From positions 1,544 to 65,543 of the forward strand of contig JABLXL010000005.1 in NCBI GenBank assembly GCA_013178005.1: a stretch of 64,000 nucleotides of DNA, read 5' to 3'. Under the pieces are notes generated by a model. The model worked only from the letters and a program-made list of their open reading frames with translations, searched no databases and was not told where the DNA came from. The position numbers were made by a program, and so were the translations under genes. Of the stretch, positions 1 through 64,000 are shown one piece after another. This DNA is from Actinomycetota bacterium (GTDB taxonomy: Bacteria > Actinomycetota > Geothermincolia > Geothermincolales > RBG-13-55-18). How positions within the stretch are numbered: position 1 is the first letter of the stretch; every line of letters starts with the position of its first letter.

Positions 1-1021
1 GCTGCTCAAAGCGAGCGACGCTTTCGTGGAGGCCAACGACGACAAGACCCTAGAGGCCTTCGTGAGCGAATACACCGACGACCCCAACGTGCACCGCTTC
101 ATGAACGTGTTCTGCTACATGATGTTCACCATCAGCTACCGCCGCGCCTCCGCGGGAGAGTTCATCTACTGTTTCCGCGAGATGTCCAACGCGGCAGACA
201 TCAGCTACCCGCGGGGGTCAGCCGGCGCCATACCGGCCGCTTACAGGCGCGGCCTGGAGAAGCACGGGGGCCGCGTCTTCCTCAACGAAGGGGTGCGGCG
301 CATCCTCTGCCGCGAGGGCAAGGTGGTGGGGGTGGCCACCGAGAAGGGCGAGATGGAGGCGGACATAGTGGTGAGCAATGCAGGCATAGACCTCACCCTG
401 GAGCTCGCGGGCGCGGAGAACCTGGGCGAGGAGTTCGCCGCAACGGTCAAGCGGTTGCAGTACTCGGGATCGGGCGCCGTTGCCAAATATTACCTCTCAA
501 GGCGAGTTGTCAACGCTCCCGCGGTCATCTACATGCCGGACGCCGATGCGCGCGGCATGTTTTCCTTCATCGAGGAAGGGGGCACTCCACGTGACCTGAT
601 GATGATGGTGCCGGTGGTTGACGTGCTGGATCCGGACTCGGTCCCGGAGGGCCACTCCCTGGTCATAGCCGCCACCCCGGGAGTGGCCGAGCCGGGAAGC
701 GAGGCGACCGACCTGCTGCTCGAGGCCCTGGAGAAACAGCTCTTCCGCGTCTTTCCCGGCATGGAGAAAGAGGTGATCTGGAAGCAGGTAGTGCGCCCGG
801 AGCACATCTGCCGCGCCACGGGAAGAAAACGGGTGGGTGACAGCGTGGGCGTCGCCCAGATACCCGGGCAGGTTGGCCGCCGCAAGCCGTCGCCGATCAC
901 CCCCGTGGAAGGGCTCTACCTGGTGGGCATGGACGCCGGGGCGAGGGGGATCGGGACATGGCAGGCGGCCGCCAGCGCGGAGAAAGTGGCTGAGCTGGTC
1001 AACCGGAGGCATCCCGCCTGA
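1..1021 (+). CDS. FAD-dependent oxidoreductase (phytoene desaturase / amine-oxidase superfamily), 3' part; 5' end lies outside the window
   Basis: Open frame runs from the window edge. The C-terminal region (VGDSVGVAQIPGQVGRRKP...GLYLVGMDAG...G) matches the CrtI-like FAD-binding C-terminal motif. GC3-rich codon usage. Confidence 0.55.
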   Translation, partial: LLKASDAFVEANDDKTLEAFVSEYTDDPNVHRFMNVFCYMMFTISYRRASAGEFIYCFREMSNAADISYPRGSAGAIPAAYRRGLEKHGGRVFLNEGVRRILCREGKVVGVATEKGEMEADIVVSNAGIDLTLELAGAENLGEEFAATVKRLQYSGSGAVAKYYLSRRVVNAPAVIYMPDADARGMFSFIEEGGTPRDLMMMVPVVDVLDPDSVPEGHSLVIAATPGVAEPGSEATDLLLEALEKQLFRVFPGMEKEVIWKQVVRPEHICRATGRKRVGDSVGVAQIPGQVGRRKPSPITPVEGLYLVGMDAGARGIGTWQAAASAEKVAELVNRRHPA

Positions 1022-1868
1022 GCATGCGGTTGGCCTGGTTGGGGCAGTTCTTCACGCACAGGCCGCAGCCCTGGCAGGCGAGGACCTCCGCCTTGCCGCC
1101 CGTGAGCCTCCGCTCCTCGAAGGCGCACACCTCCACGCAGGTGCCGCACCCCTCGCACTTGTCGAGGTCGACCACGGAGCGGTAGGCGGAGGGGATGTAG
1201 TGGTATCCCGCCTTCTTGTAGGTACGGTAAGCCCAGATAGGCAGGCAGGCGCACTTGCAACAGTTGCAGATGACGAAATAGTTGGCGGTGCCGCGGAAAT
1301 ACATGTGCCGGTCCAGCATGGGGACCAGCCCCATCTCGTAGCATTCCCTGACCCTCCGCTTGGCCTCCTCCTTGGAGATGACGTGGTAGTCGCGGGGGAA
1401 GAGGTCCAGCCAAATGTCCGTGCCGCTGAGGATGACGATGTCGGTCTCCAGGGGATGGTCGCAGGCGTGGGTGGCCAGGCGGCAACGGCAGGGGCCGACC
1501 GCGACCCGGCTCTCCTCGGGCAGGCCGTCGATGAAATCCAGCATCTCCTCCAGGGTCATGACCTGCCCGGCGACCATGTGCTCGCCGGCGAACTTGGCCA
1601 GGGCATAATAGAAAAACCTGTTCGCGGCCTTGCCGGCCATGAAAGGCCGGCGCAACAGCCAGTAGAAGAAGGCGAGCAGGCGGACCTCCATCCAGGCGTA
1701 ACGCTTGAGCAGAAAAAGACGCAGCGGGCTCTCCTCTGCTATGAAGATATCCCCCCAGTGCAGGGCCTGAAAACGCAACAGCGCCAAAGCGGCCGCCATT
1801 ACAGGAACAACGCGACGCGGGCGCGTATCCCCCTCCATCGCCTCCCGTCCTATTGACCTCTTCGCCAT
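999..1868 (-). CDS. Cys-rich 4Fe-4S dicluster-domain protein with an unusual CNCCxCxC motif; paralog of 21321..22388
   Basis: Two ferredoxin-type CxxCxxCxxxCP motifs (CEGCGTCVEVC, CQGCGLCVKNCP) preceded by FVICNCCKCAC. The N-terminus is hydrophobic. The gene is convergent with the upstream oxidoreductase and overlaps it slightly; the start codon is uncertain. Confidence 0.55.
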   Translation of the reverse strand: MAKRSIGREAMEGDTRPRRVVPVMAAALALLRFQALHWGDIFIAEESPLRLFLLKRYAWMEVRLLAFFYWLLRRPFMAGKAANRFFYYALAKFAGEHMVAGQVMTLEEMLDFIDGLPEESRVAVGPCRCRLATHACDHPLETDIVILSGTDIWLDLFPRDYHVISKEEAKRRVRECYEMGLVPMLDRHMYFRGTANYFVICNCCKCACLPIWAYRTYKKAGYHYIPSAYRSVVDLDKCEGCGTCVEVCAFEERRLTGGKAEVLACQGCGLCVKNCPNQANRMLRRDASG

Positions 1869-2292
1869 GTTCCCCTCCCCGGATAGAGTCGCGGTCTTCG
1901 AGCTTTAACCTGTCGACGCGAGCGGTCGGCCCCGGCGCTTCACCGGGCAAAAAGCACTCGTGCGATCGGCGACCTGTCTTGCCCCGCCCGTCCTTGCGCC
2001 GCTCCTCGCCTCGCTCACGACGCCATTCTACCACCCATGGGCCATGCACAGGTCGAGCCTTGCCAACGCAGGCAAGGGCGACCTCGGGGAGCACGAACGG
2101 GAGCCTGACCTTATGTGCCCGTCGGATGGGAACGGCACGCACTCAGGCAAATGATCGAGCGCTGGGCGCCTCGCCTCGTTTGCTATATATTAACCATGTC
2201 GTTTGAAAGCGAACGGGGGGTTCGCTTCGCGAAGGCCCGGTTCCAGGTGGCGATAGAGGATAGATAGAGGATAGAGATATGAGAGGTCGTCC

Positions 2293-3054
2293 TTGAAAGG
2301 ATTGGAAAGCCTGGCGCGCAGGTTCCTCTATTACCCGGACCGCCTGCCAGCAGACATGCCGCCTCCCCGCTGGGCCGAGGGCGCCGAGGAGGTATGGCTG
2401 GACTGCGACGACGGCGTGCGCATCCACGGCCTTTGGTGGCCGGAGCCCCAGGGAGCCCCTGCCATCCTCTTCCTGCACGGCAACGCCCAGGAGGCCTACA
2501 GCTGGTCCCTGGTGCGGCAGGAGCTGGAGCCCCTGGGGTGCCGCATGCTGCTCATCGACTACCACGGCTACGGCAAGAGCGGCGGCGAGCCCCACGAGGC
2601 GGGGCTCTACCTGGACGGCGAGGCCGCGCTGCGCTGGCTGGGGGGGCGGGGACTCGAGGACGGGGAGATCATTGTCTTCGGCAAATCCCTGGGCGGCGGC
2701 GTGGCCTGCGAGATCGCGCGGGGGCGGGGCTTCAGGGCCCTGGTGCTGGAGTCCACCTTCACCTCGCTTTCCAGCGTGGCCAGGAAACTGTTTCCATTTC
2801 TCCCCAAGGGGGTGCCGCTGGGGGAAACCTATGATTCCATCGCCAAGCTCCCCGGCACGAGGAGCCCGGTGCTGGTCATCCACGGCGACCGCGACGAGCT
2901 GATCCCGGTGGATGAGGGCTTGCGGCTCTACGAAGCCGCCCCCGAGCCCAAGGAGCTCTACCTGGTTCCGGGCGCGGGGCACAACGACGTCTCCATGGTG
3001 GCGGGGCCGGAATACGCCCGCCGCATCGCGTCGTTCCTGGAAGAAAGGGCCTGA
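2293..3054 (+). CDS. alpha/beta-fold hydrolase
   Basis: GxSxG nucleophile elbow (GKSLGG), a downstream Asp/His, and an HG oxyanion motif (FLHGN). TTG start with a GAGAGG RBS. Confidence 0.7.
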   Translation: MKGLESLARRFLYYPDRLPADMPPPRWAEGAEEVWLDCDDGVRIHGLWWPEPQGAPAILFLHGNAQEAYSWSLVRQELEPLGCRMLLIDYHGYGKSGGEPHEAGLYLDGEAALRWLGGRGLEDGEIIVFGKSLGGGVACEIARGRGFRALVLESTFTSLSSVARKLFPFLPKGVPLGETYDSIAKLPGTRSPVLVIHGDRDELIPVDEGLRLYEAAPEPKELYLVPGAGHNDVSMVAGPEYARRIASFLEERA

Positions 3055-3058
3055 GCGC

Positions 3059-3760
3059 GTGTGGTGGAAGGCGCTGCTGGCCTCCTTCGGCCTCATCTTC
3101 GTCGCGGAGCTCGGCGACAAGACCCAGTTGGCCATCCTCACCCTCTCCGCCAAGTACGGTTTCCGACAGGTATTCATGGGGGCGGCAGCGGCCTTCGCGC
3201 TGCTCAACGCGCTGGCGGTATCGGTGGGGGTGGCGCTCTACGAGCTGGTGCCCGAGAAAGCGATTAAATACGCGGTCTCCGCCGCCTTCATCCTCTTCGG
3301 CCTGTTCATGCTGCTGCCGGAGAGGAAAAAGGAAGGGAAAGGCACGGCGGTACCAGAGGCCGATGGCGATCTTATCCCTCAAAGCCGCGCCGACCTCGAG
3401 GGGGACAGGGAGGGAAACGACGCCGGGGCGCCGGGCGGGCGGGACGAGGACAACGAACGCAGCCCGAGGCTTCCAGCGGGGGCGGTGATCGCGAAGCACG
3501 CCCGCGGCCCCTTCCTCAGCGCCTTCCTCATGGTGGGCCTCATGGAGCTGGGGGACAAGACACAGCTCTCGCTCCTCGCCCTCGCCGCGAAGTACTCCTA
3601 TCCGGCCCTGGTCTTCGCGGGGGGAACGCTTGCCCTGTGGGCGACCTCGCTGATCGGGGCCCTGGTGGGGGCGGGGCTGGGCCGCGTCATCCCGCAAGCG
3701 TGGATGCGGCGCATATCCGGCGTTATCTTTATCGCCTTCGGCATCATCAACCTCTTTTAA
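3059..3760 (+). CDS. GDT1/TMEM165 (UPF0016) family membrane cation transporter
   Basis: Two E-LGDKTQ signature motifs (ELGDKTQLAIL, ELGDKTQLSLL) in a duplicated membrane topology. GTG start chosen just after the upstream stop; the 2912 ATG would overlap the hydrolase. Confidence 0.7.
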   Translation: MWWKALLASFGLIFVAELGDKTQLAILTLSAKYGFRQVFMGAAAAFALLNALAVSVGVALYELVPEKAIKYAVSAAFILFGLFMLLPERKKEGKGTAVPEADGDLIPQSRADLEGDREGNDAGAPGGRDEDNERSPRLPAGAVIAKHARGPFLSAFLMVGLMELGDKTQLSLLALAAKYSYPALVFAGGTLALWATSLIGALVGAGLGRVIPQAWMRRISGVIFIAFGIINLF

Positions 3761-4076
3761 CCATGCCGCGCCCATGCGCGCGGATGCAACCGGTCCTTAT
3801 CGCAGGGTGATACGGACGAATTCCGCAATGCTGAAACGGACCCAGGAGAGGCGCCGGGAGAAGAAGCGTCACGTGCACATATACTTTCTGCTCGAGGGGC
3901 TCGCACAGAGATCGCAGGAGGTGAAAACGACTGGAGCATGAACGGCGCGAGGGAACCACGGAATATTATGTATTTCCGCACCTTTTTTACACTAAGCATC
4001 GGCGCTGGAACGCCAGGGTATGCCCTCCATCCTATTCCTCATCAGGTTAGGTTAAAGAAGGGCCGATGAGCGAGCG

Positions 4077-4703
4077 CTATCCCAGCAGCTCCTTCGCCTT
4101 GCGGGCGGCCTCGAAGGCGTTGGGGGCGTAGCCGTCGGCCCCGGACCGGTCCGCGAACTCCTGGGTCACCGGCGCTCCCCCCACCATGATCAGCGCGCCG
4201 GAGTCCTCCGCCCGCACCGCCTCGATGACCTCGGGGATGCGCTGCATGGTGGAGCTCAGCAGGGCGGACAGGCCCAGGATATCCGGCCGGTGCTCGCGGT
4301 ACGCCTCCACGAACCTCTCCGTCTTCACGTCCTCGCCGATGTCCACCACCTCGAAGCCCGCTCCCTCCAGGCACATGCGCACCAGGTTCTTCCCTATGGA
4401 GTGGATGTCCCCCTGCACCGTCCCCAGCACCACCAACCCGCGTCCGCGTTCGCCCTCCGCCAGGCGGGGCTTCAACGCCTCCATGCCCCGCTGCATGGCC
4501 TCGGCGGCCACGATGAGCTCCGGGATGAAGGCCTCGCCGCGGGAGAAGCGCTCCCCGATGTCCTCCATGGCCGGCATCATGGCATCTTCCAGGATCTTCC
4601 TCGGATCCACACCCCCCTGGAGCGCCTCCTCCACCAGCCTTCGTGTCTCCTCCTCCTCGCCCTCGACGATCGCCTTGCCGATAGCTTCCAGTATCTCCCG
4701 CAT
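4077..4703 (-). CDS. corrinoid (cobalamin-binding) protein of a methyltransferase system (MtaC/MtbC/MttC-like)
   Basis: B12-binding helical cap plus Rossmann domain with a DxHxxG-type motif (GDIHSIGKN). 208 aa with a GGAGG RBS. The long upstream extension in the 6-frame track is a GC shadow. Confidence 0.8.
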   Translation of the reverse strand: MREILEAIGKAIVEGEEEETRRLVEEALQGGVDPRKILEDAMMPAMEDIGERFSRGEAFIPELIVAAEAMQRGMEALKPRLAEGERGRGLVVLGTVQGDIHSIGKNLVRMCLEGAGFEVVDIGEDVKTERFVEAYREHRPDILGLSALLSSTMQRIPEVIEAVRAEDSGALIMVGGAPVTQEFADRSGADGYAPNAFEAARKAKELLG

Positions 4704-4792
4704 CTTCCAGCCTCCTCGCTCCTGCGCGTTTATGAGAACGGACCTAGATATTCGCCTCCACGCCTTCCCCCGCCTGCTCGGGCCAGGATCCC

Positions 4793-5890
4793 CTAACCCT
4801 CCACGTCGATGGGATAGACGCCGTACTTGCGCGCCGCCCGCACCATGGCGATGTAGTTCTCCGGCTTGCATCCGGGGTGGATGGAATTGGAGGAGCTGAT
4901 GACGTACCCTCCGCCCGGGGCGGCCACCCTTATCGTCTCCCTCACGCTCTCCTCCACCTCCTCCTCGCTGCCGAAGGGCAGAAGGTAGGTGCAGTCGATG
5001 TTGCCCAGAATGCACAGGCGGTCCCCGTACTTCCTCTTCACCTCGCCTATGTCCATGCACTGGGGCTGCACGGGGTGGAAACCGTCGAAGCCAGCGTCCA
5101 CGATGCCGTCCATGATCGGCCACATGTTGCCGTCGGAGTGCTTGAAGATGAGCAGGCCGCGGCGGTGGGCGTGCGCGGTTATCTGCTGGTGGTAGGGGAA
5201 GACGTACTCCTCGTACTGCGCCGGCGACATGAGGGTGGTCTGGTTGAAGGCCAGGTCCCCGTCGAGGGCGATGATGTCGGCTCCGTTGTCGGCGGCCATG
5301 TCCACGACCTCCAGGATGTAGTCGGTGGCCACCTGCGCGAGGTCCTTCACGAAGCCGGGGTTCTTCACGTAATGGTAGAGCAGCTTCTCCATGCTCCCCA
5401 GCAGGCTCCAGCTCTCGCGGAAAGGCCCGGGCTGCACCAGCACCTGCGCCACGCCGTCGCCGAGGTTCCCGACCGAGGCCATGAGCATGAGGAAGTCGGT
5501 GGGCTGGGGATGGTACGCCTTCAGCCCTCGCAGGTCCGAGGGATCGGAGATGGGGCCCCCTACCGCGGTGGCCTCCCCCTCCTCGCTCACCCTGAGGATC
5601 CTGCCCCACCCGTCCTTGACGTGCTCGTCGTCCACCGGCTCCGTCCCCAGCAGGCCGATGGAGGTGATGCCGTCGAGCTCCAGCTCCCGCGCCACGGTGA
5701 AGAGGGTGTTGAGGAGCTTCACCTTTTCCTCCATGGTCATCTGCTGGGCGAACTTCATGGGGGGCAGGTCATCGGTGTAGAACTTCCCCAACTTGATGAT
5801 GGACTCCTCGTTGAAGGCCATCTCCCACACCGGCACCCGGTCCGGCTCCCTGCGGTCGAAGGCCGTCAGCATGCGCTCTTTTCCGGTCAT
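4793..5890 (-). CDS. MtaA/CmuA-like methylcobalamin methyltransferase (uroporphyrinogen-decarboxylase family, MT2)
   Basis: URO-D fold signature over the full length. Sits immediately upstream of, and co-directional with, the corrinoid protein. Confidence 0.7.
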   Translation of the reverse strand: MTGKERMLTAFDRREPDRVPVWEMAFNEESIIKLGKFYTDDLPPMKFAQQMTMEEKVKLLNTLFTVARELELDGITSIGLLGTEPVDDEHVKDGWGRILRVSEEGEATAVGGPISDPSDLRGLKAYHPQPTDFLMLMASVGNLGDGVAQVLVQPGPFRESWSLLGSMEKLLYHYVKNPGFVKDLAQVATDYILEVVDMAADNGADIIALDGDLAFNQTTLMSPAQYEEYVFPYHQQITAHAHRRGLLIFKHSDGNMWPIMDGIVDAGFDGFHPVQPQCMDIGEVKRKYGDRLCILGNIDCTYLLPFGSEEEVEESVRETIRVAAPGGGYVISSSNSIHPGCKPENYIAMVRAARKYGVYPIDVEG

Positions 5891-6177
5891 GACCCTACCT
5901 CCCGATATGCATGGCCCGCCTCTCCGCCATCGGCGCCCCGGCGGCGGGCAAAGCTCTTGTGGCGATTCGCGACTTTATATGAAACGCCAAGGCGCCACCA
6001 TACCTTCCTTGAATCCAAAAGCCCGGTTTCCACATCTTCCCACCTTCATGTAAAAAGCCAAGTCGCCACCGCGTCGTCCCGGCCGCGCCGCGCTCCGCCC
6101 CTACGGGGTCGGAGTACCCGGCGCGCACGGGCGGTCCGGAGGCGGCGTGCGCCTGCCGCCGAGCCGGCGGCACAAGC

Positions 6178-8352
6178 CTACGGCTCCACGAGCTTGTAAT
6201 CTCCCGCCAGCCATCCCTCCACGCCGGAGGCGTAAAGCGGCGAGGAAGGCTTTTCCGACGGCCCTCCGGCCAGGCAGGAGTAATACCTGTCCGTTGACAT
6301 GTCGCAGATGAACCTGATGGTCGGGGAGAAGGTGGCGATCCTGCCCCCCGGTGCTTTGAATATGGCTCCCTGGCTCACCGTGCCGCGGCTGCCGATGATC
6401 TCGATGGGCCCGTAGTTGAAATCGGGCACCATGTCCCCGTAGACGAGGTTTTTCATCACCACCTTGCGCGTTTCGCCGAAAGGCGGGGCCTCCATTTCCA
6501 GGCCCCTTGCCACGGCCTCCGCGAACACCTCGTCCCGCGATTTCCCGCCGAACCAGAGCGAGTCCTCGCGGTGCAGGACATGGTCCAACTGCCCGTAATA
6601 CATGTAAAAGAGCTCCGAGTTGTCGAGGACGTACTCGATGACCTCCCTGCCCACGCCGTAATCGCCGAACACCGTTTTCAACAGCTCGTAATAGACGTTC
6701 TCGAAAACGCTCGCGGCCACCGAATCGGGGGAGTACACAAGGTCCCATTCCCGCAGGATACCGCCTTTGCCTTCCTCCGGCAGCAGGTGGCGTATGAGGG
6801 GCATGGTCCACTCGGCGTGTTTGCCGTACACGTCGTACTGCATCTTCATCATGCTCTGCACCGAATGGTCGTCCCGCGCGGCCAGGAGTTCAGCCACGCG
6901 CGCGGCGCGGTCGTCGCTCATGGGCATGGTCTGTATGTGCACGTCGCTGAGGTAGTTGAGGTCCTGGTTGGAGGTGCCGAAGAAACCCTTCTCGGGGTTG
7001 AGGAGTCGCGGGTTCTTCTCCGGAGGGTGAAAGCCCTTCCAGTCGTAGGCCTCATCCCATCCCGGCAGGGGAAGGACCCCCCGCCACCCGTCCGGCTTTA
7101 CGGGGCAACGGCCGCTCATCTGGTAGCCGATGTTCCCCGAGGAGTCGGCGAGACCCCAGTTAAAGCTCAAGGCGTCGCAGCGCGCCAGGTGGTCCATGGA
7201 CTCCATCACCGTGCGGCTGCGGTAATGGCGGGTGAACTCCGCGAAAGTGAGGGCGCCCGCGTCGCGGTGGGAGATGGCCAGCGAGAGATAGTATCCGTCC
7301 TCTACGGGCTCTCCCTCCAGCACCCCGTGGACGTTTTCGTAATAGCGCGCCACCACGGGTTCCGAGTCCTTTACCTTGATGATCTCCTCGCGCATCTCGA
7401 AGGGCAGCCATTTTTCGCCGCGTCGGTACTTGCCGTCCTTTACCTCCTCGAGAAAGTAATCCATGACGTCCATGCAGCTGTAGGTGGCGCTCCAAGAGAG
7501 GTGGTTGGTCCTCCCGAGAGCGGGGAGGGGTATGCCGGGCACATAGACGCCCATGCAGTAGAAATCCCCCACGCACATGAGCACCTCCTGCCAGAGAGCG
7601 GGAAGTCGGGCGGTGTCGAGTTCCGGACTGCCGCACAGTATGGGCTTCCCCGTTTCGGTGCGGGTTCCCGCGACCATCCAGTGGCTGCTGGTCCTCTCCC
7701 TGGGTATGAAAGCCCATTTCACCGTCTCCGGGACGTAAGGTTCGGGCACCTTCGCCCGCCGCAGTTTGTCCAGGTACTCCTCGTCCGGATCCTCGGTCAT
7801 GTAGGTGAAGATCTCCGCGAGCATGGCGGGGGTGACGCCCCTCTGGACCATCTGCACAATGACCTTCCTGATCCAGCCCTGGGTCTCGTCCATGTCCACG
7901 ATGGACATGATCTTGCCGATGGCGATGCAATCCTCGGGCGCCCACGGCTCGGGAACGTAGGAGATGAGCGCGAACTCCGCGGGTGGGTTCTCGCGAAACT
8001 GGTCGTTTACCCCGCGGCAGAAGGCCTCCATCTCCTCCCTCACGCCCCGCTCCAACATGCCGGCCTGCTTGCGCGAGAATCCCCAGATGTCGTACTTGCG
8101 CATGGTCTTGTCCATGGCGATGAAGTTCTCATTCGGTGGAAGGTGCTCCGCCATACGCCCCTTCGCCACCAGGCGGGTGAGCTCCATCTGCATGCCTCGG
8201 TCGAACGCCTGCGCCAGGCCCAGGCCGTACATAGCGTCGGGGAAATCGCGCGCCGTTATCACCGGGATCCCGTGTTCATCGCGCTTTATCGAGATAGGCC
8301 CCGCTTTACCATCTACTACCAGCTCCTGGTCCTCGCGCTCCAGCACCGCCAT
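6178..8352 (-). CDS. penicillin amidase / acylase family protein (Ntn-hydrolase S45)
   Basis: 724 aa. The segment TSSHWMVAGTRTETGKPILCGSPEL resembles the beta-subunit N-terminus S-N-x-W-A-V...G-K-P-L-L-x-x-D-P-H of penicillin/AHL acylases. Confidence 0.6.
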   Translation of the reverse strand: MAVLEREDQELVVDGKAGPISIKRDEHGIPVITARDFPDAMYGLGLAQAFDRGMQMELTRLVAKGRMAEHLPPNENFIAMDKTMRKYDIWGFSRKQAGMLERGVREEMEAFCRGVNDQFRENPPAEFALISYVPEPWAPEDCIAIGKIMSIVDMDETQGWIRKVIVQMVQRGVTPAMLAEIFTYMTEDPDEEYLDKLRRAKVPEPYVPETVKWAFIPRERTSSHWMVAGTRTETGKPILCGSPELDTARLPALWQEVLMCVGDFYCMGVYVPGIPLPALGRTNHLSWSATYSCMDVMDYFLEEVKDGKYRRGEKWLPFEMREEIIKVKDSEPVVARYYENVHGVLEGEPVEDGYYLSLAISHRDAGALTFAEFTRHYRSRTVMESMDHLARCDALSFNWGLADSSGNIGYQMSGRCPVKPDGWRGVLPLPGWDEAYDWKGFHPPEKNPRLLNPEKGFFGTSNQDLNYLSDVHIQTMPMSDDRAARVAELLAARDDHSVQSMMKMQYDVYGKHAEWTMPLIRHLLPEEGKGGILREWDLVYSPDSVAASVFENVYYELLKTVFGDYGVGREVIEYVLDNSELFYMYYGQLDHVLHREDSLWFGGKSRDEVFAEAVARGLEMEAPPFGETRKVVMKNLVYGDMVPDFNYGPIEIIGSRGTVSQGAIFKAPGGRIATFSPTIRFICDMSTDRYYSCLAGGPSEKPSSPLYASGVEGWLAGDYKLVEP

Positions 8353-8599
8353 CTCTCTGCCCTCCCTCTTCCGTTCACGGGACGTCCGTCTTGGCGTTCG
8401 CGGACAGGCGCGGGGATGGAACGAACGTGGGACGATGGCATCTCATGTGATCTCCAAAGCCGCGACCTTGCAGCCATTATACTACGGGCCATCGCCGGGA
8501 TTATCGGCCAGCTATCGCGGGTTCGCTCCGGATCGCGTAGACGAAGTGAACTTCACGCCTGTATAAAACCGCGGGGCATGAAGGCGCCGCGCGGCGTGG

Positions 8600-9217
8600 T
8601 CAGCGGGCTTTTTCCAGGTCCTCGATGGTGTTGATGTTGAAAAAGGAGCGGAAGCCGGGGTCGCGGGAGGCGATCTCCTCCTCGTCCAGGTAAAGCACGT
8701 CCAACTCCCGGATGAGCTCGTGTATCTTCAGGCGCCCCTCCTCGATGCGCTCGAGCACGCGGTCTCGCACGTCGCGGGCGTACACGGCGAACAGGGGCTC
8801 GATGTATTCGCCGCGGCGCGGCACCACGGCGTCCACTCCCCTCGCCTTCTCGAGCATGAGCCGGATAAGGGGCGTGCTGGGGTAGGGCATATCGCAGGCC
8901 ATGACGAAGACGTACGGAGCCCTGGAGTGCTGAAGCGCGGTGTAGATGCCCACCAGCGGGCCCTTGCCCGGGATGAGGTCCGAGACCACCCTTACCCGTT
9001 CTCCCCCTTCCGATGAAAGCGGCGAGTCGCCGCTCTGAACCACCAACATGACCTCCGGGAATATCCCCAGCAGGACATTGACGATGCGGTCGATGATCAT
9101 GCGCCCCTCGACCTGCAGGCGCGCCTTGTCCATGCCCAGGCGTTTCCCCTTCCCGCCGGCGAGCACCGCCGCCGCGAATTCCGTCTCCTGCCCCGTATCC
9201 ACGTCCCTATCCGTCAC
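8600..9217 (-). CDS. mobA: molybdenum cofactor guanylyltransferase MobA
   Basis: LAGGKGKRLG nucleotide-binding motif and MobA-like fold. A GTG start overlaps the fdhD stop (GTGA overlap); the longer N-terminal extension in the ORF track is spurious. Confidence 0.7.
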   Translation of the reverse strand: MTDRDVDTGQETEFAAAVLAGGKGKRLGMDKARLQVEGRMIIDRIVNVLLGIFPEVMLVVQSGDSPLSSEGGERVRVVSDLIPGKGPLVGIYTALQHSRAPYVFVMACDMPYPSTPLIRLMLEKARGVDAVVPRRGEYIEPLFAVYARDVRDRVLERIEEGRLKIHELIRELDVLYLDEEEIASRDPGFRSFFNINTIEDLEKAR

Positions 9218-10077
9218 GAGACTATCCTCCAGGGATGGGTATAGACGTTGAACCGCCGGCCATCGGAGAAGCCCACCACGGTAAGGCCCGCCGCCTCCGC
9301 CACCCTCAAGCCCAGGGAGGTGGGAGCGGCCATGGACACGAGCACGGGCACCCCCACCCGCGCCGTCTTCAGGGCCATCTCGTAGCTCACGCGCCCGGAT
9401 AGCACCAGGACCTTGTCCTCGAGGGGTATACCGCGCAGGGCGCACCAGCCCACCGCCTTATCCAGGGCGTTGTGCCTGCCCACGTCCTCCGCGACCACCA
9501 CCGCTTCGCCCGCGGCGGTGAAGACGCCCGCGCCATGGGTCCCCCCCGTGCCGCGGAAGACCTCCTGGCGGCGGGTCAGCTCCTCGCCAAGGCCGTAGAT
9601 CACCGCTTCCCCGACCCGCAGCTCGCTGGCCACCTCCCCCTCGTGGTAGTCCTCGATGGCCGAGATGTCCGCCCCGCCGCAACCGGTACGCACCAGGTAG
9701 GTGGAGGAGAAGCGCTCCCGCTCCCCGGGCTCCTCTATCTCCAGCTCCACCACGTTCCCCCGGTCGAGCTCGGTGTCCTCTACCTCGCCTCCCTCGCAGA
9801 TCTCCCGCTCCATGCTCCCGCAGTGCTTCAGCAGCTTCACCTGTGAGACGCTGCCCATCACCTTCTCGGTCAGGCAGAAGCCCACCGCGAGCTCCTTGTC
9901 CATCCCAGGCATGCGCATGAGGGCGACGAGGGGCATACCGTTGACCTTGATCTCCAGGGGTAGTTCCACCACCACGCGATCGGGAAGGCTCTCGCGCTCC
10001 CCGCCGCGCCTGTACCTTTCCGTATGCCGCGAGATCGTGGACATGCCGCCGCCTTTCCTCTTCCGCCCCCCTATCAT
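9214..10077 (-). CDS. fdhD: formate dehydrogenase accessory sulfurtransferase FdhD
   Basis: FdhD family features (GCGGADISAIE, HGAGVF). An alternative start at 10044 has a better RBS. Confidence 0.8.
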   Translation of the reverse strand: MIGGRKRKGGGMSTISRHTERYRRGGERESLPDRVVVELPLEIKVNGMPLVALMRMPGMDKELAVGFCLTEKVMGSVSQVKLLKHCGSMEREICEGGEVEDTELDRGNVVELEIEEPGERERFSSTYLVRTGCGGADISAIEDYHEGEVASELRVGEAVIYGLGEELTRRQEVFRGTGGTHGAGVFTAAGEAVVVAEDVGRHNALDKAVGWCALRGIPLEDKVLVLSGRVSYEMALKTARVGVPVLVSMAAPTSLGLRVAEAAGLTVVGFSDGRRFNVYTHPWRIVS

Positions 10078-10203
10078 AGGGGGCGGCCCGGCCGCCTATC
10101 AATGGCCGAAAGCAGGCCGCCCCGCTCCAGGACACCGCGGCGGCATGACGGACGTCAGTGATTGCGCCGGGTGGCAGCTCAATGGCGGCAGTGGCCCTCA
10201 ACA

Positions 10204-10596
10204 TTAAACGCGGGCACCCTCCGCGCCACAGGGATGGCAGGCAACTATTTCCAGCATGTCCCCGGGAGCCGTCCCCGTGGCGGCGGCCTTGCCGGGGGGC
10301 AGCTCGATGGCGGCGGCGGCCCTCAACACCAGGGCGCCCAGGCGGCACGGCCTCATCGCCTTTACCACGCGCAGCACCCGCATGCGCCTATCCACGAAGA
10401 CCACGTCTATGGCGTAGCGCATGCCGAAGGTGTGCACCTGCCGGCAGGGCACGATCACCAGGCCTCGCCCGTCCTCGAGGACCTCGGTCCCCAGGAGACC
10501 GCGCCGGCGCGAGCGCGGCGTGTCCGCCACCGCCGCCCTCGCGGCCAGCACGGCTTTCCTGGTCACGTTGATGACGGCGACTTCCCCTGCGGACAT
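10204..10596 (-). CDS. DUF192 (COG1430) family protein
   Basis: VHTFGMRYAIDVVFVD and AIELPPG motifs typical of DUF192. Start taken at an internal Met. Confidence 0.55.
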   Translation of the reverse strand: MSAGEVAVINVTRKAVLAARAAVADTPRSRRRGLLGTEVLEDGRGLVIVPCRQVHTFGMRYAIDVVFVDRRMRVLRVVKAMRPCRLGALVLRAAAAIELPPGKAAATGTAPGDMLEIVACHPCGAEGARV

Positions 10597-10681
10597 GCAG
10601 CTTCCTCCTGCAGACACGGCCCAAGACACCACAGGCACATCGAGTCACCTTCCATGGATCCGCGTTCGCCCTGAATGATAC

Positions 10682-10704
10682 AACTTGATTAACTATATCA
10701 AGTT
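10682..10704. promoter_or_regulatory. 8-7-8 inverted repeat AACTTGAT-N7-ATCAAGTT in the divergent DUF192/meaB promoter region
   Basis: Perfect inverted repeat, seen directly, in an AT-rich intergenic stretch between divergent genes. Confidence 0.35.
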
Positions 10705-10848
10705 ATACTATATATTGCAACGATTATCGCCGCCGCGCTTCGGGATGCGGGAACGTTCCAAGCGCCATGCCGGCGACGGCGGGATGGGAGGTTGACCGCG
10801 GGCGGGGCAGCGCCGAGAATAGATGCGGGAATGCGAAAAGGAGGCGAC

Positions 10849-11799
10849 GTGGAGGACATCTATTCACGCCTTCTGGCAGGTGACCGGAGGGCGGTAGCCC
10901 GGCTTATCACCCTGGTGGAGAACGGCGACCCGGCCGCCGACGAGCACATCCGGCGCCTGCACGAGCACACCGGGAAGGCGCATATCGTCGGCATCACCGG
11001 CGCCCCCGGAGCGGGCAAGAGCACGCTGGTCTCCTCCCTCACCAAGGTGTTGAGGGCGCGGGGGTTGACCGTGGGCATCGTGGCCATCGACCCCACCAGC
11101 CCCTTCAGCGGCGGCGCCATCCTCGGGGACCGCGTGCGCATGCAGGACCTCGCCACCGACCCGGGGGTGTTCATACGCTCCATGGGGACCAGGGGGGCCC
11201 TGGGAGGGATATCCGTGGCCACCAATGACGCCGTGAACATCCTCGACGCCTTCGGGAAGGACATGGTCATCGTGGAGACGGTGGGGGCCGGACAGGTGGA
11301 GGTGGACATCGTAAGGCTGGCCCATACCTCCGTGGTGGTGACCATGCCGGGGGGAGGCGACGAGATCCAGGCCATCAAAGCGGGGATCATGGAGATCGGG
11401 GACGTCTTCGTGGTCAACAAGGCCGACAGGGAGGACGCGGGCCGCACCTACACCGAGATCCTGATGATGCTGGAGATGTCCGACCGCCCCGACGGGCGCA
11501 TGCCCCCGGTGATCCGCACCGTGGCCACCACCGGACAGGGCATGGAGGAACTCGCAGACGCCATCCAGGACCACTACCAATACCTGAAGCGGGAGGGCCT
11601 GCTGGAGAAGAAGGCCCGGGAAAGGATCCTGGCCGAACTCCTGGAGATCATCAACCGCCAGGTGGCGAGAACGGTGACGCGCGCCCTGGAGGAAGACCCG
11701 GAGATGATCGACCTCGTGAGCAAGCTGGTGGAAACGAGGGAGATAGACCCCCATGCCGGCGCCCGCATGGTGATCCGGCATCTCCTGAAGAAGGGCTGA
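10849..11799 (+). CDS. meaB: methylmalonyl-CoA-mutase-associated GTPase MeaB / ArgK (G3E family)
   Basis: Walker A GAPGAGKST, a switch region and an NKAD-like motif (VVNKAD). GTG start with an AAAGGAGG RBS; the ATG at 10831 is an alternative. Confidence 0.8.
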   Translation: MEDIYSRLLAGDRRAVARLITLVENGDPAADEHIRRLHEHTGKAHIVGITGAPGAGKSTLVSSLTKVLRARGLTVGIVAIDPTSPFSGGAILGDRVRMQDLATDPGVFIRSMGTRGALGGISVATNDAVNILDAFGKDMVIVETVGAGQVEVDIVRLAHTSVVVTMPGGGDEIQAIKAGIMEIGDVFVVNKADREDAGRTYTEILMMLEMSDRPDGRMPPVIRTVATTGQGMEELADAIQDHYQYLKREGLLEKKARERILAELLEIINRQVARTVTRALEEDPEMIDLVSKLVETREIDPHAGARMVIRHLLKKG

Positions 11800-12066
11800 A
11801 CCGGCCTGTGGCGGAGCGGTCCCCGCATCTGGCCTCAAGCAAGCGGGGAAGAACAACCCTTGGAGCAGATCCGGCCTGTGATGGAGCGGTCCCCGCACCG
11901 GCCGGCTCCGCGCGACCGGGGCCATGAGCGGAGGTGCACCCGGCCCGATCGCAGTGCGGGGAGCCTTGCGGGGTTCAGGAACAGGTTCTCGCCGTGCAGG
12001 GTCATCCCTCCTGACCGGCGCGGGGATATGGACATGGCGAGCCGTGGATAGGGGCGGTGATGTGAT

Positions 12067-12954
12067 TTGCTCCGACTGGAAACGCGTTCCAGGATCGTTT
12101 TTATCCTTGCAGCCCTGGTGCTCGCGGCCGGGGCGGTATCTTCCCTGCTCATCCGGGCCGCGCGTTCCTCCTCCACCCGGGAGGTCATGGACGTAACGGC
12201 CGCGGGAGAGACGGCTCTCGGCATCTATTACAACGTCTCCTCGCTGGCGGATCGCTGGAGGGAGCCGGGCTCCAACGACATGGCCGCCCTGGCCATAGCA
12301 ATGCAAGAATGTATAGCCCTGCTGCGGGGGGAGATGGACCACGCGAGGGAACTCGAGGAGTCGATCCTCTCCGCCGGTGACGACGAGACGCGCAGGGGGG
12401 CCTCGATCGTACTCGAGGCCCTGGCCCTGCTCCGCGAGGCGCAGGAAGAGCTCGCCGGGGCGTTGGGCGATGCCGGGGAGGCGCTGGGCGGCCTTTACCC
12501 CCTCCGAGAGGCGGAAAACCGATACAAGGAAGCTCGCGACGCCTTCCTCGGAGCCGTCTCCGCACACAACCAGGCCGTTGAGGCCTCTTCCCGCGATTTT
12601 TCCTCCGCCAGACAGCGGGCCGCCTCATCCATACTCGCCCTGGAGAAGGCCCGCGCCGCCGTGGACTCCGCCGCCGTGGAGGGCCTGAACCTGGACCCCG
12701 CCCGGTCGGCCATCGCAGATCTCGATAAGGCGGTGGGGGAATTCATCCAGGCTTGCGCCCTGGGGGAGTCCGGCGACGTGGCGGCGCATAACGAGCTCGT
12801 GGCCCTTGCGGAGGCATCGCTCGCGTCCGCCCCCGCGACCCTCGAGGAGGGCCTGGACGTCTCCGGTTGGCTGGCCGGCCTCCTCGCACCTCGGCTGGAT
12901 GAGGTGAAGGGAAAGCTGTCGGAGGCGCGGGACCTCATCGGTGGTGGAGGTTGA
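12067..12954 (+). CDS. hypothetical Ala-rich protein with an N-terminal transmembrane anchor
   Basis: Long GC3-rich ORF with an N-terminal hydrophobic helix and no recognisable domain. Confidence 0.35.
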   Translation: MLRLETRSRIVFILAALVLAAGAVSSLLIRAARSSSTREVMDVTAAGETALGIYYNVSSLADRWREPGSNDMAALAIAMQECIALLRGEMDHARELEESILSAGDDETRRGASIVLEALALLREAQEELAGALGDAGEALGGLYPLREAENRYKEARDAFLGAVSAHNQAVEASSRDFSSARQRAASSILALEKARAAVDSAAVEGLNLDPARSAIADLDKAVGEFIQACALGESGDVAAHNELVALAEASLASAPATLEEGLDVSGWLAGLLAPRLDEVKGKLSEARDLIGGGG

Positions 12955-13016
12955 GGAAAAGAAACGCGCCTTTTGAGACGCGCAACCAAGCATGCGGCCG
13001 GGACCGTCCACGCGGC

Positions 13017-14108
13017 TCACGAGAACCTGAATAGCATCACGTCGCCGTCCCGCACCACGTAATCCCGGCCTTCCACCCTGACCGCGCCGGCCTCCCTCGC
13101 GGCGGAAAACGATCCATAAGCCAGGAAATCCTCCCACCCAATGACCTCGGCGCGGATGAAACCCCTGGCCATGTCGGTATGTATCTTGCCCGCCGCCTCC
13201 ACGGCGCTCCCCCCGGAGCGTAAGGGCCAGGCCCTGCACTCGCCGGACTCGGTGGTGAAGAAGGTGATGAGGCCGAGCAGGTCGCAGCAGCGCGAGGCGA
13301 ACTCCTCCAGCCCCGGCCGCTCGATGCCGTAGGCGGCCAGGAACTCCTCCATCTCGTCCGCCTCCAGCTCCTCGATCTCCGCCTCCAACCGGGCGCAAAA
13401 GGCGACCGTGCGCGCCCCCTCCGCCTCGGCCACCTCGCGCACCGCCTCCAGGAGCGGGCCTCCGTCCGGGAGCTGGTCCTCTCCCAGATTGGCCACGTAG
13501 ATCACGGGCTTGGCGGTGAGGAGGAACAGTCCGTCCAGAACCGCCTTCTCATCCCTTGAAAGCCCCATGGCCCGGACCGGCGTCTCCGAGTCCAGTCCCT
13601 CCTCGACTTTCCTGAGCACCTCCATCTCGCGGGCTTTTTCGCGGTCGCCGCTCGCCGCGGCCTTTCCTATCCTTTCCTTGCGCCTGGAAACCGCCTCCAG
13701 GTCGGCCAGGATGAGCTCCGCGTTCACCACCTCGATGTCCTTCACCGGGTCCACCTCGGCCCGCACGTGCGCCACGTCGGGAGAGGAAAAGCAGCGCACG
13801 GCATGGGCGATGGCGTCCACCTCGCGGATATGGGCCAGGAACTGGTTCCCCAGCCCCTCGCCGCGGTGGGCTCCCTCCACCAGCCCCGCGATGTCAACCA
13901 GCCTCAGGTCGGCCGGCACCACCTTACCGCATTTCGCCGCCTTCGCCACTTTTTCGAGACGGGCGTCCGGCACCGCCGCCACCCCGTAGTTGGGATCCAC
14001 GGTGGAGAAAGGGTAGCCGGCCACCTGGGCCCCTGCCCGGGTCAGGGCATTGAAGATGGTGGTTTTCCCGGAGTTGGGAAGCCCTATTATCCCCACCTGA
14101 AGGGCCAT
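13017..14108 (-). CDS. ychF: ribosome-binding ATPase YchF (Obg-like GTPase family)
   Basis: G1 motif GLPNSGKTT, NxxE, and the YchF C-terminal TGS domain. Start placed at MALQVGIIG. Confidence 0.85.
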   Translation of the reverse strand: MALQVGIIGLPNSGKTTIFNALTRAGAQVAGYPFSTVDPNYGVAAVPDARLEKVAKAAKCGKVVPADLRLVDIAGLVEGAHRGEGLGNQFLAHIREVDAIAHAVRCFSSPDVAHVRAEVDPVKDIEVVNAELILADLEAVSRRKERIGKAAASGDREKAREMEVLRKVEEGLDSETPVRAMGLSRDEKAVLDGLFLLTAKPVIYVANLGEDQLPDGGPLLEAVREVAEAEGARTVAFCARLEAEIEELEADEMEEFLAAYGIERPGLEEFASRCCDLLGLITFFTTESGECRAWPLRSGGSAVEAAGKIHTDMARGFIRAEVIGWEDFLAYGSFSAAREAGAVRVEGRDYVVRDGDVMLFRFS

Positions 14109-14269
14109 GCCGCCTCTCCTTTCCCGTCGCTCCGGCGCCTCCTGCCGGACCGGCTTTATCAAGTTTACACCCCGCGCTTTCGATATAGAACTGGACGCTG
14201 GAAAGGAGGGTTTCCCGGGGGAAACGGCACCGATGGTCCCGCCCGGGCAAGCCAAGAGGGGATAACCTG

Positions 14270-17257
14270 ATGAGGTCGGCCAAGCTTCTTCCGCTGTCCC
14301 ACTGGATGGCGTTCCTCGCCGTGGGCCTTTACCCGCTATATACCGGCGAGGGCATAAGTTACTGGCCCTGGGCGGTGACCACGTCAGCCCTTTTCGCCCT
14401 TGGCCTGGCCTACCATGTGTCGCGTTCCCTGCTCTCAGCGGGCGAAGTGGGTTGGATGGGCCTCTCCCTGCTGGGGATGGACTCCTTGCTGGTCTGCTTC
14501 CTGGTCTATCACTCGGGTGGCATCGCCAGCCCGCTCTTCCCCCTGCTCTTCCTGCTCAGCGCCACCGCGGCCCTCTATGACCGCTGGACCAACACCCTCC
14601 TTCTCGCGGGCGGCGTCAGCGCCGCCTATGTCATCTCCTGCCTCGCGAGGGATTTCGACTTCTCCGGCGACGGCGCCCGCCTTCTGATCAACGTCCTGGT
14701 GTTGCTGGGGTCCTCGGTGCTCCTTTCCTACCTGGCGGAACTTCACCGCAAGGAGCAGAGCAAGGCGGAGCGCATCGAGACCCTATACCGCCTGAGCTCC
14801 TCCCTCATGCAAGAGGTGGACCTGGAGAAGGCGCTGCATGACCTCCTCGCCACCACCGCCTCCTTCTTCCAGACCGAGATCAGCTCGGTGCGTCTCCTGG
14901 ACCGCGGGAGCGGGAAGCTGGTGGTCAGGGCTTCGGGGGCGCCCCCAGGCGAGCTGGATGAGCAGATAGAGATACCGGTGGGAGAGGGCTTTATAGGCTG
15001 GGTGGCCGCGGAGAAGGCGCCCATAATCGTCAACGACGTGAGCGCTGACCCACGTTTCGCCGATTTCCCCAAGGCCCGCGCCAAGGTTCGTTCCGCCCTG
15101 GCCGCCCCGATCCTGGTAGGCGGGGAGCTGGTCGGGGTGCTGAGCTTCGCCAGCGGCGAGCCTCGCGTATTTTCCTCGGATGACCTGCGCATGCTGGTCA
15201 CCATCTCCAACCTGGCGGCTTCGGTTATCGCCCGCTCCGAGCTCCACCAGATAATACTCTCCCGCAGCGAGGTCATCGTGGAGAGCATGGGCAGCGGTTT
15301 GCTGGTGACCGACACGGCGGGTAAGGTTGTTATGTCCAACCAGGCGGCGCGGGACATCCTCGGGATCGACGCACCCGACCATGATAGCACCCTTCACGAG
15401 CTGCTCGAGCCTATCCTCTCTGACGCTGAACCCCTCCGGCGACTGCTGGAAGAGGGGGCTTACGCGGGCGAAGAGTCCACCCGGCACGTAGAGGTGCACG
15501 TGGGAGGGCCACAGGAGCGCGTGCTCTCCGTGAGCGCCTCCCCCATACGGGCGGGATACGCGGCGGGCGGGGGCATGGTGTTCATCCTCGAGGACATCAC
15601 CGAGCGCGTCAAAGTGGATGAGATAAGGGATGACCTCATGCTTCTCATCGCCCGCAGGGTCGAGGAGCAGACCGCCCTCTACGAGGTCGGCAGGTCCCTG
15701 GTGGACGAGGTGGACACGCGCAACCTCCTCTCTTTCCTGCTGGAAAGGGCGGTGAGCCTGGTGGGAGGAGAGGCGGGAGCGCTGTCGTTACGAGAGGGCG
15801 ACGGGCTTTACCACGTCAAGGCCGTCCACAATCTCGGCCAGGAAGTCCTGGGCGCCTCCTTCATTCACGGCGAGTACCTGGCCGGGGAGGCGGCGCTCAA
15901 CGGGACGCCACTGCGGCGGGCATGCATCGATCCTGGACGGGAAACGCCCTGGGGAGCGACCCTGCATGGCAAGCACTCCTACCTGGCCGCCCCTTTAAGC
16001 TGGCAGGGGGTTCCGAAAGGGGTTATCGAGATAGTCTCGCGAAACGATGAGCGGGTCTTCGGCGAGGATGACCTGCGGCTGCTGGCGCTGTTCGTGAACC
16101 AGGCGGCCATCGCCCTGGAGAACGCCAACCTCTACCGCCTCATCAGCGAGGACCAGCGCCGCACCGAGGCCATGCTGCACTCCCTCAACGACGGGGTGAT
16201 CGCCATCAACAACGAGGCGGAGGTTATCCTGGTCAACGCGGCGGCGGAGAGCATCCTGGGCCTGCCGCCTTCGCGACGGATCGCCAACCGCCACGTCAAG
16301 GAGGTCATCCCGAACCCGGACATCGCCAACACTTTCCTGCGCAGCCTCAACACCGGCCTGGAACTCGAGGAAGAGGTGGCGGTGGGCCCCACCAAAAGGA
16401 AAATACTGGAGATACGCACGTCGATCATCGAGGCCTCGCCCGGGGAACGCATCGGCATCATCGCGGTAATCAGGGACATCACCAAGCTGCACGAGCTGGA
16501 GCAGGCGAAATCAGACTTCGTTTCCACCGTCTCCCACGAGCTGCGCACGCCCCTGACCTCCATCAAGGCATATACCGCCACCCTCCGGCGCGGCGACGTG
16601 GAATTCGATGAGGACACCAAGCGGGAATTCCTCCGCGTCATCGAGGACGAGACGGACCGCCTGGCCCGCCTGGTATCCGACATCCTGGACGTGTCGCGAA
16701 TCGAGTCGGGGCGGCTGGAGCTCAAGAAGCGGGAATTCGACCTCGCGAGGCTTGCCCGCATAGTAATCGAAAAGCTGGAATCCCATTCCTCTCGACACTC
16801 TTTCCACCTCCACTACCCACAACACATGGACCCGGTCTACGCCGACCCCGACAAGATCGAGCAGGTGATCATGAACCTGGTGGACAACGCGGTCAAGTAT
16901 TCCCCCTCCGGCGGGGAGGTCACCGTCAGCCTGGCGCAGGAGAGGAACAGGGTGGAGTTCAGGGTAAGCGACCAGGGCGTGGGCATCCCCCCCGAGCACC
17001 TGCCCCATATCTTCGACAAGTTCCACCGCGTGGACAACCGGGCGACGCGGGAGATATACGGGACCGGCCTGGGGCTTTATGTGAGCAAGAGCATCATAGA
17101 GGCGCACGGCGGGAGCATATGGGTGGAGAGCGAGTTGGGAGAGGGCAGCACCTTCCTCTTCACCCTGCCGGTGGTGCCGGCGGCGCTGCCGCGCGAGGAA
17201 CGGGAGCGGAAAGAATGCCGGCCGGCCGGGGAAAGCGCCGGGCAGCCGGAGGCTTGA
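14270..17257 (+). CDS. multidomain sensor histidine kinase (membrane sensor - GAF - PAS - GAF - PAS - HisKA - HATPase_c)
   Basis: N-terminal polytopic hydrophobic region, H-box HELRTPLTSI, and N/G1/G2 boxes (NAVKYS, DQGVGIP, GTGLGL). Confidence 0.85.
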   Translation: MRSAKLLPLSHWMAFLAVGLYPLYTGEGISYWPWAVTTSALFALGLAYHVSRSLLSAGEVGWMGLSLLGMDSLLVCFLVYHSGGIASPLFPLLFLLSATAALYDRWTNTLLLAGGVSAAYVISCLARDFDFSGDGARLLINVLVLLGSSVLLSYLAELHRKEQSKAERIETLYRLSSSLMQEVDLEKALHDLLATTASFFQTEISSVRLLDRGSGKLVVRASGAPPGELDEQIEIPVGEGFIGWVAAEKAPIIVNDVSADPRFADFPKARAKVRSALAAPILVGGELVGVLSFASGEPRVFSSDDLRMLVTISNLAASVIARSELHQIILSRSEVIVESMGSGLLVTDTAGKVVMSNQAARDILGIDAPDHDSTLHELLEPILSDAEPLRRLLEEGAYAGEESTRHVEVHVGGPQERVLSVSASPIRAGYAAGGGMVFILEDITERVKVDEIRDDLMLLIARRVEEQTALYEVGRSLVDEVDTRNLLSFLLERAVSLVGGEAGALSLREGDGLYHVKAVHNLGQEVLGASFIHGEYLAGEAALNGTPLRRACIDPGRETPWGATLHGKHSYLAAPLSWQGVPKGVIEIVSRNDERVFGEDDLRLLALFVNQAAIALENANLYRLISEDQRRTEAMLHSLNDGVIAINNEAEVILVNAAAESILGLPPSRRIANRHVKEVIPNPDIANTFLRSLNTGLELEEEVAVGPTKRKILEIRTSIIEASPGERIGIIAVIRDITKLHELEQAKSDFVSTVSHELRTPLTSIKAYTATLRRGDVEFDEDTKREFLRVIEDETDRLARLVSDILDVSRIESGRLELKKREFDLARLARIVIEKLESHSSRHSFHLHYPQHMDPVYADPDKIEQVIMNLVDNAVKYSPSGGEVTVSLAQERNRVEFRVSDQGVGIPPEHLPHIFDKFHRVDNRATREIYGTGLGLYVSKSIIEAHGGSIWVESELGEGSTFLFTLPVVPAALPREERERKECRPAGESAGQPEA

Positions 17258-17281
17258 TGCGAGGTCTTGAAAGGAGCGGCC

Positions 17282-18229
17282 ATGGAGAACGCAGGAGGTG
17301 CCCCCATCAAGGTCCTGGTTATCGACGACGAGCGGAATATCCTGGACATCATCAGGTTCAACCTCGAGGTGGAGGGGTACGAGGTCATCACCTCGCGCGA
17401 CGGGGAGGAAGCCCTGCGCATGGTGCGGGAGCTCAAGCCGGACCTCATCCTCTGCGACATCATGATGCCCGAGGTGGACGGCCTCGAGGTCTGCCGCCGC
17501 CTCAAGGCGGATGGCAGGACCAACCAGATCCCGGTGGTCATGCTCTCCGCCCGCACCCAGGCCCAGGATAAGGTGGCGAGCATAGAGGCGGGCGCCGACG
17601 ACTTCATCACCAAGCCCTTCGACTTCTCCGACCTGGTGGCACGCATCACCATCAACCTCATCAGGGCACGGCAGAAACGCGATGTGAGCCCCCTGACCGG
17701 GCTCCCCGGAAGCATATCCATAGAGGCGGAGACCAAGCGCCGCATAGCCAAGAACTTGCGCTTTTCCGCCCTCTACGTGGATATCGACAACTTCAAGCCC
17801 TTCAACGACGTCTACGGGTTCCCCACCGGAGACAAGGCCATCAGGATGCTGGCCGAGATCGTGGACGAGGCGGTGAAGAAACTGGGAAACGTGGACGATT
17901 TCATCGGCCACGGCGGCGGCGACGACTTCGTGGTTATCACCACGCCGGAGAAAGCCGCGGTCATTGCGGAGGAAATCATTTCCAATTTCGACGAGCGGGT
18001 GAGGACGCTCTACCGCGACGAGGACCTGCGCAGGGGGTACTCCATCCTGGTCGACCGCCTGGGACGCGACAACTATGTCCCCATAATGACCTTGAGCATA
18101 GGGGTGGCGAGCAACTACCGACGGCGCATCAGCACCCACTGGGAAGTGGGAGAGATCGCCAAGGAGACCCTGAATTACGCCAAGTCCATACCGGGAAGCA
18201 CCTACTTCATCGACCGACGCACCAAGTAA
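17282..18229 (+). CDS. response regulator receiver fused to a GGDEF (diguanylate-cyclase-type) domain with a variant GGDDF signature
   Basis: REC domain (VLVIDDE...DLILCDIMMP...K). GGDEF-domain context (NDVYGFPTGDKAIR...GHGGGDDFVVITTPE). ATG with an AAAGGAG RBS. Confidence 0.8.
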   Translation: MENAGGAPIKVLVIDDERNILDIIRFNLEVEGYEVITSRDGEEALRMVRELKPDLILCDIMMPEVDGLEVCRRLKADGRTNQIPVVMLSARTQAQDKVASIEAGADDFITKPFDFSDLVARITINLIRARQKRDVSPLTGLPGSISIEAETKRRIAKNLRFSALYVDIDNFKPFNDVYGFPTGDKAIRMLAEIVDEAVKKLGNVDDFIGHGGGDDFVVITTPEKAAVIAEEIISNFDERVRTLYRDEDLRRGYSILVDRLGRDNYVPIMTLSIGVASNYRRRISTHWEVGEIAKETLNYAKSIPGSTYFIDRRTK

Positions 18230-18420
18230 TAATAAATATTTACATCGTGGAAGGCTTTCCGGGTGAAAAATCTATTCTTTCTCGCATATCCGCGCAAGCG
18301 CGCCCCACGGCAGTGCGGTCATTCTGGCGAGGGCTTCCCGTATCAAGGTGGATGGCCGTGATGACGAAACCTCTATTGACGATGAAACGGTAAAGGTGCG
18401 GAGGTCGGTGGCGATAATCC

Positions 18421-19188
18421 ATGGGCGAAAGCAGAGAGGAAAAATACCGCATACTGCTCATCGAGGATGACCCGGCCATCTCCAACGTGGTCGAGCTCAA
18501 TCTCAGGCTGGACAACTACGACGTTTTCCTGGCCGCGGATGGCGAGGAGGGGCTGAAAATGGTGAAAGAGGTCGACCCTGATCTCGTCATCCTGGACGTC
18601 ATGATGCCCAAAGTGGACGGCTGGCAGGTGCTCATGCGCCTCAAGGCCGACGAGGAGACCAGAGACATCCCAGTGATCATGCTCACCGCCATCGACGACG
18701 AGCAGTCAAAGGTCATTGGCCTGCGCGGGGGGGCGGACGATTACGTGCCCAAGCCCTTCAGCCCCCTGGAGCTGGCGGCCAGGGTTAAGGTGGTTCTGGA
18801 CCGGGTGGGGAGGGCGCGGAGGGCCTCGCGGGATCCCGGCAGGGAAGCGCCCCGGCTGGAACAGGTGCCGGTGCAAAAGGGCGACACCATTAAGCTTATC
18901 CCCATGGAGGACATATACTACATCGACACCAAGCTGGAGTACGCGAACCTGCACACCTACAACGAGTCCTACCTCACCACCTATAGCCTGACCGAGCTGG
19001 AGAAGATGCTGGATCGCCGCTCCTTCTTCCGCACCCACCGCAGCTTTATCGTGAACCTGAAGAAGGTAAACCAGATCGTGCGCCTCTCCCGCAACTCCCT
19101 CATCGTGACCCTAACGGACGAAAAGGAAAGCCGGGTGCCGGTTTCCCGCCGCCAGGCGTCGGTCCTGCGCGAGATGCTGGGTATCTGA
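18421..19188 (+). CDS. LytTR-family two-component response regulator (REC + LytTR DNA-binding domain)
   Basis: REC motifs (ILLIEDD, DLVILDVMMP, K). C-terminal LytTR domain (IYYIDTKLEYANLHT...SFFRTHRSFIVNL). Confidence 0.85.
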   Translation: MGESREEKYRILLIEDDPAISNVVELNLRLDNYDVFLAADGEEGLKMVKEVDPDLVILDVMMPKVDGWQVLMRLKADEETRDIPVIMLTAIDDEQSKVIGLRGGADDYVPKPFSPLELAARVKVVLDRVGRARRASRDPGREAPRLEQVPVQKGDTIKLIPMEDIYYIDTKLEYANLHTYNESYLTTYSLTELEKMLDRRSFFRTHRSFIVNLKKVNQIVRLSRNSLIVTLTDEKESRVPVSRRQASVLREMLGI

Positions 19189-19311
19189 AAAGGGGCTAAA
19201 GGACTACCCCTACCCTACCGATAATGATATCGAGGTAGCTAGGTATCCCCCATGAGTTTACCGGCAATTTCCCTCAATGGGTGCAAGCAAGCACACTAGC
19301 TGCCGACTCGA

Positions 19312-19346
19312 GACCCCGTTCCCCCCAACGGGGTCTTCCCCTTTTG
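19312..19346 (+). terminator. rho-independent terminator-like hairpin downstream of the LytTR gene
   Basis: GACCCCGTT-CCCCCC-AACGGGGTC stem-loop followed by TTCCCCTTTT. Confidence 0.45.
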
Positions 19347-19504
19347 GAGTCACTTCTTCAACCAAAAGCATGGAATTCACTTAGACCTGGTAAAAGAGCC
19401 TCGTTTCACGATAACGGCCCCATCGCCGGGCCGCGCGTGGCCTCGTAAAGAGCTCACAAGTCACCGGGGACCGTAGATGGATGATGCGACTCCGGTCATC
19501 CCGA

Positions 19505-20305
19505 TTATAGGGGTATTACCTCCTCGCTTACCTCGCCGCCGCGCACGGTGACGCGCAGGAAGTGGTGGAAGCCGCCGGATTCCTCGGAGAGGTGGGGGTT
19601 GGCACCCGCGCCTCCGCTGACCACCACGCGTGGGGGCCCGGAGGAATAGAGCATGTAGGCGTGGATGTGGCCGCAGTAGAGCACGGGGGCGCCCGCATCT
19701 GCGAGGATGTCCAGCATCTCCCGGGCGCTCTCCGTTTCCCTGGGCTGGAACCCGCCCCTGCCGACGTCCAGAGGCGCCCCGGGCGGCACGTGGGCGAAGC
19801 CGATGACCGTCTTTTTTCCCTCCAGACCGGCGAGGGTGTCCTCCAGCCAGGCGAGCTGGTCGTCCGGGCACCCGATACCCGCCACGGCGTCGTTGACGAA
19901 AACGAGGCGGGCGTCCTGGATGTCGAGGTAAAAATGGTCGGGGCCGAAGACCTCCGTGAACGTCGAGGTGTCACCGCGGGGCATGTCGTTGTCCCCCGGT
20001 ATGACGTGGTACTCCAGGCCGGTGCCGTCCAGGAACCGCTTCATCTCCCGCATCTCGTCCAGACCCTTGCCGGTGGAGATGTCCCCGGTGATCACCAGGA
20101 ACTCGCCCGGCAGCGCCTGGTCGACGATCTTTTGCAGAAGGTCCGTGCGAGCGTGGGGGTCACCGCAAACCAGGAAGGAAAAAGCGTTGCGCGTCACCTC
20201 CCCGTCCGACTCGCTCCCAGGCAAATCGCCTTCCGCCGCGCCGCGGGTGCATGCCGTTACGGACAGGGCAAGGGCGAGCAACAGGGCCACTGCGATCGCG
20301 AGCAT
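19505..20305 (-). CDS. calcineurin-like metallophosphoesterase lipoprotein
   Basis: Lipobox LSVTAC after a signal peptide. Phosphoesterase motifs GDPH, GDIS, GNHD-like (GDND) and GHIH. Confidence 0.7.
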   Translation of the reverse strand: MLAIAVALLLALALSVTACTRGAAEGDLPGSESDGEVTRNAFSFLVCGDPHARTDLLQKIVDQALPGEFLVITGDISTGKGLDEMREMKRFLDGTGLEYHVIPGDNDMPRGDTSTFTEVFGPDHFYLDIQDARLVFVNDAVAGIGCPDDQLAWLEDTLAGLEGKKTVIGFAHVPPGAPLDVGRGGFQPRETESAREMLDILADAGAPVLYCGHIHAYMLYSSGPPRVVVSGGAGANPHLSEESGGFHHFLRVTVRGGEVSEEVIPL

Positions 20306-20753
20306 GTTCCGGCGGCGCCCGCCGGCTCTCATATCCTTCTCCTCTCCATTTCCATAACCTGCCTGATGGCGGCACGGCGGGAAAGGCCCACCGTCACCTC
20401 CATACTCAATCCTACTTGCAATACTCTACTCCATTAGAGACGCAGGCGCCTCCCCGGTTCCGTTCCGCGCGTTTCACGTTTTAAGCGAATCTTCCCGCGC
20501 AAACCGCCTTTCTCCACGGAGCGCAGCCCTGTCTCCGGGGAGCCCAGAACTCCGAACCGCGGAAGGGGGATCGACTTTCCTTCGCGAGGGAGCCTGCTTT
20601 CCGATCCGCCATATACCACTTATGTTGCGCCTGCCGGCTCTTCGCCGTACGCTATCCTGCCCACCGCCACGCTGAGATTTTGCTTTTTCCCTCTCCCTCG
20701 GGCTCGATGTGGATGGCAGCGCTTTTCTTCTGCTAGAATAGCCCTGCGAACGT

Positions 20754-20828
20754 GGGGCCGTAGCTCAGCGGGAGAGCGCTGCCTTCGCACGGCAGAGGTC
20801 GTGGGTTCAAATCCCATCGGCTCCACCA
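20754..20828 (+). tRNA. tRNA-Ala (anticodon CGC), 3' CCA encoded
   Basis: Cloverleaf with a 7-bp acceptor stem containing the G3:U70 Ala identity pair. Anticodon loop TTCGCAC. T-loop GGTTCAAAT. Confidence 0.85.
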
Positions 20829-20836
20829 GCCTCTAT

Positions 20837-20862
20837 AGCCCTCCAGCGAGGGCTTTTTCTTC
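20837..20862 (+). terminator. hairpin plus T-tract directly downstream of tRNA-Ala
   Basis: AGCCCTC-CAGC-GAGGGCT followed by TTTTTCTT. Confidence 0.4.
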
Positions 20863-21320
20863 CGCCGTTGAGGCGCCTGCCAGCAGGCCCGGACCTCTCT
20901 TTCTTGGGACTAGGTGCCAGCGTGCGGGCTCGAGTGGGCTTCTCGTGGGCGGGAGGGGCCGTCCCATGAGAAGGGCGAACAAGCACGAAATCACGGCGCT
21001 CAACCGCGCCTGTGGTTGAGTTCATAAACCGCCAACGCCGCTGTCAGCCACGTGGGCGCGTGGGACCCCGGCAGGTCAAGCCCGAAACGGATCCGCCCGA
21101 AGATATCGGCTCTTCGCTCAGGAGCAAGGATGACACGCATTTTATCTGATTTTCGACGACATACATGCACTTCAACCACTAATTCCCTGGCAGCCTGCGA
21201 CAGGGTTGAAGTCCTCTGAAACCCAAGCATCATTAAGGAGCGCCGAGATTTTACCCTTGTTTGAGCGCGAGGAAAACGCGAGGCCTCCGCCGGGTCAGGG
21301 CCAAGACAAAAGGGGGGCCC

Positions 21321-22388
21321 TTAAAGCCTGCCGCGCTCCTTGAGCACGGTGACGCCAAGCTCGACCACGTCGGCGGCGGGCTCCCGCCATCCCTCGCGCT
21401 CCACCACCTCCAGGGCGCACGAGGGGCAATTCCTGACGCACAAGCCGCACCCAATGCAACGGGCGCCGTCCACGACGGCGATCCCGTCTTCCACACTCAC
21501 CGCCCTCACCTGGCATACGTCCACGCAGGACTCACAACCGTTGCACAGCTCCCCGTCGACCCGCACCGTGTAGCGCGACGCCGCCACCGCGCCGGACATG
21601 TTCAGCTTGGTAATAGTTCCCAGGAAGCCGCAGCAGCAGCCACAGCAGTTGCAGATGAAGTTAATCTTTTCCTGGATATTGTCGGTGATGTGAACCAGGC
21701 CCGCCTTTTCCGCCCGGTCCAGCGCGTCCAGCACCTCCTCGCTGTTAGCCCTCCTGGCGAAACCCCTCTCCACCAGGAACTCGGCGAAGGGTCCGAAGCA
21801 CATGCACACATCCTTGGGCGCGCCGCAAGACCTTCCCAGCAGCTCCGCCTCGTGGCGGCAGAAGCAGGTGGTGAGGGCCATGTAGGTGGAGTCCTTGATG
21901 AACTCGCTCACCTTCTCGTAGGGAAGAACCTGCTGCCCCCGGGGGATCTCCTCCTCCACCACCATCACCCGCGCCAAGGGGGTCTGCGACGACCAGCTCG
22001 TCTCTCCCCATCCCTCGTGGTAATAGGCATCAAAGAGCTCGGCTATCCTGCGCTTCTCGGGTGAGGTCTCGCCCTTCATGAACTGCATCTCGAAGATGCC
22101 CGGCACCAGTGGAAGCAGGCAGTAGTGCTTTGCTCCTCCCTTCTCGCGCGCCAGCACCAGTCCCTTGTCCGCCATGCGCTCAAGTGTCGCCTCCAGCTCC
22201 CCTTCCTCCCGCCCCAGGCGGGTGGCGATGGAGCGGAGGTCCTCGGGGGCGGAGGGCAGGTCGATGGCCAGCTTCGCCTCCTCCTCGTCGAAGATCAATC
22301 GCAGGATCCTGAGGAGGTTCTCAGAGGGCATGGCTCCTGCGGGAAACTCGTCCATGCGGCGCATGAGCAGACGGTACACTTCCTCCAT
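21321..22388 (-). CDS. Cys-rich 4Fe-4S dicluster-domain protein (CNCCGCCCG motif); paralog of 999..1868
   Basis: Two CxxCxxCxxxCP ferredoxin motifs (CNGCESCVDVC, CIGCGLCVRNCP) and the conserved block EKAGLVHI...FICNCCGCCCG shared with the 999..1868 protein. Confidence 0.6.
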   Translation of the reverse strand: MEEVYRLLMRRMDEFPAGAMPSENLLRILRLIFDEEEAKLAIDLPSAPEDLRSIATRLGREEGELEATLERMADKGLVLAREKGGAKHYCLLPLVPGIFEMQFMKGETSPEKRRIAELFDAYYHEGWGETSWSSQTPLARVMVVEEEIPRGQQVLPYEKVSEFIKDSTYMALTTCFCRHEAELLGRSCGAPKDVCMCFGPFAEFLVERGFARRANSEEVLDALDRAEKAGLVHITDNIQEKINFICNCCGCCCGFLGTITKLNMSGAVAASRYTVRVDGELCNGCESCVDVCQVRAVSVEDGIAVVDGARCIGCGLCVRNCPSCALEVVEREGWREPAADVVELGVTVLKERGRL

Positions 22389-22544
22389 CTCTCCCTCCCT
22401 GCTCTAAAGCAAGCCGACAAGCCGTCCGATTTCTTAACTGGCTGCATGATACCATATGTCGCCCGGGGCGCGTTTTGATTTCAGCCCGCGAGCGGCTATC
22501 ATATAACGGAAGGCCGGGGGTTAGGCAAGAGGGACGCTGGCACG

Positions 22545-22859
22545 ATGGTGGATTTCCTGGAGGAACTCAACGCCTACTACGAGAGGAACCGGGGCAAGCG
22601 CATCAAGCAGGAGTTCCGGGACGTCCTTTCCAGGGACGTGGACGACCTCTCTGGATCCCAGAAGCACATCTACGAGATCTACATCGAGCCCAACCTGACC
22701 CAGCTGCAGGACACCCTCTACGAGGTGTTCAAGGAAGCGAACCAACCCCTGGAGGAGTGGCGGGCGGCCATTCTGGAAAATCCCCCCAGCATCATCAACA
22801 ACATCGCCAAGAAGACCGTCATACGGGCTATCCGTGATATGGACACCGGGGAGCTTTGA
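22545..22859 (+). CDS. small hypothetical protein
   Basis: GC3-rich 104-aa ORF with no recognisable motif. Divergent from the Fe-S gene. Confidence 0.35.
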   Translation: MVDFLEELNAYYERNRGKRIKQEFRDVLSRDVDDLSGSQKHIYEIYIEPNLTQLQDTLYEVFKEANQPLEEWRAAILENPPSIINNIAKKTVIRAIRDMDTGEL

Positions 22860-22908
22860 GCCGGAGAGCGGGCCTTTTGTATGGCCGCGTAAGGAGAGGG
22901 GAACGGAA

Positions 22909-23232
22909 ATGAGGCGCTTCATGATCATTCTCGTCGCGCTGTCCCTGGGAGCGCTGCTCGTGGCGGGTTGCGGCGGTGGAGGGGAAACGGCCGCCCCGGA
23001 GGAAAACGCGACGACCAGTGGGCCCATCGGCCAGTCGGAAGCCACCGCCTGCGCCGCCAATCGCAACGCCATCTCCAGGGCCGTCCAGCAGTACCAGGGT
23101 ATGGAGGGCGTACCGCCTTCTTCCATCCAGCAGCTCGTGCCGGGGTATCTTCAGAGCGTGCCCGCCTGCCCCTCAGGTGGGACATATACCCTGCGGGGCA
23201 CTACGGTGACCTGTTCGGTGCACGGGTCGTGA
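22909..23232 (+). CDS. small hypothetical lipoprotein
   Basis: Signal peptide with lipobox LVAGC, preceded by a GGAGAGGGG RBS. Cys-containing C-terminus. Confidence 0.4.
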   Translation: MRRFMIILVALSLGALLVAGCGGGGETAAPEENATTSGPIGQSEATACAANRNAISRAVQQYQGMEGVPPSSIQQLVPGYLQSVPACPSGGTYTLRGTTVTCSVHGS

Positions 23233-23682
23233 ACTCGGTTCAGCCGCTTCCACGGCATGGGTGACCGCGCAGGTAGTAGGTTAGCGCGGCGGTGTCCCGA
23301 CATCACGACGGAACGTAGATAGGCCTTGGGCCGCGCCGGAGAAAGCGCGCCTCCCTCGGCATGCCAGATCTTGAAGCCTCCCGGCCTCTTTTGAACGGTA
23401 GATTTCACTCCCTCGAAGTGTTATCGAGCGGAACGCTTTTCCACCCGCTCCATCCGACGCCCGGTGCGACCTACCGCAAAGCAGCGAGCCCCCTTCCCGG
23501 ACTCCTCCGCCTCGGCCAAGTCCTCGGCGGTGGGCGCCAGGTTGACGCGCAGTGGCTACTCCTCCACCCTGAACCCAGGGCGCTTCGGCCATTAGGGCTC
23601 CTCAAGAGGATCGGGACAATGAGGCCGCGGGACACCCGGATTCATTTGCCGTCCCGCGGCCCACTGTTACCGTAATGCGGCG

Positions 23683-24867
23683 TTACAGGGAGAGCGCCAG
23701 CCGCCTCCCGAACTCCTCCGCCTCGGCCAGGTCCTCGGCGGTAGGCACCAGGTTGACGCGCAGGGGCTCCTCCTCCACCCTGAACTTGAGGCCCTTAAGC
23801 CGCTCGGCTATGAGCTTGGGGGCCTCGCCGCTCCAGCCGTAGGAGCCGAAGGAAGCGCCCACCTTCCCCCTGAGGTTCAGGGTGGCGAGGTGGGAGAGCA
23901 GGTACCACACCGGCTCCACCGCGTCCCCGTTGATGGTGGCGGATCCGACCGCGATGCCGTCCGCCGCCTCGATGCGGTCTATCATCAACCCCAGCTCGGT
24001 GGCCGTGATGTCCATGACCGCCACCCGCGCGCCCCCGGAGCGCGCCCCTTCGGCGATCTTTTCCGCCAGGGCGGCGGTGTTGCCGTAGGCGCTGGCGTAG
24101 AAGACCAGCAGGCTCTTCTCCCCCGTCGGCTCCGGCACCGAGCTCCAGGCGCGGTACTTCTCCACGCAGGCCCAGGGGTCCTTGCGCAGCACCGGGCCGT
24201 GGCTGGTGGCGACGACCTTTATGTCCAGGTCCTTTATCTTGTCGATGGCCTCCAGCACGTACTTCTTGAAGGGCCGGAAAATGACCATGTAGTAGTACTC
24301 GAAGGCGTGGGAGTAATCGTTCACCAGGTCGTCGAAGATGCGGTCGTCGCAGTAATGCGCCCCCAGGAAGTCACAGGTGAAGAGAACGCCGTCTTTCCGG
24401 TAATAGGTGAACATGGTATCCGGCCAGTGCAAAAACGGCGCGTGGACGAAGCGCAGCTCCGCCCCTCCCCCGAGGTCTAGGGTGTCCCCGTCCTGGACCA
24501 ACAGGGGGTCCACGTCGCGGTTGAGGATGTTCTTCACGAAGTTCCTGCATTGCCGGTCGCAAACCACCCTGGCGTTGGGCGCGTCCTCGAGAAAGCGCGC
24601 CAGTGAGCCGGAATGGTCCGGCTCGGTGTGGTTGACGACGACGTAGGAGATGTCTTTCAAGTCGACCAGGGAACTTATGTTCTCCAGGAAGTCTTCGTAG
24701 AACGGAGCCTTGACCGTATCGACCACGGCGATCTTGTCCCCGCCGGTGATAAGGTAGGCGTTGTAGGTGGTGCCGTGGTCAGCCTTCATAATGATGTCGA
24801 ATACCCGTAGCTGGGGGTCAAGGGCCCCCACCCAGTGAACCCCCTCGCTGATCCTCACCGGCAGCAT
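23683..24867 (-). CDS. A-type flavodiiron protein (FprA / rubredoxin:oxygen oxidoreductase family)
   Basis: Metallo-beta-lactamase-like diiron site (HTEPDHSG) plus a C-terminal flavodoxin domain (LLVFYASAYGNT). Confidence 0.85.
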   Translation of the reverse strand: MLPVRISEGVHWVGALDPQLRVFDIIMKADHGTTYNAYLITGGDKIAVVDTVKAPFYEDFLENISSLVDLKDISYVVVNHTEPDHSGSLARFLEDAPNARVVCDRQCRNFVKNILNRDVDPLLVQDGDTLDLGGGAELRFVHAPFLHWPDTMFTYYRKDGVLFTCDFLGAHYCDDRIFDDLVNDYSHAFEYYYMVIFRPFKKYVLEAIDKIKDLDIKVVATSHGPVLRKDPWACVEKYRAWSSVPEPTGEKSLLVFYASAYGNTAALAEKIAEGARSGGARVAVMDITATELGLMIDRIEAADGIAVGSATINGDAVEPVWYLLSHLATLNLRGKVGASFGSYGWSGEAPKLIAERLKGLKFRVEEEPLRVNLVPTAEDLAEAEEFGRRLALSL

Positions 24868-24918
24868 GCCGTACCTCCCGTCTGTTCTATTCTCCGCCTT
24901 GCCTCGCGCCGGCGCCGT

Positions 24919-25077
24919 CTAAACCTTCTCGAACATGTCCTTGTCGGCGCCGCACTGCGGGCATACCCAGTCGTCCGGCAGGTCCTCGAAGGCGGTGCCC
25001 GGAGCTATTCCGGCGTCGGGGTCTCCCTTCTCGGGGTCATAGACGTATCCGCAGATGGTGCACTCGTACTTGTCCAT
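24919..25077 (-). CDS. rubredoxin
   Basis: 52 aa with two CxxCG knuckles (CTICGY, CPQCGA) and the conserved YxxW/DLPDDW motif. Confidence 0.85.
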
Positions 25078-25405
25078 GCTCTTCCTCCTCTTTCGCTTTC
25101 CGGCGGTAACCGAACCAAAACGACGGTTTTCTATAATATACCCGCGAGGAGAGGAATATATCGTGATATATATACTTTGACATATGGCTCGACGCGCAGC
25201 CCGCGATGCGAGCGACCGCGTGGCCTTCCCGCCGGCATGGTCGGCGGGAGGACCAGCGACACGAGGCTTTGGCGAGCGCATGGCGGCACCGGCCTGGCGC
25301 GACTATGGGAGCTTTGGCGCCGGGCGGAGGCCAGCTTCCGAAACCGGGGCCGACAACCGGGAGCCGGGACGGTTTGCGACACGAAGTAAGGGAGACGTTG
25401 AAGCG

Positions 25406-26422
25406 ATGGGAGACGTGAAAAGCGTGGCGTGGTTCTGCGCCTACACTCCCCTGGAGATCCTGGACGCCGCGGGGCTCGCGCCCGTGCGCCGGTTCGGCGA
25501 CCCCGCGAGCCTGGAGGCCGCCGACGCCGTCCTGCACCAGGCCATCTGCCCTTACGTCCGCGCCTGCCTGGCGGCGGCCATGGACGGAAGCGCGCCGACG
25601 CCAGGGGATAACCATCACCATGCCGTCTTCGTCAATTCCTGCGACGGCATGCGCCGGCTGCACGACGCCTGGCAAGCGCGCTTCCCGAAGGACTTCGTCT
25701 TCCTCATGGACCTGCCGCGCAACGAGGATTCCGCGGGAGAACGCCTCCTGGCGGGGGAATTCGTCCGCCTGGCCGAGGCCCTGGAGGCCTTCACGGGAAG
25801 CGCCATTGGAGCGCACGCCCTGCTGGAAGCCGCGCGCGGGCGAGAGGAGCGGCGCCTCGCCTACCTGGAAAGCTCTCGCGGCCTGTCCGGTGCGGGGCGC
25901 CTGCGCCTTGCCATGGCTTTCCAGTCCTCGCCCGCCACAGAAAAGCCGGTGCCGGGAACGGGGGTGGCGCGGGCAGGCGGCGTGCCCGTGCTCCTCACCG
26001 GGAATCTCCTCAACCCGGAGGGCCTGGTATCGGTGCTGGAGGAAGCGGGCGCCGCGGTGGTGCGCGTGGACCTGTGCAACGGCGACCGCGCCTTCTCCTC
26101 CCCCATCCTGGCCACGGGGGACGGCCTCGAGGAGGTATGCCTCTCGCTTGCCCGGGGATACCTAGATCGCAGGCCTTGCGCGCGCATGACGGACGCGCGC
26201 CGGCGCCTGGACCTGCTGGTGGAGGAGGTGCGGGAGACGGGGGCGCGAGGGATCATCTACGCCGGCCTGAAGTTCTGCGACTCCTACCTTTACGATTTTC
26301 CCCGCGTGCAGAGGAGGCTACGGGAGGAAGGCGTCCCACTGTTGCGCCTGGAGAGCGACTACGCCGACGGACACGTGGGCCAGCTCCTCACCCGCGTGGA
26401 GGCTTTCCTGGAGATGATATGA
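25406..26422 (+). CDS. 2-hydroxyacyl-CoA dehydratase / benzoyl-CoA-reductase BcrBC-family subunit (HGD-D family), smaller subunit
   Basis: HGD-D family cysteine pattern (FCAYTPLE..., C..C clusters). ATG with an AAGGGAG RBS. Co-directional with the next subunit. Confidence 0.65.
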   Translation: MGDVKSVAWFCAYTPLEILDAAGLAPVRRFGDPASLEAADAVLHQAICPYVRACLAAAMDGSAPTPGDNHHHAVFVNSCDGMRRLHDAWQARFPKDFVFLMDLPRNEDSAGERLLAGEFVRLAEALEAFTGSAIGAHALLEAARGREERRLAYLESSRGLSGAGRLRLAMAFQSSPATEKPVPGTGVARAGGVPVLLTGNLLNPEGLVSVLEEAGAAVVRVDLCNGDRAFSSPILATGDGLEEVCLSLARGYLDRRPCARMTDARRRLDLLVEEVRETGARGIIYAGLKFCDSYLYDFPRVQRRLREEGVPLLRLESDYADGHVGQLLTRVEAFLEMI

Positions 26423-26662
26423 GCAGGGCGATGGGGAGTATGTCGCGGAGCGGGAGGATAAGATGGGACTGGTCGAGGACGTAAGGGACCGCTACGTAGG
26501 CAGTATCTCAGCCGCCAATTTGAATCACACGGCTTAATCAAGGGTGACTCTAGAGGACGTGGGTATTGGGGAGAAGAGAAGTGGAAGAGGGCAAGTCTCG
26601 GTCTTTCCTTGAGATGATATGAGCAGGGCGATGGGGAGTATGTCGCGGAGCGGGAGGATAAG

Positions 26663-27919
26663 ATGGGACTGGTCGAGGACGTAAGGGACCGCTACATAGA
26701 GAAGCTGTCGCCCGGCACCTTCCGATCCCGCGTGTTCTGGAAAACTGTGGAAACCCTCGCGCGCTCGCCCCTCAACCGCCCGCAGTGGAAAGCCGACCGC
26801 GTCTCGCTCTCCTACTTCATACGCGCCACGCGCGACGCCTACCTGCGGCGCGCGCCGGTGGTGTGGAGCAACCTACTGGTCCCCAGCGAGCTCATCCTGG
26901 GCTCGGGATGCATCCCCTTCTACCCCGAGATGGCCGCGGCGGTGGTGGCCTCGGCGGGGCTCGCGCCGCGCTTCATCGACCGCGCCGGCGAGGAAGGATT
27001 TTCCTCCGACGCCTGTTCCTACCACCGCTGCGTGCTGGGATGCGCCCTGGATGGTTTCCTGCCCGAGCCGGACCTCCTGCTCACCGTCAATTACCCCTGC
27101 GATTCCGCCCCCCTTTCCTTCTCCTTCGCCTCCGATCTCTACGGCGCGCCTCACCGCGTCCTCGACGTTCCCCTCCACGAGGACCGCGAGTCCCTGGGCG
27201 TCCTGGCGGAGCAGATGGAGGAGGCGGCGGCTTTCATGCTCTCCCTCTCCGGCCTAACGGCGGAGGAGGGCGGTGATAAGCTGCGGGAGGCCCTCGGCTT
27301 CTCCAACCTCGCGTTGCGCCACATGCGGCGGGTGGAGGAGCTCCGCAAGCGCGACGACTGCACCCTAGACGGCAAGGACGCCATGGGAGGGATCAGCGTG
27401 CTTGCGGGGAGCATGGGCTCGCGCGAGGGGGCGGAGTACTACCGCCTGCTGGCCGACGAGCTCGAGGAGAGGGGTTGCGCGGGCGGCGGAGCGATCCGCC
27501 TCATGTGGATGCACCTCAAGCCTTGGTACGCCCAGGGCATCTTCGACGCCCTGGAGCGCCATGGAGCCCGCCTGGTCTGCGAGGAATACACCCACGCCAC
27601 GTGGGAGGAGCTGAACGCAGCGGAGCCCTACGCGTCCCTTGCCCAAAAAGTGGCGGGGCATTTCCTGGTGGGGCCGGCGGAGAGGCGGGCGCGCCATCTC
27701 GCCCGCCTGGCACAGGACTACCGCGTGGACGGGGCCATCCATTACAACCACTGGGGCTGCCGGCAGAGCTGCGGGGGAGCCATGCTGGTCAAGGAGGCCC
27801 TGCAGGGGATCGGGGTTCCGGTGCTGACCATCGACGGCGACTGCGTGGACGAGCGCGAGTACCAGGAGGGACAGCTCTCCACCCGCCTGGAGGCCTTCCT
27901 GGAATCCCTCAAGGCCTAG
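26663..27919 (+). CDS. 2-hydroxyacyl-CoA dehydratase-family subunit (HGD-D family), larger subunit
   Basis: HGD-D family similarity throughout (YHRCVLGC..., IHYNHWGCRQ). No activator (HgdC-like ATPase) is present in the window. Confidence 0.65.
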   Translation: MGLVEDVRDRYIEKLSPGTFRSRVFWKTVETLARSPLNRPQWKADRVSLSYFIRATRDAYLRRAPVVWSNLLVPSELILGSGCIPFYPEMAAAVVASAGLAPRFIDRAGEEGFSSDACSYHRCVLGCALDGFLPEPDLLLTVNYPCDSAPLSFSFASDLYGAPHRVLDVPLHEDRESLGVLAEQMEEAAAFMLSLSGLTAEEGGDKLREALGFSNLALRHMRRVEELRKRDDCTLDGKDAMGGISVLAGSMGSREGAEYYRLLADELEERGCAGGGAIRLMWMHLKPWYAQGIFDALERHGARLVCEEYTHATWEELNAAEPYASLAQKVAGHFLVGPAERRARHLARLAQDYRVDGAIHYNHWGCRQSCGGAMLVKEALQGIGVPVLTIDGDCVDEREYQEGQLSTRLEAFLESLKA

Positions 27920-28061
27920 GGGTCAAGGCTGGCCATCGGCCTAAGGTAGTCCTAGGCCTAGGGGTCAAGGCTGGCCATCGGCCTAAGGTATACATCCTTT
28001 GCTTTTTAGGCCTAGGGGTCAATTAGGCCTAGGGGTCAAGGCTGGCCATCGGCCTAAGGTA
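27913..28061. repeat. three tandem REP-like palindromic repeats (AGGCCTAGGGGTCAAGGCTGGCCATCGGCCTAAGGTA)
   Basis: Three near-identical roughly 37-bp units with irregular spacers (5 and about 34 bp). They overlap the hgdA-like stop and the transposase stop. Confidence 0.8.
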
Positions 28062-29070
28062 TACATCCTTTGCTTTTAAGAATCTGCAGAACGCCCGCCT
28101 CGTCGGCAAGCAGCCTTGCCCGCATCCCCTTATCCTCATCTAAGCACTTGTTGAATCTCAAGTAGCGATGTGAGGCAGCGTTTTCCTTAATCCCGCCTAT
28201 CACCTTTGCGATATCGTCGAAAGAGGTGAGAGTATATTCCCTAGCCATATGGATAAGTAAATTACATGCATAACGATATCTCTTGTCTGCCCGATAGCTC
28301 CCATGCTCCAGGCTGTCTATCCCGAGATGCTCGCAAATAGCTTCTAGAACCTCGTCGAGGGAGGGGATCCTCGTCAATTCTTTATGCCCAATCAAACCCT
28401 TAGACCATTTTTCTTGCCTTATGCTTGCTTTGATTCGCCTGAGAAATGCATCGCTGCCCAGAAGCGCCTGTGCAACGACTTTGTGATCAGAAGGATAATT
28501 ATTTTCCTCTCCTAAGGCATTCTCGACAAAAGCCTGATATTCCCTGCCAGCTGGCTCGCTGCCACAGCCAAAATACTCCTCCAGCCATGATGAATCGAAC
28601 CAGCCCCCAGCGGTTCCATTGATGCAATCGCGATAGTTTGACCAGTTATAATCCTCAGGCCGTTCGACCACGCCCGCCTCCACAGGGTTTAGGTGGATAT
28701 AGCGGTTGACGATGAGGAAATACTCCTCTTCGTCTATGCGGATCGCCTTGTACCTGCCGGCAAACACATGTCCCACCCAACCGCCCCTGACAAGGAAGTT
28801 CGCATACGACGAGCCGAGAAAATGCATAAATTCGTGCAGGTTCTCAATGGTGATACGTAGCGAGAGGTGATAGTGATTATCCATGATGCAGAACGCGAAG
28901 ATGTCGATCATGTATTTTTGCGCTCCTCTGCACAGGAGATCGAGGAAATATTTCTTGTGGCTCTCCCCTGTCAGGATATCAAGCTTGAGGTTTCCGCGGG
29001 AGAACACATGAAACACTGCTCCCTTTTCCTGAATTCTTAATGTTCTAGTCATGACCATTATTATAACCAT
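28054..29070 (-). CDS. IS200/RAYT-like HUH tyrosine (Y1) transposase with a C-terminal extension
   Basis: HuH motif HYHLSL and catalytic-Tyr region (AGRYKA). Low GC relative to its surroundings. Confidence 0.7.
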   Translation of the reverse strand: MVIIMVMTRTLRIQEKGAVFHVFSRGNLKLDILTGESHKKYFLDLLCRGAQKYMIDIFAFCIMDNHYHLSLRITIENLHEFMHFLGSSYANFLVRGGWVGHVFAGRYKAIRIDEEEYFLIVNRYIHLNPVEAGVVERPEDYNWSNYRDCINGTAGGWFDSSWLEEYFGCGSEPAGREYQAFVENALGEENNYPSDHKVVAQALLGSDAFLRRIKASIRQEKWSKGLIGHKELTRIPSLDEVLEAICEHLGIDSLEHGSYRADKRYRYACNLLIHMAREYTLTSFDDIAKVIGGIKENAASHRYLRFNKCLDEDKGMRARLLADEAGVLQILKSKGCIP

Positions 29071-29328
29071 GTTATGTATGTTGTAAATATGTATTGTATT
29101 TGATTATCTTTGATGTGAGGCTTGTAAGTCTCTCTTCCAGCACTTTCCGCTTCTATGAGGCTCTATACTTCGCTTCGTTAAATGAACCTCATGAATGAGC
29201 TTTTCTTGGAATCCGGCGGGTCCCTCCGGCTAGAACGATTCCTAATTCTAATTTAGTCTGTCACTCACCTGCTCAACGCCCTGAAAAGCATTCTATAGCG
29301 GCTTCTAATGTCCGATAGCCCTGGCCCC

Positions 29329-29362
29329 TTGGCCTTAGGCCGATGGCCAGCCTTGACCCCCA
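29329..29362. repeat. REP-like repeat in inverted orientation (right boundary of the transposase unit)
   Basis: CCTTAGGCCGATGGCCAGCCTTGACCCC is the reverse complement of the 27913-28061 units. Confidence 0.8.
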
Positions 29363-29469
29363 GGCCAGTCCCCCAGGCTACCAGGCCTTAATGCATGGGG
29401 CGGTGGGAGACGGTAAAATGAGATAGCTGTTCTGGTCACGCTTCGGTTCTCGCCCGGGAGGTGTTCGAG

Positions 29470-30045
29470 ATGAAGAAGGCGTCTACGCTTCTGCTCTCGT
29501 CTTTGCTGGCCGTGTCGCTGGCTTTCGCCCTGGCCGGATGCGGGCAGAGCAGCGAGGACAAGGCCTTGAGGTTTATCGGCAGGGGCGACGCCAGCGCGTA
29601 CCGCATGGCCAGCGAGGGACAGAGGATGAGCGACGCCCTCCAGGAGTTCTTCGATGTCCTGCAGGGCCCCAACCCCCAGGCCATCGTGGAACCCGGCGGA
29701 CCCCTGGAAGAATACGAGGACGCCCGGGAGGAGATGTCCTCCTACGCCGCCAGGGCGGAAGCGGAGTTCCAAGGCGTGCTCGACCTGGGCGGCGTCGAGG
29801 AGGAGAAACAGTACGCCACCATGATGATCGAGGTGGCAAGCAAGACAAAGGAGTTGGCCGGCTTCGTGGAGGAGTGGTTCAACAAGGCCCTGGACGTGAT
29901 CAAGACCCTGGACGAGAAGAAGATCCGGTCCTACCTCACCGGCGACGAGTTCGAGGGCGGGCTCGCCGAGATAGACGAGATGAAATCAGAGATCGACAAG
30001 CTGGCCGGCAAAGCCAAGGACTACCGCCTGGAAAACGATTTTTAG
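29470..30045 (+). CDS. hypothetical lipoprotein
   Basis: Signal peptide plus lipobox LAGC with a GGGAGG RBS. Acidic and coiled body. Confidence 0.45.
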   Translation: MKKASTLLLSSLLAVSLAFALAGCGQSSEDKALRFIGRGDASAYRMASEGQRMSDALQEFFDVLQGPNPQAIVEPGGPLEEYEDAREEMSSYAARAEAEFQGVLDLGGVEEEKQYATMMIEVASKTKELAGFVEEWFNKALDVIKTLDEKKIRSYLTGDEFEGGLAEIDEMKSEIDKLAGKAKDYRLENDF

Positions 30046-30046
30046 C

Positions 30047-30874
30047 ATGCGGGGAAGGAGAACAGTGGTGTTGAGGGGGCTGCTTGCAGCGAGGGGCGGA
30101 AGGCGATGGGCGTTATTCGCGCAGCTCGCGGTGGCCTGCGCGCTCGTCGCCGCGCTCGCGGTCGGGCTCGCCTCCTGCGGAGGGGAAACCCCTACCGCGC
30201 GTGAACCCCAGGCCGAGGCCGAGGGCGGCGAGGGCGGGGTGAGGCTGCCCCCCGGCCTGAGCGAGGAGGACCTGGAGGGGCTGAACCTTCAGGACCTCGA
30301 GGGGGGCGCGGGGGGCTCCGCCGGCGGCGGGAGCGCGCAAGGGACGGAAGGCCGGGAGGCGCCCGATCCCGCGCGCACCGCCGAGATCTCCGGCGCGCGC
30401 TTCACCGTGGTCGACGTGACCAGGAACGACTCCAACAAGAAGGTCATCGCCTCCGGCCAGAGGGAAGTCCTCGGCGACTACCTGGAGGTGGAGCTGGCGG
30501 TGGAGAACGTGGGCGACGGCCTGGTCGATTTCTCCCAGTACTCCTTCCGCCTCGAGAGTCCCAGCATCCAGGCGGAGGACTACCGCTCCTATTACGGCGA
30601 CAACGGCGTCCTGGGAAAATATGTATCCGACCACACCATCTCCGCCGTCCTCCTGGATTACGCCGACCTCACGCCGGTGCTCTACAAGCTCAAGCGCAAG
30701 GAGGTCCTGGAGGGCGTCTTCCTCTTCTACGACCTCAACCCGCAGAGCGCGGAGGAGAACGCGGGCTTCACGGCCGACATCGCCGGCGGCCAGGCCTTCC
30801 TGGTCATCCACAAGGCGCGGGGAGAGGACGCCGGCGAGGAGGTAAGGATCGGGCTCGCCGGGCTCATGGATTGA
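30047..30874 (+). CDS. lipoprotein, DUF4352-like (typically partnered with MacB/FtsX-type ABC exporters)
   Basis: Lipobox LASCGG and a Gly/Glu-rich linker. The C-terminal beta-rich domain resembles DUF4352. Upstream start is uncertain. Confidence 0.45.
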   Translation: MRGRRTVVLRGLLAARGGRRWALFAQLAVACALVAALAVGLASCGGETPTAREPQAEAEGGEGGVRLPPGLSEEDLEGLNLQDLEGGAGGSAGGGSAQGTEGREAPDPARTAEISGARFTVVDVTRNDSNKKVIASGQREVLGDYLEVELAVENVGDGLVDFSQYSFRLESPSIQAEDYRSYYGDNGVLGKYVSDHTISAVLLDYADLTPVLYKLKRKEVLEGVFLFYDLNPQSAEENAGFTADIAGGQAFLVIHKARGEDAGEEVRIGLAGLMD

Positions 30875-30971
30875 GACCGGCGCGGGAGGCGGCTTACATG
30901 CGGTTGACGAAATGGGGCCCGGAAACGCCCTCCCTCCAGGCGGCCATCTCCGCGGAAAGGCGGCGGACATG

Positions 30972-32480
30972 CGCTCCATAAGGAGGGGGTTCAAGAGCTT
31001 CCGGCGCCACCCCGTGGGCAACCTCATCGTGGTCCTGCTCCTCTTCGTCTGCCTCACTTTCTCCCTCTCCATGCTGGTGGTGAGGCTGGCGGCGGAAAGC
31101 CAGGTCAGGAGCATCAAGCGCAGCGTGGGCAACTACGGCGAGGTGAGGGTGAGCTCGGAATATATCCTGGAGGTCTTCGAGCGGGAGCTGGAAAAGGGGG
31201 AACGCCAACGAAACCGCGAGGCCCGCAGCATGAACGAGGAGGAGGAGCTCGCGGACCGGGCGAAGTTCCACCTGCCGGAGGAGATCGCCGACGCCTTCTC
31301 CCGCCAGGAGCACATCCTCACCTACGACAAGGTGATGAACGCCGGGATCATCGTCCTCAACGCCGTTAACTCCGAGCTGGCCCCCCTGGCGCCCTACGCC
31401 ACCGACGCGGAGCTGGCGCGGCAGGGCATCGAGGGTCTGAACCGCCAGACGCTGAGCAACCTCTTCGTCTTCGAGGGCAACACCAACGGCGCCTCCGCCT
31501 CCGATTTCCTCAACGGGAGCAAGCGCCTGGTGGAGGGCTCCTTCTACACCTACCGGGATCACCTGGAGAAGAAACCGGTGGTGCTGGCGGAGAAGAACAT
31601 GGCCGAGGAGAACGACCTGGGGATCGGGGACACGGTGGAAGCGGTGGTGGTCCGCGGGAGCAGGAACAACCGCACCATGGAGCTCGAGATCATCGGGATC
31701 TACGAGACGGTGCTGGCGGAGCGCGACAGCGGGAGCATCCTCGATTACAACCCGGCCGGCAACAAGCTCTTCGCCCCCCTCTCCGTAGTGCAGGAGCTCA
31801 ACAGCATGCCGGGCTACGTGGAGTTGGGCTCCTACTACTTCGACGACGTGGACAGCACCGCCGCCCTCAAGGAGGCCTTCGAGCAGGAGTTCGCGGAAGG
31901 GAACAGGTACGAGTTCCTCACCGACTTCTCCGATTACGAGAAGATCTCCGAGCCCCTGGAAAAGGTTGGCAAGACTTCCCTTATCGGCCTGGCGGGCGCC
32001 CTGGGAGCCTGCGCCCTCATCATCCTCCTGGCCATGGCCATCATCATCGGCGGCAGGACCAGGGAGCTGGGGGTGCTCAAGGCTATCGGCGCCACCGGGC
32101 GCCAGGTCATCCTGCAGTATGCAGCAGAGGTGACATGCATCTGCCTGGTGTCGGTGATCCTCGCCACCGGGGCCACCGTGCTCATCAGCCAGGGCATCGG
32201 CAACTGGCTCCTCTCCAGCAGCACGGAGCAGAAGGTGGAGGAGAAGGAGACGAGGGCGTACACCGGCAACTACCTCTCCGATCGCAAGCTGTACAAGGAG
32301 GGAGGGCTCTATTCCCCCGCGTCCGAGGAGGAGGAAGCGGTTAACCTCAACGTCATCTACCAGGGCGACCTGCTCGTCTACGGCATCCTCATCCTGCTGG
32401 GGATAAGCCTGCTGGGGATGGCGGTCCCGGTGATCTGGATAACCAGGCTCAGGCCGGCGCGGGTCCTGAGCATGGAATAA
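30972..32480 (+). CDS. ABC transporter permease, FtsX/MacB-like (4 TM plus a large periplasmic domain)
   Basis: N-terminal TM, a long extracytoplasmic domain and a C-terminal FtsX-like 3-TM bundle (GVLKAIGATGRQV). Confidence 0.75.
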   Translation, partial: RSIRRGFKSFRRHPVGNLIVVLLLFVCLTFSLSMLVVRLAAESQVRSIKRSVGNYGEVRVSSEYILEVFERELEKGERQRNREARSMNEEEELADRAKFHLPEEIADAFSRQEHILTYDKVMNAGIIVLNAVNSELAPLAPYATDAELARQGIEGLNRQTLSNLFVFEGNTNGASASDFLNGSKRLVEGSFYTYRDHLEKKPVVLAEKNMAEENDLGIGDTVEAVVVRGSRNNRTMELEIIGIYETVLAERDSGSILDYNPAGNKLFAPLSVVQELNSMPGYVELGSYYFDDVDSTAALKEAFEQEFAEGNRYEFLTDFSDYEKISEPLEKVGKTSLIGLAGALGACALIILLAMAIIIGGRTRELGVLKAIGATGRQVILQYAAEVTCICLVSVILATGATVLISQGIGNWLLSSSTEQKVEEKETRAYTGNYLSDRKLYKEGGLYSPASEEEEAVNLNVIYQGDLLVYGILILLGISLLGMAVPVIWITRLRPARVLSME

Positions 32481-32494
32481 GGGGAGACGCGCGC

Positions 32495-33184
32495 ATGGAA
32501 AACGCGCTGCAGGTAAAAAACCTGAGCAAGACCTTCAAGGCCAAGGCGGGGGACGTCGTCGCCGTGGACGGGGTGAGCTTCGAGGCGCGCAAGGGCGAGG
32601 TGACGGTGATCGTGGGCCCCTCGGGCTCGGGCAAGACCACCCTGCTCTACCTCATCGGCTCCCTGGAAAGCCCCGACCGGGGCGAGATACGCGTCTTCGG
32701 CGAGGACATCGCCACCTCCGGCGCCGACCTCATCCAGTACCGCAGGGTCAGGGTGGGCTTCGTCTTCCAGTTCTTCAACCTCATCTCCGCCCTGACCGCG
32801 CTGGAAAACGTCACCCTGCCCATGGACCTGAGGGCCGTGCCCGCCGGGGAGCAGCGCGCCAGGGCGGTCGAGCTCCTAGAAAGGATGGGCATCGACGCCA
32901 GGCTGCAGCGGACAAAAGCCAACCGCATGAGCGGCGGCGAGAAGCAGCGGGTGGCCATCGCCAGGGCCATGGCCAACGACCCCGACATCATCCTCGCCGA
33001 CGAGCCAACTGGGAACCTGGACTCGGCCACCGGGCGCGTGGTGGTGGACATCCTGGTCAAGCTGGCGCGCGAGGACGGGAAATGCGTGATCATCGTCACC
33101 CACGACGAGAGCATCCTGGAGGTCGCCGACCGCGCCTTCCACATGATGGACGGGAAGCTCACCGACCACAACAGGGACGGCTGA
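32495..33184 (+). CDS. ABC transporter ATP-binding protein (MacB/LolD-type)
   Basis: Walker A GPSGSGKTT, Q-loop, signature MSGGEKQR, Walker B ILADEPT and H-loop. Confidence 0.85.
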   Translation: MENALQVKNLSKTFKAKAGDVVAVDGVSFEARKGEVTVIVGPSGSGKTTLLYLIGSLESPDRGEIRVFGEDIATSGADLIQYRRVRVGFVFQFFNLISALTALENVTLPMDLRAVPAGEQRARAVELLERMGIDARLQRTKANRMSGGEKQRVAIARAMANDPDIILADEPTGNLDSATGRVVVDILVKLAREDGKCVIIVTHDESILEVADRAFHMMDGKLTDHNRDG

Positions 33185-33280
33185 GCGGGCGCGGGACGGG
33201 GGCTCGAGCGCGCGCAGCAAAGGGGCGTGAGTCGGCGCCGCGACGGGCGTTTCCTCGAGGCTATCGAGAAGTGACCATAG

Positions 33281-33425
33281 TCCTTAGGCCGGGCCTCAGA
33301 CCTGAATAGGCCCTCGATTCGAATTCCGGGCCTGACCCCCGGACCTCAGGCCGATGGCCAGCCCTGACCCCCAGGCCACGGGCCTCAGGCCGATGGCCAG
33401 CCCTGACCCCAAGGCCTGAGGGGAA
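33281..33425. repeat. cluster of REP-like repeats (variants of GGCCGATGGCCAGCCCTGACCCC), at least two full copies
   Basis: Same family as the units flanking the RAYT element, about 4 kb away. They lie immediately upstream of a truncated-looking GyrI-like ORF. Confidence 0.7.
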
Positions 33426-33440
33426 GGCCTGTCCTATATA

Positions 33441-33773
33441 ATGTTCCTGGTCCGTTTATTGGCCGGCATGTCCGAGAATGGAGTCAGGAGGCAGGAGATG
33501 AGACCGCTGGAGCCACCGCGAGAGATAGTGGAGATGGCCGAGACGGGAGAGGTGGCGGTGAAGACGGTGCCCGCCACCGAGGTGGCTTACCTGGTGCACA
33601 AGGGACCGCACTCCGGGGTGCAGGACGCCCAGTTCAAGCTGATGCGCTGGATAGCCGAGAACGGATACGAACTCATGGGGCCGGGGGTCGCCATCTTCCA
33701 TAACGACCTCATCATGGTGAAGGACGAGGCGGAACTCATCACCGAGCTGCAGTTCCCGGTGCGCAAGAAGTAA
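33441..33773 (+). CDS. GyrI-like (SbmC/AraC effector-binding) half-domain protein, possibly truncated
   Basis: The C-terminal 80 aa match one GyrI-like repeat (VAYLVHKGPH...NGYELMGPGVAIFHND...ITELQFPV). A real start further downstream (about 33498) is possible. Confidence 0.4.
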   Translation: MFLVRLLAGMSENGVRRQEMRPLEPPREIVEMAETGEVAVKTVPATEVAYLVHKGPHSGVQDAQFKLMRWIAENGYELMGPGVAIFHNDLIMVKDEAELITELQFPVRKK

Positions 33774-33831
33774 CTTCTGCGGGAGAGGGCCAGTCTACGG
33801 ACACGGGCGCACCGGCAACGAGGAGGGCGCC

Positions 33832-35067
33832 ATGGCGATGAGGGGGTTTGCCGCAACGGCGCTTTCAGCCATCCTCTTCCTCGCCCTGGCCTGCGGCTGC
33901 GGCGGGCAGAAGCAGGCGGTGGAAGAAGAGCCGCGGGACGAGTATGCCCAGGTTCCCGAGGAGTATCGGGACATCTACGTGGAGCTGGAAGCCAAGCTCT
34001 CCGAACTCAACCGCCACCTCGACGAGGTACAGGCCGGCGAGACGCGGGATACCGTCTTCAGTGTCGAGCTCGTCACCGCCAACGCCAACCGGGGCGAGAG
34101 CCTGCTGGAGCCCATGACCCTGCACGCCATCGCGAAGACCCTCGACCGCCTCCAGGACATAGGTGTGACGGGGATAACCCTGAGCGTCAACTACCCCTTG
34201 CTTAACGCCGATTTTCCCCGCTCGCCGGAATACATCGATTTCTATCGCCGGGTCGCGACGATGGTGAAAGCGCGCGGCTTCGCCCTGATCGTGGAGACCA
34301 CCACCGTCTTCCCCAACCCCGAGATATCCGGCCTGGGAGTGGACTACGCGGGGCTCACCCTCGACCAATACATCAGCGGCAAGCGGGCCATGGCCGAGAC
34401 CATCATCAGGGAACTCGCGCCCGACTACCTCACGGTGGAGAACGAGCCCGGGACCCAGCGGTCCAACACCGGACTCGATCTCTCGGTGGCGAACCAGACC
34501 GCGGTGGTGAACGGCATCCTGTCGGGCCTCGACCGCTCCGGGACGAGGATCGGCGCCGGGGCCGGGTCCTGGGATAACCTCGCGTATTTCGAGAGCCTCG
34601 CCGCCAACACCTCCCTGGACTACCTGGACGTCCACTTCTACCCCATCCAGGGCGACCTGGTGATCGACCGCGCGGAGCGCATCGCCGAAATCGCCCGCTC
34701 CGGCAGCAAGGACATGGCCGTGAGCGAGTGCTGGCTGTACAAGGCGTCGAGCGCGGAGCTGGCCTCCGGCCAGGACATCGCCACGGCCGCCGACACCTTC
34801 GCCCGCGACGCCTATGGCTTCTGGGCCCCTCTGGACCAGGACTTCCTGGAGGTGATGGTCAAGCTCTCCCGCCATCTGGAGCTGGAGTTCATGTCGCCGT
34901 TCTGGATGCAGTACCTCTTCGCGTACCTGGATTACGATCCCGCCATGGCGGAGCAAGGGTACGCCTGGGTGCAGAAGTCGGTCGCCAACAGGACCCGGAT
35001 CGAGATACAGGCAGGCAACCTCTCGCCCACGGGTGAGGCCTACCGCGACCTCATCTCCGGCGACTGA
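33832..35067 (+). CDS. secreted lipoprotein, TIM-barrel glycoside-hydrolase-like (GH-A clan; NEP acid/base motif)
   Basis: Signal peptide plus lipobox LACGCGG. LTVENEPG resembles the GH5-type catalytic acid motif. Confidence 0.45.
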   Translation: MAMRGFAATALSAILFLALACGCGGQKQAVEEEPRDEYAQVPEEYRDIYVELEAKLSELNRHLDEVQAGETRDTVFSVELVTANANRGESLLEPMTLHAIAKTLDRLQDIGVTGITLSVNYPLLNADFPRSPEYIDFYRRVATMVKARGFALIVETTTVFPNPEISGLGVDYAGLTLDQYISGKRAMAETIIRELAPDYLTVENEPGTQRSNTGLDLSVANQTAVVNGILSGLDRSGTRIGAGAGSWDNLAYFESLAANTSLDYLDVHFYPIQGDLVIDRAERIAEIARSGSKDMAVSECWLYKASSAELASGQDIATAADTFARDAYGFWAPLDQDFLEVMVKLSRHLELEFMSPFWMQYLFAYLDYDPAMAEQGYAWVQKSVANRTRIEIQAGNLSPTGEAYRDLISGD

Positions 35068-35311
35068 TTCCGCACAACGGAGCGCGTGGGCCACCAGGCG
35101 CCGAGGAAACGGGTTCACGTTCCAGGTCTGCTGCTTTTTTTACGTCGCTCGCTTCGCTTGGGGCGAGGTATCAATGTTGAAATGTGAGCGGACTTCATGA
35201 CCATGCAACGTCCGCCTCACGTGACATATAACGCAGCATTTGCTCCCGAGAGTTTTACGTGCATTCTAGGGAGCATCTCTTATGCGCCCATTTCTACATG
35301 GACAGTTTCTG

Positions 35312-35639
35312 CTAATAAACTTGTGAGTCTATCCAGTCTTCGAATCTCATCGGTATGTATTCAAGTTCGATATCGGGAGACCTTCCGCTAACAATACGAC
35401 TGAGGAACTCGAAGTAGGCCTTTTCGTCTGGATTAATAAACCTGAATTTCTTTTCGCCCGACGCCCCTCTCGCCTTCCTGGATTGCTCTAAAGCACTCCT
35501 CATCATCGCCCAGATTACTATCGATCAGCCTGGATACCCTCGCTTTTTTCATCATCTCGGGGAACAACCCGGCAACCGTGGGGATGCCCAGATGAGCCGA
35601 GAAGCCGGCGCCGATGATGTAAACCCGCTTATCCGCCAT
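35312..35639 (-). pseudogene. frameshifted N-terminal remnant of a Rossmann-type gene (SIR2-like or FAD/NAD-binding; GAGFS...GIP motif) in a low-GC patch
   Basis: Two overlapping short ORFs in different frames (35433..35639 and 35312..35506). MADKRVYIIGAGFSAHLGIPTVAGLF resembles the N-terminus of SIR2-like or dinucleotide-binding proteins. Local GC is well below the window average. Confidence 0.35.
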
Positions 35640-35842
35640 CCTGAATCGTCTCCTCGCCTTTTCCTTTCCGCCTCAACCGGCTGCTTTCCGTATTCTTCCT
35701 ATGCTTGATCCGATAATAGGCTCTTCCAATGACAAAAAACATCGAGCAGATAATCGTACAAACAGCCACGGCCCATGTGATAGACTCACATTACCTGGCA
35801 TAGAACAAGGGCGTGCAAGCGTAGAGTCACGGAGGTGGAATC

Positions 35843-37891
35843 ATGGGCTGGACCATCGCGATCATCGTCATCGCACTCATCCTTCTTCTCGTCCTGCCGT
35901 CTTTCCGGCGCATCGGGCCCACGCAGGTGGGGCTGGTCATCAAGCGCTTCTCCTTCAAGAAGCTCTCGGAGGACAACCCCATCGCCTTCCGGGGCGAGGC
36001 AGGCTACCAGGCCGAGCTGCTCATGCCCGGCCTTCGCTTCAAGTTCTGGATCCTCTACCGCGTGGAGAAGTACCCCTGGGTGCAGGTGCCCGCGGGGGAG
36101 ATCGGGGTGGTCATCGCCCAGGTGGGACAGCCCCTTCCCATCGGCGCCAAGTCGGCCGTTTACAAGAAGGAATTCGGCAACTTCACCGACCTCGCCAGCT
36201 TCATCGCCAACGGCGGCCAGAAGGGCGTGCAGCGCCCGGTCCTTCCCCCGGGCACCATGATCCCCATCCACCCCGTGGCCTTCCTGGTGGTGACCAAGAA
36301 CCAGGTCTACGGCGTGCCGGTGTCCCCCGAGCTGAGGGAACTGGCGGGCCGAGACGGAATCCTCACTCCTGAATCCTTCGGTCTGCTCCCCCACCACCTC
36401 GACCTGGTGCGCATCTCCCCCCAGCCCAGCCCTAGCGGCGGGCACCTCATCGACATGGTGGGCATCGTCACCACTTACGAGGGTGACCCCCTGCCCTCGG
36501 GGGCCATCGCCAGCCGCCTGGGTGCCTTCGAGGACATCGCGGAGATGGAGGCCGCCGGGGCAAGCGACCTGGAGCTCATCGAGGCCCTGCTGGGGAGCAA
36601 GAACAACCTGCACAACAACTACCAGGATTTCCAGGCCTTCCTGGACAACGGGGGCAAGATCGGCCTGCAGCACGACCCCCTGCTCTACGGCGCCTACGCC
36701 CTCAACCCCTTCCTGGTGGGGGTGGAGCTGGTGCCAATGCTGGTGGTGGAGCAAGGGCAGGTGGCGGTGATCAAGGCCTACGTCGGACTATCCACCGTGG
36801 ACACCTCGGGAGTGGAGTTCAAGTTCGGCTCCCTGGTGCGGCCGGGCCACCGCGGCATCTGGCAGGAGCCCCTGCGCACCGGCAAGTACCCCATCAATCC
36901 CAGGGTTTACCAGGCGGAGATCGTTCCCACCGCCATCCTCACCCTCAACTGGGCCGAGGCCACCTCCGAGGCCCACCTCCTGGACCGCCAGCTCAAGCAG
37001 ATCGTGGCCAAGTCCCGCGAGGGCTTCATCTTCGCCATCGACCTGCAGGTGCAGATCCACGTCCCCGACACCCGCGCCCCCAAGGTCATCTCCATGGTGG
37101 GCACCATGCAGAACCTGGTCAACGAGGTGCTGCAGGCCGCGGTGGGCAACCACTTCCGCGACAAGCTGCAGTCCATGCAGGCGGTGCAGTTCATCGAGAC
37201 TCGCCAGCAGGTGCAGGAGGAGGCCTACGAGCACATCCGCGCCAAGCTGGACGACTACCAGGTGGAGACCAAGGGGGTTTATATCCAGGATGTGGTCTTC
37301 CCGCCCGACCTTGTGCGCGTGCTCACGGAGCGGGAGATCGCCCGCCAGGAGATCGAGACCTTCCAGAAGCAGAAGGACGCCCAGATCCAGCGCATCGAGA
37401 CCGAGCAAGCCAAGGGCACCGCGGACATGCAGGCGGAGCTGGCCAAGTCCAAGGTAGGTGTGGACATCAAGATCAACAACGCCAACGCGCGCAAGGCGGA
37501 GGCCGACGGCGAGGCCTACTATATCAGCGAGACCGGCGCCGCCAAGGGAGCGGAGGTGGAGGCGGTGGGCATGGCCCGCGCCAAGGCCTACAAGGCCCAG
37601 GTGGAAGCGCTGGGGCAGGGCCCCACCGCCCTGGTGAACTCCGTGGACGCGCTCTCCAGAAGCGGGGTCTCCTTCGTGCCCCAGATCCTGGTGGCGGGAG
37701 GAGGCAACGGCGGGGTGCTGGAGGCCCTCGCCGCCCAGATCATGGGGGCCGTGGCCCGCGGGGGAGGCGGGGCCGCCGTGGCGCCGGACGCGTCCGGTGA
37801 GCCCGGCGGCGGCGAGCCCGGCGGCGGCGAGCCCGCGGCGGGAACGGTCCCGGCGCCCCCGCCGCCCGGGGAGGAAGGCCCCCAGGAGTAG
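35843..37891 (+). CDS. SPFH/band-7 domain protein, flotillin-like (N-terminal TM, SPFH domain, long EA-rich coiled coil, Gly/Pro-rich tail)
   Basis: N-terminal TM helix, SPFH domain core, and a flotillin-type coiled-coil (ARQEIETFQKQKDAQIQRIETEQAKG...). Confidence 0.7.
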   Translation: MGWTIAIIVIALILLLVLPSFRRIGPTQVGLVIKRFSFKKLSEDNPIAFRGEAGYQAELLMPGLRFKFWILYRVEKYPWVQVPAGEIGVVIAQVGQPLPIGAKSAVYKKEFGNFTDLASFIANGGQKGVQRPVLPPGTMIPIHPVAFLVVTKNQVYGVPVSPELRELAGRDGILTPESFGLLPHHLDLVRISPQPSPSGGHLIDMVGIVTTYEGDPLPSGAIASRLGAFEDIAEMEAAGASDLELIEALLGSKNNLHNNYQDFQAFLDNGGKIGLQHDPLLYGAYALNPFLVGVELVPMLVVEQGQVAVIKAYVGLSTVDTSGVEFKFGSLVRPGHRGIWQEPLRTGKYPINPRVYQAEIVPTAILTLNWAEATSEAHLLDRQLKQIVAKSREGFIFAIDLQVQIHVPDTRAPKVISMVGTMQNLVNEVLQAAVGNHFRDKLQSMQAVQFIETRQQVQEEAYEHIRAKLDDYQVETKGVYIQDVVFPPDLVRVLTEREIARQEIETFQKQKDAQIQRIETEQAKGTADMQAELAKSKVGVDIKINNANARKAEADGEAYYISETGAAKGAEVEAVGMARAKAYKAQVEALGQGPTALVNSVDALSRSGVSFVPQILVAGGGNGGVLEALAAQIMGAVARGGGGAAVAPDASGEPGGGEPGGGEPAAGTVPAPPPPGEEGPQE

Positions 37892-37989
37892 GACGACCGC
37901 CCGGGGGTAAGGTGAGAACCGCGATTTGTACGGGAGACGGCCGTTATTCTATGCCTGGAAAGATTTGCCAGGCCCTCAGCTTCGGGCTT

Positions 37990-38470
37990 TCGGGCTTGGC
38001 CTACTCCCCGGCTACATCCGTTATCGGCCCGGGCCGGGCTGGCGGGCAAGAGCTGAAAACACGGGAAGGGCGGCCCTTGTTTCGTGACTTAAACGGAATT
38101 CCAGCCCACTGGCTCTGGGCTTTATCAACCCCTCGGCCACGTCCTCGTTCACCCGGGCCGGGCCGTGGGGCAAAAGTTGAAACATGGGAAGGGCGGCCCT
38201 TGTTTCGTGACTGGAACGGATTTACCAACCACCCGGCTTCGGGCTTGATCTGCCCCTCGGCTATATTCGTCATCAGCCCGAGCCGGGCCGGCGGGCGGAG
38301 ATGGGGAGCCTCCAGTCGCGGCCGAAGGCGCGGGGGGTGATCTTTATCCCCACCGGGGCCTGGCGGCGCTTGTACTCGTTGGCGTCCACGCGCCGCACCA
38401 CCTCCTCCACCAGCGCGCGGTCGTTCCCCGAGGCGGCCATCTCCTCCACCGCGAAGCAGTCCTCGATACC
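37990..38470. repeat. left copy of a roughly 480-bp duplicated block: tandem ~125-bp structured sub-repeats plus a pseudo-copy of the nadE 3' end
   Basis: 38282-38470 matches 40360-40550 (the nadE 3' end); near-identical for about 95 bp, then diverging. Preceded by units ending ...GGGCCGGGC(T)GGCGGGC-AAGAGCTGAAAACA-GGGAAGGGCGGCCCTTGTTTC. Confidence 0.8.
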
Positions 38471-38591
38471 GGATATCGTTTATGTATCTACGTTTACTTA
38501 AGGGCTTGCAATACCATATGATGTGGACGCAGGCTAGAGCTGCGCTAGCAGATGGCGGTGAAGATAATTCTTCTCGTGGCCATCCTCGCTC

Positions 38592-38942
38592 TCACTCAAA
38601 ATGAGCACTGTCTTCCAGCAGCCTGCGGCAAGACGACTCTAGCGGCCCAAGTTTGTTCTGCACCACATCCCAGATCACCGGAAGGCTGACCCCGAAATAT
38701 TCATGGGCGAGGATGTTCCTTAAACCGGCGATCTTGCGCCACTCGATCTCGCCAGCCGCATTTTTCATCTTTTCGGGCAACCGGCCCGCAGCTTCCCCGA
38801 TGATCTCAAGGTTGCGAACCACTGCATCCTGGGTCTTGCGATCTCTGGAAAAGGCTTCGTAATCCATCGAAGCGGTATATTCCCGCACCTGATATATCGC
38901 ATCAAGGATGTCGTCCAGGAACAGCCGAGGATCTCTAGGCAT
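38592..38942 (-). CDS. hepT: HepT-family (DUF86) HEPN RNase toxin
   Basis: Rx4HxY motif (RNILAHEY). 116 aa. Overlaps the upstream MNT gene by 8 nt. The locus is low-GC. Confidence 0.8.
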   Translation of the reverse strand: MPRDPRLFLDDILDAIYQVREYTASMDYEAFSRDRKTQDAVVRNLEIIGEAAGRLPEKMKNAAGEIEWRKIAGLRNILAHEYFGVSLPVIWDVVQNKLGPLESSCRRLLEDSAHFE

Positions 38943-39231
38943 AGATCGCCTCTTTTTCGATGATTGGCTTAAGCCGAGGCTTTATGCTGTCTGCCATTAC
39001 CAGGTCCACTTGTCGCTGAAGCATCTCTTCCAGTTCGAATTTGAGCTCCATATAGTTATCGAATGTCGGTTCTGCCAGCTCGACGATGATATCTATGTCG
39101 CTATCTTGTTTTTCATCCCCCCTGGCATACGAACCAAAAATGCCGATGCGCTCTACGCTAAACCGTTCGGCCAGTTCCGGAAGCGCCGCGGCGATTTTCT
39201 GTAAAATCTCCTGGGCTCTCTTGCAACACAT
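38935..39231 (-). CDS. mntA: MNT-family nucleotidyltransferase antitoxin
   Basis: GSxxRG...DxD Pol-beta-type nucleotidyltransferase motif (GSYARGDEKQDSDIDI). Confidence 0.8.
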   Translation of the reverse strand: MCCKRAQEILQKIAAALPELAERFSVERIGIFGSYARGDEKQDSDIDIIVELAEPTFDNYMELKFELEEMLQRQVDLVMADSIKPRLKPIIEKEAIYA

Positions 39232-39592
39232 ATCATGGTCCTCTTTGGTTTTCCCTTCTCCCCTGATCCTTAGCCTTTGCTCATCGATACGATCGCCTCT
39301 ACGAACTTTTTAAGGCCTTGAGCCGAATATAACTCTATGCTATTTCCCGTTTTCTTCCAGGGCAATCGCCTCTACGAACTTTCATGAGGCCTTGAGCCTG
39401 TTAATATCGCTTTCCTCCACCTTGGCGATTGCCACCTCTCTGATCGGCCCAGATGGGTCACCGCGTCAACCTCTCCGGGTTCCAGCGCATGTCAAGAACC
39501 GTGTCCGGTCCAACCCAATCCGCGGACATCGCGCATAGCGCTTTCGTGCAATCGTTTTGTGGAACGATTACACGGGCGTTTCCCTGGCGCCA

Positions 39593-39814
39593 TCATCTCC
39601 TCCGGCCCTTTGCGTGGCGTGAGCCTTTATTGCCCTGCTCTCCGGCTGCGCCGGATTTAACCCACGCGTCCACTTCTTTCTTATCGAACTTCCATAGCCG
39701 GCCGATTTTATGGCCTGGCATCCGCCGCTCACTGATCCATTTATAGACCGTATCCCGCTTGACTCCGAGATGTTCAGCGATCTCGTCAACCGATAGCCAT
39801 CGGCCCTCCATCAT
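39593..39814 (-). CDS. excisionase / AlpA-family HTH DNA-binding protein (HTH_17)
   Basis: LSVDEIAEHLGVKRDTVYKWISERRMPGHKIGRLWKFDKKEVDAWV is a classic Xis/AlpA fold signature. Confidence 0.7.
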   Translation of the reverse strand: MMEGRWLSVDEIAEHLGVKRDTVYKWISERRMPGHKIGRLWKFDKKEVDAWVKSGAAGEQGNKGSRHAKGRRR

Positions 39815-40042
39815 TCGACCTCGCTCACTATCGCCTTCACCGTATGGCCTCCAACATCTTCTTCATCTTGGTTGATCGGTGCCCCGCGCTGCAATCCTTG
39901 CCGTCATCGTACCGAAATAACATAGCTTGCAAATCTACAATATATTGGTTTGAAGCCTAATGTCAAATTGTTTGTCCCTGTATTTTACCATTCTTTACGA
40001 ATATAACCGAAGTAATCATGGAATGACGGCCATTGCCTCATG

Positions 40043-40360
40043 CCCGGGACGGATTTCCGAGCTCCCGGCCATGGCGGGGAGTTGACCCCTTCGGCTTCCT
40101 CCCTCGCCCACCCCGGTCAGGTCATAGGGCAGAAACTGACAGCATGGAAGGAAAGCCATTACATCCTGCTTGGAACTGATTTCCAGCCCACTGGCTGCGG
40201 GTTTGATCGACCCTTCGGCCGTATCCGTTATCCGCCCGGGCCGGCGGGCAAGAGCTGAAAACATGGGAAGGGCGGCCCTTGTTTCCTGACTGGAACAGAT
40301 TCCCAACTCCCGGCTCCGGGCTTAATCGATCCCTCGGCCGTATCCGTCATCCGCCTGGGC
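40043..40360. repeat. right-hand set of tandem ~110-125-bp structured sub-repeats immediately downstream of nadE
   Basis: Units share ...ATCGA-CC-TCGGCCGTATCCGT-ATCCGCC-GGGCCGGGC-GGCGGGC. One unit carries the AAGAGCTGAAAACATGGGAAGGGCGGCCCTTGTTTC hairpin tail. Confidence 0.75.
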
Positions 40361-42125
40361 CGGGCCGGCGGGCGGAGATGGGGAGCCTCCAGTCGCGGCC
40401 GAAGGCGCGGGGGGTGATCTTTATCCCCACCGGGGCCTGGCGGCGCTTGTACTCGTTTGCGTCCACGCGCCGTACCACCTCCTCCACCAGCGCGCGATCA
40501 TGCCCCATGGCGACCATCTCCTCCACCGTAAGGCCGTTCTCGATGTATCCCTCGAGAACGGGATCCAGGAGCTCGTAAGGCGGCAGGGAATCGGTGTCCC
40601 TCTGGCCCTCGCGCAGCTCCGCCGACGGCTCCCTGGAGATGACCGCCTCCGGTATGATTTCCCCGCCCTCCCGCTCGTTGATATAGCCGGCAAGCCGGTA
40701 CACCTCCTTCTTCAGGAGGTCCTTGATCACCGCGAACCCCCCGGCCATGTCGCCGTACAAAGTGCAATACCCCATGGAAAGCTCGCTTTTGTTGCCGGTG
40801 GCCAGCACCAGCCAGCCCCGGCTGTTGGAGACGTTCATGAGCAGGTTGCCCCGGATGCGCGCCTGCAGGTTCTCCATGGCCAGCGATCCGCCAGGACCCT
40901 TCAATGAGGAGCCGGCGGCACCCGCGTAACCTTCCATTATCGCATCGATCTCGAAGACCTCGAGAGAAATCCCTAGGTTACGAGCCAGCGCCTCCGCGAT
41001 CTCGCGGGATAGCTCCGAGGTGAACCTGGAGGGCATGAAGACGGCGTGCACTCTCTCCGGCCCCAGCGCCATGGCGGCTAGGGCGGCGGTGAGGGCGGAG
41101 TCCACGCCTCCCGATAGCCCCAGGACCACGTCGGTGAACCCGTTCTTGCGCACGTAGTCGCGCAACCCGAGCAGCAGCGCCTGGTATATCTCCTCCTCCT
41201 CCTCCCTTTCATGTGTTTCCCCGTACTGCTGTATATTGATGTTAAGGGTCGGGCGCTCTCCCGTGGACGGACCCCGTTGTCCACCCAGATCGACGACCCG
41301 CGTTGGTTCCGGGAGGGCGCCCTTCCTTGCGTACCTGTGCAGTGGCTTGGACATCCTCTCCGCCCATATCCCGGTCAGGTCCAGGTCGCACACCAGGAGG
41401 TGCTCGCGGAAGCGCGGGGAACAAGCGAGTTTTCCCGCCCTCGGATGCACGATCATGGAGCCGCCGTCCAGCACCAGCTCGTCCTGCCCGCCCACGCAGT
41501 TCACATAGGCGACGACCGCGAGGGAGTCGGCGGCCCTGGATTCCACGAGACGCTCGCGTATCCCCTGCTTGCCCCGGTGATACGGCGACGCGGAGATGTT
41601 GACCACCACCTCCGCTCCCCCGTACGCCACCTCCCGCTCCAGCGGACCCCCGGGGTACCAGATGTCCTCGCAGACGGTGATCCCCACGCGCACCCCGGCG
41701 ATGATGGCCACCAGGCCTTCACTCCCGGGCGCGAAGTAACGGTTCTCGTCGAAGACGCCGTAGTTGGGCAGGAAGCGTTTGCGGTAGGTGGCCACCACCT
41801 CTCCGCGGTGGACGAGTGCCGCGGCGTTGAACAAGTCCTCCGCTAGCTCGGGTGTCCCCACCACCATGGGCGTGTCTCCCACCTGACAAGCGAGATCGGC
41901 CAGCGCTGTCCGGCAGTCCTCGAGGAAGTCGCGCTTGAGCAACAGGTCCTCGGGTGGATAACCGCACAGGGCGAGTTCCGGAAAGCACACCAGGTCCGCC
42001 CCCATTCCCTCCGCCTCGCGCAGCGCCTCCAGGATACGCGCGCAGTTCCCACGGAAATCTCCCACCGTGGTGTTCACCTGCGCCAGGGCGATCCTCATCC
42101 CACAGTCACCCGCTTTCGAGGTCAT
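40347..42125 (-). CDS. nadE: glutamine-dependent NAD+ synthetase NadE (N-terminal CN-hydrolase/glutaminase domain plus NAD synthetase domain)
   Basis: Nitrilase-family domain (catalytic E-K-C context ...VCFPELAL...), then the PP-loop SGGVDS of NAD synthetase. An alternative start is at 42098. Confidence 0.85.
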   Translation of the reverse strand: MTSKAGDCGMRIALAQVNTTVGDFRGNCARILEALREAEGMGADLVCFPELALCGYPPEDLLLKRDFLEDCRTALADLACQVGDTPMVVGTPELAEDLFNAAALVHRGEVVATYRKRFLPNYGVFDENRYFAPGSEGLVAIIAGVRVGITVCEDIWYPGGPLEREVAYGGAEVVVNISASPYHRGKQGIRERLVESRAADSLAVVAYVNCVGGQDELVLDGGSMIVHPRAGKLACSPRFREHLLVCDLDLTGIWAERMSKPLHRYARKGALPEPTRVVDLGGQRGPSTGERPTLNINIQQYGETHEREEEEEIYQALLLGLRDYVRKNGFTDVVLGLSGGVDSALTAALAAMALGPERVHAVFMPSRFTSELSREIAEALARNLGISLEVFEIDAIMEGYAGAAGSSLKGPGGSLAMENLQARIRGNLLMNVSNSRGWLVLATGNKSELSMGYCTLYGDMAGGFAVIKDLLKKEVYRLAGYINEREGGEIIPEAVISREPSAELREGQRDTDSLPPYELLDPVLEGYIENGLTVEEMVAMGHDRALVEEVVRRVDANEYKRRQAPVGIKITPRAFGRDWRLPISARRPGPGG

Positions 42126-42369
42126 GCCCAGGATCCCGGCTCAGACGCCCGTCAACGGTATCCGCTTCGGGACCCTCGATCCAGCCTCCGCCATACCTAT
42201 AAGACGGGGAGGTGGTTGGCCAGTTCCCATTCCGCGACTGGGCGCGGCAGCGCTCCCGGTCGCGTATTCCCGCCGTCAGCCGGCCTTGGGGGCCGGGTCT
42301 TGGCACCCCTGTTCGATGCCGGTTTGCCCGCCGGCGCCGCGCCGGCCCTTGACCCGGCCCCCGCCATCC

Positions 42370-43698
42370 TTAAAGGACGGGCAGGTAGTTGCCCAGCTCC
42401 CACTCCGTGACCTGGGCGCGGTAGCGCTCCCACTCGATCTTCTTGTTCTCGATCAGCGAATCGAACACCGCGTCGCCCAGGGTCCTGCGCAAGAGCTCGC
42501 TCTTCTCCGCCAGCTGGATGGCCTCCCAGAGGTCCTCGGGAAGCTGCCCGATGCCCAGCTCCTCGCGTTCGGCGGCGCTCATCTCGTAGACGTTGCGCTC
42601 CACGGAATCGGCGAGCTCGTATTCCTTCTCGATGCCCTCCAGCCCCGCCGCCAGCATGCAGGCGAAGGCGAGGTAGGGGTTACAGGCGGGATCCGGGGAG
42701 CGGAACTCGATGCGCGTGGCCTTCTCCTTGCCCGGCTTGTACTCCGGAACGCGGATGAGGTCGGAGCGGTTGCGCACCGCCCAGGTCAGGTACACCGGCG
42801 CCTCGTAGCCGGGGACCAGGCGCTTGTAGGAGTTCACCCACTGGTTGCACACCAGGGTTATCTCCGGGGCGTGGCGCAGCAGCCCGGCGATGAAGCGCTT
42901 GGCGGTGACGGAGAGGTGGTGCTTGTCGTCGGGGTCGTAGAAGGCGTTGCGGTCGCCCTTGAAGAGGGACATGTGGGTGTGCATGCCGCTGCCGTTCTCG
43001 CCGAAGAGGGGCTTGGGCATGAAGGTGGCGTAAACCCCGTTGAGGAGGGCGATCTCCTTCACCACCAGGCGGAAGGTCATGGCGTTGTCGGCCATGGTAA
43101 GGGCGTCGGCGTAGCGCATGTCGATCTCGTGCTGGCTGGGGCCCACCTCGTGATGGCTGTACTCCACGCCGATGCCCAGCTCCTCGAGGGCGATGACGGT
43201 GTCGCGGCGCAGGTCGCTCGCGACATCGAGCGGCGTGAGGTCGAAGTAGCCGCCACGGTCAAGTATCTCCGTGGCCTCCGGGCTCTTGAAGTAGAAGTAT
43301 TCCAGCTCCGGCCCCACGTAGAAGGTGTAGCCCATCTCCGCCGCCCGGGCCAGGTTGCGCTTGAGGATGTAGCGGGGGTCCTTCTCGTAGGGCTCGCCAC
43401 CCGGCTTGAGCACGTCGCAGAACATCCTGCCCACGGCGTTGTGCTCGCGCGGCCGCCAGGGCAGGATGGCGAAGGTGCTGGGGTCGGGCATGGCGATCAT
43501 GTCGCTCTCGTCGATGCGCGCGTAGCCCTCGATGGAGGACCCGTCGAAGCCCATCCCGTCCTCCAAGGCCTCCTCCAGTTCCCCGATGGTGATGGCGAAG
43601 CTCTTGAGGAACCCGAGGATGTCGGTGAACCACAGCCGGATGAAGCGAACGTCGTTCTCGCGCGCCGTCTTGATCACGTACTCCTTGTCCTTGCTCAT
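42370..43698 (-). CDS. glnA: glutamine synthetase type I
   Basis: GS catalytic motifs (GSSIEG, KPLFGENGSGMHTH, NPY) across 442 aa. Confidence 0.9.
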   Translation of the reverse strand: MSKDKEYVIKTARENDVRFIRLWFTDILGFLKSFAITIGELEEALEDGMGFDGSSIEGYARIDESDMIAMPDPSTFAILPWRPREHNAVGRMFCDVLKPGGEPYEKDPRYILKRNLARAAEMGYTFYVGPELEYFYFKSPEATEILDRGGYFDLTPLDVASDLRRDTVIALEELGIGVEYSHHEVGPSQHEIDMRYADALTMADNAMTFRLVVKEIALLNGVYATFMPKPLFGENGSGMHTHMSLFKGDRNAFYDPDDKHHLSVTAKRFIAGLLRHAPEITLVCNQWVNSYKRLVPGYEAPVYLTWAVRNRSDLIRVPEYKPGKEKATRIEFRSPDPACNPYLAFACMLAAGLEGIEKEYELADSVERNVYEMSAAEREELGIGQLPEDLWEAIQLAEKSELLRRTLGDAVFDSLIENKKIEWERYRAQVTEWELGNYLPVL

Positions 43699-43809
43699 CT
43701 TTTGCTCCTTTCTCCCGCAAACCCGTTCACGGGTTCCGTTTCCCTGACTCCTGGATAAGATTCTCCCCTACCCGTGTTTCCATCCCTTTTCCGCACTGTT
43801 AAATCCTTG

Positions 43810-44148
43810 TTAAATGGCGTTGAAGCCGGACTCGCCGGTGCGGATGCGCACGGCGTTCTCCACCTCGTAGACGAAGATCTTGCCGTCGCCGATGTTGCCG
43901 GTGCGCGCCGCCCGGGTCACCGCCGCCAGCACCTTGGGTAGGTCCTCGTCCAGCACCACCGCCTCCAGCTTGAGCTTGGGCAGGAACTCCACGCGGTACT
44001 CCGCCCCCCTCCACATGTGGGTCACGCCCTTCTGCTTGCCGTGCCCCTTGACCTCGGTGATGGTCACGCCGGGGTAGCCCAGGGCGCGCAGCTCGTTCAT
44101 CACCGGCTCCAGGCGCTCCGGCCTGATGATGGCCTCGATCTTTTTCAT
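43810..44148 (-). CDS. glnK: nitrogen regulatory protein P-II (GlnK/GlnB)
   Basis: 112-aa PII signature (MKKIEAIIRPERL...T-loop RGAEYRV...). Immediately downstream of amtB, as expected for GlnK. Confidence 0.9.
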   Translation of the reverse strand: MKKIEAIIRPERLEPVMNELRALGYPGVTITEVKGHGKQKGVTHMWRGAEYRVEFLPKLKLEAVVLDEDLPKVLAAVTRAARTGNIGDGKIFVYEVENAVRIRTGESGFNAI

Positions 44149-44154
44149 GCTCCA

Positions 44155-45711
44155 TCACCCCCTCGCCGCGGCGATGTCCCCGCCGGCGCTCGCCACCGGC
44201 TCCGGCACCGGGAGGCTGATGCGGCTATCGTCGGTGTACGCGCTGACGCCCATCTCGTGCGCGTCCAGGCCGTCCACCTCCTCCTGGGGCGACACCCTGA
44301 TACCCTGCCACCGGTCCTGCAGTCGGAAGAAGAGGTAGGAGAGGCCGAACACGAAGGCCACGCAGGCAATCGCGCCGATGGCCTGCGCCGCCAGCTGCCC
44401 GGCGTCCCCGAAGAAAAGCCCCCGCACGGCTCCTTCGACGCCGTTGAGGCCGGCGCCATAGGTCCCGTCGGCGAACAGGCCCAGGGAGAGGACGCCCCAC
44501 AGGCCGTTCATGCCATGTACCGCGACGGCTCCCACCGGGTCGTCGATGCCCCGCCTTTCCAGGGCGAAGACCCCCACGCAGACCAGCACGCCGGCCACCG
44601 CCCCGATGATCAGCGACGCCCAGGAGGGCACGAAGGCGCAGGGGGCGGTCACTGCCACCAGGCCCGCCAGCATGCCGTTGGCGGTCATGGACGGGTCGGG
44701 CTTGCCGCATTTCCTCCACATGAAGAACATGGCGGCCAGGCATCCCGCGCACGCGGCCAGGAGCGTGTTCACCGCCACCACCGCCAGCCGCAGGTCGTTG
44801 CCGGAAAGCGTGCTGCCGGCATTGAACCCGAACCAGCCGAAGACGAGGATTATCACCCCGATTATGGCCATGGGCACGTTGTGGCCGGGGATGGCCCGCG
44901 GCTTGCCATCTCGGTCGAAGCGGCCGATGCGCGGCCCGATGACTATGGCGCCGGCCAGGGCGCAGATGCCGCCCACGGCGTGCACCACCGACGAGCCCGC
45001 GAAATCCACGAAGCCGTGGCCGAGGCCCAGGTTGGAGCCGAGCTGGGAAAGCCAGCCGCCGCCCCATACCCAGTGCCCGAACACGGGATAGAGGACCATG
45101 GACATGAAGAAACCGTAAACGACGAACGCCTTGAACTTCCACCTCTCGGCCATGGCCCCGGTGACGATGGTTGCGGCGGTGTCCATGAAGACCACCTGGA
45201 AGAGGAAGAAGAGGAACACCCCCACGTCGTACACGCCGCTCCCCGAGAGGGCGAACCCCTTGAGGCCCAGGATGGACCAGCCGCGGGCCACCTCCAGCTT
45301 GGCGTTGAGGATCTCCGCACCGCCCAGGGTGGCGAGTGCGCCCACCCCGCCGAACATCAGGGCGTAGCCCACCAGGAAATACCCCAGGGTGCCGATGGCG
45401 AAGATGGTGAAGTTGGTCATCATCACGTGCACGGCGTTGCGCTCCTGGGTGAACCCCGTCTCCACCATGGCGAAGCCGGCCTGCATGAAGAAGACGAGGA
45501 TGGCCCCCAGGAAGACCCAGATGAAATTAAGGGCTATCTTGCCGTGGCCGACTTCCTCGGAAAGCTCCCCCGCCAGGTCCTGCGAACCGCCCGTCTGCTC
45601 TCCCGTGGCGTCGGCCCTGGCCTTCCCCCCTCCGCCCGCCAGCGCGAGGAGAAGGAAACACAGCAGCACCCCTACGACCAGCGGTCCCCAACGGCGTAGA
45701 GCGATGACCAT
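44155..45711 (-). CDS. amtB: ammonium transporter Amt, with an N-terminal signal or extension
   Basis: Amt/MEP family signatures (DFAGG, twin-His region) and 11 TM helices. Start placed at the ATG with an AAAGGAGG RBS. Confidence 0.85.
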   Translation of the reverse strand: MVIALRRWGPLVVGVLLCFLLLALAGGGGKARADATGEQTGGSQDLAGELSEEVGHGKIALNFIWVFLGAILVFFMQAGFAMVETGFTQERNAVHVMMTNFTIFAIGTLGYFLVGYALMFGGVGALATLGGAEILNAKLEVARGWSILGLKGFALSGSGVYDVGVFLFFLFQVVFMDTAATIVTGAMAERWKFKAFVVYGFFMSMVLYPVFGHWVWGGGWLSQLGSNLGLGHGFVDFAGSSVVHAVGGICALAGAIVIGPRIGRFDRDGKPRAIPGHNVPMAIIGVIILVFGWFGFNAGSTLSGNDLRLAVVAVNTLLAACAGCLAAMFFMWRKCGKPDPSMTANGMLAGLVAVTAPCAFVPSWASLIIGAVAGVLVCVGVFALERRGIDDPVGAVAVHGMNGLWGVLSLGLFADGTYGAGLNGVEGAVRGLFFGDAGQLAAQAIGAIACVAFVFGLSYLFFRLQDRWQGIRVSPQEEVDGLDAHEMGVSAYTDDSRISLPVPEPVASAGGDIAAARG

Positions 45712-45904
45712 GACCGGACCTCCTTTCTCGCTCGGGTCGTCTCCTGCCAACCAAGTCTAAGGGCCGCTTTTTTCGGGGGTTTTTCACGTGCGTTAAGGTT
45801 TCGTGATCTTCTCGTTTCGAAAAAGTTAAACGCGGCGCCATCTGCTCACGAGCAACAGGCGGCCGGGGGTTTTTCCCCGCGGAGAGGCGGGCGCCAGTGT
45901 GATG

Positions 45905-46012
45905 AACCCGTTACGGGGTAGGCTTCAACGCGCAAAGACCCGTCGTCCCGTTACCGCGCCCTGGACATCGCACGAATCCGTTAACGGGGCCGGCGCCAAC
46001 GCGCAAAACGCC
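45905..46012. promoter_or_regulatory. three CCGTTA(A)C boxes, two of them within ~30-bp direct repeats (CCGTTACGGGGTAGGCTTCAACGCGCAAAG / CCGTTAACGGGGCCGGCGCCAACGCGCAAAAC) upstream of amtB
   Basis: Repeats seen directly, 200-300 bp upstream of the amtB start. Candidate nitrogen-regulator binding sites. Confidence 0.4.
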
Positions 46013-46069
46013 TGGGGGTTTTATACCATGAGGAGGGATTGTCGCATGGGACGGGCGCAGCCTGGACTT

Positions 46070-46729
46070 TCAATCCGGGGACACATGCTCGAAGATGTAG
46101 CCCACGCCGCGCACGGTGCGGATATAGGTATGGCCCTCCCGCTCGATCTTGGCGCGTATGCGGCGCACGTGCACATCTACGGTGCGGGAGCCTCCGAAGT
46201 AATCGTATCCCCAGACCTGCTCCAGGAGCATCTCGCGGGTGAACACCTTCCCCGGCCGGGAGGCGAGGAAATGCAGGAGCTCGAATTCCTTGAAGGTGAG
46301 CTCCACCCGCCTTCCCCCCACCCTCACCTCATAACGGTCCTCGTCTATCTCCAACTCCCCGGATCCCACGAGGGCTCGCACGGTTTCATCCCCACCCACC
46401 ATGCGGCGGATCCTTGCCCTTATCTCCTCCGCCGTCCCGTTATCGGCGACGAAGTCGTCTATATCCACGGCGCCGTCGAGGGTCCTTATCTGCTCGAAGC
46501 GCAGCACGGCGACCAGCCGCGCGCCTTCCGCCAGATCTCGCCGCAAGCCGCTCAAGAAGCCACGCCACTCCGCGCCCATCCCCGCGCAATCCGCCAGCAC
46601 CACATCACCGGGTGCCGTATTCGCGCTCCCATGCGGGGGAAAAGCCTCCACCGAGAAGCTTTCCTCCAGCACGCCCCGGAAGAATTCCCCACGTTCCCGG
46701 TCACAATGAAGAAAGACCTTGCCTGCCAT
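46070..46729 (-). CDS. OmpR/PhoB-family transcriptional regulator with an atypical receiver domain (GlnR-like)
   Basis: C-terminal winged-helix trans_reg_C (LTFKEFELLHFLASRPGKVFTREMLLEQVWGYDYF...RTVDVHVRRIRAKIE). The receiver lacks the canonical DD acidic pocket. Sits between the GOGAT genes and amtB. Confidence 0.6.
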   Translation of the reverse strand: MAGKVFLHCDRERGEFFRGVLEESFSVEAFPPHGSANTAPGDVVLADCAGMGAEWRGFLSGLRRDLAEGARLVAVLRFEQIRTLDGAVDIDDFVADNGTAEEIRARIRRMVGGDETVRALVGSGELEIDEDRYEVRVGGRRVELTFKEFELLHFLASRPGKVFTREMLLEQVWGYDYFGGSRTVDVHVRRIRAKIEREGHTYIRTVRGVGYIFEHVSPD

Positions 46730-46860
46730 TTTTCACCTGGTCGCCAAACCGGTTATCGCCTCCGACATACGTTCGCTCCGCCACAAGAGTGAAAGACCGA
46801 CCCCCCATGGGGGATCGGCATCCGTGCGCCGCTTCGCCGTTCCGGGATCCGGTGGCCTCG

Positions 46861-47658
46861 TCAGTACGCGTATAGCCCACCGAAGGGGCGGTGCGACTTG
46901 GCGTACAGCTTGATGAAGCCGGAGCCGAGTATCTCGTCGGCTTTGCCCCCGAAGTAGTTCGTGTATTCCTCCACGTGGGGCCGGATCATCTCCAGGTCGG
47001 CTTCCGAGGCCCGCTCCACCGCGGCCTCCTTTCCGAGCTGATGCTCCTCCACCTCCCCGCGCAGGAAGATGAGACCCCCGTGCATGCCGGTCCCGATATG
47101 GCGCGCCGCCAGTTTTGGTTTTCCTTTCTTTCCCAGCCCCAACACCAGCACCAGCCCGCCGGCCATGTACTCCCCCAGGAAGTCCTGGGTCTCTCCTCCG
47201 ATGACCAGAACGGGGACGTGCTTGCGGTACTCCTTCATGTGAATGGCGGCGCGGTAACCCACGCCGTCGCGTATGAAGATCTTGCCTCCCCTCATGCCCA
47301 TGGCCACGATGTCTCCCGCGCGCCCGTGGACCACGATGGTGCCGCTGTTCATGGTGTTCCCCACCCCGTCCTGGGCATTGCGGTCCACGGTGATCCTGGG
47401 CCCGTCCATGAAGGCGCCGAGGTCATTCCCGGGCACGCCGTGAACGGTGATGCGCACGGGCCTGCGTATCCCCGACCCGATGTAGCGCTGGCCGAAGACG
47501 TTCTCGAGCTCTATCTCCTCCAGGCCCTCCGCGGCCGCTCCCTTGACCATGTTGTTGAGCTCGCGGTAATGGAGCGTTCCGGCGTTTATCCTCACCTTGC
47601 CGTTCTCTCGCGCGAACACGCCCGGCAACCCGGCATGGTGGTCCACCTCGATCTTCAT
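46861..47658 (-). CDS. glutamate synthase GXGXG-domain protein (stand-alone alpha-subunit C-terminal domain, archaeal-type GltB3-like)
   Basis: Repeated GxGxG beta-helix pattern (GIRRPVRITVHGVPGNDLGAF, GTIVVHGRAGD, GGKIFIRDGVG). Confidence 0.7.
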   Translation of the reverse strand: MKIEVDHHAGLPGVFARENGKVRINAGTLHYRELNNMVKGAAAEGLEEIELENVFGQRYIGSGIRRPVRITVHGVPGNDLGAFMDGPRITVDRNAQDGVGNTMNSGTIVVHGRAGDIVAMGMRGGKIFIRDGVGYRAAIHMKEYRKHVPVLVIGGETQDFLGEYMAGGLVLVLGLGKKGKPKLAARHIGTGMHGGLIFLRGEVEEHQLGKEAAVERASEADLEMIRPHVEEYTNYFGGKADEILGSGFIKLYAKSHRPFGGLYAY

Positions 47659-47913
47659 GTCCTCATCACCCTTTTTCGCTCACGCCACCTTTTTTTGTTT
47701 TCTTCTCCGCCTATCGAGAATTTCCCTTCATATCTCTATTCTATACCCCTGTCAAACCCGCGCCCCCGGAAAGCCGTGTTCCCCCATGGAGACCATGAGC
47801 GTCAGCTATACCCCCGCCGGATGTCCCGATGCGGAGTCTTTTCCTTATGGCACTAGCCTCCCTGCTGCTATCATCTCGGCGGGAACCCACCACCTGAGGC
47901 CGGGCTCCCTTCC

Positions 47914-49425
47914 TCAGGCGCCGGCGTGCTTGATGCCCAGGATGTCCAGTTCCTCCTGGGTGAGCCCCACTCCGCGCAGGCGCAGCCGGTTGCCGCGCAG
48001 GCTCTCTATGGCGTTGATGCCCATGCCTCCCAGCATCTCCATGATCTCGTGCGACCACCCGGTGAGCAGGTTCACCAGTCGCCGCGTCCCCACGTCGGGG
48101 TTTAAGCGCTTGGAGAGGTAGGGGTCCTGGGTGGCGATTCCCCAGTTGCACTTTCCGGTGTAGCATTTCTGGCAAACGTGGCATCCCATGGCCACCAGGG
48201 CGGCGGTGCCGATATAGACGGCGTCGGCGCCCAGGGCGATGGCCTTGATGACGTCGGAGGAATTGCGGATGCCTCCCGCCACCACCACGCTGGCGCGGTT
48301 GCGTATGCCCTCCTCCCGCAGCCGCGTGTCCACCGCCGCCAGCGCCAGCTCTATGGGGATGCCCACGTTGTCGCGGATCATGGTGGGCGCCGCCCCCGTG
48401 CCGCCACGGATGCCGTCCAGGGCCACGATGTCCGCTCCCGCGCGCACTATTCCCGAGGCGATGGCGGCGGAGTTGTGCACCGCGGCGATCTTCACCGACA
48501 CCGGCTTCTCCCAGTGCGTGGCCTCTTTCAGGGCGTAGATAAGCTGGGCCAGGTCCTCGATGGAGTAGATGTCATGGTGCGGCGCCGGCGAGATGGCGTC
48601 CGTCCCCTTGGGTATCATGCGCGTGCGGGATATCTCCGCGCTCACCTTCTCCCCGGGGAGGTGGCCCCCGATGCCAGGCTTCGCGCCCTGGCCTATCTTG
48701 ATCTCCAGGGCTGCGGCCACCTCCAGGTAATCGGCATGCACCCCGAAACGCCCCGAGGCCACCTGGCATATGGTGTGGTCGCCGTACTTGTAGAGGTTGC
48801 GGTGCAGGCCGCCCTCGCCGGTGTTGTAGTAGGTGCCCATCTCCGTGGCCGCCCGGGCCAGGGACTCGCAGGCGTTGTAGCTTATGGCGCCGTAGGAGAT
48901 GGCGGAGAACATGATGGGGGTCTCCAGTCGCAACTGCGGGGTGAGCCTGGTCTCCAGGGAGGGCTTGCCTCCCTTCCTCCCGACCTTCACCACGTCCGGC
49001 TTGGCCCCCAGGTAGGTGCGCAGCTCCATGGGCTCGCGCAGGGGGTCGATGGACGGGTTGGTGACCTGGCTGGCGTCCAGGACGATGCGGTCCCAGTAGA
49101 TGGGGTAACCCTTGTCGCATCCCATGCCCGTGAGCAGGACACCGCCCGTCTCCGCCTGCCTGTAGATGTTGCGCAACACCTCCCCCGTCCAGTTGGCGTT
49201 GGGCGGGATCTGGGTGGGGTTATGGCGCACCACCAGGGCGTTGGTGGGGCACAGGGTTACGCAGCGCAGACAGCCCACGCACTTGCTCTCGTCGGCGAAG
49301 ACCGCGTCCTCCTCCTCGTCGTACCAGTGCACGTCAAAGGCACACTGCCTCGCGCAGACCTCGCAGCGGATGCACCGGTAATCGTCCCTTTCCACCAGGT
49401 ATTGCGGCAAAATATAACTCTTCAA
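47914..49425 (-). CDS. glutamate synthase FMN/Fe-S domain protein with an N-terminal 2x[4Fe-4S] ferredoxin (archaeal-type large-subunit central domain)
   Basis: N-terminal CIRCEVCARQC / CVGCLRCVTLCP, then a GltS FMN-binding TIM barrel (ISAMSYGAIS-like: FSAISYGAIS; GEGG; the C-x-C Fe-S ligand region MGCHVCQKC). Confidence 0.8.
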   Translation of the reverse strand: MKSYILPQYLVERDDYRCIRCEVCARQCAFDVHWYDEEEDAVFADESKCVGCLRCVTLCPTNALVVRHNPTQIPPNANWTGEVLRNIYRQAETGGVLLTGMGCDKGYPIYWDRIVLDASQVTNPSIDPLREPMELRTYLGAKPDVVKVGRKGGKPSLETRLTPQLRLETPIMFSAISYGAISYNACESLARAATEMGTYYNTGEGGLHRNLYKYGDHTICQVASGRFGVHADYLEVAAALEIKIGQGAKPGIGGHLPGEKVSAEISRTRMIPKGTDAISPAPHHDIYSIEDLAQLIYALKEATHWEKPVSVKIAAVHNSAAIASGIVRAGADIVALDGIRGGTGAAPTMIRDNVGIPIELALAAVDTRLREEGIRNRASVVVAGGIRNSSDVIKAIALGADAVYIGTAALVAMGCHVCQKCYTGKCNWGIATQDPYLSKRLNPDVGTRRLVNLLTGWSHEIMEMLGGMGINAIESLRGNRLRLRGVGLTQEELDILGIKHAGA

Positions 49426-49447
49426 GGCATTCCTCCTCCGCCGGCCC

Positions 49448-50599
49448 TCAGGCCGGCTCCGCCCCGCTGATGCTCAATACCTTCCCCCCCGTCTCCTCTT
49501 CCCTGGCGGCGGGCTTGATCAGCTCCGCCACCACCGGAACTCCGCCGTGCGGAATCCAGGTATCCTTGAGGGTGTCGTCCACCAGGTGCATGGGAGCCTC
49601 CTCGGAGGAGATGTACATGAAGTCCCCGTTGCGGCCCGCCACCAACGGCCTCAGCCGGATGCGGTCGGTGAGCCCGATCATCTGCTCGCGGTTGGAGATG
49701 ATGATGCTGAAGGGCCCGTTGAGGAGCAGGGAGCCGTATGACTGCCGAAGGGCCACGTGCGCCTCCCTTTCACGCGCCGGCATGCGGTCTATCTCCGACC
49801 ACAGGGGCGCCGCGAGCACCCGGGACATGTCCTCTATGGACAGCCCGTGCCGCCGCACCAGGAGGTCGACCGCGTAGGCTATCACCTCCGTGTCCGTGAA
49901 CAGGGTGCACTTGTACCCGTACATCTCCAGGTGACGCATGTTGATGCCGTAGGAGGATATCTCCCCGTTGTGCACCACCGACCAGTCGAGGATGTTGAAG
50001 GGATGCGCCCCTCCCCACCAGGCCTGGGTGTTGGTAGGGAACCTGCCGTGGGCCACCCATATGTATCCCTCGTACTCGTCGAGGCGGAAGAAACGCCCCA
50101 CGTCCTCCGGGAAACCCACTCCCTTGAAAACGCCCATGTCCTTGCCGCTGGAGAAGACGAAGGCCCCGTCTATGAACACGTTGATGTGCATCACCGCGCG
50201 CACCACGAAGTCGTCCACGTCCTCGAGGTCGCAGGCGATGCTCTCGCGGGGCTGCAGGAAATAGCGCCACAGCAGCGGGGGGTCGGAGACCCCCTCGCAG
50301 CTCCGGGTGGGTATGACCTCCGCCCCCTCCAGGGAGAAGGAATCCTTGAGGTAGCCCTCCGTTTCCTCCTTGGCGGCCTGGTCGTCGTACATGAGCTGGA
50401 AACAGTACAGCTCGGCATACTGGGGGTAGATGCCGTAGGCGGCGAAACCGCCCCCCAGGCCGTTGCTGCGCTCCTTCATGTTGGCGATGGCGGTGATCAT
50501 GGGATCGCCGTTGAACTTCTCGCCGCGCAGGTTCATCATCCCGAATATGGAGCAGCCGGAGAAATCCTTGTCGTCCCTTACGCGCGCGCCCCTGAGCAC
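49448..50599 (-). CDS. class-II glutamine amidotransferase domain protein (glutamate synthase amidotransferase domain, archaeal split type)
   Basis: Ntn GATase-II fold with nucleophile-Cys context (GCSIFGMM). The Cys lies about 15 residues after the predicted GTG start, which implies a propeptide or a misplaced start. Confidence 0.7.
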   Translation of the reverse strand: MLRGARVRDDKDFSGCSIFGMMNLRGEKFNGDPMITAIANMKERSNGLGGGFAAYGIYPQYAELYCFQLMYDDQAAKEETEGYLKDSFSLEGAEVIPTRSCEGVSDPPLLWRYFLQPRESIACDLEDVDDFVVRAVMHINVFIDGAFVFSSGKDMGVFKGVGFPEDVGRFFRLDEYEGYIWVAHGRFPTNTQAWWGGAHPFNILDWSVVHNGEISSYGINMRHLEMYGYKCTLFTDTEVIAYAVDLLVRRHGLSIEDMSRVLAAPLWSEIDRMPAREREAHVALRQSYGSLLLNGPFSIIISNREQMIGLTDRIRLRPLVAGRNGDFMYISSEEAPMHLVDDTLKDTWIPHGGVPVVAELIKPAAREEETGGKVLSISGAEPA

Positions 50600-50602
50600 C
50601 TC

Positions 50603-51916
50603 TCACACCCCCTCGTCCCTCGCGGCTCCGGCCTTCATGATCCCGGCCGCCGTCTCTTTTATACGCTCCTGCCTGACCGAGCGCGGCAGGTGTATGTGGC
50701 CGAAGGCCTCCTCCAGGAGGAAGTTCTTCACCCTGCGCACGTTGGCCCGTTCCTGGATGAGGCTGGTAAGTATGCCCGCGCGCTCCACGCGCCCCGCCAC
50801 GAGCATGCCCACGATGACGTCGCCTTGCAGCACCACCTTACGGTAGTCGCCTCCGTCCACCCGGCGCGCTATCACCTCGTAGCCGTCCTCGGGAGGGTTC
50901 ACGACGCCCGCGGAGAGCACCGGGAGGCCGAAGAACTCCACCGCGTTCATGGAATTGCACCCCGGGTAGGGGACCTCCCTTCCCGCCATGTTCAGGCCGG
51001 CGTACTTCCCCTGCAGGGCGGCCACGGGCCAGAGCGCGTTGATGGCAGGTTTTCCCAGCACGATATCCATGGCGCTCACCGCATCTCCCGCCGCGAAAAC
51101 ATCCTCCAGGGAGGTGCGCTGGTGCTCGTCCACCTCGATGCCATGGGGACAGTCAAGGCCCGCTCCCTCGGCCAGTTCCGCGCGCGGCCTCACCCCCACG
51201 GCCATGACCAGGAGGTCGAAGTCTATCTCGCCGCCGTCCTCGAGGGTCGCCTTGCCCTTTCCTCCCCCCGTGGACTCCAGGGCGGCCACGCCCTGCCCGG
51301 TGACGATGTCGATGCCCGCCTCGCGGCACCTCTCCCAGACCATGCGCGAGGCCTGTTCGTCCAGCGCCTGGGGGAGTACGCGCTCCATCTTCTCCACCAC
51401 CGTCACCTCGGCGCCGCGCGCCTCCGCCGCCTCCGCCGCCTTCATGCCTATAAGCCCCGCTCCCACCACCAGGACGCGCGCGGGCTTGGCGGTCCTTGCC
51501 AGCATGCGCTTGGCGTCGTCCCAGTTCACGAAGGTTATGTAGTCCACGTCCTCCAGCCCGGGAACGGGGGGGATGAAGGGCTTGAAGCCCGTCGCCAGCA
51601 GCAGCTTGCGCCACTTCACCTTCTCGTTATCCGCCGTGGTGAGGGTCTTTTTCCCGGCGTCAACCGCCTCGACCCTGGCGCCCTTGCGGAACTCCACCCG
51701 CATGGAGCGGTAGTAGCCGGAGGGGCGGTAGTACATCCCCTTGCTCTCTATCTGGCCAGCCACCAGGTAGGAGATGAGGGGGCGGGAATAGCAACGGTAT
51801 TTCTCCTCCGCGAAGAGGACGATGGACCCCTCCCGATCCACGCTGCGAATGGCGTCACAGGCGTTTATCGCCGCCGCCGAGTTGCCCACTATCGCGTAAT
51901 CGTACCTGGCCGCCAT
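50603..51916 (-). CDS. FAD/NAD(P)-dependent pyridine-nucleotide-disulfide oxidoreductase family flavoprotein (probable electron-donating partner of the split GOGAT)
   Basis: Two Rossmann dinucleotide motifs (YAIVGNSAAA, VLVVGAGLIGMKAAEAA) and a C-terminal dimerisation domain. Confidence 0.7.
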   Translation of the reverse strand: MAARYDYAIVGNSAAAINACDAIRSVDREGSIVLFAEEKYRCYSRPLISYLVAGQIESKGMYYRPSGYYRSMRVEFRKGARVEAVDAGKKTLTTADNEKVKWRKLLLATGFKPFIPPVPGLEDVDYITFVNWDDAKRMLARTAKPARVLVVGAGLIGMKAAEAAEARGAEVTVVEKMERVLPQALDEQASRMVWERCREAGIDIVTGQGVAALESTGGGKGKATLEDGGEIDFDLLVMAVGVRPRAELAEGAGLDCPHGIEVDEHQRTSLEDVFAAGDAVSAMDIVLGKPAINALWPVAALQGKYAGLNMAGREVPYPGCNSMNAVEFFGLPVLSAGVVNPPEDGYEVIARRVDGGDYRKVVLQGDVIVGMLVAGRVERAGILTSLIQERANVRRVKNFLLEEAFGHIHLPRSVRQERIKETAAGIMKAGAARDEGV

Positions 51917-51919
51917 GTC

Positions 51920-52357
51920 CTATTCCTCCACCATCAACAGGGCCTCGTTGGGGCAGTTGGCGACGCAGGCCGGCACCTCGAGGTCCGGGCACAGGTCGCA
52001 TTTCCCCACCGCCTTCCGCTCAGCCTCGTCGCGGCGCACGGCCCCGAATGGGCACACCAGGATGCAGGTCCAGCATCCCACGCAGCGTTCCGGGTCGTTG
52101 ACCACCGCTCCCGTTTCGGGGTCCTTGGACATCGCGCCCGAGAGGCACGCGGTCACGCAAGGGGCCTCCTCGCAATGCCGGCACTGCAACGCGAAGGATA
52201 CATGCCCTTCCTCCTCCACCTCGACCCGCTTTACCGGCCTCCTCTCGCTCTTGAAGGCCTTGATGATGTTCTTGCTCCTGGAGTGCTGCACGATGCAGTG
52301 TATCTCGCACAGGCGACACCCGATGCAGTACTCCTCGCGAGGCACGATTCTGATCAA
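51920..52357 (-). CDS. 4Fe-4S dicluster ferredoxin-like protein (HycB-like, multiple clusters)
   Basis: CIGCRLCEIHC, CRHCEEAPCVTAC, CVGCWTCILVCP and CDLCPD...CVANCP motifs. Confidence 0.7.
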   Translation of the reverse strand: MIRIVPREEYCIGCRLCEIHCIVQHSRSKNIIKAFKSERRPVKRVEVEEEGHVSFALQCRHCEEAPCVTACLSGAMSKDPETGAVVNDPERCVGCWTCILVCPFGAVRRDEAERKAVGKCDLCPDLEVPACVANCPNEALLMVEE

Positions 52358-52634
52358 AACGGTACCACCTTCTCTTTCCTCGGGCCGGGGTCAGGCGCCG
52401 GCTCCTCCCGCCCTCATCACCGCCTGCGTCACCACGCTGCGGGCATGGAAACACAAACATAATAAATGCAAACGGGGTCTAATACCATAATCCTGCGCGC
52501 CCTCGGGAAACGGCTTGGCGGTTATAGAGGCCCTCGCTGGATCCCATGGCGGCTCGCCGTCCATCGCCGACCGGTCCCGGAGCCTCGGCTTACCTAAACC
52601 GTGTCGGGCACGGCGGGACACTCCCGTAACAAAC

Positions 52635-52663
52635 AATAGGCAATAGGTTACCTATTGCCTATT
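52635..52663. promoter_or_regulatory. perfect 13-3-13 inverted repeat AATAGGCAATAGG-TTA-CCTATTGCCTATT in the divergent GOGAT-operon / NrpR-like promoter region
   Basis: Seen directly. Lies about 20 bp upstream of a TTGTCA...TAATAT promoter-like element and about 70 bp upstream of the regulator's TTG start (RBS AAAGGAG). Confidence 0.6.
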
Positions 52664-52733
52664 TAATACGTTTTATTATATATTGTCAAGCAGAATGGCG
52701 GCTAATATTTACCGTTAAAGGAGTGAAAAGCCC

Positions 52734-53723
52734 TTGCTGGAACGGAAAACGCTGGCCATCCTGGAGGTGCTAAGGGAAGCGCGGGAGCCCCTGGGTGCGA
52801 GGGCCATTTCACAGGAACTCTCCCGCCGGGGAATCGAGCTCAACGAGAGGACGGTGCGCTACCACCTGCTGCACCTGGACGAGCGCGGTCTCACCCGGCT
52901 GGAGGGCAGGCGGGGCCGCTCGCTCACCGATGCCGGCTTGCGGGAGATCGAGGGCGCCATGGCCGTGGACAGGGTGGGGTTCGTGAACTCGCGCATCGAC
53001 GACCTCGCCTGCCGCTCCGATTTCAACCTCGCTGAGCGAAGGGGCCGCCTGGCGATCAACATCACCTTCCTCCCACTGGAGCAGGAGCGGCGCGCGGTCG
53101 AGGCGATGCGGGCCGCCTTCGAGGCGGGCTTCTGCCTCTCGGACCTGGCGCTGCGCGCCGGGCCGGGAGAGCGGGCGGGAGACATGGAGGTGCCCGCGGG
53201 GATGGTCGGCTGGGGCACCGTCTGCAGCGTAACTCTGAACGCGGTGTTCCTGCGCCACGGAATACCGGTGGAATCGAGTTTCGGCGGCCTTCTCGAGATC
53301 CGCGAGGGCAGGCCCGTGCGCTTCACCGAGATCATAAGCTACGCGGGCTCCAGCCTGGACCCCATCGAGATCTTCATCAAGGGCAAGATGACCAGCGTGC
53401 ACGCCGCGGCCACCGAGGGCGACGGAAGGATCTGCGCCTCCTTCCGGCTCATTCCCGCCTCCGCCTTCGATAACGCGGCAGAGGTCGCGGAAAGGATGAA
53501 GGAGGCGCGCCTCGGGGGGATGATCCTCCTGGGAAGGCCGGGACACCCACTTATGGAGGTGCCCGCCGGCAGGGACAGGGTGGGCCTGGTGGTCGCGGGA
53601 GGCCTCAACCCGCCCGCGGCAGCGGAGGAGATGGGGGTGGACACCTTCTCGCGCGCCATGGCCACCCTGGTGGACTACTCCTCGCTCTCCCCTTTCTCCT
53701 CCCTGGCTAGGCGCATCCGTTGA
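52734..53723 (+). CDS. NrpR-like nitrogen regulator (N-terminal winged HTH plus DUF128/NRD-type domain)
   Basis: N-terminal wHTH (LAILEVLREAREPLGARAISQELSRRGIELNERTVRYHLLHLDERGL) followed by a domain resembling the NRD (DUF128) of methanogen NrpR. The nitrogen-cluster context supports this. TTG start. Confidence 0.5.
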   Translation: MLERKTLAILEVLREAREPLGARAISQELSRRGIELNERTVRYHLLHLDERGLTRLEGRRGRSLTDAGLREIEGAMAVDRVGFVNSRIDDLACRSDFNLAERRGRLAINITFLPLEQERRAVEAMRAAFEAGFCLSDLALRAGPGERAGDMEVPAGMVGWGTVCSVTLNAVFLRHGIPVESSFGGLLEIREGRPVRFTEIISYAGSSLDPIEIFIKGKMTSVHAAATEGDGRICASFRLIPASAFDNAAEVAERMKEARLGGMILLGRPGHPLMEVPAGRDRVGLVVAGGLNPPAAAEEMGVDTFSRAMATLVDYSSLSPFSSLARRIR

Positions 53724-53912
53724 GGGGAAAAACGGCGGCGCCCGTTGAAGCAGCCCATGCTCTCACGCCCATCAAGGGCGAGACGTCGCGCAGCTAATAT
53801 GTGCCAAACGAGGCGCGGAAGGTCATCGCCCCGGGGCGTAGTAGATATAGTTAGCCGGCATGGAGCGGAGGAAGCGGGGATCTTGGAATTGGAGCTAGAT
53901 ACGGCGAGCGGG

Positions 53913-54731
53913 ATGTACGCCTTGAGGACGAAAGAGCTGGTGAAGGACTACCCCCGTCCGGGCGTAGGCGCGCGGTCCTTTTTCCTGCCTTACTGGGGCC
54001 AAGATAAGGTGAGGGCGCTGGACGGCGTCAGCCTGACCGTGCCCCGCGGCGAGGTATTCGGGCTTCTGGGCACCAACGGGGCCGGCAAGACCACGCTCAT
54101 GAAGATCGCCTTCGGCCTGCTGCTCCCCACCTCGGGCACCGTGGAGGTGCTGGGCGAGGACCCCGGGCGGAGAGGGGTGCGCGCGCGCATGGGCATGGTG
54201 CTTGGGGAGGAGCGGAGTTTCTACTGGCGCCTCTCCGGGCGCCGCAACTTGGAGTTCTTCGCTGCCCTGCATGATATGAGCCGCGCCGCCGCGGCGGAGC
54301 GCATCGAGGAGCTCGCATCCCTGTTGGGGATGTCCCCGTACCTCGACGCGCCTTTTTCCGACTACTCGGCGGGCATGCGCCAGAAGGCCGCCGTGGCGAG
54401 AGCCCTGTTGCACGATCCCGAGGTCCTCTTCCTGGACGAGCCCACCCGCTCCCTCTCCCCCGAGGCGGCTTACCCGCTGAGGGATTTCATCGCCCGCGAG
54501 CTGGTGGAAAAACGCGGCAAGAGCGTCGTCCTCGCCACCCAGGACATGGAGGAGGCCGAAAAGCTTTGCCGGGAGGTGGGGTTACTGCACCGCGGCCGCC
54601 TCCTCTACCTGGGCACCATGGAGGGGCTGTTGGGGGAGGGCAGGGAGCGCCTGGGGGCGGACGCCCGCCTTGGCGATGTCTTCGTGGACCTGGTGCGGGA
54701 GCACGAAGAGCCTGGGGGGGGAGGTAGATGA
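53913..54731 (+). CDS. ABC transporter ATP-binding protein (ABC-2 / DrrA-like exporter family)
   Basis: Walker A GTNGAGKTT, signature YSAGMRQK, Walker B LFLDEPT. Start placed at MYALRTKEL, but an upstream TTG is possible. Confidence 0.8.
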   Translation: MYALRTKELVKDYPRPGVGARSFFLPYWGQDKVRALDGVSLTVPRGEVFGLLGTNGAGKTTLMKIAFGLLLPTSGTVEVLGEDPGRRGVRARMGMVLGEERSFYWRLSGRRNLEFFAALHDMSRAAAAERIEELASLLGMSPYLDAPFSDYSAGMRQKAAVARALLHDPEVLFLDEPTRSLSPEAAYPLRDFIARELVEKRGKSVVLATQDMEEAEKLCREVGLLHRGRLLYLGTMEGLLGEGRERLGADARLGDVFVDLVREHEEPGGGGR

Positions 54732-55519
54732 AAAAGGCCCTTGCCTTCCTGCGGCGCGACTTCCTCATAGAGACCAGTTACCGCTTCAATTTCCTCCTCT
54801 CCCTGGCGGGGATGTTATTCTCCGTGCTCATCTTCTACTTCGCGGGGAGGATTGTGGACCCGTCATACGTGAGCGACACCGCCGACGACTATTTCTCCTT
54901 CGCCCTGGTGGGAATGGCCATGGCCATGTACCTGCGCGCGGGCCTGGGCTCCTTCGCGGAGAGCGTGCGCGAGGAGCAGATGATGGGGACCCTGGAGGCC
55001 ATGATGGCCACCCCTACCTCCCTCTCCACCATCGTACTCTCCTCGGCGATATGGCGCTTTCTCTTCACATCGCTGAGCGTGCTCGCGTACCTGCTGGTGG
55101 GCGCGGCCTTCGGCGTCTCCTTCGCGGGGGCTAACATCCCGGCCGCCCTCCTTCTCATGGCGCTGACCGTGCTCGCCTACGCCTCCCTGGGCATCGTATC
55201 CGCAAGCTTCATCGTGGTCTTCAAGCGCGGCGACCCCGTCAACTGGGTGGTGAGCAGCCTGTCCATCCTGCTGGGGGGCGTCTTCTTTCCCTACAGCGTG
55301 CTCCCGGGATGGATGCAGTTCTTCTCCCGCCTCCTTCCCATGACCTGGTCCCTGGACGGCATCCGGTCAGCCCTCCTCAAGGGCTCGGGGTTTTCGTCCC
55401 TGTGGCGAGAGTTCCTGGCCCTGGCGGCGATAGCCGCGGTCCTGGTCCCCTTGAGCCTGGGGCTCTTCAGCCTGGCTGTCCGCCATGCCCGCCGCACCGG
55501 CTCCCTGGTAAAATACTGA
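54728..55519 (+). CDS. ABC-2 family transporter permease
   Basis: Six predicted TM helices. 4-nt overlap with the preceding ATPase gene. Confidence 0.75.
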   Translation: MKKALAFLRRDFLIETSYRFNFLLSLAGMLFSVLIFYFAGRIVDPSYVSDTADDYFSFALVGMAMAMYLRAGLGSFAESVREEQMMGTLEAMMATPTSLSTIVLSSAIWRFLFTSLSVLAYLLVGAAFGVSFAGANIPAALLLMALTVLAYASLGIVSASFIVVFKRGDPVNWVVSSLSILLGGVFFPYSVLPGWMQFFSRLLPMTWSLDGIRSALLKGSGFSSLWREFLALAAIAAVLVPLSLGLFSLAVRHARRTGSLVKY

Positions 55520-56217
55520 CCATGGAGACGCGCGGCACTTTGGAAGGGGAAGAGAAGGTCGAGCGCGGAGGCGGACCCGCCCAGGGGGATGCGGGAGAGG
55601 TCGGGAGAGGGACGCGTGGGGCCTTCCTGCCCCTGGAGGACCTCCTCTACTGGATGGAGAGGGAGGAGGGCTGCGATTCGGAGCCGCTCGGTTACCTTGG
55701 AGCCCACTTCCCCACCGGCTGCCGCTACTGCATCTGAGGCCGGGCGCCACGCCGGATGGAAGCCAGGCGACTGGGGGGATTCGCGTAAATCGGTTTCGAC
55801 ATCCATATATTACCATCCTGGTACTTGGTATAGGCGGGCGGCGGGAGATCGCGCCTCGGGGTGTTGCGGCATACAGCAAGGAGCGGGCACCCGCGCCTAT
55901 TCTGGCCAGGCATTCGGAAGCCGCCATCAAAGTGCCGGGCTTAGGCGGGGGAGGGGGATGGCGGAACATGGCACCGAGGCAATTAAGCCCCACTCGGGTT
56001 CGTGCGTGGATTCGGGGCAGGCATTTGGAAGCCGCCATCCAAGCACTGGGCTTACGCGAAGGGCGGTGGGATCGCGGAGCATGGCGCCGAGCTAATTCAG
56101 CCCGACTCCAGCTCGCGCGTAGATCGGGGTGATTCGTGGAACCCGGGGCGGACGCGTTCCTGGCTTGCGGTGGTTTAACCCGCAAGGAAAGCGGGCAAAA
56201 ATAGAGCAGGGGAGCCA

Positions 56218-57018
56218 GTGGATCGGTATAAGCACATGGGAGAGGAGCGCGCGATGGAAGGTAGCTTCTTCGAGGGGATAACCCAGCGGCCGGTGGCGAT
56301 AACGGGCGGTGCCTGCGAGGTGCCCATCCTCTACCGCGACGTTTTCGCGGTGGCGGGGGTCTTCGCCGCCCCGACTCTCAAGCTCAAGGAATTGCTTCCC
56401 ACATCCAAGCTGGTTCCCGCCGAGATGTACCCCGGCAAAGGCCTGCTGGGCTTCATGGCGGCGGATTACCGCGACTCCACCATAGGGCCCTACCGGGAAT
56501 TTATCATCATGGTGCCGGTGCGCTATCACCCACGCTTCAACCCTCCCCTGCTGCCGGTGCTGCGCATGGCCGCATCCCTATCCTTCGAGGTCTTCATATG
56601 GCAGCTCCCCCTCACCTCCGAGCTGGGGCTTCACGCCGGCATCGACATATGGGGGTTTCCCAAATTCCTGGCGGACATCGAGATCGAGGAGGACAGCTCG
56701 AAGGTGTCGTGCCGTCTGTCGGAGGGAGGGAAGGAGATCCTCGCCCTGGAGGTGAGGAAAAACGCCGCGCGTATGAAGACCTACTTCGACTACACCATAT
56801 TTTCCGTGAAAGACCGGGAGCTCCTACGCACCCCCGTAAGCGGCATCTCCGGAGGCCTGGGTCGCAGCTTCCGGCCGGGAGGCGCCCGCCTCACCCTGGG
56901 CGAGCATGACCTGTCGCGCCGCATTCGCGAGATCGCGCCCGGGCGCAGCGTGATGACCCTTTACGTCCCGAAAGGGAAGCTCATCCTGCCGGAGGCGGAG
57001 GAACGCCTGGCGCTGTAG
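56218..57018 (+). CDS. acetoacetate decarboxylase (ADC)-family protein
   Basis: Overall ADC-like beta-cone pattern (...YRDSTIGPYREFIIMVPV...). The start is possibly at 56254. Confidence 0.45.
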   Translation: MDRYKHMGEERAMEGSFFEGITQRPVAITGGACEVPILYRDVFAVAGVFAAPTLKLKELLPTSKLVPAEMYPGKGLLGFMAADYRDSTIGPYREFIIMVPVRYHPRFNPPLLPVLRMAASLSFEVFIWQLPLTSELGLHAGIDIWGFPKFLADIEIEEDSSKVSCRLSEGGKEILALEVRKNAARMKTYFDYTIFSVKDRELLRTPVSGISGGLGRSFRPGGARLTLGEHDLSRRIREIAPGRSVMTLYVPKGKLILPEAEERLAL

Positions 57019-57230
57019 GCGTTCCCGATCCGTGCCGGGTGGGGAAGAGCCGGTATCCTCGCCAAGACAAATGGGCGCGGAGCGGTCATTAGCACGAGCA
57101 CGGTCGGTGATGGAACCTGATCAAAGCAGATAATCAAGAACGCTTATGAGAAGGTTGGGGGTCATCCGCACGAGTCGGCGGTAGAGTGCAACCGGGCGTT
57201 ACGAAAGGACATGCGTATGCACAACCGGCG

Positions 57231-57608
57231 TCATTCGCGTGAATGCGGTCGGCGGTAGAGTTCGGCCCCTTCCGCGAGGGCGGAGGCCACGAACCCGTTT
57301 CCCTCCTCCAGCATCGACTCCAGCTCCTCGCGCGTATAGGGGAAGACGTCCACGCCGACGGGAAAGCGCGAGGGCATGAAAACGGGTATGCGGTCGAGGA
57401 AGGGCAGCTCGGACCGGTCAAGCACTATGAGGAGGTCGACGTCGCTGGAGGGCACCTCGTCCCCCCTGGCGAAGGAGCCGAATAGCACCACCCTTTCCAG
57501 CTCGGGATGCCCGGCCGACAGCTCTCCCACATACTCGGCGAGGGCCTCCCTCACCGCCTCGCGGTCAAGATACCTTATCCTCACAAAAGGAGATGACTGC
57601 CTCTCCAT
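57231..57608 (-). CDS. MNT-type nucleotidyltransferase (antitoxin of a HEPN/MNT pair)
   Basis: GSFARGDEVPSSDVDLLIV Pol-beta nucleotidyltransferase motif. Confidence 0.75.
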   Translation of the reverse strand: MERQSSPFVRIRYLDREAVREALAEYVGELSAGHPELERVVLFGSFARGDEVPSSDVDLLIVLDRSELPFLDRIPVFMPSRFPVGVDVFPYTREELESMLEEGNGFVASALAEGAELYRRPHSRE

Positions 57609-57948
57609 TGTCGATCGCCCTTTCCGCCTCCGTCCTCGTGTAGTACTCGAAGGGAGCCCCCTGGGGATGCGAGTTGGGATATCGCGGCGGGATATAGTGC
57701 TTGTCCAGCTCCTTGCCTTTTTCCAGCAATTCCTCCCCCACCCCGATCTCCGCGGGTAACCCCGATAGCAACGCGCTCACCGAATGTCCCCAAGCCTCGG
57801 CTCCCAGGCTCTGGAAAAGGGCCTTCACCGCCTTTTCCGCGCCCTGCTGCGCTGCGAAACACGCCCATTCGTAGTCCCCGTCGCGCAAGGCGTGTCGCGC
57901 GTGCTCGAGGTCTCTCCTCGCCTGCTTCAACCAGTCCCCGTGCCTGGA
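57565..57948 (-). CDS. HEPN-domain protein (toxin of a HEPN/MNT pair)
   Basis: HEPN fold helices with an Rx4-6H-like region (ARHALRDGDYEWACFAAQQGAEKAVKALF). Overlaps the MNT gene. Confidence 0.65.
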   Translation of the reverse strand, partial: SRHGDWLKQARRDLEHARHALRDGDYEWACFAAQQGAEKAVKALFQSLGAEAWGHSVSALLSGLPAEIGVGEELLEKGKELDKHYIPPRYPNSHPQGAPFEYYTRTEAERAIDNGEAVISFCEDKVS

Positions 57949-58045
57949 CGGCATGGCGTTCACCCCCACCTGATTATACATCGTCGCCCATGTGGTTCTC
58001 TCCGGCGAGCGCGATGCGGGCGTCTGCCGCCACCGAATACCGCCG

Positions 58046-59068
58046 CTAAATATTCTTTCCGAGCTCGGCAAGGATTTCCTCGAGCGGGGGCGCGCCGAAA
58101 AAGCGCTTCCCGGTTATGCCGTCGCAACAGCTCTTGTAGAGGAGGGAGACCAGTTCCTTCATCCTCGCGGGCAGGGGTGGCGGAGACTGGCGGACGAGCC
58201 CTTTCCACTCGATGCGGTTGGCCCTCTTGGCCTCCTCGACCTCCCTGCTCCATTCCGTGCCGCGGTAGAAGATCCTGGCGATCTCCTTGCTCACCGGCAT
58301 CCCGCGGTACTCGAAGCGGCATTCGTCGGGGGTGCCCAGTACGTCCACCAGCATGAGCCGGCGGTTCTCGTCGAAGGCGAACTCCACCTTGCCGTCCTGG
58401 TTCTCCAGCCCCAGGGGCTCAACGACGCTAGTAATGAGGGCGTTGATCCGCATGGTGGCTTCCTTCAATTCCAAGAGTTCCCGTGGGGACAGCCCGGCTA
58501 TCTCCCGCGCCTCCTCCCATCCCAGGTACCTGTCGGTGGACTCCAGCTTGGTCGATACGTCCAGGATGGGCCGCTCCAGCCTCTCGCCGGGTTTGGGAGG
58601 CCCTTCCAGCCCCAGGTCCTCTATGCTCACGCTGCCCTCCTCCAAGCGCTTGAACACGCTGGAGCCCTCCGGCAGCGAGTTGCGGTAGATCACCTCCAGG
58701 GGTATGAGGAAGTTCCCCTTCTCGGCGCTGTAGGCGGAGTAATCGTAGGCGTCCCCGGCGGGGCGCGGTTCCACCACGCGCACCAGCTTCACCTCCATGG
58801 TATCCGCCGGCTCCTCCAGCTCCGAAAGGCGCCGCGGCACCCCGCCCTTTCCCACCACGCCCAGATAATGCGTGGGCATCCCCATGTCCTCTAACCTCTC
58901 GAAGAAATAAGCTCCCATGAGGCAGAGCGCTGCCCCCTTTCCCTCGATGAGGTCCGGCATCTCCCCCCAGTCGAAAACGGAGTAACGGTCCGAGAAGTGG
59001 AACCTGCCCCTGCCCGGCTTGCCTTCGGAGGGCGCCTCGAGCACCTCCAGGTCTTTAACGCTTCCCAT
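58046..59068 (-). CDS. purC: phosphoribosylaminoimidazole-succinocarboxamide (SAICAR) synthase
   Basis: PurC signatures (GKVRD-like SVKDLEV...GRGRFHFSDRYSVFDW). Long-form enzyme. Confidence 0.85.
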   Translation of the reverse strand: MGSVKDLEVLEAPSEGKPGRGRFHFSDRYSVFDWGEMPDLIEGKGAALCLMGAYFFERLEDMGMPTHYLGVVGKGGVPRRLSELEEPADTMEVKLVRVVEPRPAGDAYDYSAYSAEKGNFLIPLEVIYRNSLPEGSSVFKRLEEGSVSIEDLGLEGPPKPGERLERPILDVSTKLESTDRYLGWEEAREIAGLSPRELLELKEATMRINALITSVVEPLGLENQDGKVEFAFDENRRLMLVDVLGTPDECRFEYRGMPVSKEIARIFYRGTEWSREVEEAKRANRIEWKGLVRQSPPPLPARMKELVSLLYKSCCDGITGKRFFGAPPLEEILAELGKNI

Positions 59069-59243
59069 CGACTTCCCTTTCCTTTACCAAACCAGTCACC
59101 TGCAAAGCTTGTTGTTTGCCATGCCCGATCCGGGATCATGCCCCGGCAAGCATCGGCGCGAGGTCGCTTCGCGCCTTAAGAAGCTCTTCTTTCCGCCGCG
59201 GTCGGCCGAAGCGCCTGTCCCCACCCGCAACAGCGCCCGCAAG

Positions 59244-59801
59244 TCAACCTCCGGACATCTTCCTGTAAGCCCTCGAGAGCTCGAGGTTCATGTCCGCCAC
59301 CCTTCTCGCGAACTCCCCGGCTTGATCATCCAGGTCCGCGAGGCGCAGGGCCTTCTCCGGCGTGTCCACGACGCTTCCGGATGCGACCAGTCTTCCCGCG
59401 TCCACCTCCACCCCTTCAACCACAGCCACTTGCCTGATAACCGTCCCATCCCCGATGGAGGCGTTGAAAATCACTGAGCCGAACCCCACGAAACAGCCGT
59501 CCCCTATCCTGCAAGGGCCATGTATTATGCACCCATGGGCAAGGGATGCTCTTCGGCCGATAACCACGGATGAACCCTTCAGCGCGTGGATTATCACGCC
59601 GTCCTGTACGTTGCTCCCCTCCCCTATCTCGATCGAGCTTTCCGGCTCGTCCGCCCTCAACACCGCGCATGGCCCTATGAAGACCTCGTCGCCGACGATC
59701 ACCTTGCCGACGAGCAGGGCTGTCGGGTCGATGTAGGCGCTTCCCGATATCATGGGCGATTCCCCCTGGGGATTGGGCCTTCCCTTCACGTTTCCTTTCA
59801 T
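59244..59801 (-). CDS. gamma-class carbonic-anhydrase-like / left-handed beta-helix hexapeptide-repeat protein
   Basis: Hexapeptide repeats with the His ligand context of gamma-CA/YrdA/PaaY (VIIHALKG...LAHGCIIHGP). Its ATG overlaps the PEPC stop (ATGA). Confidence 0.7.
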   Translation of the reverse strand: MKGNVKGRPNPQGESPMISGSAYIDPTALLVGKVIVGDEVFIGPCAVLRADEPESSIEIGEGSNVQDGVIIHALKGSSVVIGRRASLAHGCIIHGPCRIGDGCFVGFGSVIFNASIGDGTVIRQVAVVEGVEVDAGRLVASGSVVDTPEKALRLADLDDQAGEFARRVADMNLELSRAYRKMSGG

Positions 59802-61327
59802 CCCATGAAACCTCTCAACACCGCGGTCTCCTCCACCATCTCTGAAACGTTCCTGCCCTCCTCGAGGAGCAGGAGGATGTTCGAGGTCATGTTCCTGTGG
59901 ATAAGGTGCTTGTTGTGAGAGGGCTCCGTCTGGATGCCCAGGACCCCCTCCAGCCACTTCAGGTCCTCCTCCACTCCGGCCAGGGCCGGGAACCTGCCCT
60001 TCAGCCGCGCGATGTTCTCCCGGTTCACGAAGGCGCACGCTTCCTCCGCGTCCCGCTTGAGGTTCACGTACAAGCGGCTCAGCGACTCGCTCAACCCCAC
60101 GTCGAAGGCCTCCCTCAATGCCCTCCCGGTTCCTATCACCTCGGGGGGTATGCCCAGGGAGTAAAGCGAGGCGGTGAAAGTGATTGCGCGGGGCAAGCTC
60201 ACCCCCTTGGTAATCTCCCTGGAATACCCGAACAAGCCGGTATGCAGCCTCCTCTCCCTCCGCCTCGGTATGTGTCTCGACATCTCGATGATCAAGGGCG
60301 CGATCTCGATGATAGTGGCGCGATAGTGCTTTTTAAAGACGGCGATGAGCTTTTCCGCGTCCCTCGCCTCCTCGCCGCTCATCTCCGGAGCCCTCGAGCC
60401 CTTGGCAAGGACCCGGTTCAAAGCCTTGACCGCCTTGGTCACGTCCTCGGCGGGATGGTCATAGCGGAAGGACGACTGCACGGTGGCGGTGCGCACGCCT
60501 GGGTATTCCTCCAGGAACCGTTTCACGGTGAGCGGGGACAGGTTGCCGCGGAAAGGCACGCTGCCGCAGCCGATGATGGGATAGACCTCCAACCCGCTCT
60601 CCTCCGCCGCCCGGTAAGCCCTGGAAAGGCCCACCTTGGCCCCCAGCACCGCGGGCACCAGGCCGTAGTTGAGAGCGGGGTCGGAGCGGGCGATGAACGG
60701 CCTCACGTATTCCAGTTCCTTTATCCTCGCCAGGCCTTTTCTCCGGTAAAGGGATACGTATCTACGGATGAGGTCGCCCAGCCCCATCATGTCCGGTATG
60801 TCCTCCACCAGGGGGATTATCTCGATTATGGGAGGGTTGCCGCTGCCGATCCTCCTCTCGGGATCCTTCCTGATCAACCGCGCGAAATCGGAGTAGACGC
60901 CCTGCAGGTACACGAGCTGATCCGCCGAGGTGGTCATGGGGAGGATTATCTCGAACACCGGCGGGCAGTGCAGGCCGATGTCCTTCGCGATGTCGTGGGC
61001 GGCGAGGATGTTGGCGAAGGCGCGCAGGATGCGGTAGCTGCCCTTCTCCACCCATATATTGGGAAGGCGGTAGGTGAGGAAGATATCCCTGCCCAGCGCC
61101 TTCTTCCTGAAGTAGGCGAGATCCTCCTCGAACACGCGCTCGATGACCGCCTCGTCTACGTATTTGCCCTCCCAGTCCCACATGAACTCGTGGCATCCGA
61201 GCGCCTCGAAGGCGACCAGGCACTCCTTCACCTCGTCCCGGCTGTCTATGAAGCTCTTTCCGAGCCAGAAGGCCGCGCAAGCATTATCCGGGTGTTGCGT
61301 GGCCATGGTAGTGGGTATGCTTCTCAT
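59798..61327 (-). CDS. ppcA: archaeal-type phosphoenolpyruvate carboxylase (PepcA, PEPcase type 2)
   Basis: About 509 aa, with the N-terminal ATQHPDN motif characteristic of the short archaeal-type PEPC family. Confidence 0.65.
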   Translation of the reverse strand: MRSIPTTMATQHPDNACAAFWLGKSFIDSRDEVKECLVAFEALGCHEFMWDWEGKYVDEAVIERVFEEDLAYFRKKALGRDIFLTYRLPNIWVEKGSYRILRAFANILAAHDIAKDIGLHCPPVFEIILPMTTSADQLVYLQGVYSDFARLIRKDPERRIGSGNPPIIEIIPLVEDIPDMMGLGDLIRRYVSLYRRKGLARIKELEYVRPFIARSDPALNYGLVPAVLGAKVGLSRAYRAAEESGLEVYPIIGCGSVPFRGNLSPLTVKRFLEEYPGVRTATVQSSFRYDHPAEDVTKAVKALNRVLAKGSRAPEMSGEEARDAEKLIAVFKKHYRATIIEIAPLIIEMSRHIPRRRERRLHTGLFGYSREITKGVSLPRAITFTASLYSLGIPPEVIGTGRALREAFDVGLSESLSRLYVNLKRDAEEACAFVNRENIARLKGRFPALAGVEEDLKWLEGVLGIQTEPSHNKHLIHRNMTSNILLLLEEGRNVSEMVEETAVLRGFMG

Positions 61328-61677
61328 CCGCCGTCCCCCTATGTCCGTCCGGCCGCCGTCCCCCGCTCTCGCGGGATGCTGAGAACCTTTCTCCGAGCGG
61401 GTTCAGTGCGAGGCCTGGGTAAAGTAAGTGTCATATTAACACAGGAAAGGGGCGTCCGACAAAGCGCTTCCTCAACTAGTTTCGTCACCCTCCATGATCC
61501 ACTCGCTCCCGGGCAATGGTGCGGCCGCGGCGACGCTGCACTTTACCCCCGGCCGCCCGCACGGACGGTATCACCCTTGACCGACGCTGAGCAGGCGATC
61601 GTTGCTTTCCCCGCGAAGCGGATTTGCGGTATCGTGATAACCGAAGCGCATCTTCTTGTTATAAAGGGGGGATTCTC

Positions 61678-62100
61678 ATGACCATGATCTCGTGTCCCGA
61701 CTGCGGCAAGGACGTCTCGGACCTGGCGCCGGCCTGCCCCAACTGCGGCTATCCCGTCGCCGAGGAGGCGGAAAAGGCGGCGGCGGAAAAGGAGAAAAAG
61801 AAGGGCCTCGAAGGTTTCGTCGATTTCATCCGAAAGCAGGGCGTGGTGGGCCTGGCCATCGGCTTCATCGTGGGCGTGGCCACGGGCACCGTGGTCAACT
61901 CCCTGGTCACCGACCTGATCAACCCGATCATCGGCGCGATCGTCGGGCAGGGCAGCCTGGACACGCTGACCTTCCACATCGGAGACGCCGTGTTCAACTA
62001 CGGCCACTTTATCGGGGTGGTGATCAACTTCGTGATCATCCTGGCCGTAGTCTATTTCGGCTTCAAGGCGCTGCGCCTGGAAAAACTCGACAAGAAATAA
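61678..62100 (+). CDS. mscL: large-conductance mechanosensitive channel MscL with an N-terminal Cys4 zinc-ribbon extension
   Basis: CPDCG...CPNCG zinc ribbon, then the MscL TM1 (VVGLAIGFIVGVATGTVVNSLVTDLINPIIG) and TM2. ATG with an AAAGGGGGG RBS. Confidence 0.7.
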   Translation: MTMISCPDCGKDVSDLAPACPNCGYPVAEEAEKAAAEKEKKKGLEGFVDFIRKQGVVGLAIGFIVGVATGTVVNSLVTDLINPIIGAIVGQGSLDTLTFHIGDAVFNYGHFIGVVINFVIILAVVYFGFKALRLEKLDKK

Positions 62101-62406
62101 TTCGCCAAGCGGCTTTCGCCGCCCGCATGCAGCTGCCGTACGAAAGGGCGCGGGATCCCGCGCCCTTTTCCTTGCCCTGCCATTTAGTCCCGCACTTGAT
62201 GCATCCCTGGGCGGCATCGCCGAGGGGGCGCCGGTCGGGCGCTCCCGCTTTCTCACCGGACCTCGCGGCCGGCATGAATGCCGTCCTCATGCTCCGCCAG
62301 CGACTCTATGGTGCCGTCCAGCCCGCAGGAGGCGGTGGTGTGCTCCGCCGGAACCATACCGCTCGGTCCGGTGGCGCCGTGCCTCGCGACAGGCGGGAAA
62401 ACAGCC

Positions 62407-63756
62407 TCAATGCTCCGCCAGCGACTCTATGGTGCCGTCCAGCCCGCAGGAGGCGGTGGTCTCCTTGAAGGTGCCCTCCCACATGCCGATGGCCACCGCC
62501 AGCTCCTGGTGGTCCTGGGCGTACTCGTGGATGGGGATTCCGCACATGGTGGCCTCGATGGCCTGGCGGAATGCCCGCGCGCCCGCCGTCGGTCCCATGG
62601 GGTGGGCGTGGATGCCGCCTCCGGAGCCGATCATAATCTCCTTCCCCAGGTCCGCCACGCACACCGGCACCATGTCCGGGGTGATGCCTCCCGAGGGCAT
62701 GGGCATGGTCGGCTTCAGGTTATGCAGGGGATAGTGCATGACGTCGGCGGTGTAGACGAAGCGGTCCTTAAGGTAGGGCGCCTTGCCGTAGGGCGCGGGG
62801 AAGACGATGGCGTCGGCCCCCGCCAGGCGGGGAAGCTTGCCCAGCACCAGGTGGGAGGCGATACCGGAGATGGGCGACTCGTAGAGGGCGCCTGCGCAGT
62901 CCATGTGGGCGAGGATGGGCACGTTGATGTCCGGATCCTCGGCCAGGGTCTGCAGCGCCGGGAGCCCCACCGCCAGGTAATTGACCATGATGGCGTTGGC
63001 GCCGGCGTCCACCACCCGCTTGGCGATCTCGAACATCTTGGGGATGTTGTCCGATATGTTCACCGTGTACAGGGTGTGCTCCCCCGTCTCCTCGTAGACC
63101 CGCTTCTCCATGGCCATGTAAGCCCTGACCCGGTCCTCGCAGCGGTTGAAGGCCATGTCCGCGATGAGCTCGTCGTCCTTGATGACGTCGCACCCGCCCA
63201 GGGCGGCCTCGTAGAAGAGCTTCTCCCCGATCTCGCAGGAGTATCCGGTGCAGGGCTTGATCATGTTATTGAGCAAGGGGCGGTGCTCCTTCATCCCCAG
63301 CGCCTCGTAAATGCCGTCGATGCCGAACTTGGGGCCCCCGAAACCGTCGGTGTAGCTCTTGGGGAACCACAGGTCGATGAGCTTAATCTTTCCACCCATG
63401 GAAATATTTCCCACCACGGCGGTAAGCAGCATGGGGATCTGGTGCTCTATGTTGCGCACGGGGAAGGCCACCTGCACTACGTAGGTCCGCTCCTCCACCT
63501 CCTTGGGCACCTCGAACTCGTAGAAAGGCACCTCGTGGATGGCGATGACCTTGGCCACGTGCTTCGCCCTAACCTCCGGCGTCTCGCCCGGAACCGCGGT
63601 CCAGGTGCCGGTGGACTGCTCCACCGCCAGGAAGGGCGCCAGGTAGTACATGATCATGTCCCTGGGCAGAGCCGCGTAGTAGGTGGCGATGATGAAATCA
63701 TCGTCCTCTATGCCCTCCGGCAAAGCCTTGGGCTGCGCCTCGTAGTACAGCATCAT
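62407..63756 (-). CDS. RuBisCO large-subunit-like protein (probable form IV RLP)
   Basis: RuBisCO fold with K175-like IKP, the carbamylation motif GGCDVIKDDE and SGGGIH. The KPK second Lys is replaced (IKPC) and the R295 equivalent is Met (HMDCAG), consistent with an RLP. Confidence 0.65.
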   Translation of the reverse strand: MMLYYEAQPKALPEGIEDDDFIIATYYAALPRDMIMYYLAPFLAVEQSTGTWTAVPGETPEVRAKHVAKVIAIHEVPFYEFEVPKEVEERTYVVQVAFPVRNIEHQIPMLLTAVVGNISMGGKIKLIDLWFPKSYTDGFGGPKFGIDGIYEALGMKEHRPLLNNMIKPCTGYSCEIGEKLFYEAALGGCDVIKDDELIADMAFNRCEDRVRAYMAMEKRVYEETGEHTLYTVNISDNIPKMFEIAKRVVDAGANAIMVNYLAVGLPALQTLAEDPDINVPILAHMDCAGALYESPISGIASHLVLGKLPRLAGADAIVFPAPYGKAPYLKDRFVYTADVMHYPLHNLKPTMPMPSGGITPDMVPVCVADLGKEIMIGSGGGIHAHPMGPTAGARAFRQAIEATMCGIPIHEYAQDHQELAVAIGMWEGTFKETTASCGLDGTIESLAEH

Positions 63757-63878
63757 CCTCTCCTCCTCATGGTCTATTCTTCATCTTCAAGTCAAATATT
63801 CCCGTCTTGACGATCACTCCCGGTTGTCTCCTTCACCCCCTCGATTTACGCGCCATCTTCCGTCCAACCTTTTCTTCC

Positions 63879-64000
63879 TCAAGCCTCGCAGGCTTCCTCT
63901 CCCTCGTTGAGCATGCGGCAGACCCCGGTGAGGTTGCCGTACAGCCTGCGGAAGACGCCGTAGAGCTCCTCGTATTCGTCGCAGCATCCCGGGTCGGGCT
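63879..64000 (-). CDS. 3' end of an unidentified CDS running off the window edge
   Basis: GC3-rich open frame ending at a TGA. The roughly 40 C-terminal residues are visible (…LYGNLTGVCRMLNEGEEACEA). Confidence 0.3.
   Translation of the reverse strand, partial: PDPGCCDEYEELYGVFRRLYGNLTGVCRMLNEGEEACEA

Follow-up and report, generated by a model that had tools for sequence, protein, structure and literature searches.

The locus analysed here raises the question of whether a bacterium uses a repressor of the NrpR type and, if so, at which DNA site and for which genes. Experimental studies of NrpR concern methanogens only in the literature that we searched, and a literature search for bacterial NrpR or for nitrogen regulation in Geothermincolia found nothing; thousands of bacterial NrpR homologues are present in sequence databases, named by domain alone. 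By sequence comparison, the nearest relatives of the window (that is, the whole stretch of 64,000 nucleotides analysed) are Actinomycetota of the class Ca. Geothermincolia, including Ca. Solincola daggyaiensis with 81.5% nucleotide identity, so that the host is a bacterium, as an earlier note on the same DNA had proposed.

That note had described an NrpR-like protein with a winged HTH and an NRD, and had suggested a profile search with the DUF128 (NRD) model, which rendered a match to PF01995 (NRD1_2) with an E value of 3.5e-75 (252.7 bits against a cut-off of 25), extending over residues 81-319 and over model positions 1-237 of 238. The winged helix (HTH_12, PF08461) occupies residues 8-72 (E 2.4e-18, 66.3 bits against a cut-off of 21.4), and the structure of the M. 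jannaschii MJ0159 NRD (PDB 3NEK) matches residues 80-322 (E 1.4e-20), whereby the description stands. With one HTH and a single PF01995 stretch in 329 aa, the product is an NrpR-family protein of a bacterium, of NrpRI architecture. A search with this protein rendered 1948 homologues. Homologues measure 324-358 aa and have the same two domains, the closest being in MAGs of Actinomycetota / Ca. Geothermincolia, where they are named 'NrpR regulatory domain-containing protein', and the JGI annotation of close homologues is 'global nitrogen regulator NrpRI'; no NCBIfam model matched the protein. An AGGAG sequence at 52719-52723 precedes the TTG start codon of the gene.

The nrpR gene and the five ORFs of a split GOGAT operon are divergent (Table 1), as the earlier note had also stated, and this synteny is kept in the loci L004-L017, L065-L091 and L098-L100. 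The intergenic region measures 376 bp in the window and about 200 bp in most orthologues. An AT-rich island lies between the palindrome discussed below and the Fer4 start, and is partly conserved in the closest relative (L090) only, being absent from the intergenic regions of about 200 bp of the other orthologues. No nif genes were found among the annotated ORFs of the window, and an exact-sequence look-up of its PII protein gave no record.

Table 1. Coordinates of the features of the nrpR/GOGAT locus and the basis of each call
Feature	Position	Strand	Description	Basis
nrpR homologue	52734..53723	+	NrpRI type, 329 aa, TTG start	ORF list, Pfam, PDB
Split GOGAT operon	46861..52357	-	likely regulated target	Pfam domains on ORFs
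Fer4	51920-52357	-	GOGAT operon	Pfam
Pyr_redox_2	50603-51916	-	GOGAT operon	Pfam
GATase_2	49448-50599	-	GOGAT operon	Pfam
Glu_synthase FMN	47914-49425	-	GOGAT operon	Pfam
GXGXG	46861-47658	-	GOGAT operon	Pfam
OmpR-type regulator	46070-46729		Trans_reg_C, 1.9e-29, in the cluster	Pfam
O1	52635..52663	.	29-bp perfect palindrome AATAGGCAATAGGT-T-ACCTATTGCCTATT, probable main NrpR operator	sequence, repeat search, orthologues
Unit A (inside O1)	52639..52652	+	GGCAATAGGTTACC, GGNN-N6-NNCC geometry	read from sequence
Unit B (inside O1)	52646..52659	-	GGCAATAGGTAACC, GGNN-N6-NNCC	O1 symmetry
O2	52700..52713	.	GGCTAATATTTACC, 14-bp GGNN-N6-NNCC, probable auxiliary/autoregulatory operator	orthologue alignment
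P_L -35	52684..52689	-	TTGACA, GOGAT-directed, predicted	conservation
P_L -10	52661..52666	-	TTAAAT, 17-nt spacer, predicted	layout
P_R	52655..52684	+	TTGCCT-18-TATATT, nrpR-directed, predicted	promoter scan, 9/12
AT-rich island	52440..52495	.	in long GC-rich stretch, O1 to Fer4 start	sequence

The intergenic region contains the palindrome O1. It had been reported as a perfect 13-3-13 repeat, AATAGGCAATAGG-TTA-CCTATTGCCTATT, a reading that is perfect and placed at the exact coordinates, although the repeat search resolves it into arms of 14 bp around a single central base. The tandem AATAGG noted in each arm is indeed there, as AATAGG-N-AATAGG, and O1 as a whole is composed of four ATAGG pentamers with an internal period of 7 bp. 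It occurs as a single copy in the window at ≤2 mismatches and is the sole match to its position weight matrix (score 47-54, the next, unrelated one scoring less than 8). In Ca. Geothermincolia, 21 distinct orthologous regions between nrpR and GOGAT have O1 in the same position, with invariant GG/CC columns and divergent flanks. Positions 8, 4 and 7 of the left arm mismatch their partners in 9, 8 and 5 of these 21 sites, respectively (pairs 8/22, 4/26 and 7/23), and no compensating change is seen, the right arm being fixed; this indicates that it is the sequence of O1 that is selected and not its pairing. We agree with the proposal that the repeat controls both the regulator and the GOGAT operon insofar as its placement is concerned, since O1 behaves as a conserved cis-regulatory site for both units, and it is a probable binding site of NrpR. 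Among nrpR loci with 40-57% identity, a search upstream of nrpR found 39 that have no O1, namely L016 and L017 (57% and 52% identity, same synteny) and 37 more distant ones; Ca. Solincola sediminis also appears to be devoid of it. Some of the distant loci that lack O1 have other palindromes, such as GCGCGGCGGGT...ACCCGCCGCGC, GGGCCATGATGGCCC or CGGCAAT-N2-ATTGCCG.

The repeat had been said to differ from the methanogen operator, whose consensus in M. maripaludis is GGAAN6TTCC (PMC2723118). This is correct as to the half-sites, which are GGCA/TACC, exact GGAA/TTCC half-sites being absent from the window, but not as to the geometry. O1 can be read as two 14-bp GGNN-N6-NNCC units, A and B, that overlap by 7 bp, and a second conserved 14-bp site, O2, which had been overlooked, reads GGAA-N6-TGCC in several orthologues. 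O2 lies 20 nt ahead of the nrpR start codon and is present in 21/21 orthologues, at 10-11 nt past TGTCAA in all 20 that have this hexamer; alignment A1 shows no variation in its GG and CC, and perfect GGCA-N6-TGCC versions also occur, that of L010 being GGCAATATATTGCC. Both O2 and the O1 units (GGCAATAGGT[T/A]ACC) keep the GG-N10-CC geometry of the methanogen GGAA-N6-TTCC operator. In an archaeal locus (L080) the 14-bp unit is found twice, once alone (GGAATATGGTTACC) and once inside a full site. An O2-like sequence upstream of glnA, GGAGAATCTTATCC (~43760), was discarded because L098-L101 do not conserve it and because GlnR-type repeats together with a -10 element account for the region.

Two promoters are predicted in the intergenic region. 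The TTGACA of the GOGAT-directed promoter, P_L, is exact in 19/20 orthologues, at a fixed distance to O1. The last 3 nt of its -10 element are the first 3 nt of O1, and because of this overlap transcription would start near 52654, inside O1, which adjoins P_L and so would span about -9 to +20 of this predicted promoter. P_L was not called by the promoter scan because TTAAAT is devoid of the critical A at position 2; promoters of like layout were called in L069 (11/12, the same promoter), L082 (10/12) and L093 (11/12), and in L082 a TTGACG-17-TATTAT promoter followed by the site has a geometry identical to that of the window. The nrpR-directed promoter, P_R, has its -35 element within the right arm of O1 and is kept in 13/20 orthologues (TATATT in 11, TATGTT in 2), being missing in those whose arm reads TTACCT or TTTCCT. 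A TTGTCA sequence that might have served as -35 element for rightward transcription of nrpR was set aside, both because it is poorly spaced from any -10-like hexamer (the AT-rich core of O2 is 15 nt away) and because the element is the conserved TTGACA on the opposite strand.

We infer from this arrangement that NrpR is the binder and, with it, the stoichiometry, the sign of the regulation, the response to 2-oxoglutarate and the transcription starts of the following scheme, which is the most likely mechanism and one that we hold to be reasonably probable: NrpR would repress GOGAT and its own gene through O1 and O2, and 2-oxoglutarate would relieve this repression. The protein would bind a compact control region (52635-52713) in which the best reading of O1 is that of two 14-bp GGNN-N6-NNCC units, inverted and overlapping, and, once bound, it would cover about -9 to +20 of P_L and exclude RNA polymerase. 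Since O2 is located between P_R and the nrpR start codon, NrpR probably also represses its own gene, and O1 and O2 may cooperate, unit B and O2 being about 53 bp apart from centre to centre. By analogy with methanogen NrpR, repression would take place under nitrogen sufficiency, whereas under nitrogen limitation 2-oxoglutarate would accumulate, NrpR would be released and GOGAT would be turned on; the adjacent amt-PII and glnA would remain outside O1 control. Several observations count against this scheme: the P_L -10 of the window is imperfect, the half-sites differ from GGAA/TTCC, the nrpR loci mentioned above are devoid of O1, and, with a start inside O1, the GOGAT leader would measure about 297 nt, versus about 100 nt in most orthologues. 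The AT-rich island could be a second, proximal GOGAT promoter.

The genes outside O1 control appear to respond to another regulator. Actinobacterial GlnR controls amtB, glnK and glnA, and proteins of the OmpR family recognize directly repeated sequences whose period is about 11 bp. In the window, glnA and amt lie 7-10 kb from O1, in the same cluster, without the O1 motif; further copies upstream of gln and amt genes, for which the earlier note had suggested a scan, were not found in the window at ≤2 mismatches or by matrix. Upstream of glnA and amt there are instead GlnR-type direct repeats, TTAAC/GAAAC, with an 11-bp period and unrelated to O1, which at amt-PII and glnA point to the neighbouring OmpR-family regulator. 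No receiver domain was found in the latter by Pfam at E≤1e-5, and its NCBIfam matches are all far under the curated cut-offs and mostly start past residue 77, one weak, sub-cut-off QseB match covering residues 38-213.

The presence of this second nitrogen regulator gene inside the same conserved cluster raises the alternative that O1 is bound by another factor, the OmpR-type protein or some other, with NrpR acting elsewhere or at O2 only. NrpR is assigned to O1 from sequence, and the 39 nrpR loci devoid of O1 would fit such an alternative. We nevertheless consider it unlikely, since O1, an inverted repeat with a 7-bp period, is not made of the direct repeats of about 11 bp of an OmpR/GlnR site, and it has the GG-N10-CC spacing of the known NrpR operator (PMC2723118). 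In the Chloroflexi and Deltaproteobacteria loci the motif also lies directly at nrpR, and no GlnR-like neighbour is seen there. It can also be the case that NrpR is the binder of O1 but works there as an activator or a dual regulator, for instance repressing nrpR and activating GOGAT from the AT-rich island. The Fer4 start is about 280 bp away from O1 in both the window and L090, with the partly conserved island about 100 bp ahead of Fer4, and the P_L -10 of the window is imperfect, all of which would suit activation. Most orthologues, however, have about 200 bp of intergenic sequence and no island, and the layout of TTGACA, 17-nt spacer, -10 element and site is kept among the orthologues and is seen again in other phyla, where the site coincides with the start or immediately follows it; moreover, the characterised NrpR proteins are all repressors (PMC9765008, PMC2723118), so that activation seems improbable here.

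A quite different explanation would take the palindrome for a nucleic-acid hairpin, that is, an intrinsic terminator, an attenuator or a leader stem-loop. O1 would give a perfect 14-bp stem, and on the minus strand the scan reports it as terminator-like, with a similar call in L069. Both flanking genes point away from O1, so that there is nothing for it to terminate, and this orientation, together with the uncompensated arm changes described above, led us to reject a terminator; distant sites, too, retain sequence columns rather than pairing. We likewise rejected a riboswitch or a leader RNA, since an Rfam search of the 376-bp intergenic sequence, both at the gathering threshold and with E≤5, rendered no real match, only a chance one to DapZ (E 1.3). 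We regard a hairpin function of any kind as very improbable, and repression by NrpR at O1 and O2 as the preferred reading.

The occurrence of the site outside Geothermincolia bears on its meaning. A scan of 596 Gb of genome sequence with a 17-base pattern gave 37 matches, when about 69 would be expected by chance at uniform composition; at least 15 of the 37 adjoin nrpR, glnA or GOGAT, and each of the Geothermincolia genomes has only one strict match, so that the regulon proposed here comprises GOGAT and nrpR alone. Two lineages of Chloroflexota, one Deltaproteobacteria MAG and two archaea are among those in which the motif adjoins such nitrogen genes. The extended motif, GGnAAnnGGTnnCCTATTnCCTAT, immediately precedes or overlaps the start of nrpR in Deltaproteobacteria (L066) and Chloroflexi (L093) MAGs, distant lineages in which the GOGAT neighbour is missing; it lies upstream of GOGAT in a Dehalococcoidia MAG (L082), between glnA and GOGAT in the archaeon Ca. 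Wolframiiraptor (L080), and before glnA in an archaeal Hadarchaeota MAG (L089). The motif thus adjoins nitrogen genes, GOGAT here and glnA, GOGAT or nrpR in other phyla, and the former suggestion of a lineage-specific operator has to be abandoned. In a Methanosarcina MAG the extended motif precedes by about 200 nt a Peripla_BP_2 gene, which is not a known nitrogen gene.

Several features of the locus have counterparts in known systems. The M. maripaludis NrpR has two NRDs, whereas the window protein has one, as have the NrpRI proteins of Methanosarcina mazei and M. acetivorans. Archaeal NrpRII contacts TBP and TFB, which bacteria do not have. In a bacterial host with sigma-70-type promoters, repression must act on bacterial RNA polymerase. 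No NRD-only NrpRII partner was seen within the window, and it is NrpR1 that carries the DNA-binding region (bioRxiv 10.1101/2020.06.15.153874). The locus shares with M. maripaludis the protein family (winged helix and NRD), nitrogen-assimilation targets, an inverted-repeat operator with GG-N10-CC spacing at or just past the transcription start, predicted in our case, and the two operators per control region reported for nif (PMC2723118, PMC9765008), and 2-oxoglutarate would be, by analogy, the expected inducer. It differs from M. maripaludis in the half-sites, in the main site being a 29-bp composite of two overlapping units, and in the target, which is GOGAT and not nif, glnA or amtB. Actinobacterial GlnR belongs to another protein family, recognizes direct repeats rather than a palindrome, and is comparable as a neighbour only. 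The arrangement also resembles that of Tn10 tetR/tetA-type systems, in which regulator and target are divergent and interleaved promoters share operators, and Fur-box-type sites have hexamer repeats in which, as in O1, overlapping dyads can be recognized; in both cases the proteins belong to unrelated families, and the likeness lies in the working mode only.

These results extend the known NrpR family to a new host and a new target and do not overturn its current understanding. The recurrence of the extended site at glnA and GOGAT in archaea and bacteria suggests that the operator of the family is broader than GGAA-N6-TTCC, and a broader definition would improve the prediction of regulons in uncultured lineages. 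A more far-reaching possibility, which we put forward tentatively and to which we give somewhat less than an even chance, is that the 29-bp composite, ATAGG-N-AATAGGT-N-ACCTATT-N-CCTAT, made of two overlapping 14-bp units, is an ancient cross-domain NrpR operator that has spread with nitrogen genes. If this were true, the composite site would move together with split GOGAT, glnA and nrpR between archaea and several phyla of bacteria, it would serve bacterial NrpR for blocking the sigma-70 RNA polymerase, and the methanogen GGAA-N6-TTCC operator would represent a reduced form of it. NrpR and an actinobacterial GlnR-type activator in one nitrogen supercluster of Geothermincolia would then constitute a hybrid archaeal/actinobacterial circuit, with two regulatory inventions dividing the GS-GOGAT pathway between them. 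The O1/O2 pair, the split GOGAT target and the predicted promoter layout make the locus a testable system in which one may ask how an archaeal-type repressor handles bacterial RNA polymerase.

The window protein belongs securely to the NrpR family: HTH_12 (PF08461, E 2.4e-18) covers residues 8-72 and a full-length NrpR regulatory domain (PF01995, E 3.5e-75) covers residues 81-319; among relatives, a solved structure exists only for the M. jannaschii NRD (PDB 3NEK, E 1.4e-20). The profile search thus bears out the NrpR-like (DUF128) assignment of an earlier note, and the bacterial host is confirmed by the nearest homologues and loci, which come from Actinomycetota MAGs of the class Ca. Geothermincolia; Ca. 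Solincola daggyaiensis is 81.5% identical at the nucleotide level.

Features of the nrpR/GOGAT locus and its surroundings in the window
Feature	Coordinates	Strand	Details
nrpR homologue	52734-53723	+	329 aa, TTG start
O1	52635-52663		AATAGGCAATAGGT-T-ACCTATTGCCTATT
Predicted nrpR-directed promoter	52655-52684	+	TTGCCT-18-TATATT; promoter scan
O2	52700-52713		14-bp GGNN-N6-NNCC element, GGCTAATATTTACC; orthologue comparison
AT-rich island	52440-52495		GGAAACACAAACATAATAAATGCAAACGGGGTCTAATACCATAAT
OmpR-type regulator	46070-46729	-	219 aa; Trans_reg_C 1.9e-29
amt	44155-45750	-	continues GOGAT strand
PII	43810-44148	-	continues GOGAT strand
glnA	42370-43698	-	continues GOGAT strand
nadE	40347-42125	-	continues GOGAT strand
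Direct repeats	43699-43809 and 45751-46069	-	upstream of glnA and amt
NTP_transf_2 nucleotidyltransferase/HEPN pair	57231-57608 and 57565-58071	-	downstream of nrpR
Archaeal-type PEP carboxylase	59798-61327	-	PEPcase_2, 5.2e-141
RuBisCO large-subunit homologue	62407-63756	-	

As the earlier note had it, nrpR is divergent from the GOGAT operon: the Fer4, Pyr_redox_2, GATase_2, Glu_synthase and GXGXG genes, which together constitute a split GOGAT, all lie on the minus strand. The inverted repeat between them (O1), present as a single copy in the whole 64-kb window, was correctly located, but is a perfect 14-1-14 palindrome instead of 13-3-13. It comprises two inverted 14-bp GGNN-N6-NNCC units, GGCAATAGGTTACC and GGCAATAGGTAACC, that overlap by 7 bp. 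The operator consensus of M. maripaludis is GGAAN6TTCC (PMC2723118); the difference from it that had been claimed holds for the half-site letters, whereas the geometry is shared, since both O1 units and O2 have the same form.

Orthologous regions were gathered from protein-anchored metagenome loci, motif-anchored genome loci and glnA-anchored loci. O1 is found at the same place in all 21 distinct nrpR/Fer4 intergenic regions, with diverging flanks, and its four GG/CC dinucleotides never vary. The arm next to nrpR is almost constant, reading CCTATTnCCTAT, partly by construction in motif-anchored loci, although the protein-anchored set shows this too. The distal arm does vary, and its changes are uncompensated: pairs 8/22, 4/26 and 7/23 are mismatched in 9, 8 and 5 of the 21 sites, respectively. 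Selection therefore acts on the sequence of O1, not on pairing. A palindrome could also serve as a hairpin, either a terminator or a structured RNA, but this is very improbable given such selection, the orientation of both flanking genes away from O1, and an Rfam search without any match. O1 is missing from L016 and L017, which are syntenic at 52-57% identity, apparently also from Ca. S. sediminis (L101), and from 37 nrpR loci that are more distant (40-50% identity). Other palindromes recur upstream of nrpR in this distant clade (70-250 nt upstream in L026, L035, L040, L041, L046, L052 and L053; also L018 and L032), namely GC-rich GCGCGGCGGGT-N4-8-ACCCGCCGCGC, GGGCCATGATGGCCC, and CGGCAAT(N0-2)ATTGCCG, which has the GGCAAT half-site in common with O1.

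Three further elements hold a fixed spacing across the orthologues. TGTCAA, 19-20 nt right of O1, matches TTGACA exactly in 19 of 20 regions when read on the GOGAT-directed strand, and after 16-17 nt comes TTAAAT, TTTAAT, TCTAAT, TGTAAT or TATTAT, the final three bases of this -10-like hexamer being the first three of O1. The promoter scan calls TTGACA-16-TATTAT (11/12), facing Fer4, in Ca. S. tengchongensis; the window promoter is not called because its hexamer, TTAAAT, has no A at position 2. Its predicted start is near 52654, so that O1 would span about -9 to +20. The nrpR-directed promoter, whose -35 falls within the right arm of O1, is retained in 13/20 orthologues (TATATT in 11, TATGTT in 2). 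O2 lies 10-11 nt past TGTCAA; it is GGAA-N6-TGCC in several orthologues and a perfect GGCAATATATTGCC in one (L010). In most orthologues nrpR starts at an ATG 2-4 nt past O2, and their mRNAs are possibly leaderless. By comparison, the window (52710-52736) reads TTAAAGG where they read TTATGGG, and the start codon there is a TTG found 20 nt further downstream, which has a separate AGGAG 10 nt 5' of it.

When the 17 invariant positions (GGNNANNGGTNNCCTATTNCCTAT) were used as a pattern to scan species-representative genomes totalling 596 Gb, 37 matches came out, versus about 69 expected by chance under uniform base composition. Ten matches fall in Geothermincolia nrpR/GOGAT regions, a single one in each genome, and another five come from unrelated lineages and adjoin nitrogen genes. 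A Deltaproteobacteria MAG (L066) has the motif directly upstream of nrpR, and in a Chloroflexi MAG (L093) it overlaps the nrpR ATG; a Dehalococcoidia MAG (L082) has it ahead of Pyr_redox-GATase_2-Glu_synthase, and the archaeon Ca. Wolframiiraptor (L080) carries it between glnA and GOGAT. In a Hadarchaeota MAG (L089) it lies 30 nt before glnA and is joined to a TTTTTATA box. With the motif beside nrpR, glnA or GOGAT in such lineages, the proposal of a lineage-specific operator fails. Near-consensus sigma-70 promoters called in L082 (10/12) and L093 (11/12) read straight into the motif, which is the layout of the GOGAT-directed promoter at O1. The glnA/GOGAT region of Ca. Wolframiiraptor allenii (L080, 4300-4560) holds a full 29-bp-type site and a solitary 14-bp unit, GGAATATGGTTACC, the latter 25 nt ahead of the GOGAT ATG. 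Both the site and the unit are fused to TTTTATA-like boxes, and in archaea the motif's outer ATAGG may thus double as part of the TATA box. The extended motif also occurs in Methanosarcina-type MAGs (L096, 1334-1357; L067, 2147-2170, where a DUF134 gene adjoins), in both cases about 200 nt ahead of a Peripla_BP_2 lipoprotein gene, the two genes being homologous.

The most likely mechanism, which we favour on balance, is that NrpR would bind O1, and probably O2, blocking the GOGAT promoter and its own under nitrogen sufficiency, and would be released by 2-oxoglutarate under nitrogen limitation. Conservation, geometry and cross-phylum association make O1 a probable NrpR operator; both the sign of regulation and the response to 2-oxoglutarate are proposed by analogy with methanogens (PMC9765008). 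Some other factor might occupy O1, but this is unlikely, the best argument for probable NrpR binding being that even lineages whose nrpR has no GOGAT neighbour carry the site at nrpR. Equally unlikely is a role of NrpR as an activator or dual regulator involving a proximal promoter in the AT-rich island; the island could be such a promoter or another binding site. The island lies inside the otherwise GC-rich ~280 bp separating O1 from the Fer4 start and is common only to the window and Ca. Solincola daggyaiensis; in the other orthologues the intergenic region measures roughly 200 bp.

The proposed control by NrpR does not seem to extend to the neighbouring nitrogen genes. The supercluster from the OmpR-type regulator to nadE is syntenic in relatives, and the window scan found no NrpR site at any of its five genes, so that the further copies envisaged upstream of gln or amt genes do not occur in the window. 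Instead, conserved 11-bp-period direct repeats, TTAAC-n6-TTAAC-n6-GAAAA-n6-GAAAC, precede glnA and amt, with equivalents in the related loci L098-L101, followed by a -10 element (cATAAT or TAGACT). We take these repeats to resemble actinobacterial GlnR boxes, not NrpR sites, and therefore the cluster appears to be divided between two regulators. In the window, the amt upstream region additionally holds three GTAACGG and two TTTGCGCGTTG. A candidate for an atypical GlnR-like regulator is the syntenic OmpR-family protein, for which Pfam gave no receiver domain at E<=1e-5; most of its matches to NCBIfam models start after residue 77, and every one scores far below cut-off. Strict matches number one per Geothermincolia genome, and thus an NrpR regulon wider than nrpR/GOGAT is not supported.

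The PEP carboxylase, the RuBisCO homologue, the split GOGAT and NrpR are gene types best known from archaea, here in one actinobacterial window. The NTP_transf_2/HEPN pair is likely a toxin-antitoxin module; a similar pair replaces amt-PII in L098, between the regulator gene and glnA. Farther away (25184-27919, +; 23683-24867, -; 14270-19188, +) there are an HGD-D pair (2-hydroxyacyl-CoA dehydratase-like), a flavodiiron-type ODP/flavodoxin protein, and a GAF-PAS histidine kinase with GGDEF and LytTR response regulators, an arrangement syntenic in relatives.

Bacterial NrpR homologues are already numerous, under domain-based names, and in the literature searched neither experimental nor comparative work on them was found. 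What is new here is GOGAT as a target and an operator architecture somewhat different from that of known NrpR. Without being a surprise, the nrpR/GOGAT locus is a clean system that lends itself to testing, and it offers a broader definition of the operator.

Follow-up and report, generated by a model that had tools for sequence, protein, structure and literature searches.

C4 photosynthesis begins with carbonic anhydrase (CA) and phosphoenolpyruvate carboxylase (PEPC), and engineered succinate producers combine the two as well. CA or DIC-transporter genes that are co-located with carboxylase genes have been described as a 'DIC toolkit' (PMC10880623), and in Azospirillum brasilense a gamma-CA-like gene, gca1, is co-transcribed with argC and encodes a protein without CO2-hydration activity (PMC2914000). 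The physiological roles of prokaryotic gamma-CAs are poorly defined (PMC2914000, PMC4519908). PEPC uses HCO3-, whereas PEPCK uses CO2 (PMC10880623 Table 1; PMC8100219), and archaeal-type PEPCs, which several bacteria possess, are bicarbonate-dependent (PMC8100219). In the searchable literature, we found neither a natural operon of pepcA with a gamma-CA gene nor anything specific on a link between gamma-CA and purE.

Here, we describe such a pair in a window of 64,000 nucleotides (the whole stretch of DNA that was analysed) from an uncultured, Geothermincolia-like Actinomycetota bacterium. An earlier note on this DNA had given the positions of the two genes, which are exact, but not their strand: both lie on the minus strand. 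The features are, in window coordinates:

59798..61327, minus strand: pepcA, archaeal-type PEPC, 509 aa, first cistron (PF14010, TIGR02751 and 3ODM matches)
59811..59816, minus strand: GAGAGG, hexamer resembling a Shine-Dalgarno site, 9 nt ahead of the CA start codon and within the PEPC 3' end (from the sequence)
59798..59801, minus strand: ATGA stop/start overlap, PEPC TGA at 59800..59798 and CA ATG at 59801..59799 (read from the sequence)
59244..59801, minus strand: second cistron, gamma-class CA of 185 aa, Cam/CcmM-like with a short loop and without signal peptide (NCBIfam, PDB, AF2, Foldseek)
59069..59243, minus strand: CA-purC spacer, 175 nt (no Rfam family, no terminator-like site above background)
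58046..59068, minus strand: purC, encoding a long-form SAICAR synthetase of 340 aa; probably the third gene of this cluster (PF01259, 87.6 bits)

The product of the first cistron is an archaeal-type PEPC, for which HCO3--dependent activity is predicted. This assignment, already proposed in the earlier note, holds in profile searches with scores far over cut-off: 471 bits for PF14010 (cut-off 25), with residues 4-509 aligned end to end to profile positions 1-493, and 495 bits for the TIGR02751 PEPCase_arch equivalog (cut-off 146). The solved PepcA structure 3ODM is matched at an E value of 5.7e-54. The N-terminus reads MRSIPTTMATQHPDN, with the ATQHPDN motif that had first drawn attention at residues 9-15. 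Among 29 homologues, the TQHPD, RPFxARSDP and PFRG motifs are invariant, and Q11, H12, P13, D14, R209-P217, P258-G261, R505 and G509 show no variation. At 509 aa and ~57 kDa, the protein falls within the 55-60 kDa range that serves as the small-subunit size criterion for archaeal-type PEPCs (PMC8100219). By its full-length profile match, it belongs to the same family as the characterised archaeal-type enzymes (atPEPC/PepcA) of Clostridium perfringens (3ODM), Sulfolobus and Methanothermobacter, with which it has a monomer of ~57 kDa and the TQHPD and PFRG motifs in common; it differs from the non-actinobacterial members sampled in that identity reaches 49% at most. The earlier note had considered the coupling with a CA gene in a bacterium notable; to find an archaeal-type PEPC as such in a bacterium is not unusual (536 GTDB species; PMC8100219). 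On the other side of pepcA, the window encodes a RuBisCO-like, MtnW-like protein (62407-63756), a divergently oriented MscL gene lying between its gene and pepcA; in the loci L099 and L100, the RuBisCO-like gene does not adjoin pepcA.

The second cistron encodes a hexapeptide-repeat protein (PF00132 match) which is of the Cam/CcmM kind of gamma-CA, not of the PaaY/CaiE/YrdA kind, and for which sequence and model predict catalysis. Its top profile is the NCBIfam CcmM N-domain, where the score of 153 bits stays below the cut-off of 550 and the alignment covers positions 18-194 of the 320 in the profile; second-best is the Cam-type carbonic anhydrase equivalog NF040597 (124 bits, missing the cut-off of 380). 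Lower scores were obtained for PaaY (81 bits) and CaiE (79 bits), which miss their cut-offs of 320 and 305, and for acetyltransferase families (<40 bits), so that the protein groups with genuine gamma-CAs, as the earlier note had supposed. Among PDB entries, CcmM (1e-31) and Cam (4e-30) are matched, and Cam and CcmM structures score 108-113 bits compared to 49-74 for YrdA and CamH structures. These profile and structure scores rule out a PaaY, CaiE, YrdA or acetyltransferase identity. A CcmM-like role in carboxysomes is likewise ruled out, since the protein ends at residue 185 without SSLD repeats, the annotated ORFs of the window include no carboxysome genes and the RuBisCO-like protein encoded nearby is MtnW-like.

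All three metal ligands of a gamma-CA are in place, together with the catalytic Arg/Asp/Glu/Asn/Gln network, which answers the check on conserved His ligands that the earlier note had called for. His72, His89 and His94 align with His81, His117 and His122 of Cam and are shared by all 121 homologues, while Arg49, Asp51, Glu52, Asn64, Gln66 and Asn172 correspond to Cam Arg59, Asp61, Glu62, Asn73, Gln75 and Asn202; the Arg59 equivalent is found in 120 of the 121 sequences and the other five in every one. The catalytic roles of these Cam residues have been described (PMC4519908). At the site of the Cam proton shuttle, Glu84, the window protein carries Lys75 (Glu in 76 and Lys in 11 of the 121 homologues, with Glu in the closest ones), and the long acidic loop of Cam (Leu83-Asn96) is shortened or absent. 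By these two features, its sequence lies between Cam proper and the CamH/CcmM type with its short loop, and turnover may consequently be lower.

The AlphaFold (AF2) model (pLDDT 94, pTM 0.89) consists of left-handed beta-helix coils followed by a C-terminal alpha-helix (159-182), with CcmM (3kwc) and Cam (3otm) as the top Foldseek matches (TM 0.87-0.93). Cam of Methanosarcina thermophila (PDB 1QRG, 1THJ, 3OTM) has this fold in common with the window protein (TM 0.90-0.93) as well as the ligands and active-site residues listed above, at ~31% identity. Cam differs, however, in being secreted with a signal peptide and in having the long acidic loop and Glu84, whereas the window CA is predicted to be cytoplasmic, with a short loop and Lys; moreover, its Cys 91, 97 and 103 are near-invariant, and Cam has no Cys at positions 91 and 97. 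The best match in both sequence and fold is the gamma-CA domain of CcmM (Thermosynechococcus CcmM209, PDB 3KWC; 36% identity; rmsd 1.0 Å over 178 columns), in which the loop that follows the first His is likewise short. Unlike CcmM, the window protein is a stand-alone 185-aa CA that lacks C-terminal RbcS-like repeats, nearby carboxysome genes and, in its C-terminal helix, the Cys pair that serves redox activation.

Might this nevertheless be a gamma-CA-like protein with crippled catalysis, whose role is structural or regulatory or lies in acyl transfer or thioesterase activity? Inactive CcmM domains, the gamma-CA subunits of complex I, PaaY and A. brasilense Gca1 are precedents, activity has yet to be demonstrated for many gamma-CA-like proteins (PMC2914000, PMC4519908), and the Lys in place of the Glu84 shuttle, the missing acidic loop and the distance to the equivalog cut-off all point in this direction. 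We consider this reading quite unlikely, as it has to contend with a metal-binding and catalytic network that is strongly conserved in 121 sequences, with the preference of the scores for Cam/CcmM over PaaY/CaiE, with the lack of SSLD repeats and of a carboxysome or complex-I context, and with neighbours that, across phyla, are consistently inorganic-carbon-using enzymes. Besides, CcmM209 is active despite its short loop and the lack of Glu84 (PMC4519908).

Some automatic gene calls place the CA start at M17, yielding a protein of 169 aa. This start is ruled out, because the regions alike in Cam and in relatives extend further upstream and the relatives have no Met at this position. The similarity to Cam starts at residue 9, an N-terminal 'RPNPxGExP' is kept in relatives and the GenBank PGAP record NPV58580.1 has 185 aa, all of which argue for the ATG at 59801 as the real start. 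The protein carries no signal peptide, which fits a cytoplasmic role.

The overlap itself can be read directly: plus-strand 59798-59801 is TCAT, that is, ATGA on the minus strand, so the PEPC stop and the CA start share bases exactly as the earlier note had described. Among relatives, five other distinct loci have ATGA as well, and in another three the genes meet as TGATG or lie 5-8 nt apart. As the junction is kept in these eight related loci despite CA divergence to 55-76% identity, the overlap appears to be more than chance. The conservation of the Shine-Dalgarno-like site (GAGGGG at this place in relatives) is ambiguous, because the same bases encode the conserved PEPC C-terminus LRGFMG. 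Scans of the intergenic regions for promoters and terminators gave nothing above shuffled expectation, and Rfam searches of the CA-purC spacer and the region upstream of pepcA returned sub-threshold chance matches only.

A survey of related genomes, another follow-up that had been proposed, showed that in one actinobacterial clade 10 of the 12 lineages carry the PepcA-CA pair, with the two genes either overlapping or abutting. The CA neighbour is missing from the other two (L004 and L091), and Ca. Solincola daggyaiensis appears to have deleted the CA. At the PepcA loci of other phyla, an adjacent gamma-CA was found in none of 82 (for 75 of which the sequence continues at least 600 nt downstream), and in this the window pepcA, overlapping a CA gene, differs from them. 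The pairing thus belongs to a single actinobacterial clade rather than to PepcA at large, and these 82 loci together with L004 and L091 indicate that PepcA needs no dedicated CA. Within the clade, the pair is the constant unit and the flanking genes change: two lineages (L086 and L092) keep it with unrelated genes in place of purC. An independent arrangement is seen in L103 (PEPC 61% identical), which carries tightly packed PepcA, FolC-like, BioD-like, CA and MFS genes with no pur gene. Four-base overlaps are common in prokaryotes, and a pairing found in one clade only, and lost there at least twice, could be taken for neutral gene order, with the ATGA overlap reflecting nothing but compact genomes. 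This seems highly improbable to us, given that the pair is kept in at least 10 lineages while its flanks change, that L103 joins both families in a second, different arrangement, and that the biochemical fit is direct, one enzyme's product being the other's substrate.

The earlier note had also placed purC immediately downstream. The gene is present, separated from the CA by the 175-nt spacer (1-342 nt among relatives); its product scores 273 bits for NF010566 and 183 bits for TIGR00081, each below its equivalog cut-off. In most relatives, the gene after the CA is likewise purC, an order that lineages without PepcA show as well. Elsewhere, the same CA subfamily is found beside purC/purE, carB, biotin carboxylase, Sua5, a BioD-like gene, GTP-PEPCK and MpsC, neighbours that, across phyla, all use or handle CO2/HCO3-. 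The loci L101, L104 and L106 (CA-purC-purA-purD-purE) have the CA with purC but no PepcA, which implies that the CA link is not specific to PEPC; L105 reads CA-purE-carB, and L107 and L111 provide further CA-purC/purE adjacency. The CA link with purC/purE spans more phyla than that with PEPC, and the earlier note under-rated purC. No PEPC remnant was found upstream of the CA in L101. When the CA subfamily was placed in a neighbour-joining tree (without support values), the group with CA-purC only fell within the actinobacterial clade, a topology compatible with PepcA either joining a CA-purC pair or being lost from one.

It is in light of these contexts that a role in purine biosynthesis has to be weighed, with the CA feeding AIR carboxylation (PurK/PurE) upstream of PurC and the adjacency to pepcA being accidental, particular to the lineage and of no benefit to PEPC. 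Beyond the wider phyletic spread of CA-purC/purE adjacency, this reading can draw on the adjoining PurE proteins, whose SAHRTP and AAHLAG motifs we take to mark class I PurE, dependent on the bicarbonate-using PurK. The stop/start overlap, though, is with pepcA and not with purC; L086, L092 and L103 all combine PepcA and CA, the first two without purC and the last without any pur gene; and purE, purK, purA and purD, like carB, PEPCK, Sua5, MpsC, FolC-like and BioD-like genes, are found nowhere in the whole window. In addition, the CA/purC cluster of other phyla carries GTP-PEPCK, which also interconverts PEP and oxaloacetate, so that a C3/C4 carboxylation partner of the CA recurs. Overall, we regard an exclusive purine role as unlikely.

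What, then, could the pair do? Gene identities, the overlap, the conservation of catalytic residues and of the pairing, and the fold are directly established, and on these grounds we think it probable that a cytoplasmic CA is co-translated with PepcA to supply bicarbonate, much as the earlier note had suggested when it proposed a co-transcribed CA as the source of PEPC substrate. The assignments of both proteins, the conserved residues and the conserved pair support this function; CA activity, co-transcription, flux direction and any benefit to PepcA are what we infer from them. The minus-strand unit would comprise two genes, or possibly three with purC. PepcA would carboxylate PEP with bicarbonate to yield oxaloacetate. 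Since the pepcA stop overlaps the CA start, a ribosome finishing PepcA could re-initiate on the CA gene, and both proteins would be made together. The CA would hydrate CO2 that has diffused into the cell to HCO3- and, uncatalysed hydration being slow, would keep PepcA in substrate. It would also equilibrate CO2 with HCO3- for further steps that depend on inorganic carbon, of which purine-ring carboxylation may be one. The downstream purC product would use carboxy-aminoimidazole ribotide and aspartate, the latter a transamination product of oxaloacetate.

A bolder and rather doubtful extension views this short, cytoplasmic, Cam-like CA subfamily as the mark of an undescribed cross-phylum inorganic-carbon assimilation module composed of a PEP-carboxylating enzyme, the CA, purC and purE, and often an MpsC-domain protein, in which the Geothermincolia-like actinobacteria would have PepcA and the Omnitrophota-like bacteria GTP-PEPCK as non-orthologous replacements for each other. 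If true, CO2/HCO3- would be directed into oxaloacetate, then aspartate, then purines. In the window organism, the CA might even bind PepcA and hand over bicarbonate directly, as a minimal C4-like carboxylation metabolon.

The finding overturns nothing established. Both genes are ordinary members of known families, and GenBank names them correctly already; what seems undescribed is just the conserved pairing of the two. Bicarbonate supply to PepcA, our preferred reading, would make the pair a natural counterpart of the CA and PEPC combination of C4 plants and metabolic engineering, and the conserved pairing with a bicarbonate consumer gives a gamma-CA a concrete candidate role. The recurrence of the CA beside PepcA/PEPCK, purC/purE and MpsC suggests that anaerobic, uncultured lineages possess a housekeeping module for the supply of inorganic carbon. 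Gca1 of A. brasilense is a CamH/YrdA-type protein, whereas the window CA is of the Cam/CcmM type and has kept the equivalent of Glu62. The argC-gca1 pair and ours both join a gamma-CA-family gene to a biosynthetic gene in an order conserved among relatives; arginine synthesis, however, offers no obvious bicarbonate logic, while the window CA adjoins a bicarbonate consumer. As in the 'DIC toolkit', CA and carboxylase genes are co-located here: the window genes lie contiguously on the same strand and are conserved in related genomes, and the common logic is a CA beside or co-expressed with an enzyme whose substrate is one particular form of inorganic carbon, the published examples being RubisCO, rTCA enzymes and formate dehydrogenase (PMC10880623) and the enzyme here being PEPC.

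How are the two genes joined? The archaeal-type PEP carboxylase (PEPC) gene, pepcA, and a gamma-class carbonic anhydrase (CA) gene are followed by purC on the same strand:

59798..61327, minus strand, pepcA, 509-aa ORF with N-terminus MRSIPTTMATQHPDN
59811-59816, minus strand, GAGAGG hexamer, 9 nt upstream of the CA ATG
59244..59801, minus strand, CA gene, 185-aa reading frame
58046..59068, minus strand, purC, 175 nt past the CA gene

At 59798-59801 the plus-strand sequence is TCAT, or ATGA on the minus strand, so that the TGA stop of pepcA overlaps the CA start codon, as the earlier note had described. Some automatic gene calls instead begin the CA at Met17, giving a protein of 169 aa that starts 44 nt past the PEPC stop. 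We rejected this start: similarity to Cam, the gamma-CA of Methanosarcina thermophila, begins at residue 9, an RPNPxGExP stretch upstream of Met17 is kept in CA relatives, these relatives lack a Met at position 17, and the PGAP record NPV58580.1, directly after the PEPC record NPV58581.1, also has 185 aa. Together, these observations put the true start at the ATGA. Conservation of GAGAGG in relatives is no proof of a ribosome-binding site, since these bases also code for the conserved C-terminal end of PEPC. Scans of the cluster found no riboswitch, promoter or terminator signal able to settle transcript structure, and in relatives CA and purC lie 1 to 342 nt apart.

The assignment of PepcA held up in profile searches, with an end-to-end match to Pfam PEPcase_2 (471 bits) and 495 bits against the NCBIfam equivalog TIGR02751 (cut-off 146). 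Its sole solved relative is the archaeal-type PEPC of Clostridium perfringens (3ODM; E 5.7e-54), and TQHPD, RPFxARSDP, PFRG, RRER and a C-terminal R...G are invariant in an alignment of 29 homologues reaching down to 46% identity. A bacterial host is not unusual for this enzyme: a genome scan recovered relatives in 536 species representatives, including Nitrospirota, Patescibacteria and Planctomycetota, and a review places archaeal-type PEPC in several bacteria (PMC8100219).

Is the partner a carbonic anhydrase? Among NCBIfam models, the CcmM gamma-CA domain (153 bits) and Cam-type carbonic anhydrase (124 bits) score well above PaaY (81 bits), CaiE (79 bits) and sugar and lipid acyltransferases (<40 bits); in the PDB, CcmM (1e-31) and Cam (4e-30) precede CamH/YrdA-type proteins (1e-12 to 1e-19). 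Nine residues align with Cam residues that serve as metal ligands, hydrogen-bond network and one of two proton-transfer residues (PMC4519908):

Arg49, Cam Arg59
Asp51, Cam Asp61
Glu52, Cam Glu62
Asn64, Cam Asn73
Gln66, Cam Gln75
His72, Cam His81
His89, Cam His117
His94, Cam His122
Asn172, Cam Asn202

All nine are invariant in 121 CA homologues save for one Arg-to-Lys change, the three histidines in 121/121. Unlike Cam, the window CA lacks the long acidic loop, as does CcmM, and has Lys75 at the position of Glu84, where 76/121 homologues, the nearest included, have Glu. As CcmM209, the N-terminal gamma-CA domain of CcmM, is active without Glu84 (PMC4519908), Lys75 need not abolish activity; it may limit turnover. 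An AlphaFold2 model (37-sequence input alignment; pLDDT 94) consists of a beta-helix and, after it, a long C-terminal helix, with active CcmM (3kwc) and Cam structures as top Foldseek ranks (TM 0.87-0.93). The window CA has no signal peptide and, unlike Cam, should thus be cytoplasmic. Separately, Cys91, Cys97 and Cys103 are near-invariant in the subfamily (118-119/121 sequences), spaced at six-residue intervals along the coil bearing His89 and His94; Cam has no Cys at positions 91 and 97. The three may reflect packing of the core, or have a redox or metal-related role.

Co-occurrence in related genomes bore out the pairing. In fetched flanks of the 80 best PepcA loci of GTDB species representatives, a gamma-CA-like ORF appeared once, in an uncultured actinobacterium (L005; PEPC 76% identical). 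A metagenome scan for close relatives added further loci. In the actinobacterial clade (PEPC at least 71% identical; 12 distinguishable lineages), CA lies directly 3' of PepcA in ten lineages, including the window. The junction is ATGA in L085, L086, L089/L090, L092 and L099/L100, TGATG in L005/L087, a 5-8 nt gap in L088 and L097, and TTGA in L098, whose contig appears to be frameshifted. L091 lacks CA. In the nearest named genome, Candidatus Solincola daggyaiensis (L004; Actinomycetota, class Candidatus Geothermincolia; PEPC 85% identical), purC directly follows pepcA, and ~22 nt past the pepcA stop (L004 2362-2400) still resemble the CA 5' end, which suggests a deletion that left a scar. PepcA-CA is the constant unit of the clade, being retained in L086 and L092 where unrelated genes replace purC. 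Outside the clade, CA was found at 0/82 PepcA loci (downstream sequence at least 600 nt in 75, at least 4 kb in 52).

A second survey started from more distant members of the CA subfamily (46-57% identity):

L101: CA-purC
L103: PepcA-FolC-like-BioD-like-CA-MFS
L104, L106: CA-purC-purA-(greA)-purD-purE
L105: biotin carboxylase ... permease-CA-purE-carB
L107 (Omnitrophota): GTP-PEPCK-purC-MpsC-Sua5-CA-purE-aminotransferase, gaps 7-65 nt
L109: PEPCK-MpsC-CA
L110: MpsC-ATPase-permease-CA
L111: MpsC-PEPCK-purC-CA

PurK/PurE, carbamoyl-phosphate synthase, biotin carboxylase, Sua5/TsaC and dethiobiotin synthase use CO2 or bicarbonate. PEPC takes HCO3- and PEPCK takes CO2 (PMC10880623, Table 1). The staphylococcal bicarbonate-supply operon MpsABC has MpsC as its small third gene (PMC6689103, PMC8552792). 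Nearly all partners are therefore CO2 or bicarbonate users; L108 (Methanosarcina horonobensis) has no such neighbours beside its CA. This context independently supports the view that the subfamily comprises working carbonic anhydrases. The window arrangement unites two recurrent associations, CA with a PEP-carboxylating enzyme and CA with purC.

Some of these loci deserve separate mention. The position of PepcA in the window is filled by a GTP-type PEPCK in L107 (832-6057), L109 (2540-5552) and L111 (997-5537), loci of Omnitrophota-like and other bacteria, where it adjoins purC, MpsC and a member of this CA subfamily. L103 (98-5408) tightly packs a PepcA of a 61%-identity clade, a FolC/Mur-ligase-like protein, a BioD-like protein (P-loop GTDTEIGKT), CA and an MFS transporter. 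L105 (1-5552) and L110 (1-5537) share a P-type cation ATPase, an AA_permease fused to PTS_EIIA_2 and CA, the permease stop abutting the CA start, with biotin carboxylase (L105) or MpsC (L110) upstream; this cluster is a candidate for an uncharacterised system of inorganic-carbon uptake.

Further genes surround the unit in the window:

40347-53723: nitrogen-assimilation cluster with NAD synthase (nadE), glnA, PII, amt, a response regulator and a split archaeal-style glutamate synthase (GXGXG, Glu_synthase, GATase_2, with a Pyr_redox_2 subunit)
52734-53723: archaeal-type NrpR repressor, within that cluster
56218-57018, plus strand: acetoacetate-decarboxylase-family (PF06314) protein, keeping its position downstream of the cluster in L001, L002, L099 and L100
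57231-58071, minus strand: overlapping HEPN and minimal-nucleotidyltransferase genes, toxin-antitoxin-like, directly downstream of purC; similar pairs lie close to CA in L099, L100 and L104
61624-62100, plus strand: MscL mechanosensitive channel with a fused N-terminal zinc-ribbon domain, divergent from pepcA
62407-63756, minus strand: RuBisCO-like protein, 449 aa

The last matches MtnW (2,3-diketo-5-methylthiopentyl-1-phosphate enolase) best in NCBIfam (360 bits, short of the 409-bit cut-off), and form III RubisCO at 260 bits; a divergent gene lies between it and pepcA, and in L099/L100 the two are not neighbours.

What might the pair do? CO2 diffusing into the cell would be turned by CA into bicarbonate, which PepcA would convert to oxaloacetate, with translational coupling setting their co-production. 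Oxaloacetate would yield aspartate, consumed by PurC and, in L104 and L106, also by PurA; CA may equally serve bicarbonate-dependent AIR carboxylation. The nitrogen-assimilation cluster 5-19 kb away fits an anaplerotic role of PepcA, but proves nothing. As far as sequence analysis reaches, the bicarbonate supply proposed in the earlier note is supported.

C4 photosynthesis has CA plus PEPC as its entry step, and engineers commonly use the same combination. That CA genes can sit beside carboxylase genes is an established idea, with RubisCO, rTCA enzymes and formate dehydrogenase as published cases (PMC10880623). A cautionary precedent comes from Azospirillum, where the gamma-CA-like product of the argC-gca1 operon was inactive (PMC2914000). 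In the literature searched, neither a natural pepcA-gamma-CA operon nor a CA-purC/purE association was described, and a large review on the PEP-pyruvate-oxaloacetate node says nothing of carbonic anhydrase. Each gene is an ordinary member of a known family and already carries that annotation; modestly new, and easily tested, are the conservation of the translational coupling and the neighbours that this CA subfamily has across phyla.

Follow-up and report, generated by a model that had tools for sequence, protein, structure and literature searches.

The 3' end of a gene encoding a RuBisCO-like protein (RLP) is present twice in the hot-spring genome of a "Candidatus Solincola"-like member of the Actinomycetota, once as the native end of the gene and once in the intergenic spacer beyond it. 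Working within a 64-kb window (the whole stretch of DNA that was analyzed, 64,000 nt), we show that this duplication is real and lineage-specific, that it passes abruptly from a core of perfect identity into diverged flanks, and that it has a parallel in two related loci whose copies have evolved in concert. On balance, and with a modest preponderance of confidence, we regard the downstream copy as a non-functional leftover of a local duplication across the RLP stop codon, its core homogenized by gene conversion.

The 51-nt repeat on its own changes nothing about the biology of RLP; its value lies in marking a class of gene-end duplications, of which the window holds six, at different ages and stages of decay. 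Should the pattern hold genome-wide, this uncultured thermophilic actinobacterium would offer a natural system for studying the origin of short duplications, their selection at gene boundaries, and their homogenization. It would also warn annotators that short open reading frames (ORFs) and apparent "gene fragments" found downstream of genes in such metagenome-assembled genomes are duplication relics.

Anatomy of the duplicated gene end

The RLP gene (449 amino acids) occupies positions 62407 to 63756 on the minus strand, and its ORF ends ...ETTASCGLDGTIESLAEH-TGA, with the stop codon at 62407-62409. The predicted protein carries the Pfam domains RuBisCO_large_N and RuBisCO_large, and its best PDB matches are the form-IV RLPs/DK-MTP-1-P enolases 4nas, 2oek, and 2zvi (MtnW type). 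All of these PDB alignments stop at residue 426, which places the duplicated tail of the protein outside the conserved domain and fold.

A pattern search of the 64-kb window for the perfect 51-mer returned exactly two matches, at 62289-62339 and 62410-62460 in plus-strand coordinates, and no match was returned from 100 dinucleotide-preserving shuffles. The preliminary description had recognized this exact pair, at coordinates (62291-62341 and 62409-62459) that proved to be 1 to 2 nt off, and had rightly read the second copy as the C terminus of RLP: positions 62410-62460 on the minus strand (copy A) are the last 17 sense codons of the gene, TTASCGLDGTIESLAEH. Copy A is evidently the native gene end, since the proteins of relatives finish with ...ESLAEH and a stop at the equivalent place. 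Copy B (62289-62339, minus strand) is an intergenic pseudo 3' end, identical to copy A at 51/51 positions, that starts 67 nt beyond the RLP stop codon. The two copies share an orientation and lie at short range, with a start-to-start period of 121 nt and a gap of 70 nt between them, not the 105 bp first given. If a single 1-nt indel is admitted, the match grows to 56 nt.

The spacer between the copies (62340-62409, minus strand; GC 0.70) consists of the stop codon and 67 further nucleotides. It holds no ORF of note, and a search with it gave no match in the rest of the window or across 160 related loci. Its stop-proximal part, the 33 nt at 62377-62409 on the minus strand, nevertheless has a diverged counterpart at 62256-62288, the minus-strand flank of copy B, which matches the 33 nt after the RLP stop codon at 20/33 positions. 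Copy B and this flank both lie in the 306-nt intergenic spacer that separates RLP from its convergent neighbor, a gene combining a zinc ribbon with an MscL channel domain in Pfam (61678-62100, plus strand). Between the two convergent genes, with copy B upstream of it, is a terminator-like hairpin formed by a perfect 26-nt palindrome (62143-62168) that is kept in some relatives (L082 and L087-L089).

Copy B is read in the RLP codon phase by a 34-amino-acid ORF, MVPAEHTTASCGLDGTIESLAEHEDGIHAGREVR (62253-62357, minus strand), which has no Pfam match. Because the phase is preserved, a deletion between the repeats would fuse the residues EDGIHAGREVR to the protein, and the direct repeats accordingly lead us to expect that a 121-bp deletion allele, in which RLP gains 11 residues, arises recurrently; it would read ...AAGGAG/ACCACC...GAGCAT/GAGGACGG. 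Copy B is bracketed by an imperfect inverted repeat of 15 nt (62254-62268 and 62359-62373; 87% complementary), and these arms are base-paired in the predicted RNA structure. Taken whole, the region is no more stably folded than its shuffles (z = -0.97) and has no Rfam hit (the sole covariance-model hit is one tRNA at 20754-20825), findings on which we rejected a known RNA or riboswitch; a consensus scan of the same region found neither a promoter nor a terminator.

Core identity, flank divergence, and the record from relatives

When the two copies are compared at a register of 121 nt, identity falls from 51/51 in the core to 20/33 downstream of the stop (62256-62288 versus 62377-62409), if a 1-nt indel is allowed at the stop codon itself. 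This step is abrupt (Fisher P = 9e-7), yet the flank is far from random: the background for a 33-nt flank is 8.6 +/- 2.7 matches, and 20 matches are reached at 0.13% of window positions. On the gene-body side, 62340-62376 matches 62461-62497 at 11/37 positions, which is background in this ungapped comparison, and a gapped alignment of the same segments is weak. Recognizable similarity covers only 84 to 89 nt of the 121-nt period, the remaining 32 to 37 nt lying at background when compared without gaps, so the structure does not look like a clean tandem repeat, a point that counts against the explanation we prefer.

The core itself is free to vary. In the five closest relatives, 7 to 11 of its 51 sites carry a different base, in four of the five mostly at third codon positions, and the core is therefore not frozen by constraint. 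The best genome match to the organism is Ca. S. daggyaiensis (94%) and the best metagenome match stands at 95%. Among 156 loci tested, a downstream copy of the RLP gene end was present in three, namely this one (as L001), L013, and L095, and the other 153 RLP loci had no copy. L002 and L093, the closest relatives, have an RLP-MscL spacer of about 105 to 150 nt, versus 306 nt here, and the locus of a closer MscL relative, L167, stops short of the informative part. A duplication-free strain of this species was not found, and with the ancestral state taken from species that are 94 to 95% identical in protein, sequence comparison identifies the RLP duplication as derived and lineage-specific.

The two other loci that carry a downstream copy provide a second view of the same kind of structure. 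L013 has an exact 140-nt unit present in 2.6 copies that are 100% identical, and in L095 the copy spans 109 nt, is 94.5% identical, and has a period of about 141 to 144 nt. The two loci are 89 to 93% identical overall, share orthologous distal junctions, and have in common a derived ATG at the position of an ATC codon of the RLP gene. In the alignment, the copies in each locus carry the substitutions of their own genome within the core. Because the copies thus cluster by genome while their flanks are orthologous, L013 and L095 point to an old duplication that has been homogenized by gene conversion, that is, to concerted evolution. We rejected a common origin for this duplication and the one in the window, the boundaries of which fall at different codons in an ungapped alignment of equal-length protein tails; by its boundaries, the L013/L095 duplication is an independent event in an unrelated clade.

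For the window, we infer a local head-to-tail duplication of at least 84 to 89 nt, with a period of 121 nt, that would have spanned the RLP stop codon and could have arisen by replication slippage, unequal exchange, or template switching. Such a duplication would have been tolerated, the gene-proximal unit retaining an intact ORF and its stop codon. The non-coding part of both units would then have drifted to about 60% identity, and the coding-derived core would have stayed at 100%, or been reset to it recently, by gene conversion in short tracts, with the gene copy under selection as donor. Gene conversion is needed in this account because a core of 100% identity stands beside flanks of 60%, and the step falls at the stop codon, as it should if the coding part evolves slowly under selection and remains convertible and the non-coding flanks are both left to drift. 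The argument for conversion in this genome is drawn from one pair of copies, and recent re-copying would look alike.

So understood, the RLP repeat is a further instance of an already known kind of event. It resembles local duplications under concerted evolution in having direct copies at a period of 121 nt, in having one copy selected to remain intact, and in combining a homogenized core with diverged flanks. It departs from them in that no more than about 70% of the unit can still be recognized as duplicated and in that the events cluster at 3' ends, with an unusual density here.

The perfect core and its sharp edges would also be produced by a single recent event without any conversion, in which 51 to 56 nt of the gene end were copied once into the downstream spacer, whether through template switching at microhomologies or because break repair synthesized a templated filler, the similarity of the flanks being pre-existing or incidental. 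The inverted 15-nt copy of the distal flank within the spacer could mark such a template switch, and the duplication at a junction of two dehydratase genes (see below) is likewise sharp-edged, with unique filler. An incidental flank, however, would have to match at 20 of 33 positions in exactly the register of the core, a level of agreement rare in the window, and the L013 and L095 loci document long persistence with homogenization. The template for the 37-nt "filler" that a single event would call for was, moreover, not found in the window. We regard a single copying event as unlikely.

Other gene ends and the nadE island

The local duplication that we favor at RLP would belong to a series, since the same kind of event may have occurred at several other gene ends of this lineage. 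Strong copies (E < 1e-8) of the last 200 nt of a gene were found within 600 nt downstream for 5 of the 51 genes in the window (DUF192, flavodiiron, glnA, RLP, and one REP-related case), and nadE and the junction of two HGD-D dehydratase genes supply two more. Random placements gave such a copy in 7 of 700 cases, for a P of about 1e-4 to 1e-3, or about 2e-3 without the REP-related case, with the gene test run at a BLAST word size of 7 and the random control at 11. Only one event touches a 5' end at all, and none lies at a 5' end alone, versus five at 3' ends. Short-range repeat clusters number six in these 64 kb, or four without REP elements, and about 1.0 would be expected from 966 kb of comparator loci, all of which are RLP-gene neighborhoods; the excess, tested on 64 kb, has P = 6e-4 for six clusters and P = 0.019 for the four that exclude REP. 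For this genome, the 3' bias and the density of repeats are suggestive over a 64-kb window judged against RLP neighborhoods.

The individual cases vary in size and preservation. The copy of DUF192 (10204-10638) extends over 38 nt at 89% identity with a period of 125 nt. That of the flavodiiron gene (23683-24867) is about 95 nt long at 89%, with a period of 211 to 213 nt and an in-frame stop in the copy, and that of glnA (42370-43698) is 56 nt long at 86%, with a period of 174 nt and an indel in the copy. At nadE (40347-42125), a 377-nt copy at 86% identity lies 2.08 kb away, accompanied by arrays of 120- to 124-nt units, five copies in all, each of which opens with the last codons of nadE. The HGD-D junction carries a 97-nt copy at 98% identity with a period of 200 nt; the repeat encloses a unique segment of 103 nt (51% GC), and it is no simple tandem. 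A source for the spacers of the RLP, HGD-D, flavodiiron, and glnA cases was sought elsewhere in the window and not found.

Three of these duplications, those of glnA, nadE, and RLP, could be checked against sister genomes, and all three are absent there. The glnA-nadE spacer measures 107 to 113 nt in L168 (Ca. S. daggyaiensis) and L170, versus 244 to 271 nt here, and the nadE-Band_7 spacer measures 125 nt in L168 and 75 nt in L170, versus 2455 nt here; the syntenic loci of both sister genomes are free of direct repeats. At glnA, both units match the spacer of the sister genome and the spacer in the window exceeds it in length by about one 174-nt unit, as tandem duplication predicts. Looking up the exact products of the flavodiiron, HGD-D, and nadE genes gave no match, and a search of the literature for such duplications in this lineage found nothing.

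The concentration at gene ends may itself be the product of a filter. Events inside genes would be purged by selection, and units of 120 to 210 nt are longer than most spacers, so the surviving duplications would straddle gene ends. The preliminary description had proposed a recurrent re-duplication of gene ends driven either by insertion and excision cycles of elements that carry replacement 3' ends or by slipped repair. Recurrence holds within the 64-kb window, where several further genes are affected. Slipped repair comes close, local duplication being the better fit, but gene conversion has to be added to it. The element cycles suit only nadE, and there as a partial example; the RLP locus is without cargo.

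A bolder reading of the same series is that the Solincola-like lineage harbors an active process, perhaps template switching or break repair set off by terminator hairpins, that repeatedly copies the last 40 to 380 nt of genes beyond their terminators, some of the copies being kept identical as small ORFs or C-terminal cassettes. The retained copies would then include the RLP tail in the window and the copies in L013 and L095. We consider such a process decidedly improbable.

When an integrative element brings a replacement 3' end with it, attL/attR duplications result, an arrangement documented at tRNA, tmRNA, and some protein genes, and the RLP repeat might be the scar of such an element: an element bearing the RLP 3' end would have integrated between attL/attR-like repeats, and its interior would later have been deleted down to 70 nt. 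The topology is right, in that the RLP 3' end is repeated downstream, the gene is intact, and the site is "empty" in relatives. The same layout is found at nadE, with an island in place. There, direct repeats of 377 nt that include the nadE 3' end flank a low-GC island of 1.7 kb encoding HepT, MntA, and an excisionase-type HTH_17 protein, an arrangement confirmed by an independent Logan contig, and the sister genomes hold only the short spacers given above. At RLP, however, the repeats enclose just 70 nt of native-looking sequence at 70% GC, with no element, no integrase, and no foreign composition. Half of that spacer is homologous to the distal flank and thus lies within the duplication, which a duplication predicts and foreign DNA does not, and a precise excision would have removed the duplicate. 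Pfam searches of 51 ORFs in the window found no integrase or other recombinase, reverse transcriptase, or DDE transposase, and turned up only a Y1_Tnp (IS200/RAYT-like) protein, about 33 kb from the RLP repeat, and the HTH_17 protein of the nadE island. A limited search for attP found no exact match to a 31-mer of the repeat among IMG/VR viral contigs. An element scar at RLP is, on this evidence, very improbable.

Even at nadE, the repeated gene end appears to be home-grown. A BLAST match of 93% between the nadE end of a sister genome and the pseudo-copy had raised the suspicion of a xenologous replacement of nadE, which we rejected on finding the pseudo-copy nearest to the nadE of the window. 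The distal nadE fragment is 92% identical to the window's own nadE versus 84% to that of the sister genome, and the nadE genes are about 78% identical between all pairs; such proximity to its own gene marks the fragment as an internal duplication, not as a displaced native end.

The gene-end units also invite comparison with the MIRU-type minisatellites of mycobacteria, which are intergenic tandem units of 40 to 100 nt that overlap the flanking stop and start codons. The host is likewise a member of the Actinomycetota, each unit measures roughly 100 nt and takes in the end of the gene before it, and the nadE arrays, with five copies of 120 to 124 nt, follow the same pattern. Unlike MIRUs, the units in the window form no sequence family across loci and derive from the local gene with no dispersed consensus, and RLP has two copies only. 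We therefore rejected a MIRU-like minisatellite: the RLP unit overlaps a stop codon, but its sequence occurs at no second locus.

Three other repeat classes can be set aside briefly. A REP/REPIN copy was rejected because self-BLAST joins positions at 27.9, 29.3, and 33.3 kb, around a RAYT-like gene (28054-29070) flanked by the REP consensus, and not the region at 62.2 to 62.5 kb. A CRISPR-like array was rejected because there are only two copies, both derived from coding sequence. The template/variable repeat pair of a diversity-generating retroelement (DGR TR/VR) shares with RLP a repeat of a gene 3' end whose second copy lies in nearby non-coding DNA, but the RLP copies have zero mismatches, the diverged sibling pairs have mixed substitution spectra with no adenine-specific pattern, the window has no reverse transcriptase (RVT) domain, and the targets are housekeeping enzymes.

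Possible functions and the authenticity of the repeat

The downstream copy would matter more if it worked as something in its own right, be it a small gene for a free RLP tail, a reserve cassette for switching the C terminus (adding EDGIHAGREVR), or a signal at the RNA level. ATG-initiated, in-frame ORFs do run over the distal copy in all three lineages (34 amino acids here, 41 in L095, and another in L013), and L013 and L095 have their derived ATG in common. Their duplication has survived 8 to 11% sequence divergence, and of the six differences that separate the L095 copies, four are synonymous. On the other side, copy B has no convincing ribosome-binding site, besides lacking any Pfam or Rfam hit and any structure beyond that of shuffles, and the perfect identity of its nucleotides indicates conversion, not selection on protein. 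The sibling copies in the window show clear decay, having acquired stops and frameshifts, a fused variant of 460 amino acids is not among the 15 members listed of the RLP protein cluster, and most relatives are without any copy. From these observations we infer an absence of function, and hold a functional element to be highly improbable.

We consider an artefact of assembly or strain mixture, in which the assembler joined two alleles downstream of the RLP gene, to be most improbable, even though the source is a metagenome-assembled genome and the flanks, at 60% identity, resemble diverged alleles. Logan unitigs of SRR6186653 and SRR28264343 match the window perfectly, and both end at 62318, which is 30 nt into copy B, or k-1 for k = 31. 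Two alleles would give such breaks too, but so must a true repeat: a 51-mer with two left-hand contexts forces a k = 31 graph to branch, and the unitigs end where that branch is expected. The breakpoint is the same in two different sequencing runs. The novel junction, from the end of the spacer into copy B, shares only 9 nt with the gene context, and reads containing the junction must therefore exist for an assembler to have traversed it; the larger k-mers of common metagenome assemblers, furthermore, exceed 51 nt. Analogous structures in L013 and L095 come from independent samples.

The duplication is real DNA. The whole structure is reproduced in a second assembly, in which contig DYEB01000769.1 (5.75 kb) agrees base for base with the window across all 4823 nt compared (59178-64000), both copies and the spacer included. 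The window itself is part of a longer contig, and the RLP protein is on record from a contig of 92 kb.

Downstream copies of gene ends

Pseudo 3' ends in the course of decay lie downstream of the flavodiiron (23683..24867), glnA (42370..43698), and DUF192 (10204..10638) genes. The copy belonging to the flavodiiron gene (23484-23574; 89% identity), located past the terminator hairpin of that gene, carries an in-frame TAG, and the glnA copy (42203-42257; 86% identity), which has incurred an indel, retains a TTATAG ending like that of the sister. The DUF192 copy is a 38-nt stretch (10166-10203; 89% identity) that begins directly after the stop codon of the gene.

The 3' end of the RuBisCO-like protein gene was duplicated independently in another actinomycetotal clade, represented by the loci L013 and L095. 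In L013, a 140-nt unit is repeated exactly in 2.6 copies (L013 1747-2110), and L095 carries a 109-nt copy with 94.5% identity (L095 ~1017-1266); the distal copies of both loci lie within small ATG-initiated open reading frames (ORFs). The distal junctions of the two loci are orthologous, whereas the repeat cores are genome specific, a combination that indicates concerted evolution of the duplication.

Repeats at nadE and at the dehydratase junction

At the nadE locus (nadE, 40347..42125), minisatellite-like arrays with units of 120 to 125 nt occupy 37986-38296 and 40139-40367 and comprise five copies in total, at 65 to 87% identity. Every unit opens with the last codons of nadE (GCCCGCCGGCCCGG...) and includes a hairpin resembling a terminator (AAGGGCCGCCCTT). 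Within the region 38092-40544 lies a low-GC island of 1.7 kb (38468-40173), flanked by 377-nt direct repeats that are 86% identical overall, with 92% identity in the nadE-coding part versus 80% in the noncoding part. The island encodes a HepT toxin (38592..38942), an MntA antitoxin (38935..39231), and an HTH_17 excisionase-type protein (39593..39814); Pfam scans of the ORFs of the window detected no integrase there. The corresponding site spans 125 nt and 75 nt in the syntenic sister loci L168 (“Candidatus S. daggyaiensis”) and L170, respectively, and the Logan contig L162 matches 38351-40388 exactly.

The junction of the two HGD-D dehydratase genes holds a direct repeat of 97 nt with 2 mismatches (26403-26699), which includes the stop codon of gene 1 and, across a linker of 40 nt, the initial 37 nt of gene 2. 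The 103-nt segment between the repeats (26500-26602; GC content, 0.51) has no match elsewhere in the window. At the same junction, L168 lacks any repeat and has an unrelated spacer of 260 nt.

A RAYT-like gene and its REP-like repeats

A RAYT-like gene on the minus strand (28054..29070; 338 aa; Pfam Y1_Tnp), where the local GC content is 42 to 51%, bears inverted copies of a 34- to 37-nt REP-like repeat (GGCCTAGGGGTCAAGGCTGGCCATCGGCCTAAGG) on both sides (27896-29370): three direct copies at 27912-28077 and one inverted copy at 29333-29366. Two further copies lie at 33337-33422 (site 33331-33422), and the first REP-like copy supplies the TAG stop of dehydratase gene 2. Between the repeats, the stretch at ~28.0-33.4 kb contains the RAYT gene, two unknown ORFs, and FtsX/ABC. 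Because the dehydratase gene directly adjoins the GyrI-like gene in L168, this stretch is a lineage-specific insertion bounded by the REP-like repeats.

Other features of the window

An unusually long spacer of 698 nt, between the genes for an ABC-2 permease and an acetoacetate-decarboxylase-family protein, holds a 113-nt tandem repeat (55899-56129; 2.1 copies, 79% identity); Rfam gave no match there. The nitrogen assimilation cluster comprises glnA, P-II, AmtB, and archaeal-style split glutamate synthase subunits and is adjoined by an NrpR-type regulator (52734..53723; Pfam NRD1_2 and HTH_12), the cluster and the regulator lying within 42370-53723. The phosphoenolpyruvate (PEP) carboxylase (59798-61327) belongs to the archaeal type (PF14010). 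This enzyme and the nitrogen cluster with its NrpR-type regulator are both remarkable for an actinobacterium.

Follow-up and report, generated by a model that had tools for sequence, protein, structure and literature searches.

What reaction is catalysed by the RuBisCO-like protein (RLP) encoded near one end of this stretch of Actinomycetota DNA (64,000 nucleotides, hereafter the window), and could it be a true RuBisCO? The gene opens with an ATG at 63756 on the minus strand and encodes a product of 449 amino acids (Table 1). The sequence directly preceding this codon, GAGGAGGAGAGG, is a strong ribosome-binding site. Two Pfam domains scored above their gathering thresholds, RuBisCO_large (PF00016, 159 bits, E 2e-46) and RuBisCO_large_N (PF02788, 43.8 bits, E 3.6e-11), which corresponds to the two-domain architecture of the RuBisCO superfamily, i.e. 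an N-terminal alpha/beta domain followed by a C-terminal TIM barrel. An AlphaFold2 model matched RLP and RuBisCO structures with TM-scores of 0.74–0.87; its mean confidence is moderate (pLDDT 75, low around residues 112–121 and 287–299) and it was used for fold assignment only. The exact protein is recorded in the NCBI metagenome-assembled genome (MAG) GCA_020725935.1, and homologues with 86–94% identity are present in MAGs of Candidatus Solincola and other Geothermincolia-type Actinomycetota. The open reading frame is therefore far beyond chance. Upstream of the RLP start, 244 nt remain before the window ends. The palindrome AAAGGGCGCGGGATCCCGCGCCCTTT located between the convergent RLP and MscL genes is likely a bidirectional terminator shared by both.

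Table 1. Features of the RLP locus (positions counted from the first nucleotide of the window; residue names in RLP numbering with their RuBisCO equivalents).
Feature	Position	Strand	Basis
RLP gene, form IV, uncharacterised FGGY-linked subfamily	62407..63756	-	ORF; Pfam PF00016 and PF02788; AlphaFold2 RLP fold
Shine-Dalgarno sequence GAGGAGGAGAGG, directly 5' of the RLP ATG	63757..63768	-	direct sequence reading
Asn117 codon, RuBisCO N123, position of MtnW Lys98	63406..63408	-	alignment; invariant Asn in 83 members
K167-P-C169, RuBisCO K175-P-K177; general acid/base Lys kept, second Lys replaced by invariant Cys	63250..63258	-	alignment
Lys193 codon, equivalent of carbamylated K201	63178..63180	-	alignment; invariant in 83 members
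D195 codon, Mg2+ site with Lys193	63172..63174	-	alignment; invariant in 83 members
E196 codon, Mg2+ site with Lys193	63169..63171	-	alignment; invariant in 83 members
H284-M285-D286-C-A288, RuBisCO H294-R295-A296-x-H298; H294 kept, distal-phosphate ligands lost, invariant Asp gained	62893..62907	-	alignment
Loop-6 region V318...Y-G-K325-A326, RuBisCO H327...G-K334-L335; H327 lost, K334 kept	62779..62805	-	alignment; family-invariant
26-nt perfect GC-rich palindrome AAAGGGCGCGGGATCCCGCGCCCTTT, between convergent RLP and MscL genes	62143..62168		sequence reading
3' end (last 40 codons including stop) of upstream XylB-like FGGY kinase gene, cut by the window end	63879..64000	-	tblastn; translation checked

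The active site was mapped by alignment at 21 canonical RuBisCO positions, and the codon positions of the key residues were checked. The references comprised a form I enzyme (Cupriavidus necator pHG1), form III enzymes (T. kodakarensis, P. horikoshii and 8dht, with sequences recovered from PDB alignments), the genuine MtnW enolases of G. kaustophilus (2oek) and Priestia megaterium (from an mtn operon), and the further RLPs 4nas, C. tepidum (1ykw), 3nwr, Rhizobium OiaX and the short RLP 3qfw. Fifteen of the 21 sites are kept (E60, T65, W66, N123, K175, K201, D203, E204, H294, K334, S379, G380, G381, G403 and G404) and six are changed (T173M, K177C, R295M, H298A, H327V and L335A). In the RLP's own numbering, T51 and W52 stand at T65 and W66, C169 at K177, E196 at E204 and K325 at K334; the equivalent of RuBisCO Ala296 is an invariant Asp (Asp286). 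The residues that define the superfamily (K193, D195, E196, K167 and H284) are all aligned and invariant in 83 family members. The preliminary description had read four motifs in the protein, and the alignment places each of them as described: the carbamylation motif KDDE (I-K193-D-D195-E196, residues 192–196) and the motif SGGGIH (S378-G-G-G-I-H383) are kept, KPK is replaced by IKPC (I-K167-P-C169, residues 166–169), and the residue at R295 is Met (H284-M285 at H294-R295).

In RuBisCO, the proximal C1 phosphate (P1) is bound by T65, W66, G381, G403 and G404, the distal C5 phosphate by R295, H298 and H327, as seen in CABP complexes, and CO2 is handled by the E60/N123/K334 trio. All three distal ligands are replaced in the RLP, by Met, Ala and Val, respectively. 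As far as the alignment can tell, exactly the second phosphate site and K177 have been lost and the rest of the site has been kept. Since the whole distal-phosphate site is removed, the protein is a form IV RLP and not a RuBisCO, in line with the definition of form IV as RuBisCO homologues substituted at positions required for RuBP carboxylation, here six of 21. A true form III RuBisCO can be dismissed with near certainty. The RLP belongs to the same superfamily, reaches 260 bits with the form III model, and has in common with the T. kodakarensis (3kdo) and P. horikoshii (2cwx) enzymes the fold, the loop-6 spacing and the pattern N123/K175/K201/D203/E204/H294/K334/S379/G380/G381/G403/G404. However, this score is far below the cut-off of 497, the six substitutions are invariant in the RLP family, and the protein lacks K177, R295, H298, H327 and T173, so the second phosphate of RuBP cannot bind. 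Loss of the second phosphate site with retention of P1 thus rules out form III and points to a monophosphate substrate. The form IV assignment of the preliminary description is therefore upheld, the full catalytic set being absent. Its view that the chemistry is non-carboxylating is presumably correct too; the full E60/N123/K334 trio is nevertheless kept, unlike in the enolase and in the 3qfw-type RLPs.

Eighty-three family members with an overall identity of only 62–94% have one and the same active-site pattern, and 123 positions are invariant across the family, which speaks for strong selection and not for decay. A GTDB scan matched the family in 330 species-level genomes. Its hosts are only uncultured anaerobes (Ca. 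Solincola/Geothermincolia, Dehalococcoidia, Anaerolineae, Caldisericota and a few others) from hot springs, aquifers and sediments. After a search of 1.84 billion cluster representatives, a neighbour-joining tree was built from 124 full-length sequences with 200 bootstraps; its backbone lacks resolution and sequences of the IV-AMC, IV-GOS and IV-Aful clades (Tabita 2007) were left out. In this tree the family is monophyletic (99% bootstrap) and lies outside the YkrW clade, which has Lys at the N123 position and includes the G. kaustophilus and P. megaterium MtnW proteins (88%), outside the 3qfw/Vibrio clade of short RLPs (99%), outside the C. tepidum Photo group (82%) and outside the Oia/3nwr group (98%). 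The nearest other clusters (P0121, P0123, P0124, P0127–P0130 and P0137), with 44–56% identity, have in common the E/N/K/Cys...K334 pattern and vary at the R295 position. The subfamily, which the preliminary description had left undecided pending such a placement, is thus not one of the characterised ones, and the scores with the corresponding NCBIfam models are below their cut-offs.

JGI/KEGG-style annotation names this RLP and most of its relatives MtnW, the 2,3-diketo-5-methylthiopentyl-1-phosphate enolase of methionine salvage. MtnW/YkrW proteins (2oek, 2zvi, 4nas) are indeed the closest match, at about 36–40% identity, 270 bits and TM-scores of 0.77–0.86; the best PDB-sequence matches are 4nas and 2oek (~40% identity), 2zvi is the top Foldseek structure, and MtnW is the best NCBIfam model. 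Both have the Mg2+/carbamate triad, the K175 and H294 equivalents and the motifs GGGIHxHP and PSxGI, and both have lost R295, H298 and H327. However, the RLP remains below both curated cut-offs (360.1 bits against 409 for NF007095 and 311.2 against 513.6 for TIGR03332), and where YkrW proteins carry the signature E60G, N123K, K334S and G380A, it has Glu, Asn, Lys and Gly. The Lys at the second of these positions corresponds, by verified numbering, to Lys98 in the G. kaustophilus enolase, reported by Imker et al. (2007) to be the general base of that enzyme. It aligns with Asn117 of the RLP. The partners also differ: the RLP is accompanied by an FGGY kinase and MtnW by mtnK/A/B/X/D genes. Searches by tblastn of the window and of 83 loci including their 10-kb flanks returned no homologue of MtnK, MtnA, MtnB, MtnX or MtnD, and the Priestia locus used as positive control (L011) carries the full mtn operon. 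We consider it very unlikely that the RLP is a genuine MtnW, and the naming of the family as such is a systematic mis-annotation.

The OiaX/OiaC-type RLPs of D-apiose catabolism, including 3nwr, resemble the RLP in keeping E60, N123 and K334 and in having their gene next to that of a kinase making a phosphorylated keto substrate. They have only ~30% identity to it, keep R295 and usually H327, and pair with a DUF1537 four-carbon acid-sugar kinase instead of an FGGY kinase; with the OiaX model NF042437 the RLP scores 184.7 for a cut-off of 700. Plasmid-borne matches adjoining four-carbon acid-sugar kinases have the same pairing as the apiose RLPs. The short 3qfw-type RLPs (IV-DeepYkr-like), which we take to be the 5-methylthioribulose-1-P 1,3-isomerase group with 3qfw as representative of the R. 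rubrum-type enzyme, likewise keep N123 and E60 and have a hydrophobic distal site. Their signature (a gap at T65/W66 and K177, E204H and K334R) is absent from the RLP, which has T51, W52, C169, E196 and K325 there. A Vibrio plasmid member of their clade also adjoins an FGGY kinase. The IV-Photo signature of the C. tepidum type (N123E, K177N, R295F and K334R) is absent as well. Of the references, only forms I and III and the Oia/3nwr-type RLPs retain K334; MtnW has Ser in its place, and the 3qfw and Photo types have Arg. On every testable criterion the RLP departs from each characterised RLP group, and its sequence makes it a distinct, uncharacterised form IV subfamily. Full-text searches of a paper collection returned nothing that links an RLP to an FGGY kinase or describes this clade.

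The preliminary description had also stated that the neighbouring genes are not those of methionine salvage, and the tblastn result agrees with this. The informative neighbour is the FGGY kinase gene, of which only the 3' end lies in the window and which is a near-universal operon partner in the family. With the kinase of a relative as query, tblastn gave 72% identity over 39 amino acids ending at position 63882, and the extended sequence of the same contig (L001, 1–360) matches FGGY C-termini in NCBIfam. Linkage was surveyed in 82 species-level loci, and in 67 of them the sequence reaches 1.7 kb or more upstream of the RLP gene. Sixty-three of these 67 have, on the same strand, an upstream FGGY kinase gene that stops <400 nt short of the RLP gene (median gap 31 nt), and three further loci have one within 1.6 kb. 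The linkage spans Actinomycetota (Solincola, Geothermincola and Anoxymicrobiaceae), Chloroflexota (Dehalococcoidia and Anaerolineae), Caldisericota and some further groups. As its gene lies almost always directly behind a sugar-kinase gene, the substrate of the RLP is probably a phosphorylated keto-sugar. The kinase scores highest with the xylulokinase model, below its cut-off (338 versus 380 bits; PDB match 2itm); gluconokinase is the second-best FGGY model (254–277 bits), and the fuculokinase and rhamnulokinase models score far lower (123 and 52 bits). The kinases of the family have 44–54% identity among themselves and ~30% to those beside sister RLP clusters.

A third adjoining gene on the same strand comes in three mutually exclusive versions. 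In ~32 loci it encodes a saccharopine-dehydrogenase-like (Sacchrp_dh-like) protein of 406 amino acids, and lies upstream of the kinase gene in the Solincola types and downstream of the RLP gene in Dehalococcoidia and Caldisericota. In ~20 loci it encodes a class-III aminotransferase, HemL-like in Dehalococcoidia and Anoxymicrobiaceae and acetylornithine-aminotransferase-like in Anaerolineae, and in 5 loci a Pyr_redox_2 flavoprotein. Neither the Sacchrp_dh-like nor the aminotransferase gene is present in ~10 of 38 fully flanked loci. The unbiased clustering of open reading frames was contaminated by antisense shadow frames in these GC-rich genomes, and only same-strand clusters were used. Non-homologous enzymes are known to convert an omega-amine into an aldehyde, namely lysine 6-dehydrogenase and lysine epsilon-aminotransferase. 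The alternation of the Sacchrp_dh-like protein with two kinds of class-III aminotransferase suggests that an amine and a carbonyl are interconverted on one carbon skeleton. The Sacchrp_dh-like protein has only distant characterised relatives (carboxynorspermidine synthase, 54 bits) and could, by analogy, be an amine dehydrogenase; its plasmid homologues fall in uncharacterised clusters that give no functional clue. In Actinomycetota the cassette is preceded by a TetR regulator gene, and three Solincola-type loci include a gene for a class II aldolase related to FucA/ribulose-1-P aldolase. An Amidohydro_2 gene downstream of the RLP gene was rejected as core partner, as it occurs in only 2–3 species-level loci. 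A functional link was rejected for the PEP carboxylase and hexapeptide/gamma-CA-like genes located 1–3 kb away in the window, which are not syntenic in relatives. The other flanking genes of four representative loci contained no further conserved partner.

Sister RLPs with the E/N/K/C...K334 pattern also adjoin FGGY kinase genes, together with genes for dehydrogenases, class II aldolase or aminotransferase or with glp genes. The P0124 locus has an Fe-ADH, the RLP, a Zn-ADH, an FGGY kinase and a sugar ABC transporter, and the P0123 locus the RLP, an FGGY kinase, a class II aldolase and a class-III aminotransferase. Two sister clusters have cultured hosts: in Desulfosporosinus (P0125), the RLP gene lies inside a cluster of glpA/B/C-like, glycerol kinase and MIP genes, and in Anaerofustis stercorihominis (P0127, WP_007049508.1) it adjoins a SorC-type sugar-phosphate regulator gene.

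Kinase linkage, an intact P1 site and a deleted second phosphate site together suggest a monophosphorylated keto substrate supplied by the neighbouring kinase. We therefore propose, with a probability of about 0.6, that the RLP acts second or third among the enzymes of a compact cassette of two to three genes, in which the kinase makes a monophosphorylated keto-sugar or keto-amino-sugar that the RLP enolises and isomerises. The XylB-like FGGY kinase would phosphorylate a free sugar, polyol or amino-polyol. The third enzyme, an NAD(P) oxidoreductase of the Sacchrp_dh-like type in the present lineage and a class-III aminotransferase in others, would convert between amine (or alcohol) and carbonyl without changing the carbon skeleton, and would thereby generate the carbonyl needed by the RLP or aminate its product. 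The RLP would then hold the monophosphorylated keto compound through its conserved P1 site, and the carbamylated Lys193/Asp195/Glu196-Mg2+ centre with Lys167 and His284 would take a proton to give an enediolate. Enediolate formation at a carbamate-Mg2+ centre is the step common to all characterised members of the superfamily (PMC10176493), and the residues for it are all invariant in the RLP family. The most likely outcome, and the most economical one, would be reprotonation of the enediolate, by carbonyl shift or epimerisation, to give a sugar phosphate of central metabolism. The logic of kinase and RLP is, by analogy, the same as that of the apiose RLPs with their DUF1537 kinases. A kinase acting on a free sugar would fit catabolism or salvage rather than biosynthesis. 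At the former second phosphate site, the residues Met, Ala and Val would suit an uncharged tail, e.g. that of 5-deoxy- or 5-methylthio-ribulose-1-P; alternatively, an ammonium group could be the counterpart of the invariant Asp286 at this site.

An uncharged tail leads to a more specific proposal, which we regard as unlikely: an isomerase of methylthioribulose-1-phosphate or 5-deoxyribulose-1-phosphate, serving anaerobic salvage of the SAM by-products MTA or 5'-deoxyadenosine, with the FGGY kinase phosphorylating the free 5-substituted ketopentose at C1. The hydrophobic distal site compares with Pro/Ala/Val in the 3qfw type, N123 and E60 are kept in both, the hosts are anaerobes, and the FucA-like aldolase occurs in one sister locus in addition to the three Solincola-type loci. 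However, the query stands outside the 3qfw clade and keeps K334, E204 and a residue at the K177 position, all missing from that clade; the kinase is xylulokinase-like and not a fuculo- or rhamnulokinase; the recurrent amine-handling partner would have no role; and 3qfw is only presumed to represent the characterised R. rubrum-type enzyme.

A carboxylation, decarboxylation or transcarboxylation of a monophosphorylated substrate, as in OiaX/OiaC or RuBisCO, is in our opinion improbable as well. Simple proton transfer does not need E60, N123 and K334, and their invariant retention, along with that of H294, hints at carboxyl chemistry. With K334 limited, among the references, to RuBisCOs and the carboxyl-handling Oia/3nwr types, a decarboxylase or carboxylase reaction therefore deserves consideration, and gluconokinase as second-best kinase model makes a sugar-acid substrate possible. 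Against this, K177 is Cys, H327 and R295 are lost, the K334 correlation rests on very few characterised clades, there is no conserved carboxylate-related partner gene, and the PEP carboxylase and gamma-CA-like genes of the window are not conserved at this place. There is a small chance that this would extend beyond the family to the wider group of RLPs with the E60/N123/K175/Cys177...K334 pattern, as CO2-handling enzymes (carboxylase, decarboxylase or transcarboxylase) whose substrate, a keto- or amino-sugar with a single phosphate, would come from a dedicated FGGY kinase; Asp286 in place of the distal phosphate site might then recognise a cationic amino group. Isomerisation of a kinase-derived keto compound remains our preferred reading.

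Only a handful of RLP functions are known, i.e. enolase, 1,3-isomerase, apiose decarboxylase/transcarboxylase and hamamelose oxygenase (PMC10176493). Each of them opened a new pathway and informed ideas on the evolution of RuBisCO chemistry. The kinase-linked RLP cassette defined by this family is confined to uncultured anaerobes. Its compact and conserved composition (kinase, RLP and amine/carbonyl enzyme) makes the function directly testable in vitro. Among the RLP groups compared, this family keeps the most RuBisCO-like catalytic set, with only the second phosphate site lost, and is therefore relevant to the origin of RuBP specificity and of carboxylation. Should the CO2-handling residues that it retains prove to be used, the family would be of high interest: a C-C bond reaction of the RuBisCO type, with a substrate different from RuBP, would then be widespread in subsurface anaerobes.

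RuBisCO-like proteins (RLPs) are also encoded in gene clusters of other organisms. On plasmid pVNTG1 of Vibrio nigripulchritudo (locus L009, 5839-10458), a short RLP of 381 residues, belonging to the separate 3qfw type, shares its operon with an FGGY kinase, which makes this a second, independent association of an RLP with such a kinase, here in a cultured organism. The operon also encodes a split transketolase-like TPP enzyme, an SDR and a sugar ABC transporter. In a Desulfosporosinus sp. MAG (locus L105, 6245-17329), the gene for a sister-cluster RLP lies between GlpA-like and GlpB/GlpC-like genes of an anaerobic glycerol-3-phosphate dehydrogenase, followed downstream by genes for pyruvate kinase, enolase, glycerol kinase and a MIP channel. 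Most members of the RLP family and its sister clusters (P0001-P0120, P0123, P0139 and others) are named "2,3-diketo-5-methylthiopentyl-1-phosphate enolase" by JGI/IMG. This naming is probably a systematic over-annotation, since the proteins concerned lack both an equivalent of the enolase Lys98 and a methionine-salvage (mtn) context.

The 3' end of the RLP gene in the window is marked by a direct repeat (Table). The second copy comprises the final 59 nt of the gene and 30 nt downstream, and the RLP 3' end is thus duplicated within the intergenic gap. The repeat is limited to this genome (window and its extended contig sequence, L001), and relatives carry a single copy. The duplication may be the trace of a rearrangement, because an Amidohydro_2 gene occupies the same place in some relatives. 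Synteny of the zinc-ribbon-MscL fusion gene is kept in relatives, where Zn_ribbon_3 and MscL are located downstream of RLP/Amidohydro_2 (L002-L005). It is worth mentioning that an archaeal-type PEP carboxylase gene is followed by a hexapeptide-repeat gene 1-3 kb from the RLP gene in this bacterial (Actinomycetota) genome; this arrangement shows no synteny with the RLP in relatives.

Features of the window
Feature	Position	Strand	Remark
Penicillin-amidase family protein	6178-8352	-	
GAF-PAS histidine kinase	14270-17257	+	995 aa
tRNA-Ala(CGC)	20754-20828		sole RNA gene in window
Flavodiiron-type (ODP/flavodoxin) protein	23683-24867	-	
2-Hydroxyglutaryl-CoA dehydratase D-component-like protein	26663-27919	+	
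Hexapeptide-repeat (gamma-carbonic-anhydrase-like) protein	59244-59750	-	after PEP carboxylase gene
Archaeal-type PEP carboxylase	59798-61327	-	PF14010
Zinc-ribbon-MscL fusion	61624-62100	+	convergent with RLP
Perfect 26-nt palindrome	62143-62168		between RLP and zinc-ribbon-MscL genes
89-nt direct repeat	62256-62344, 62377-62465		83% identity, 121 nt spacing

Two 2-kb stretches have a markedly reduced G+C content of 0.53 (28001-30000) and 0.55 (38001-40000) versus about 0.65 elsewhere, and may be foreign or non-coding segments. Sampling of the window also revealed genes for the penicillin-amidase, GAF-PAS kinase, dehydratase-like and flavodiiron-type proteins, a set consistent with an anaerobic lifestyle.
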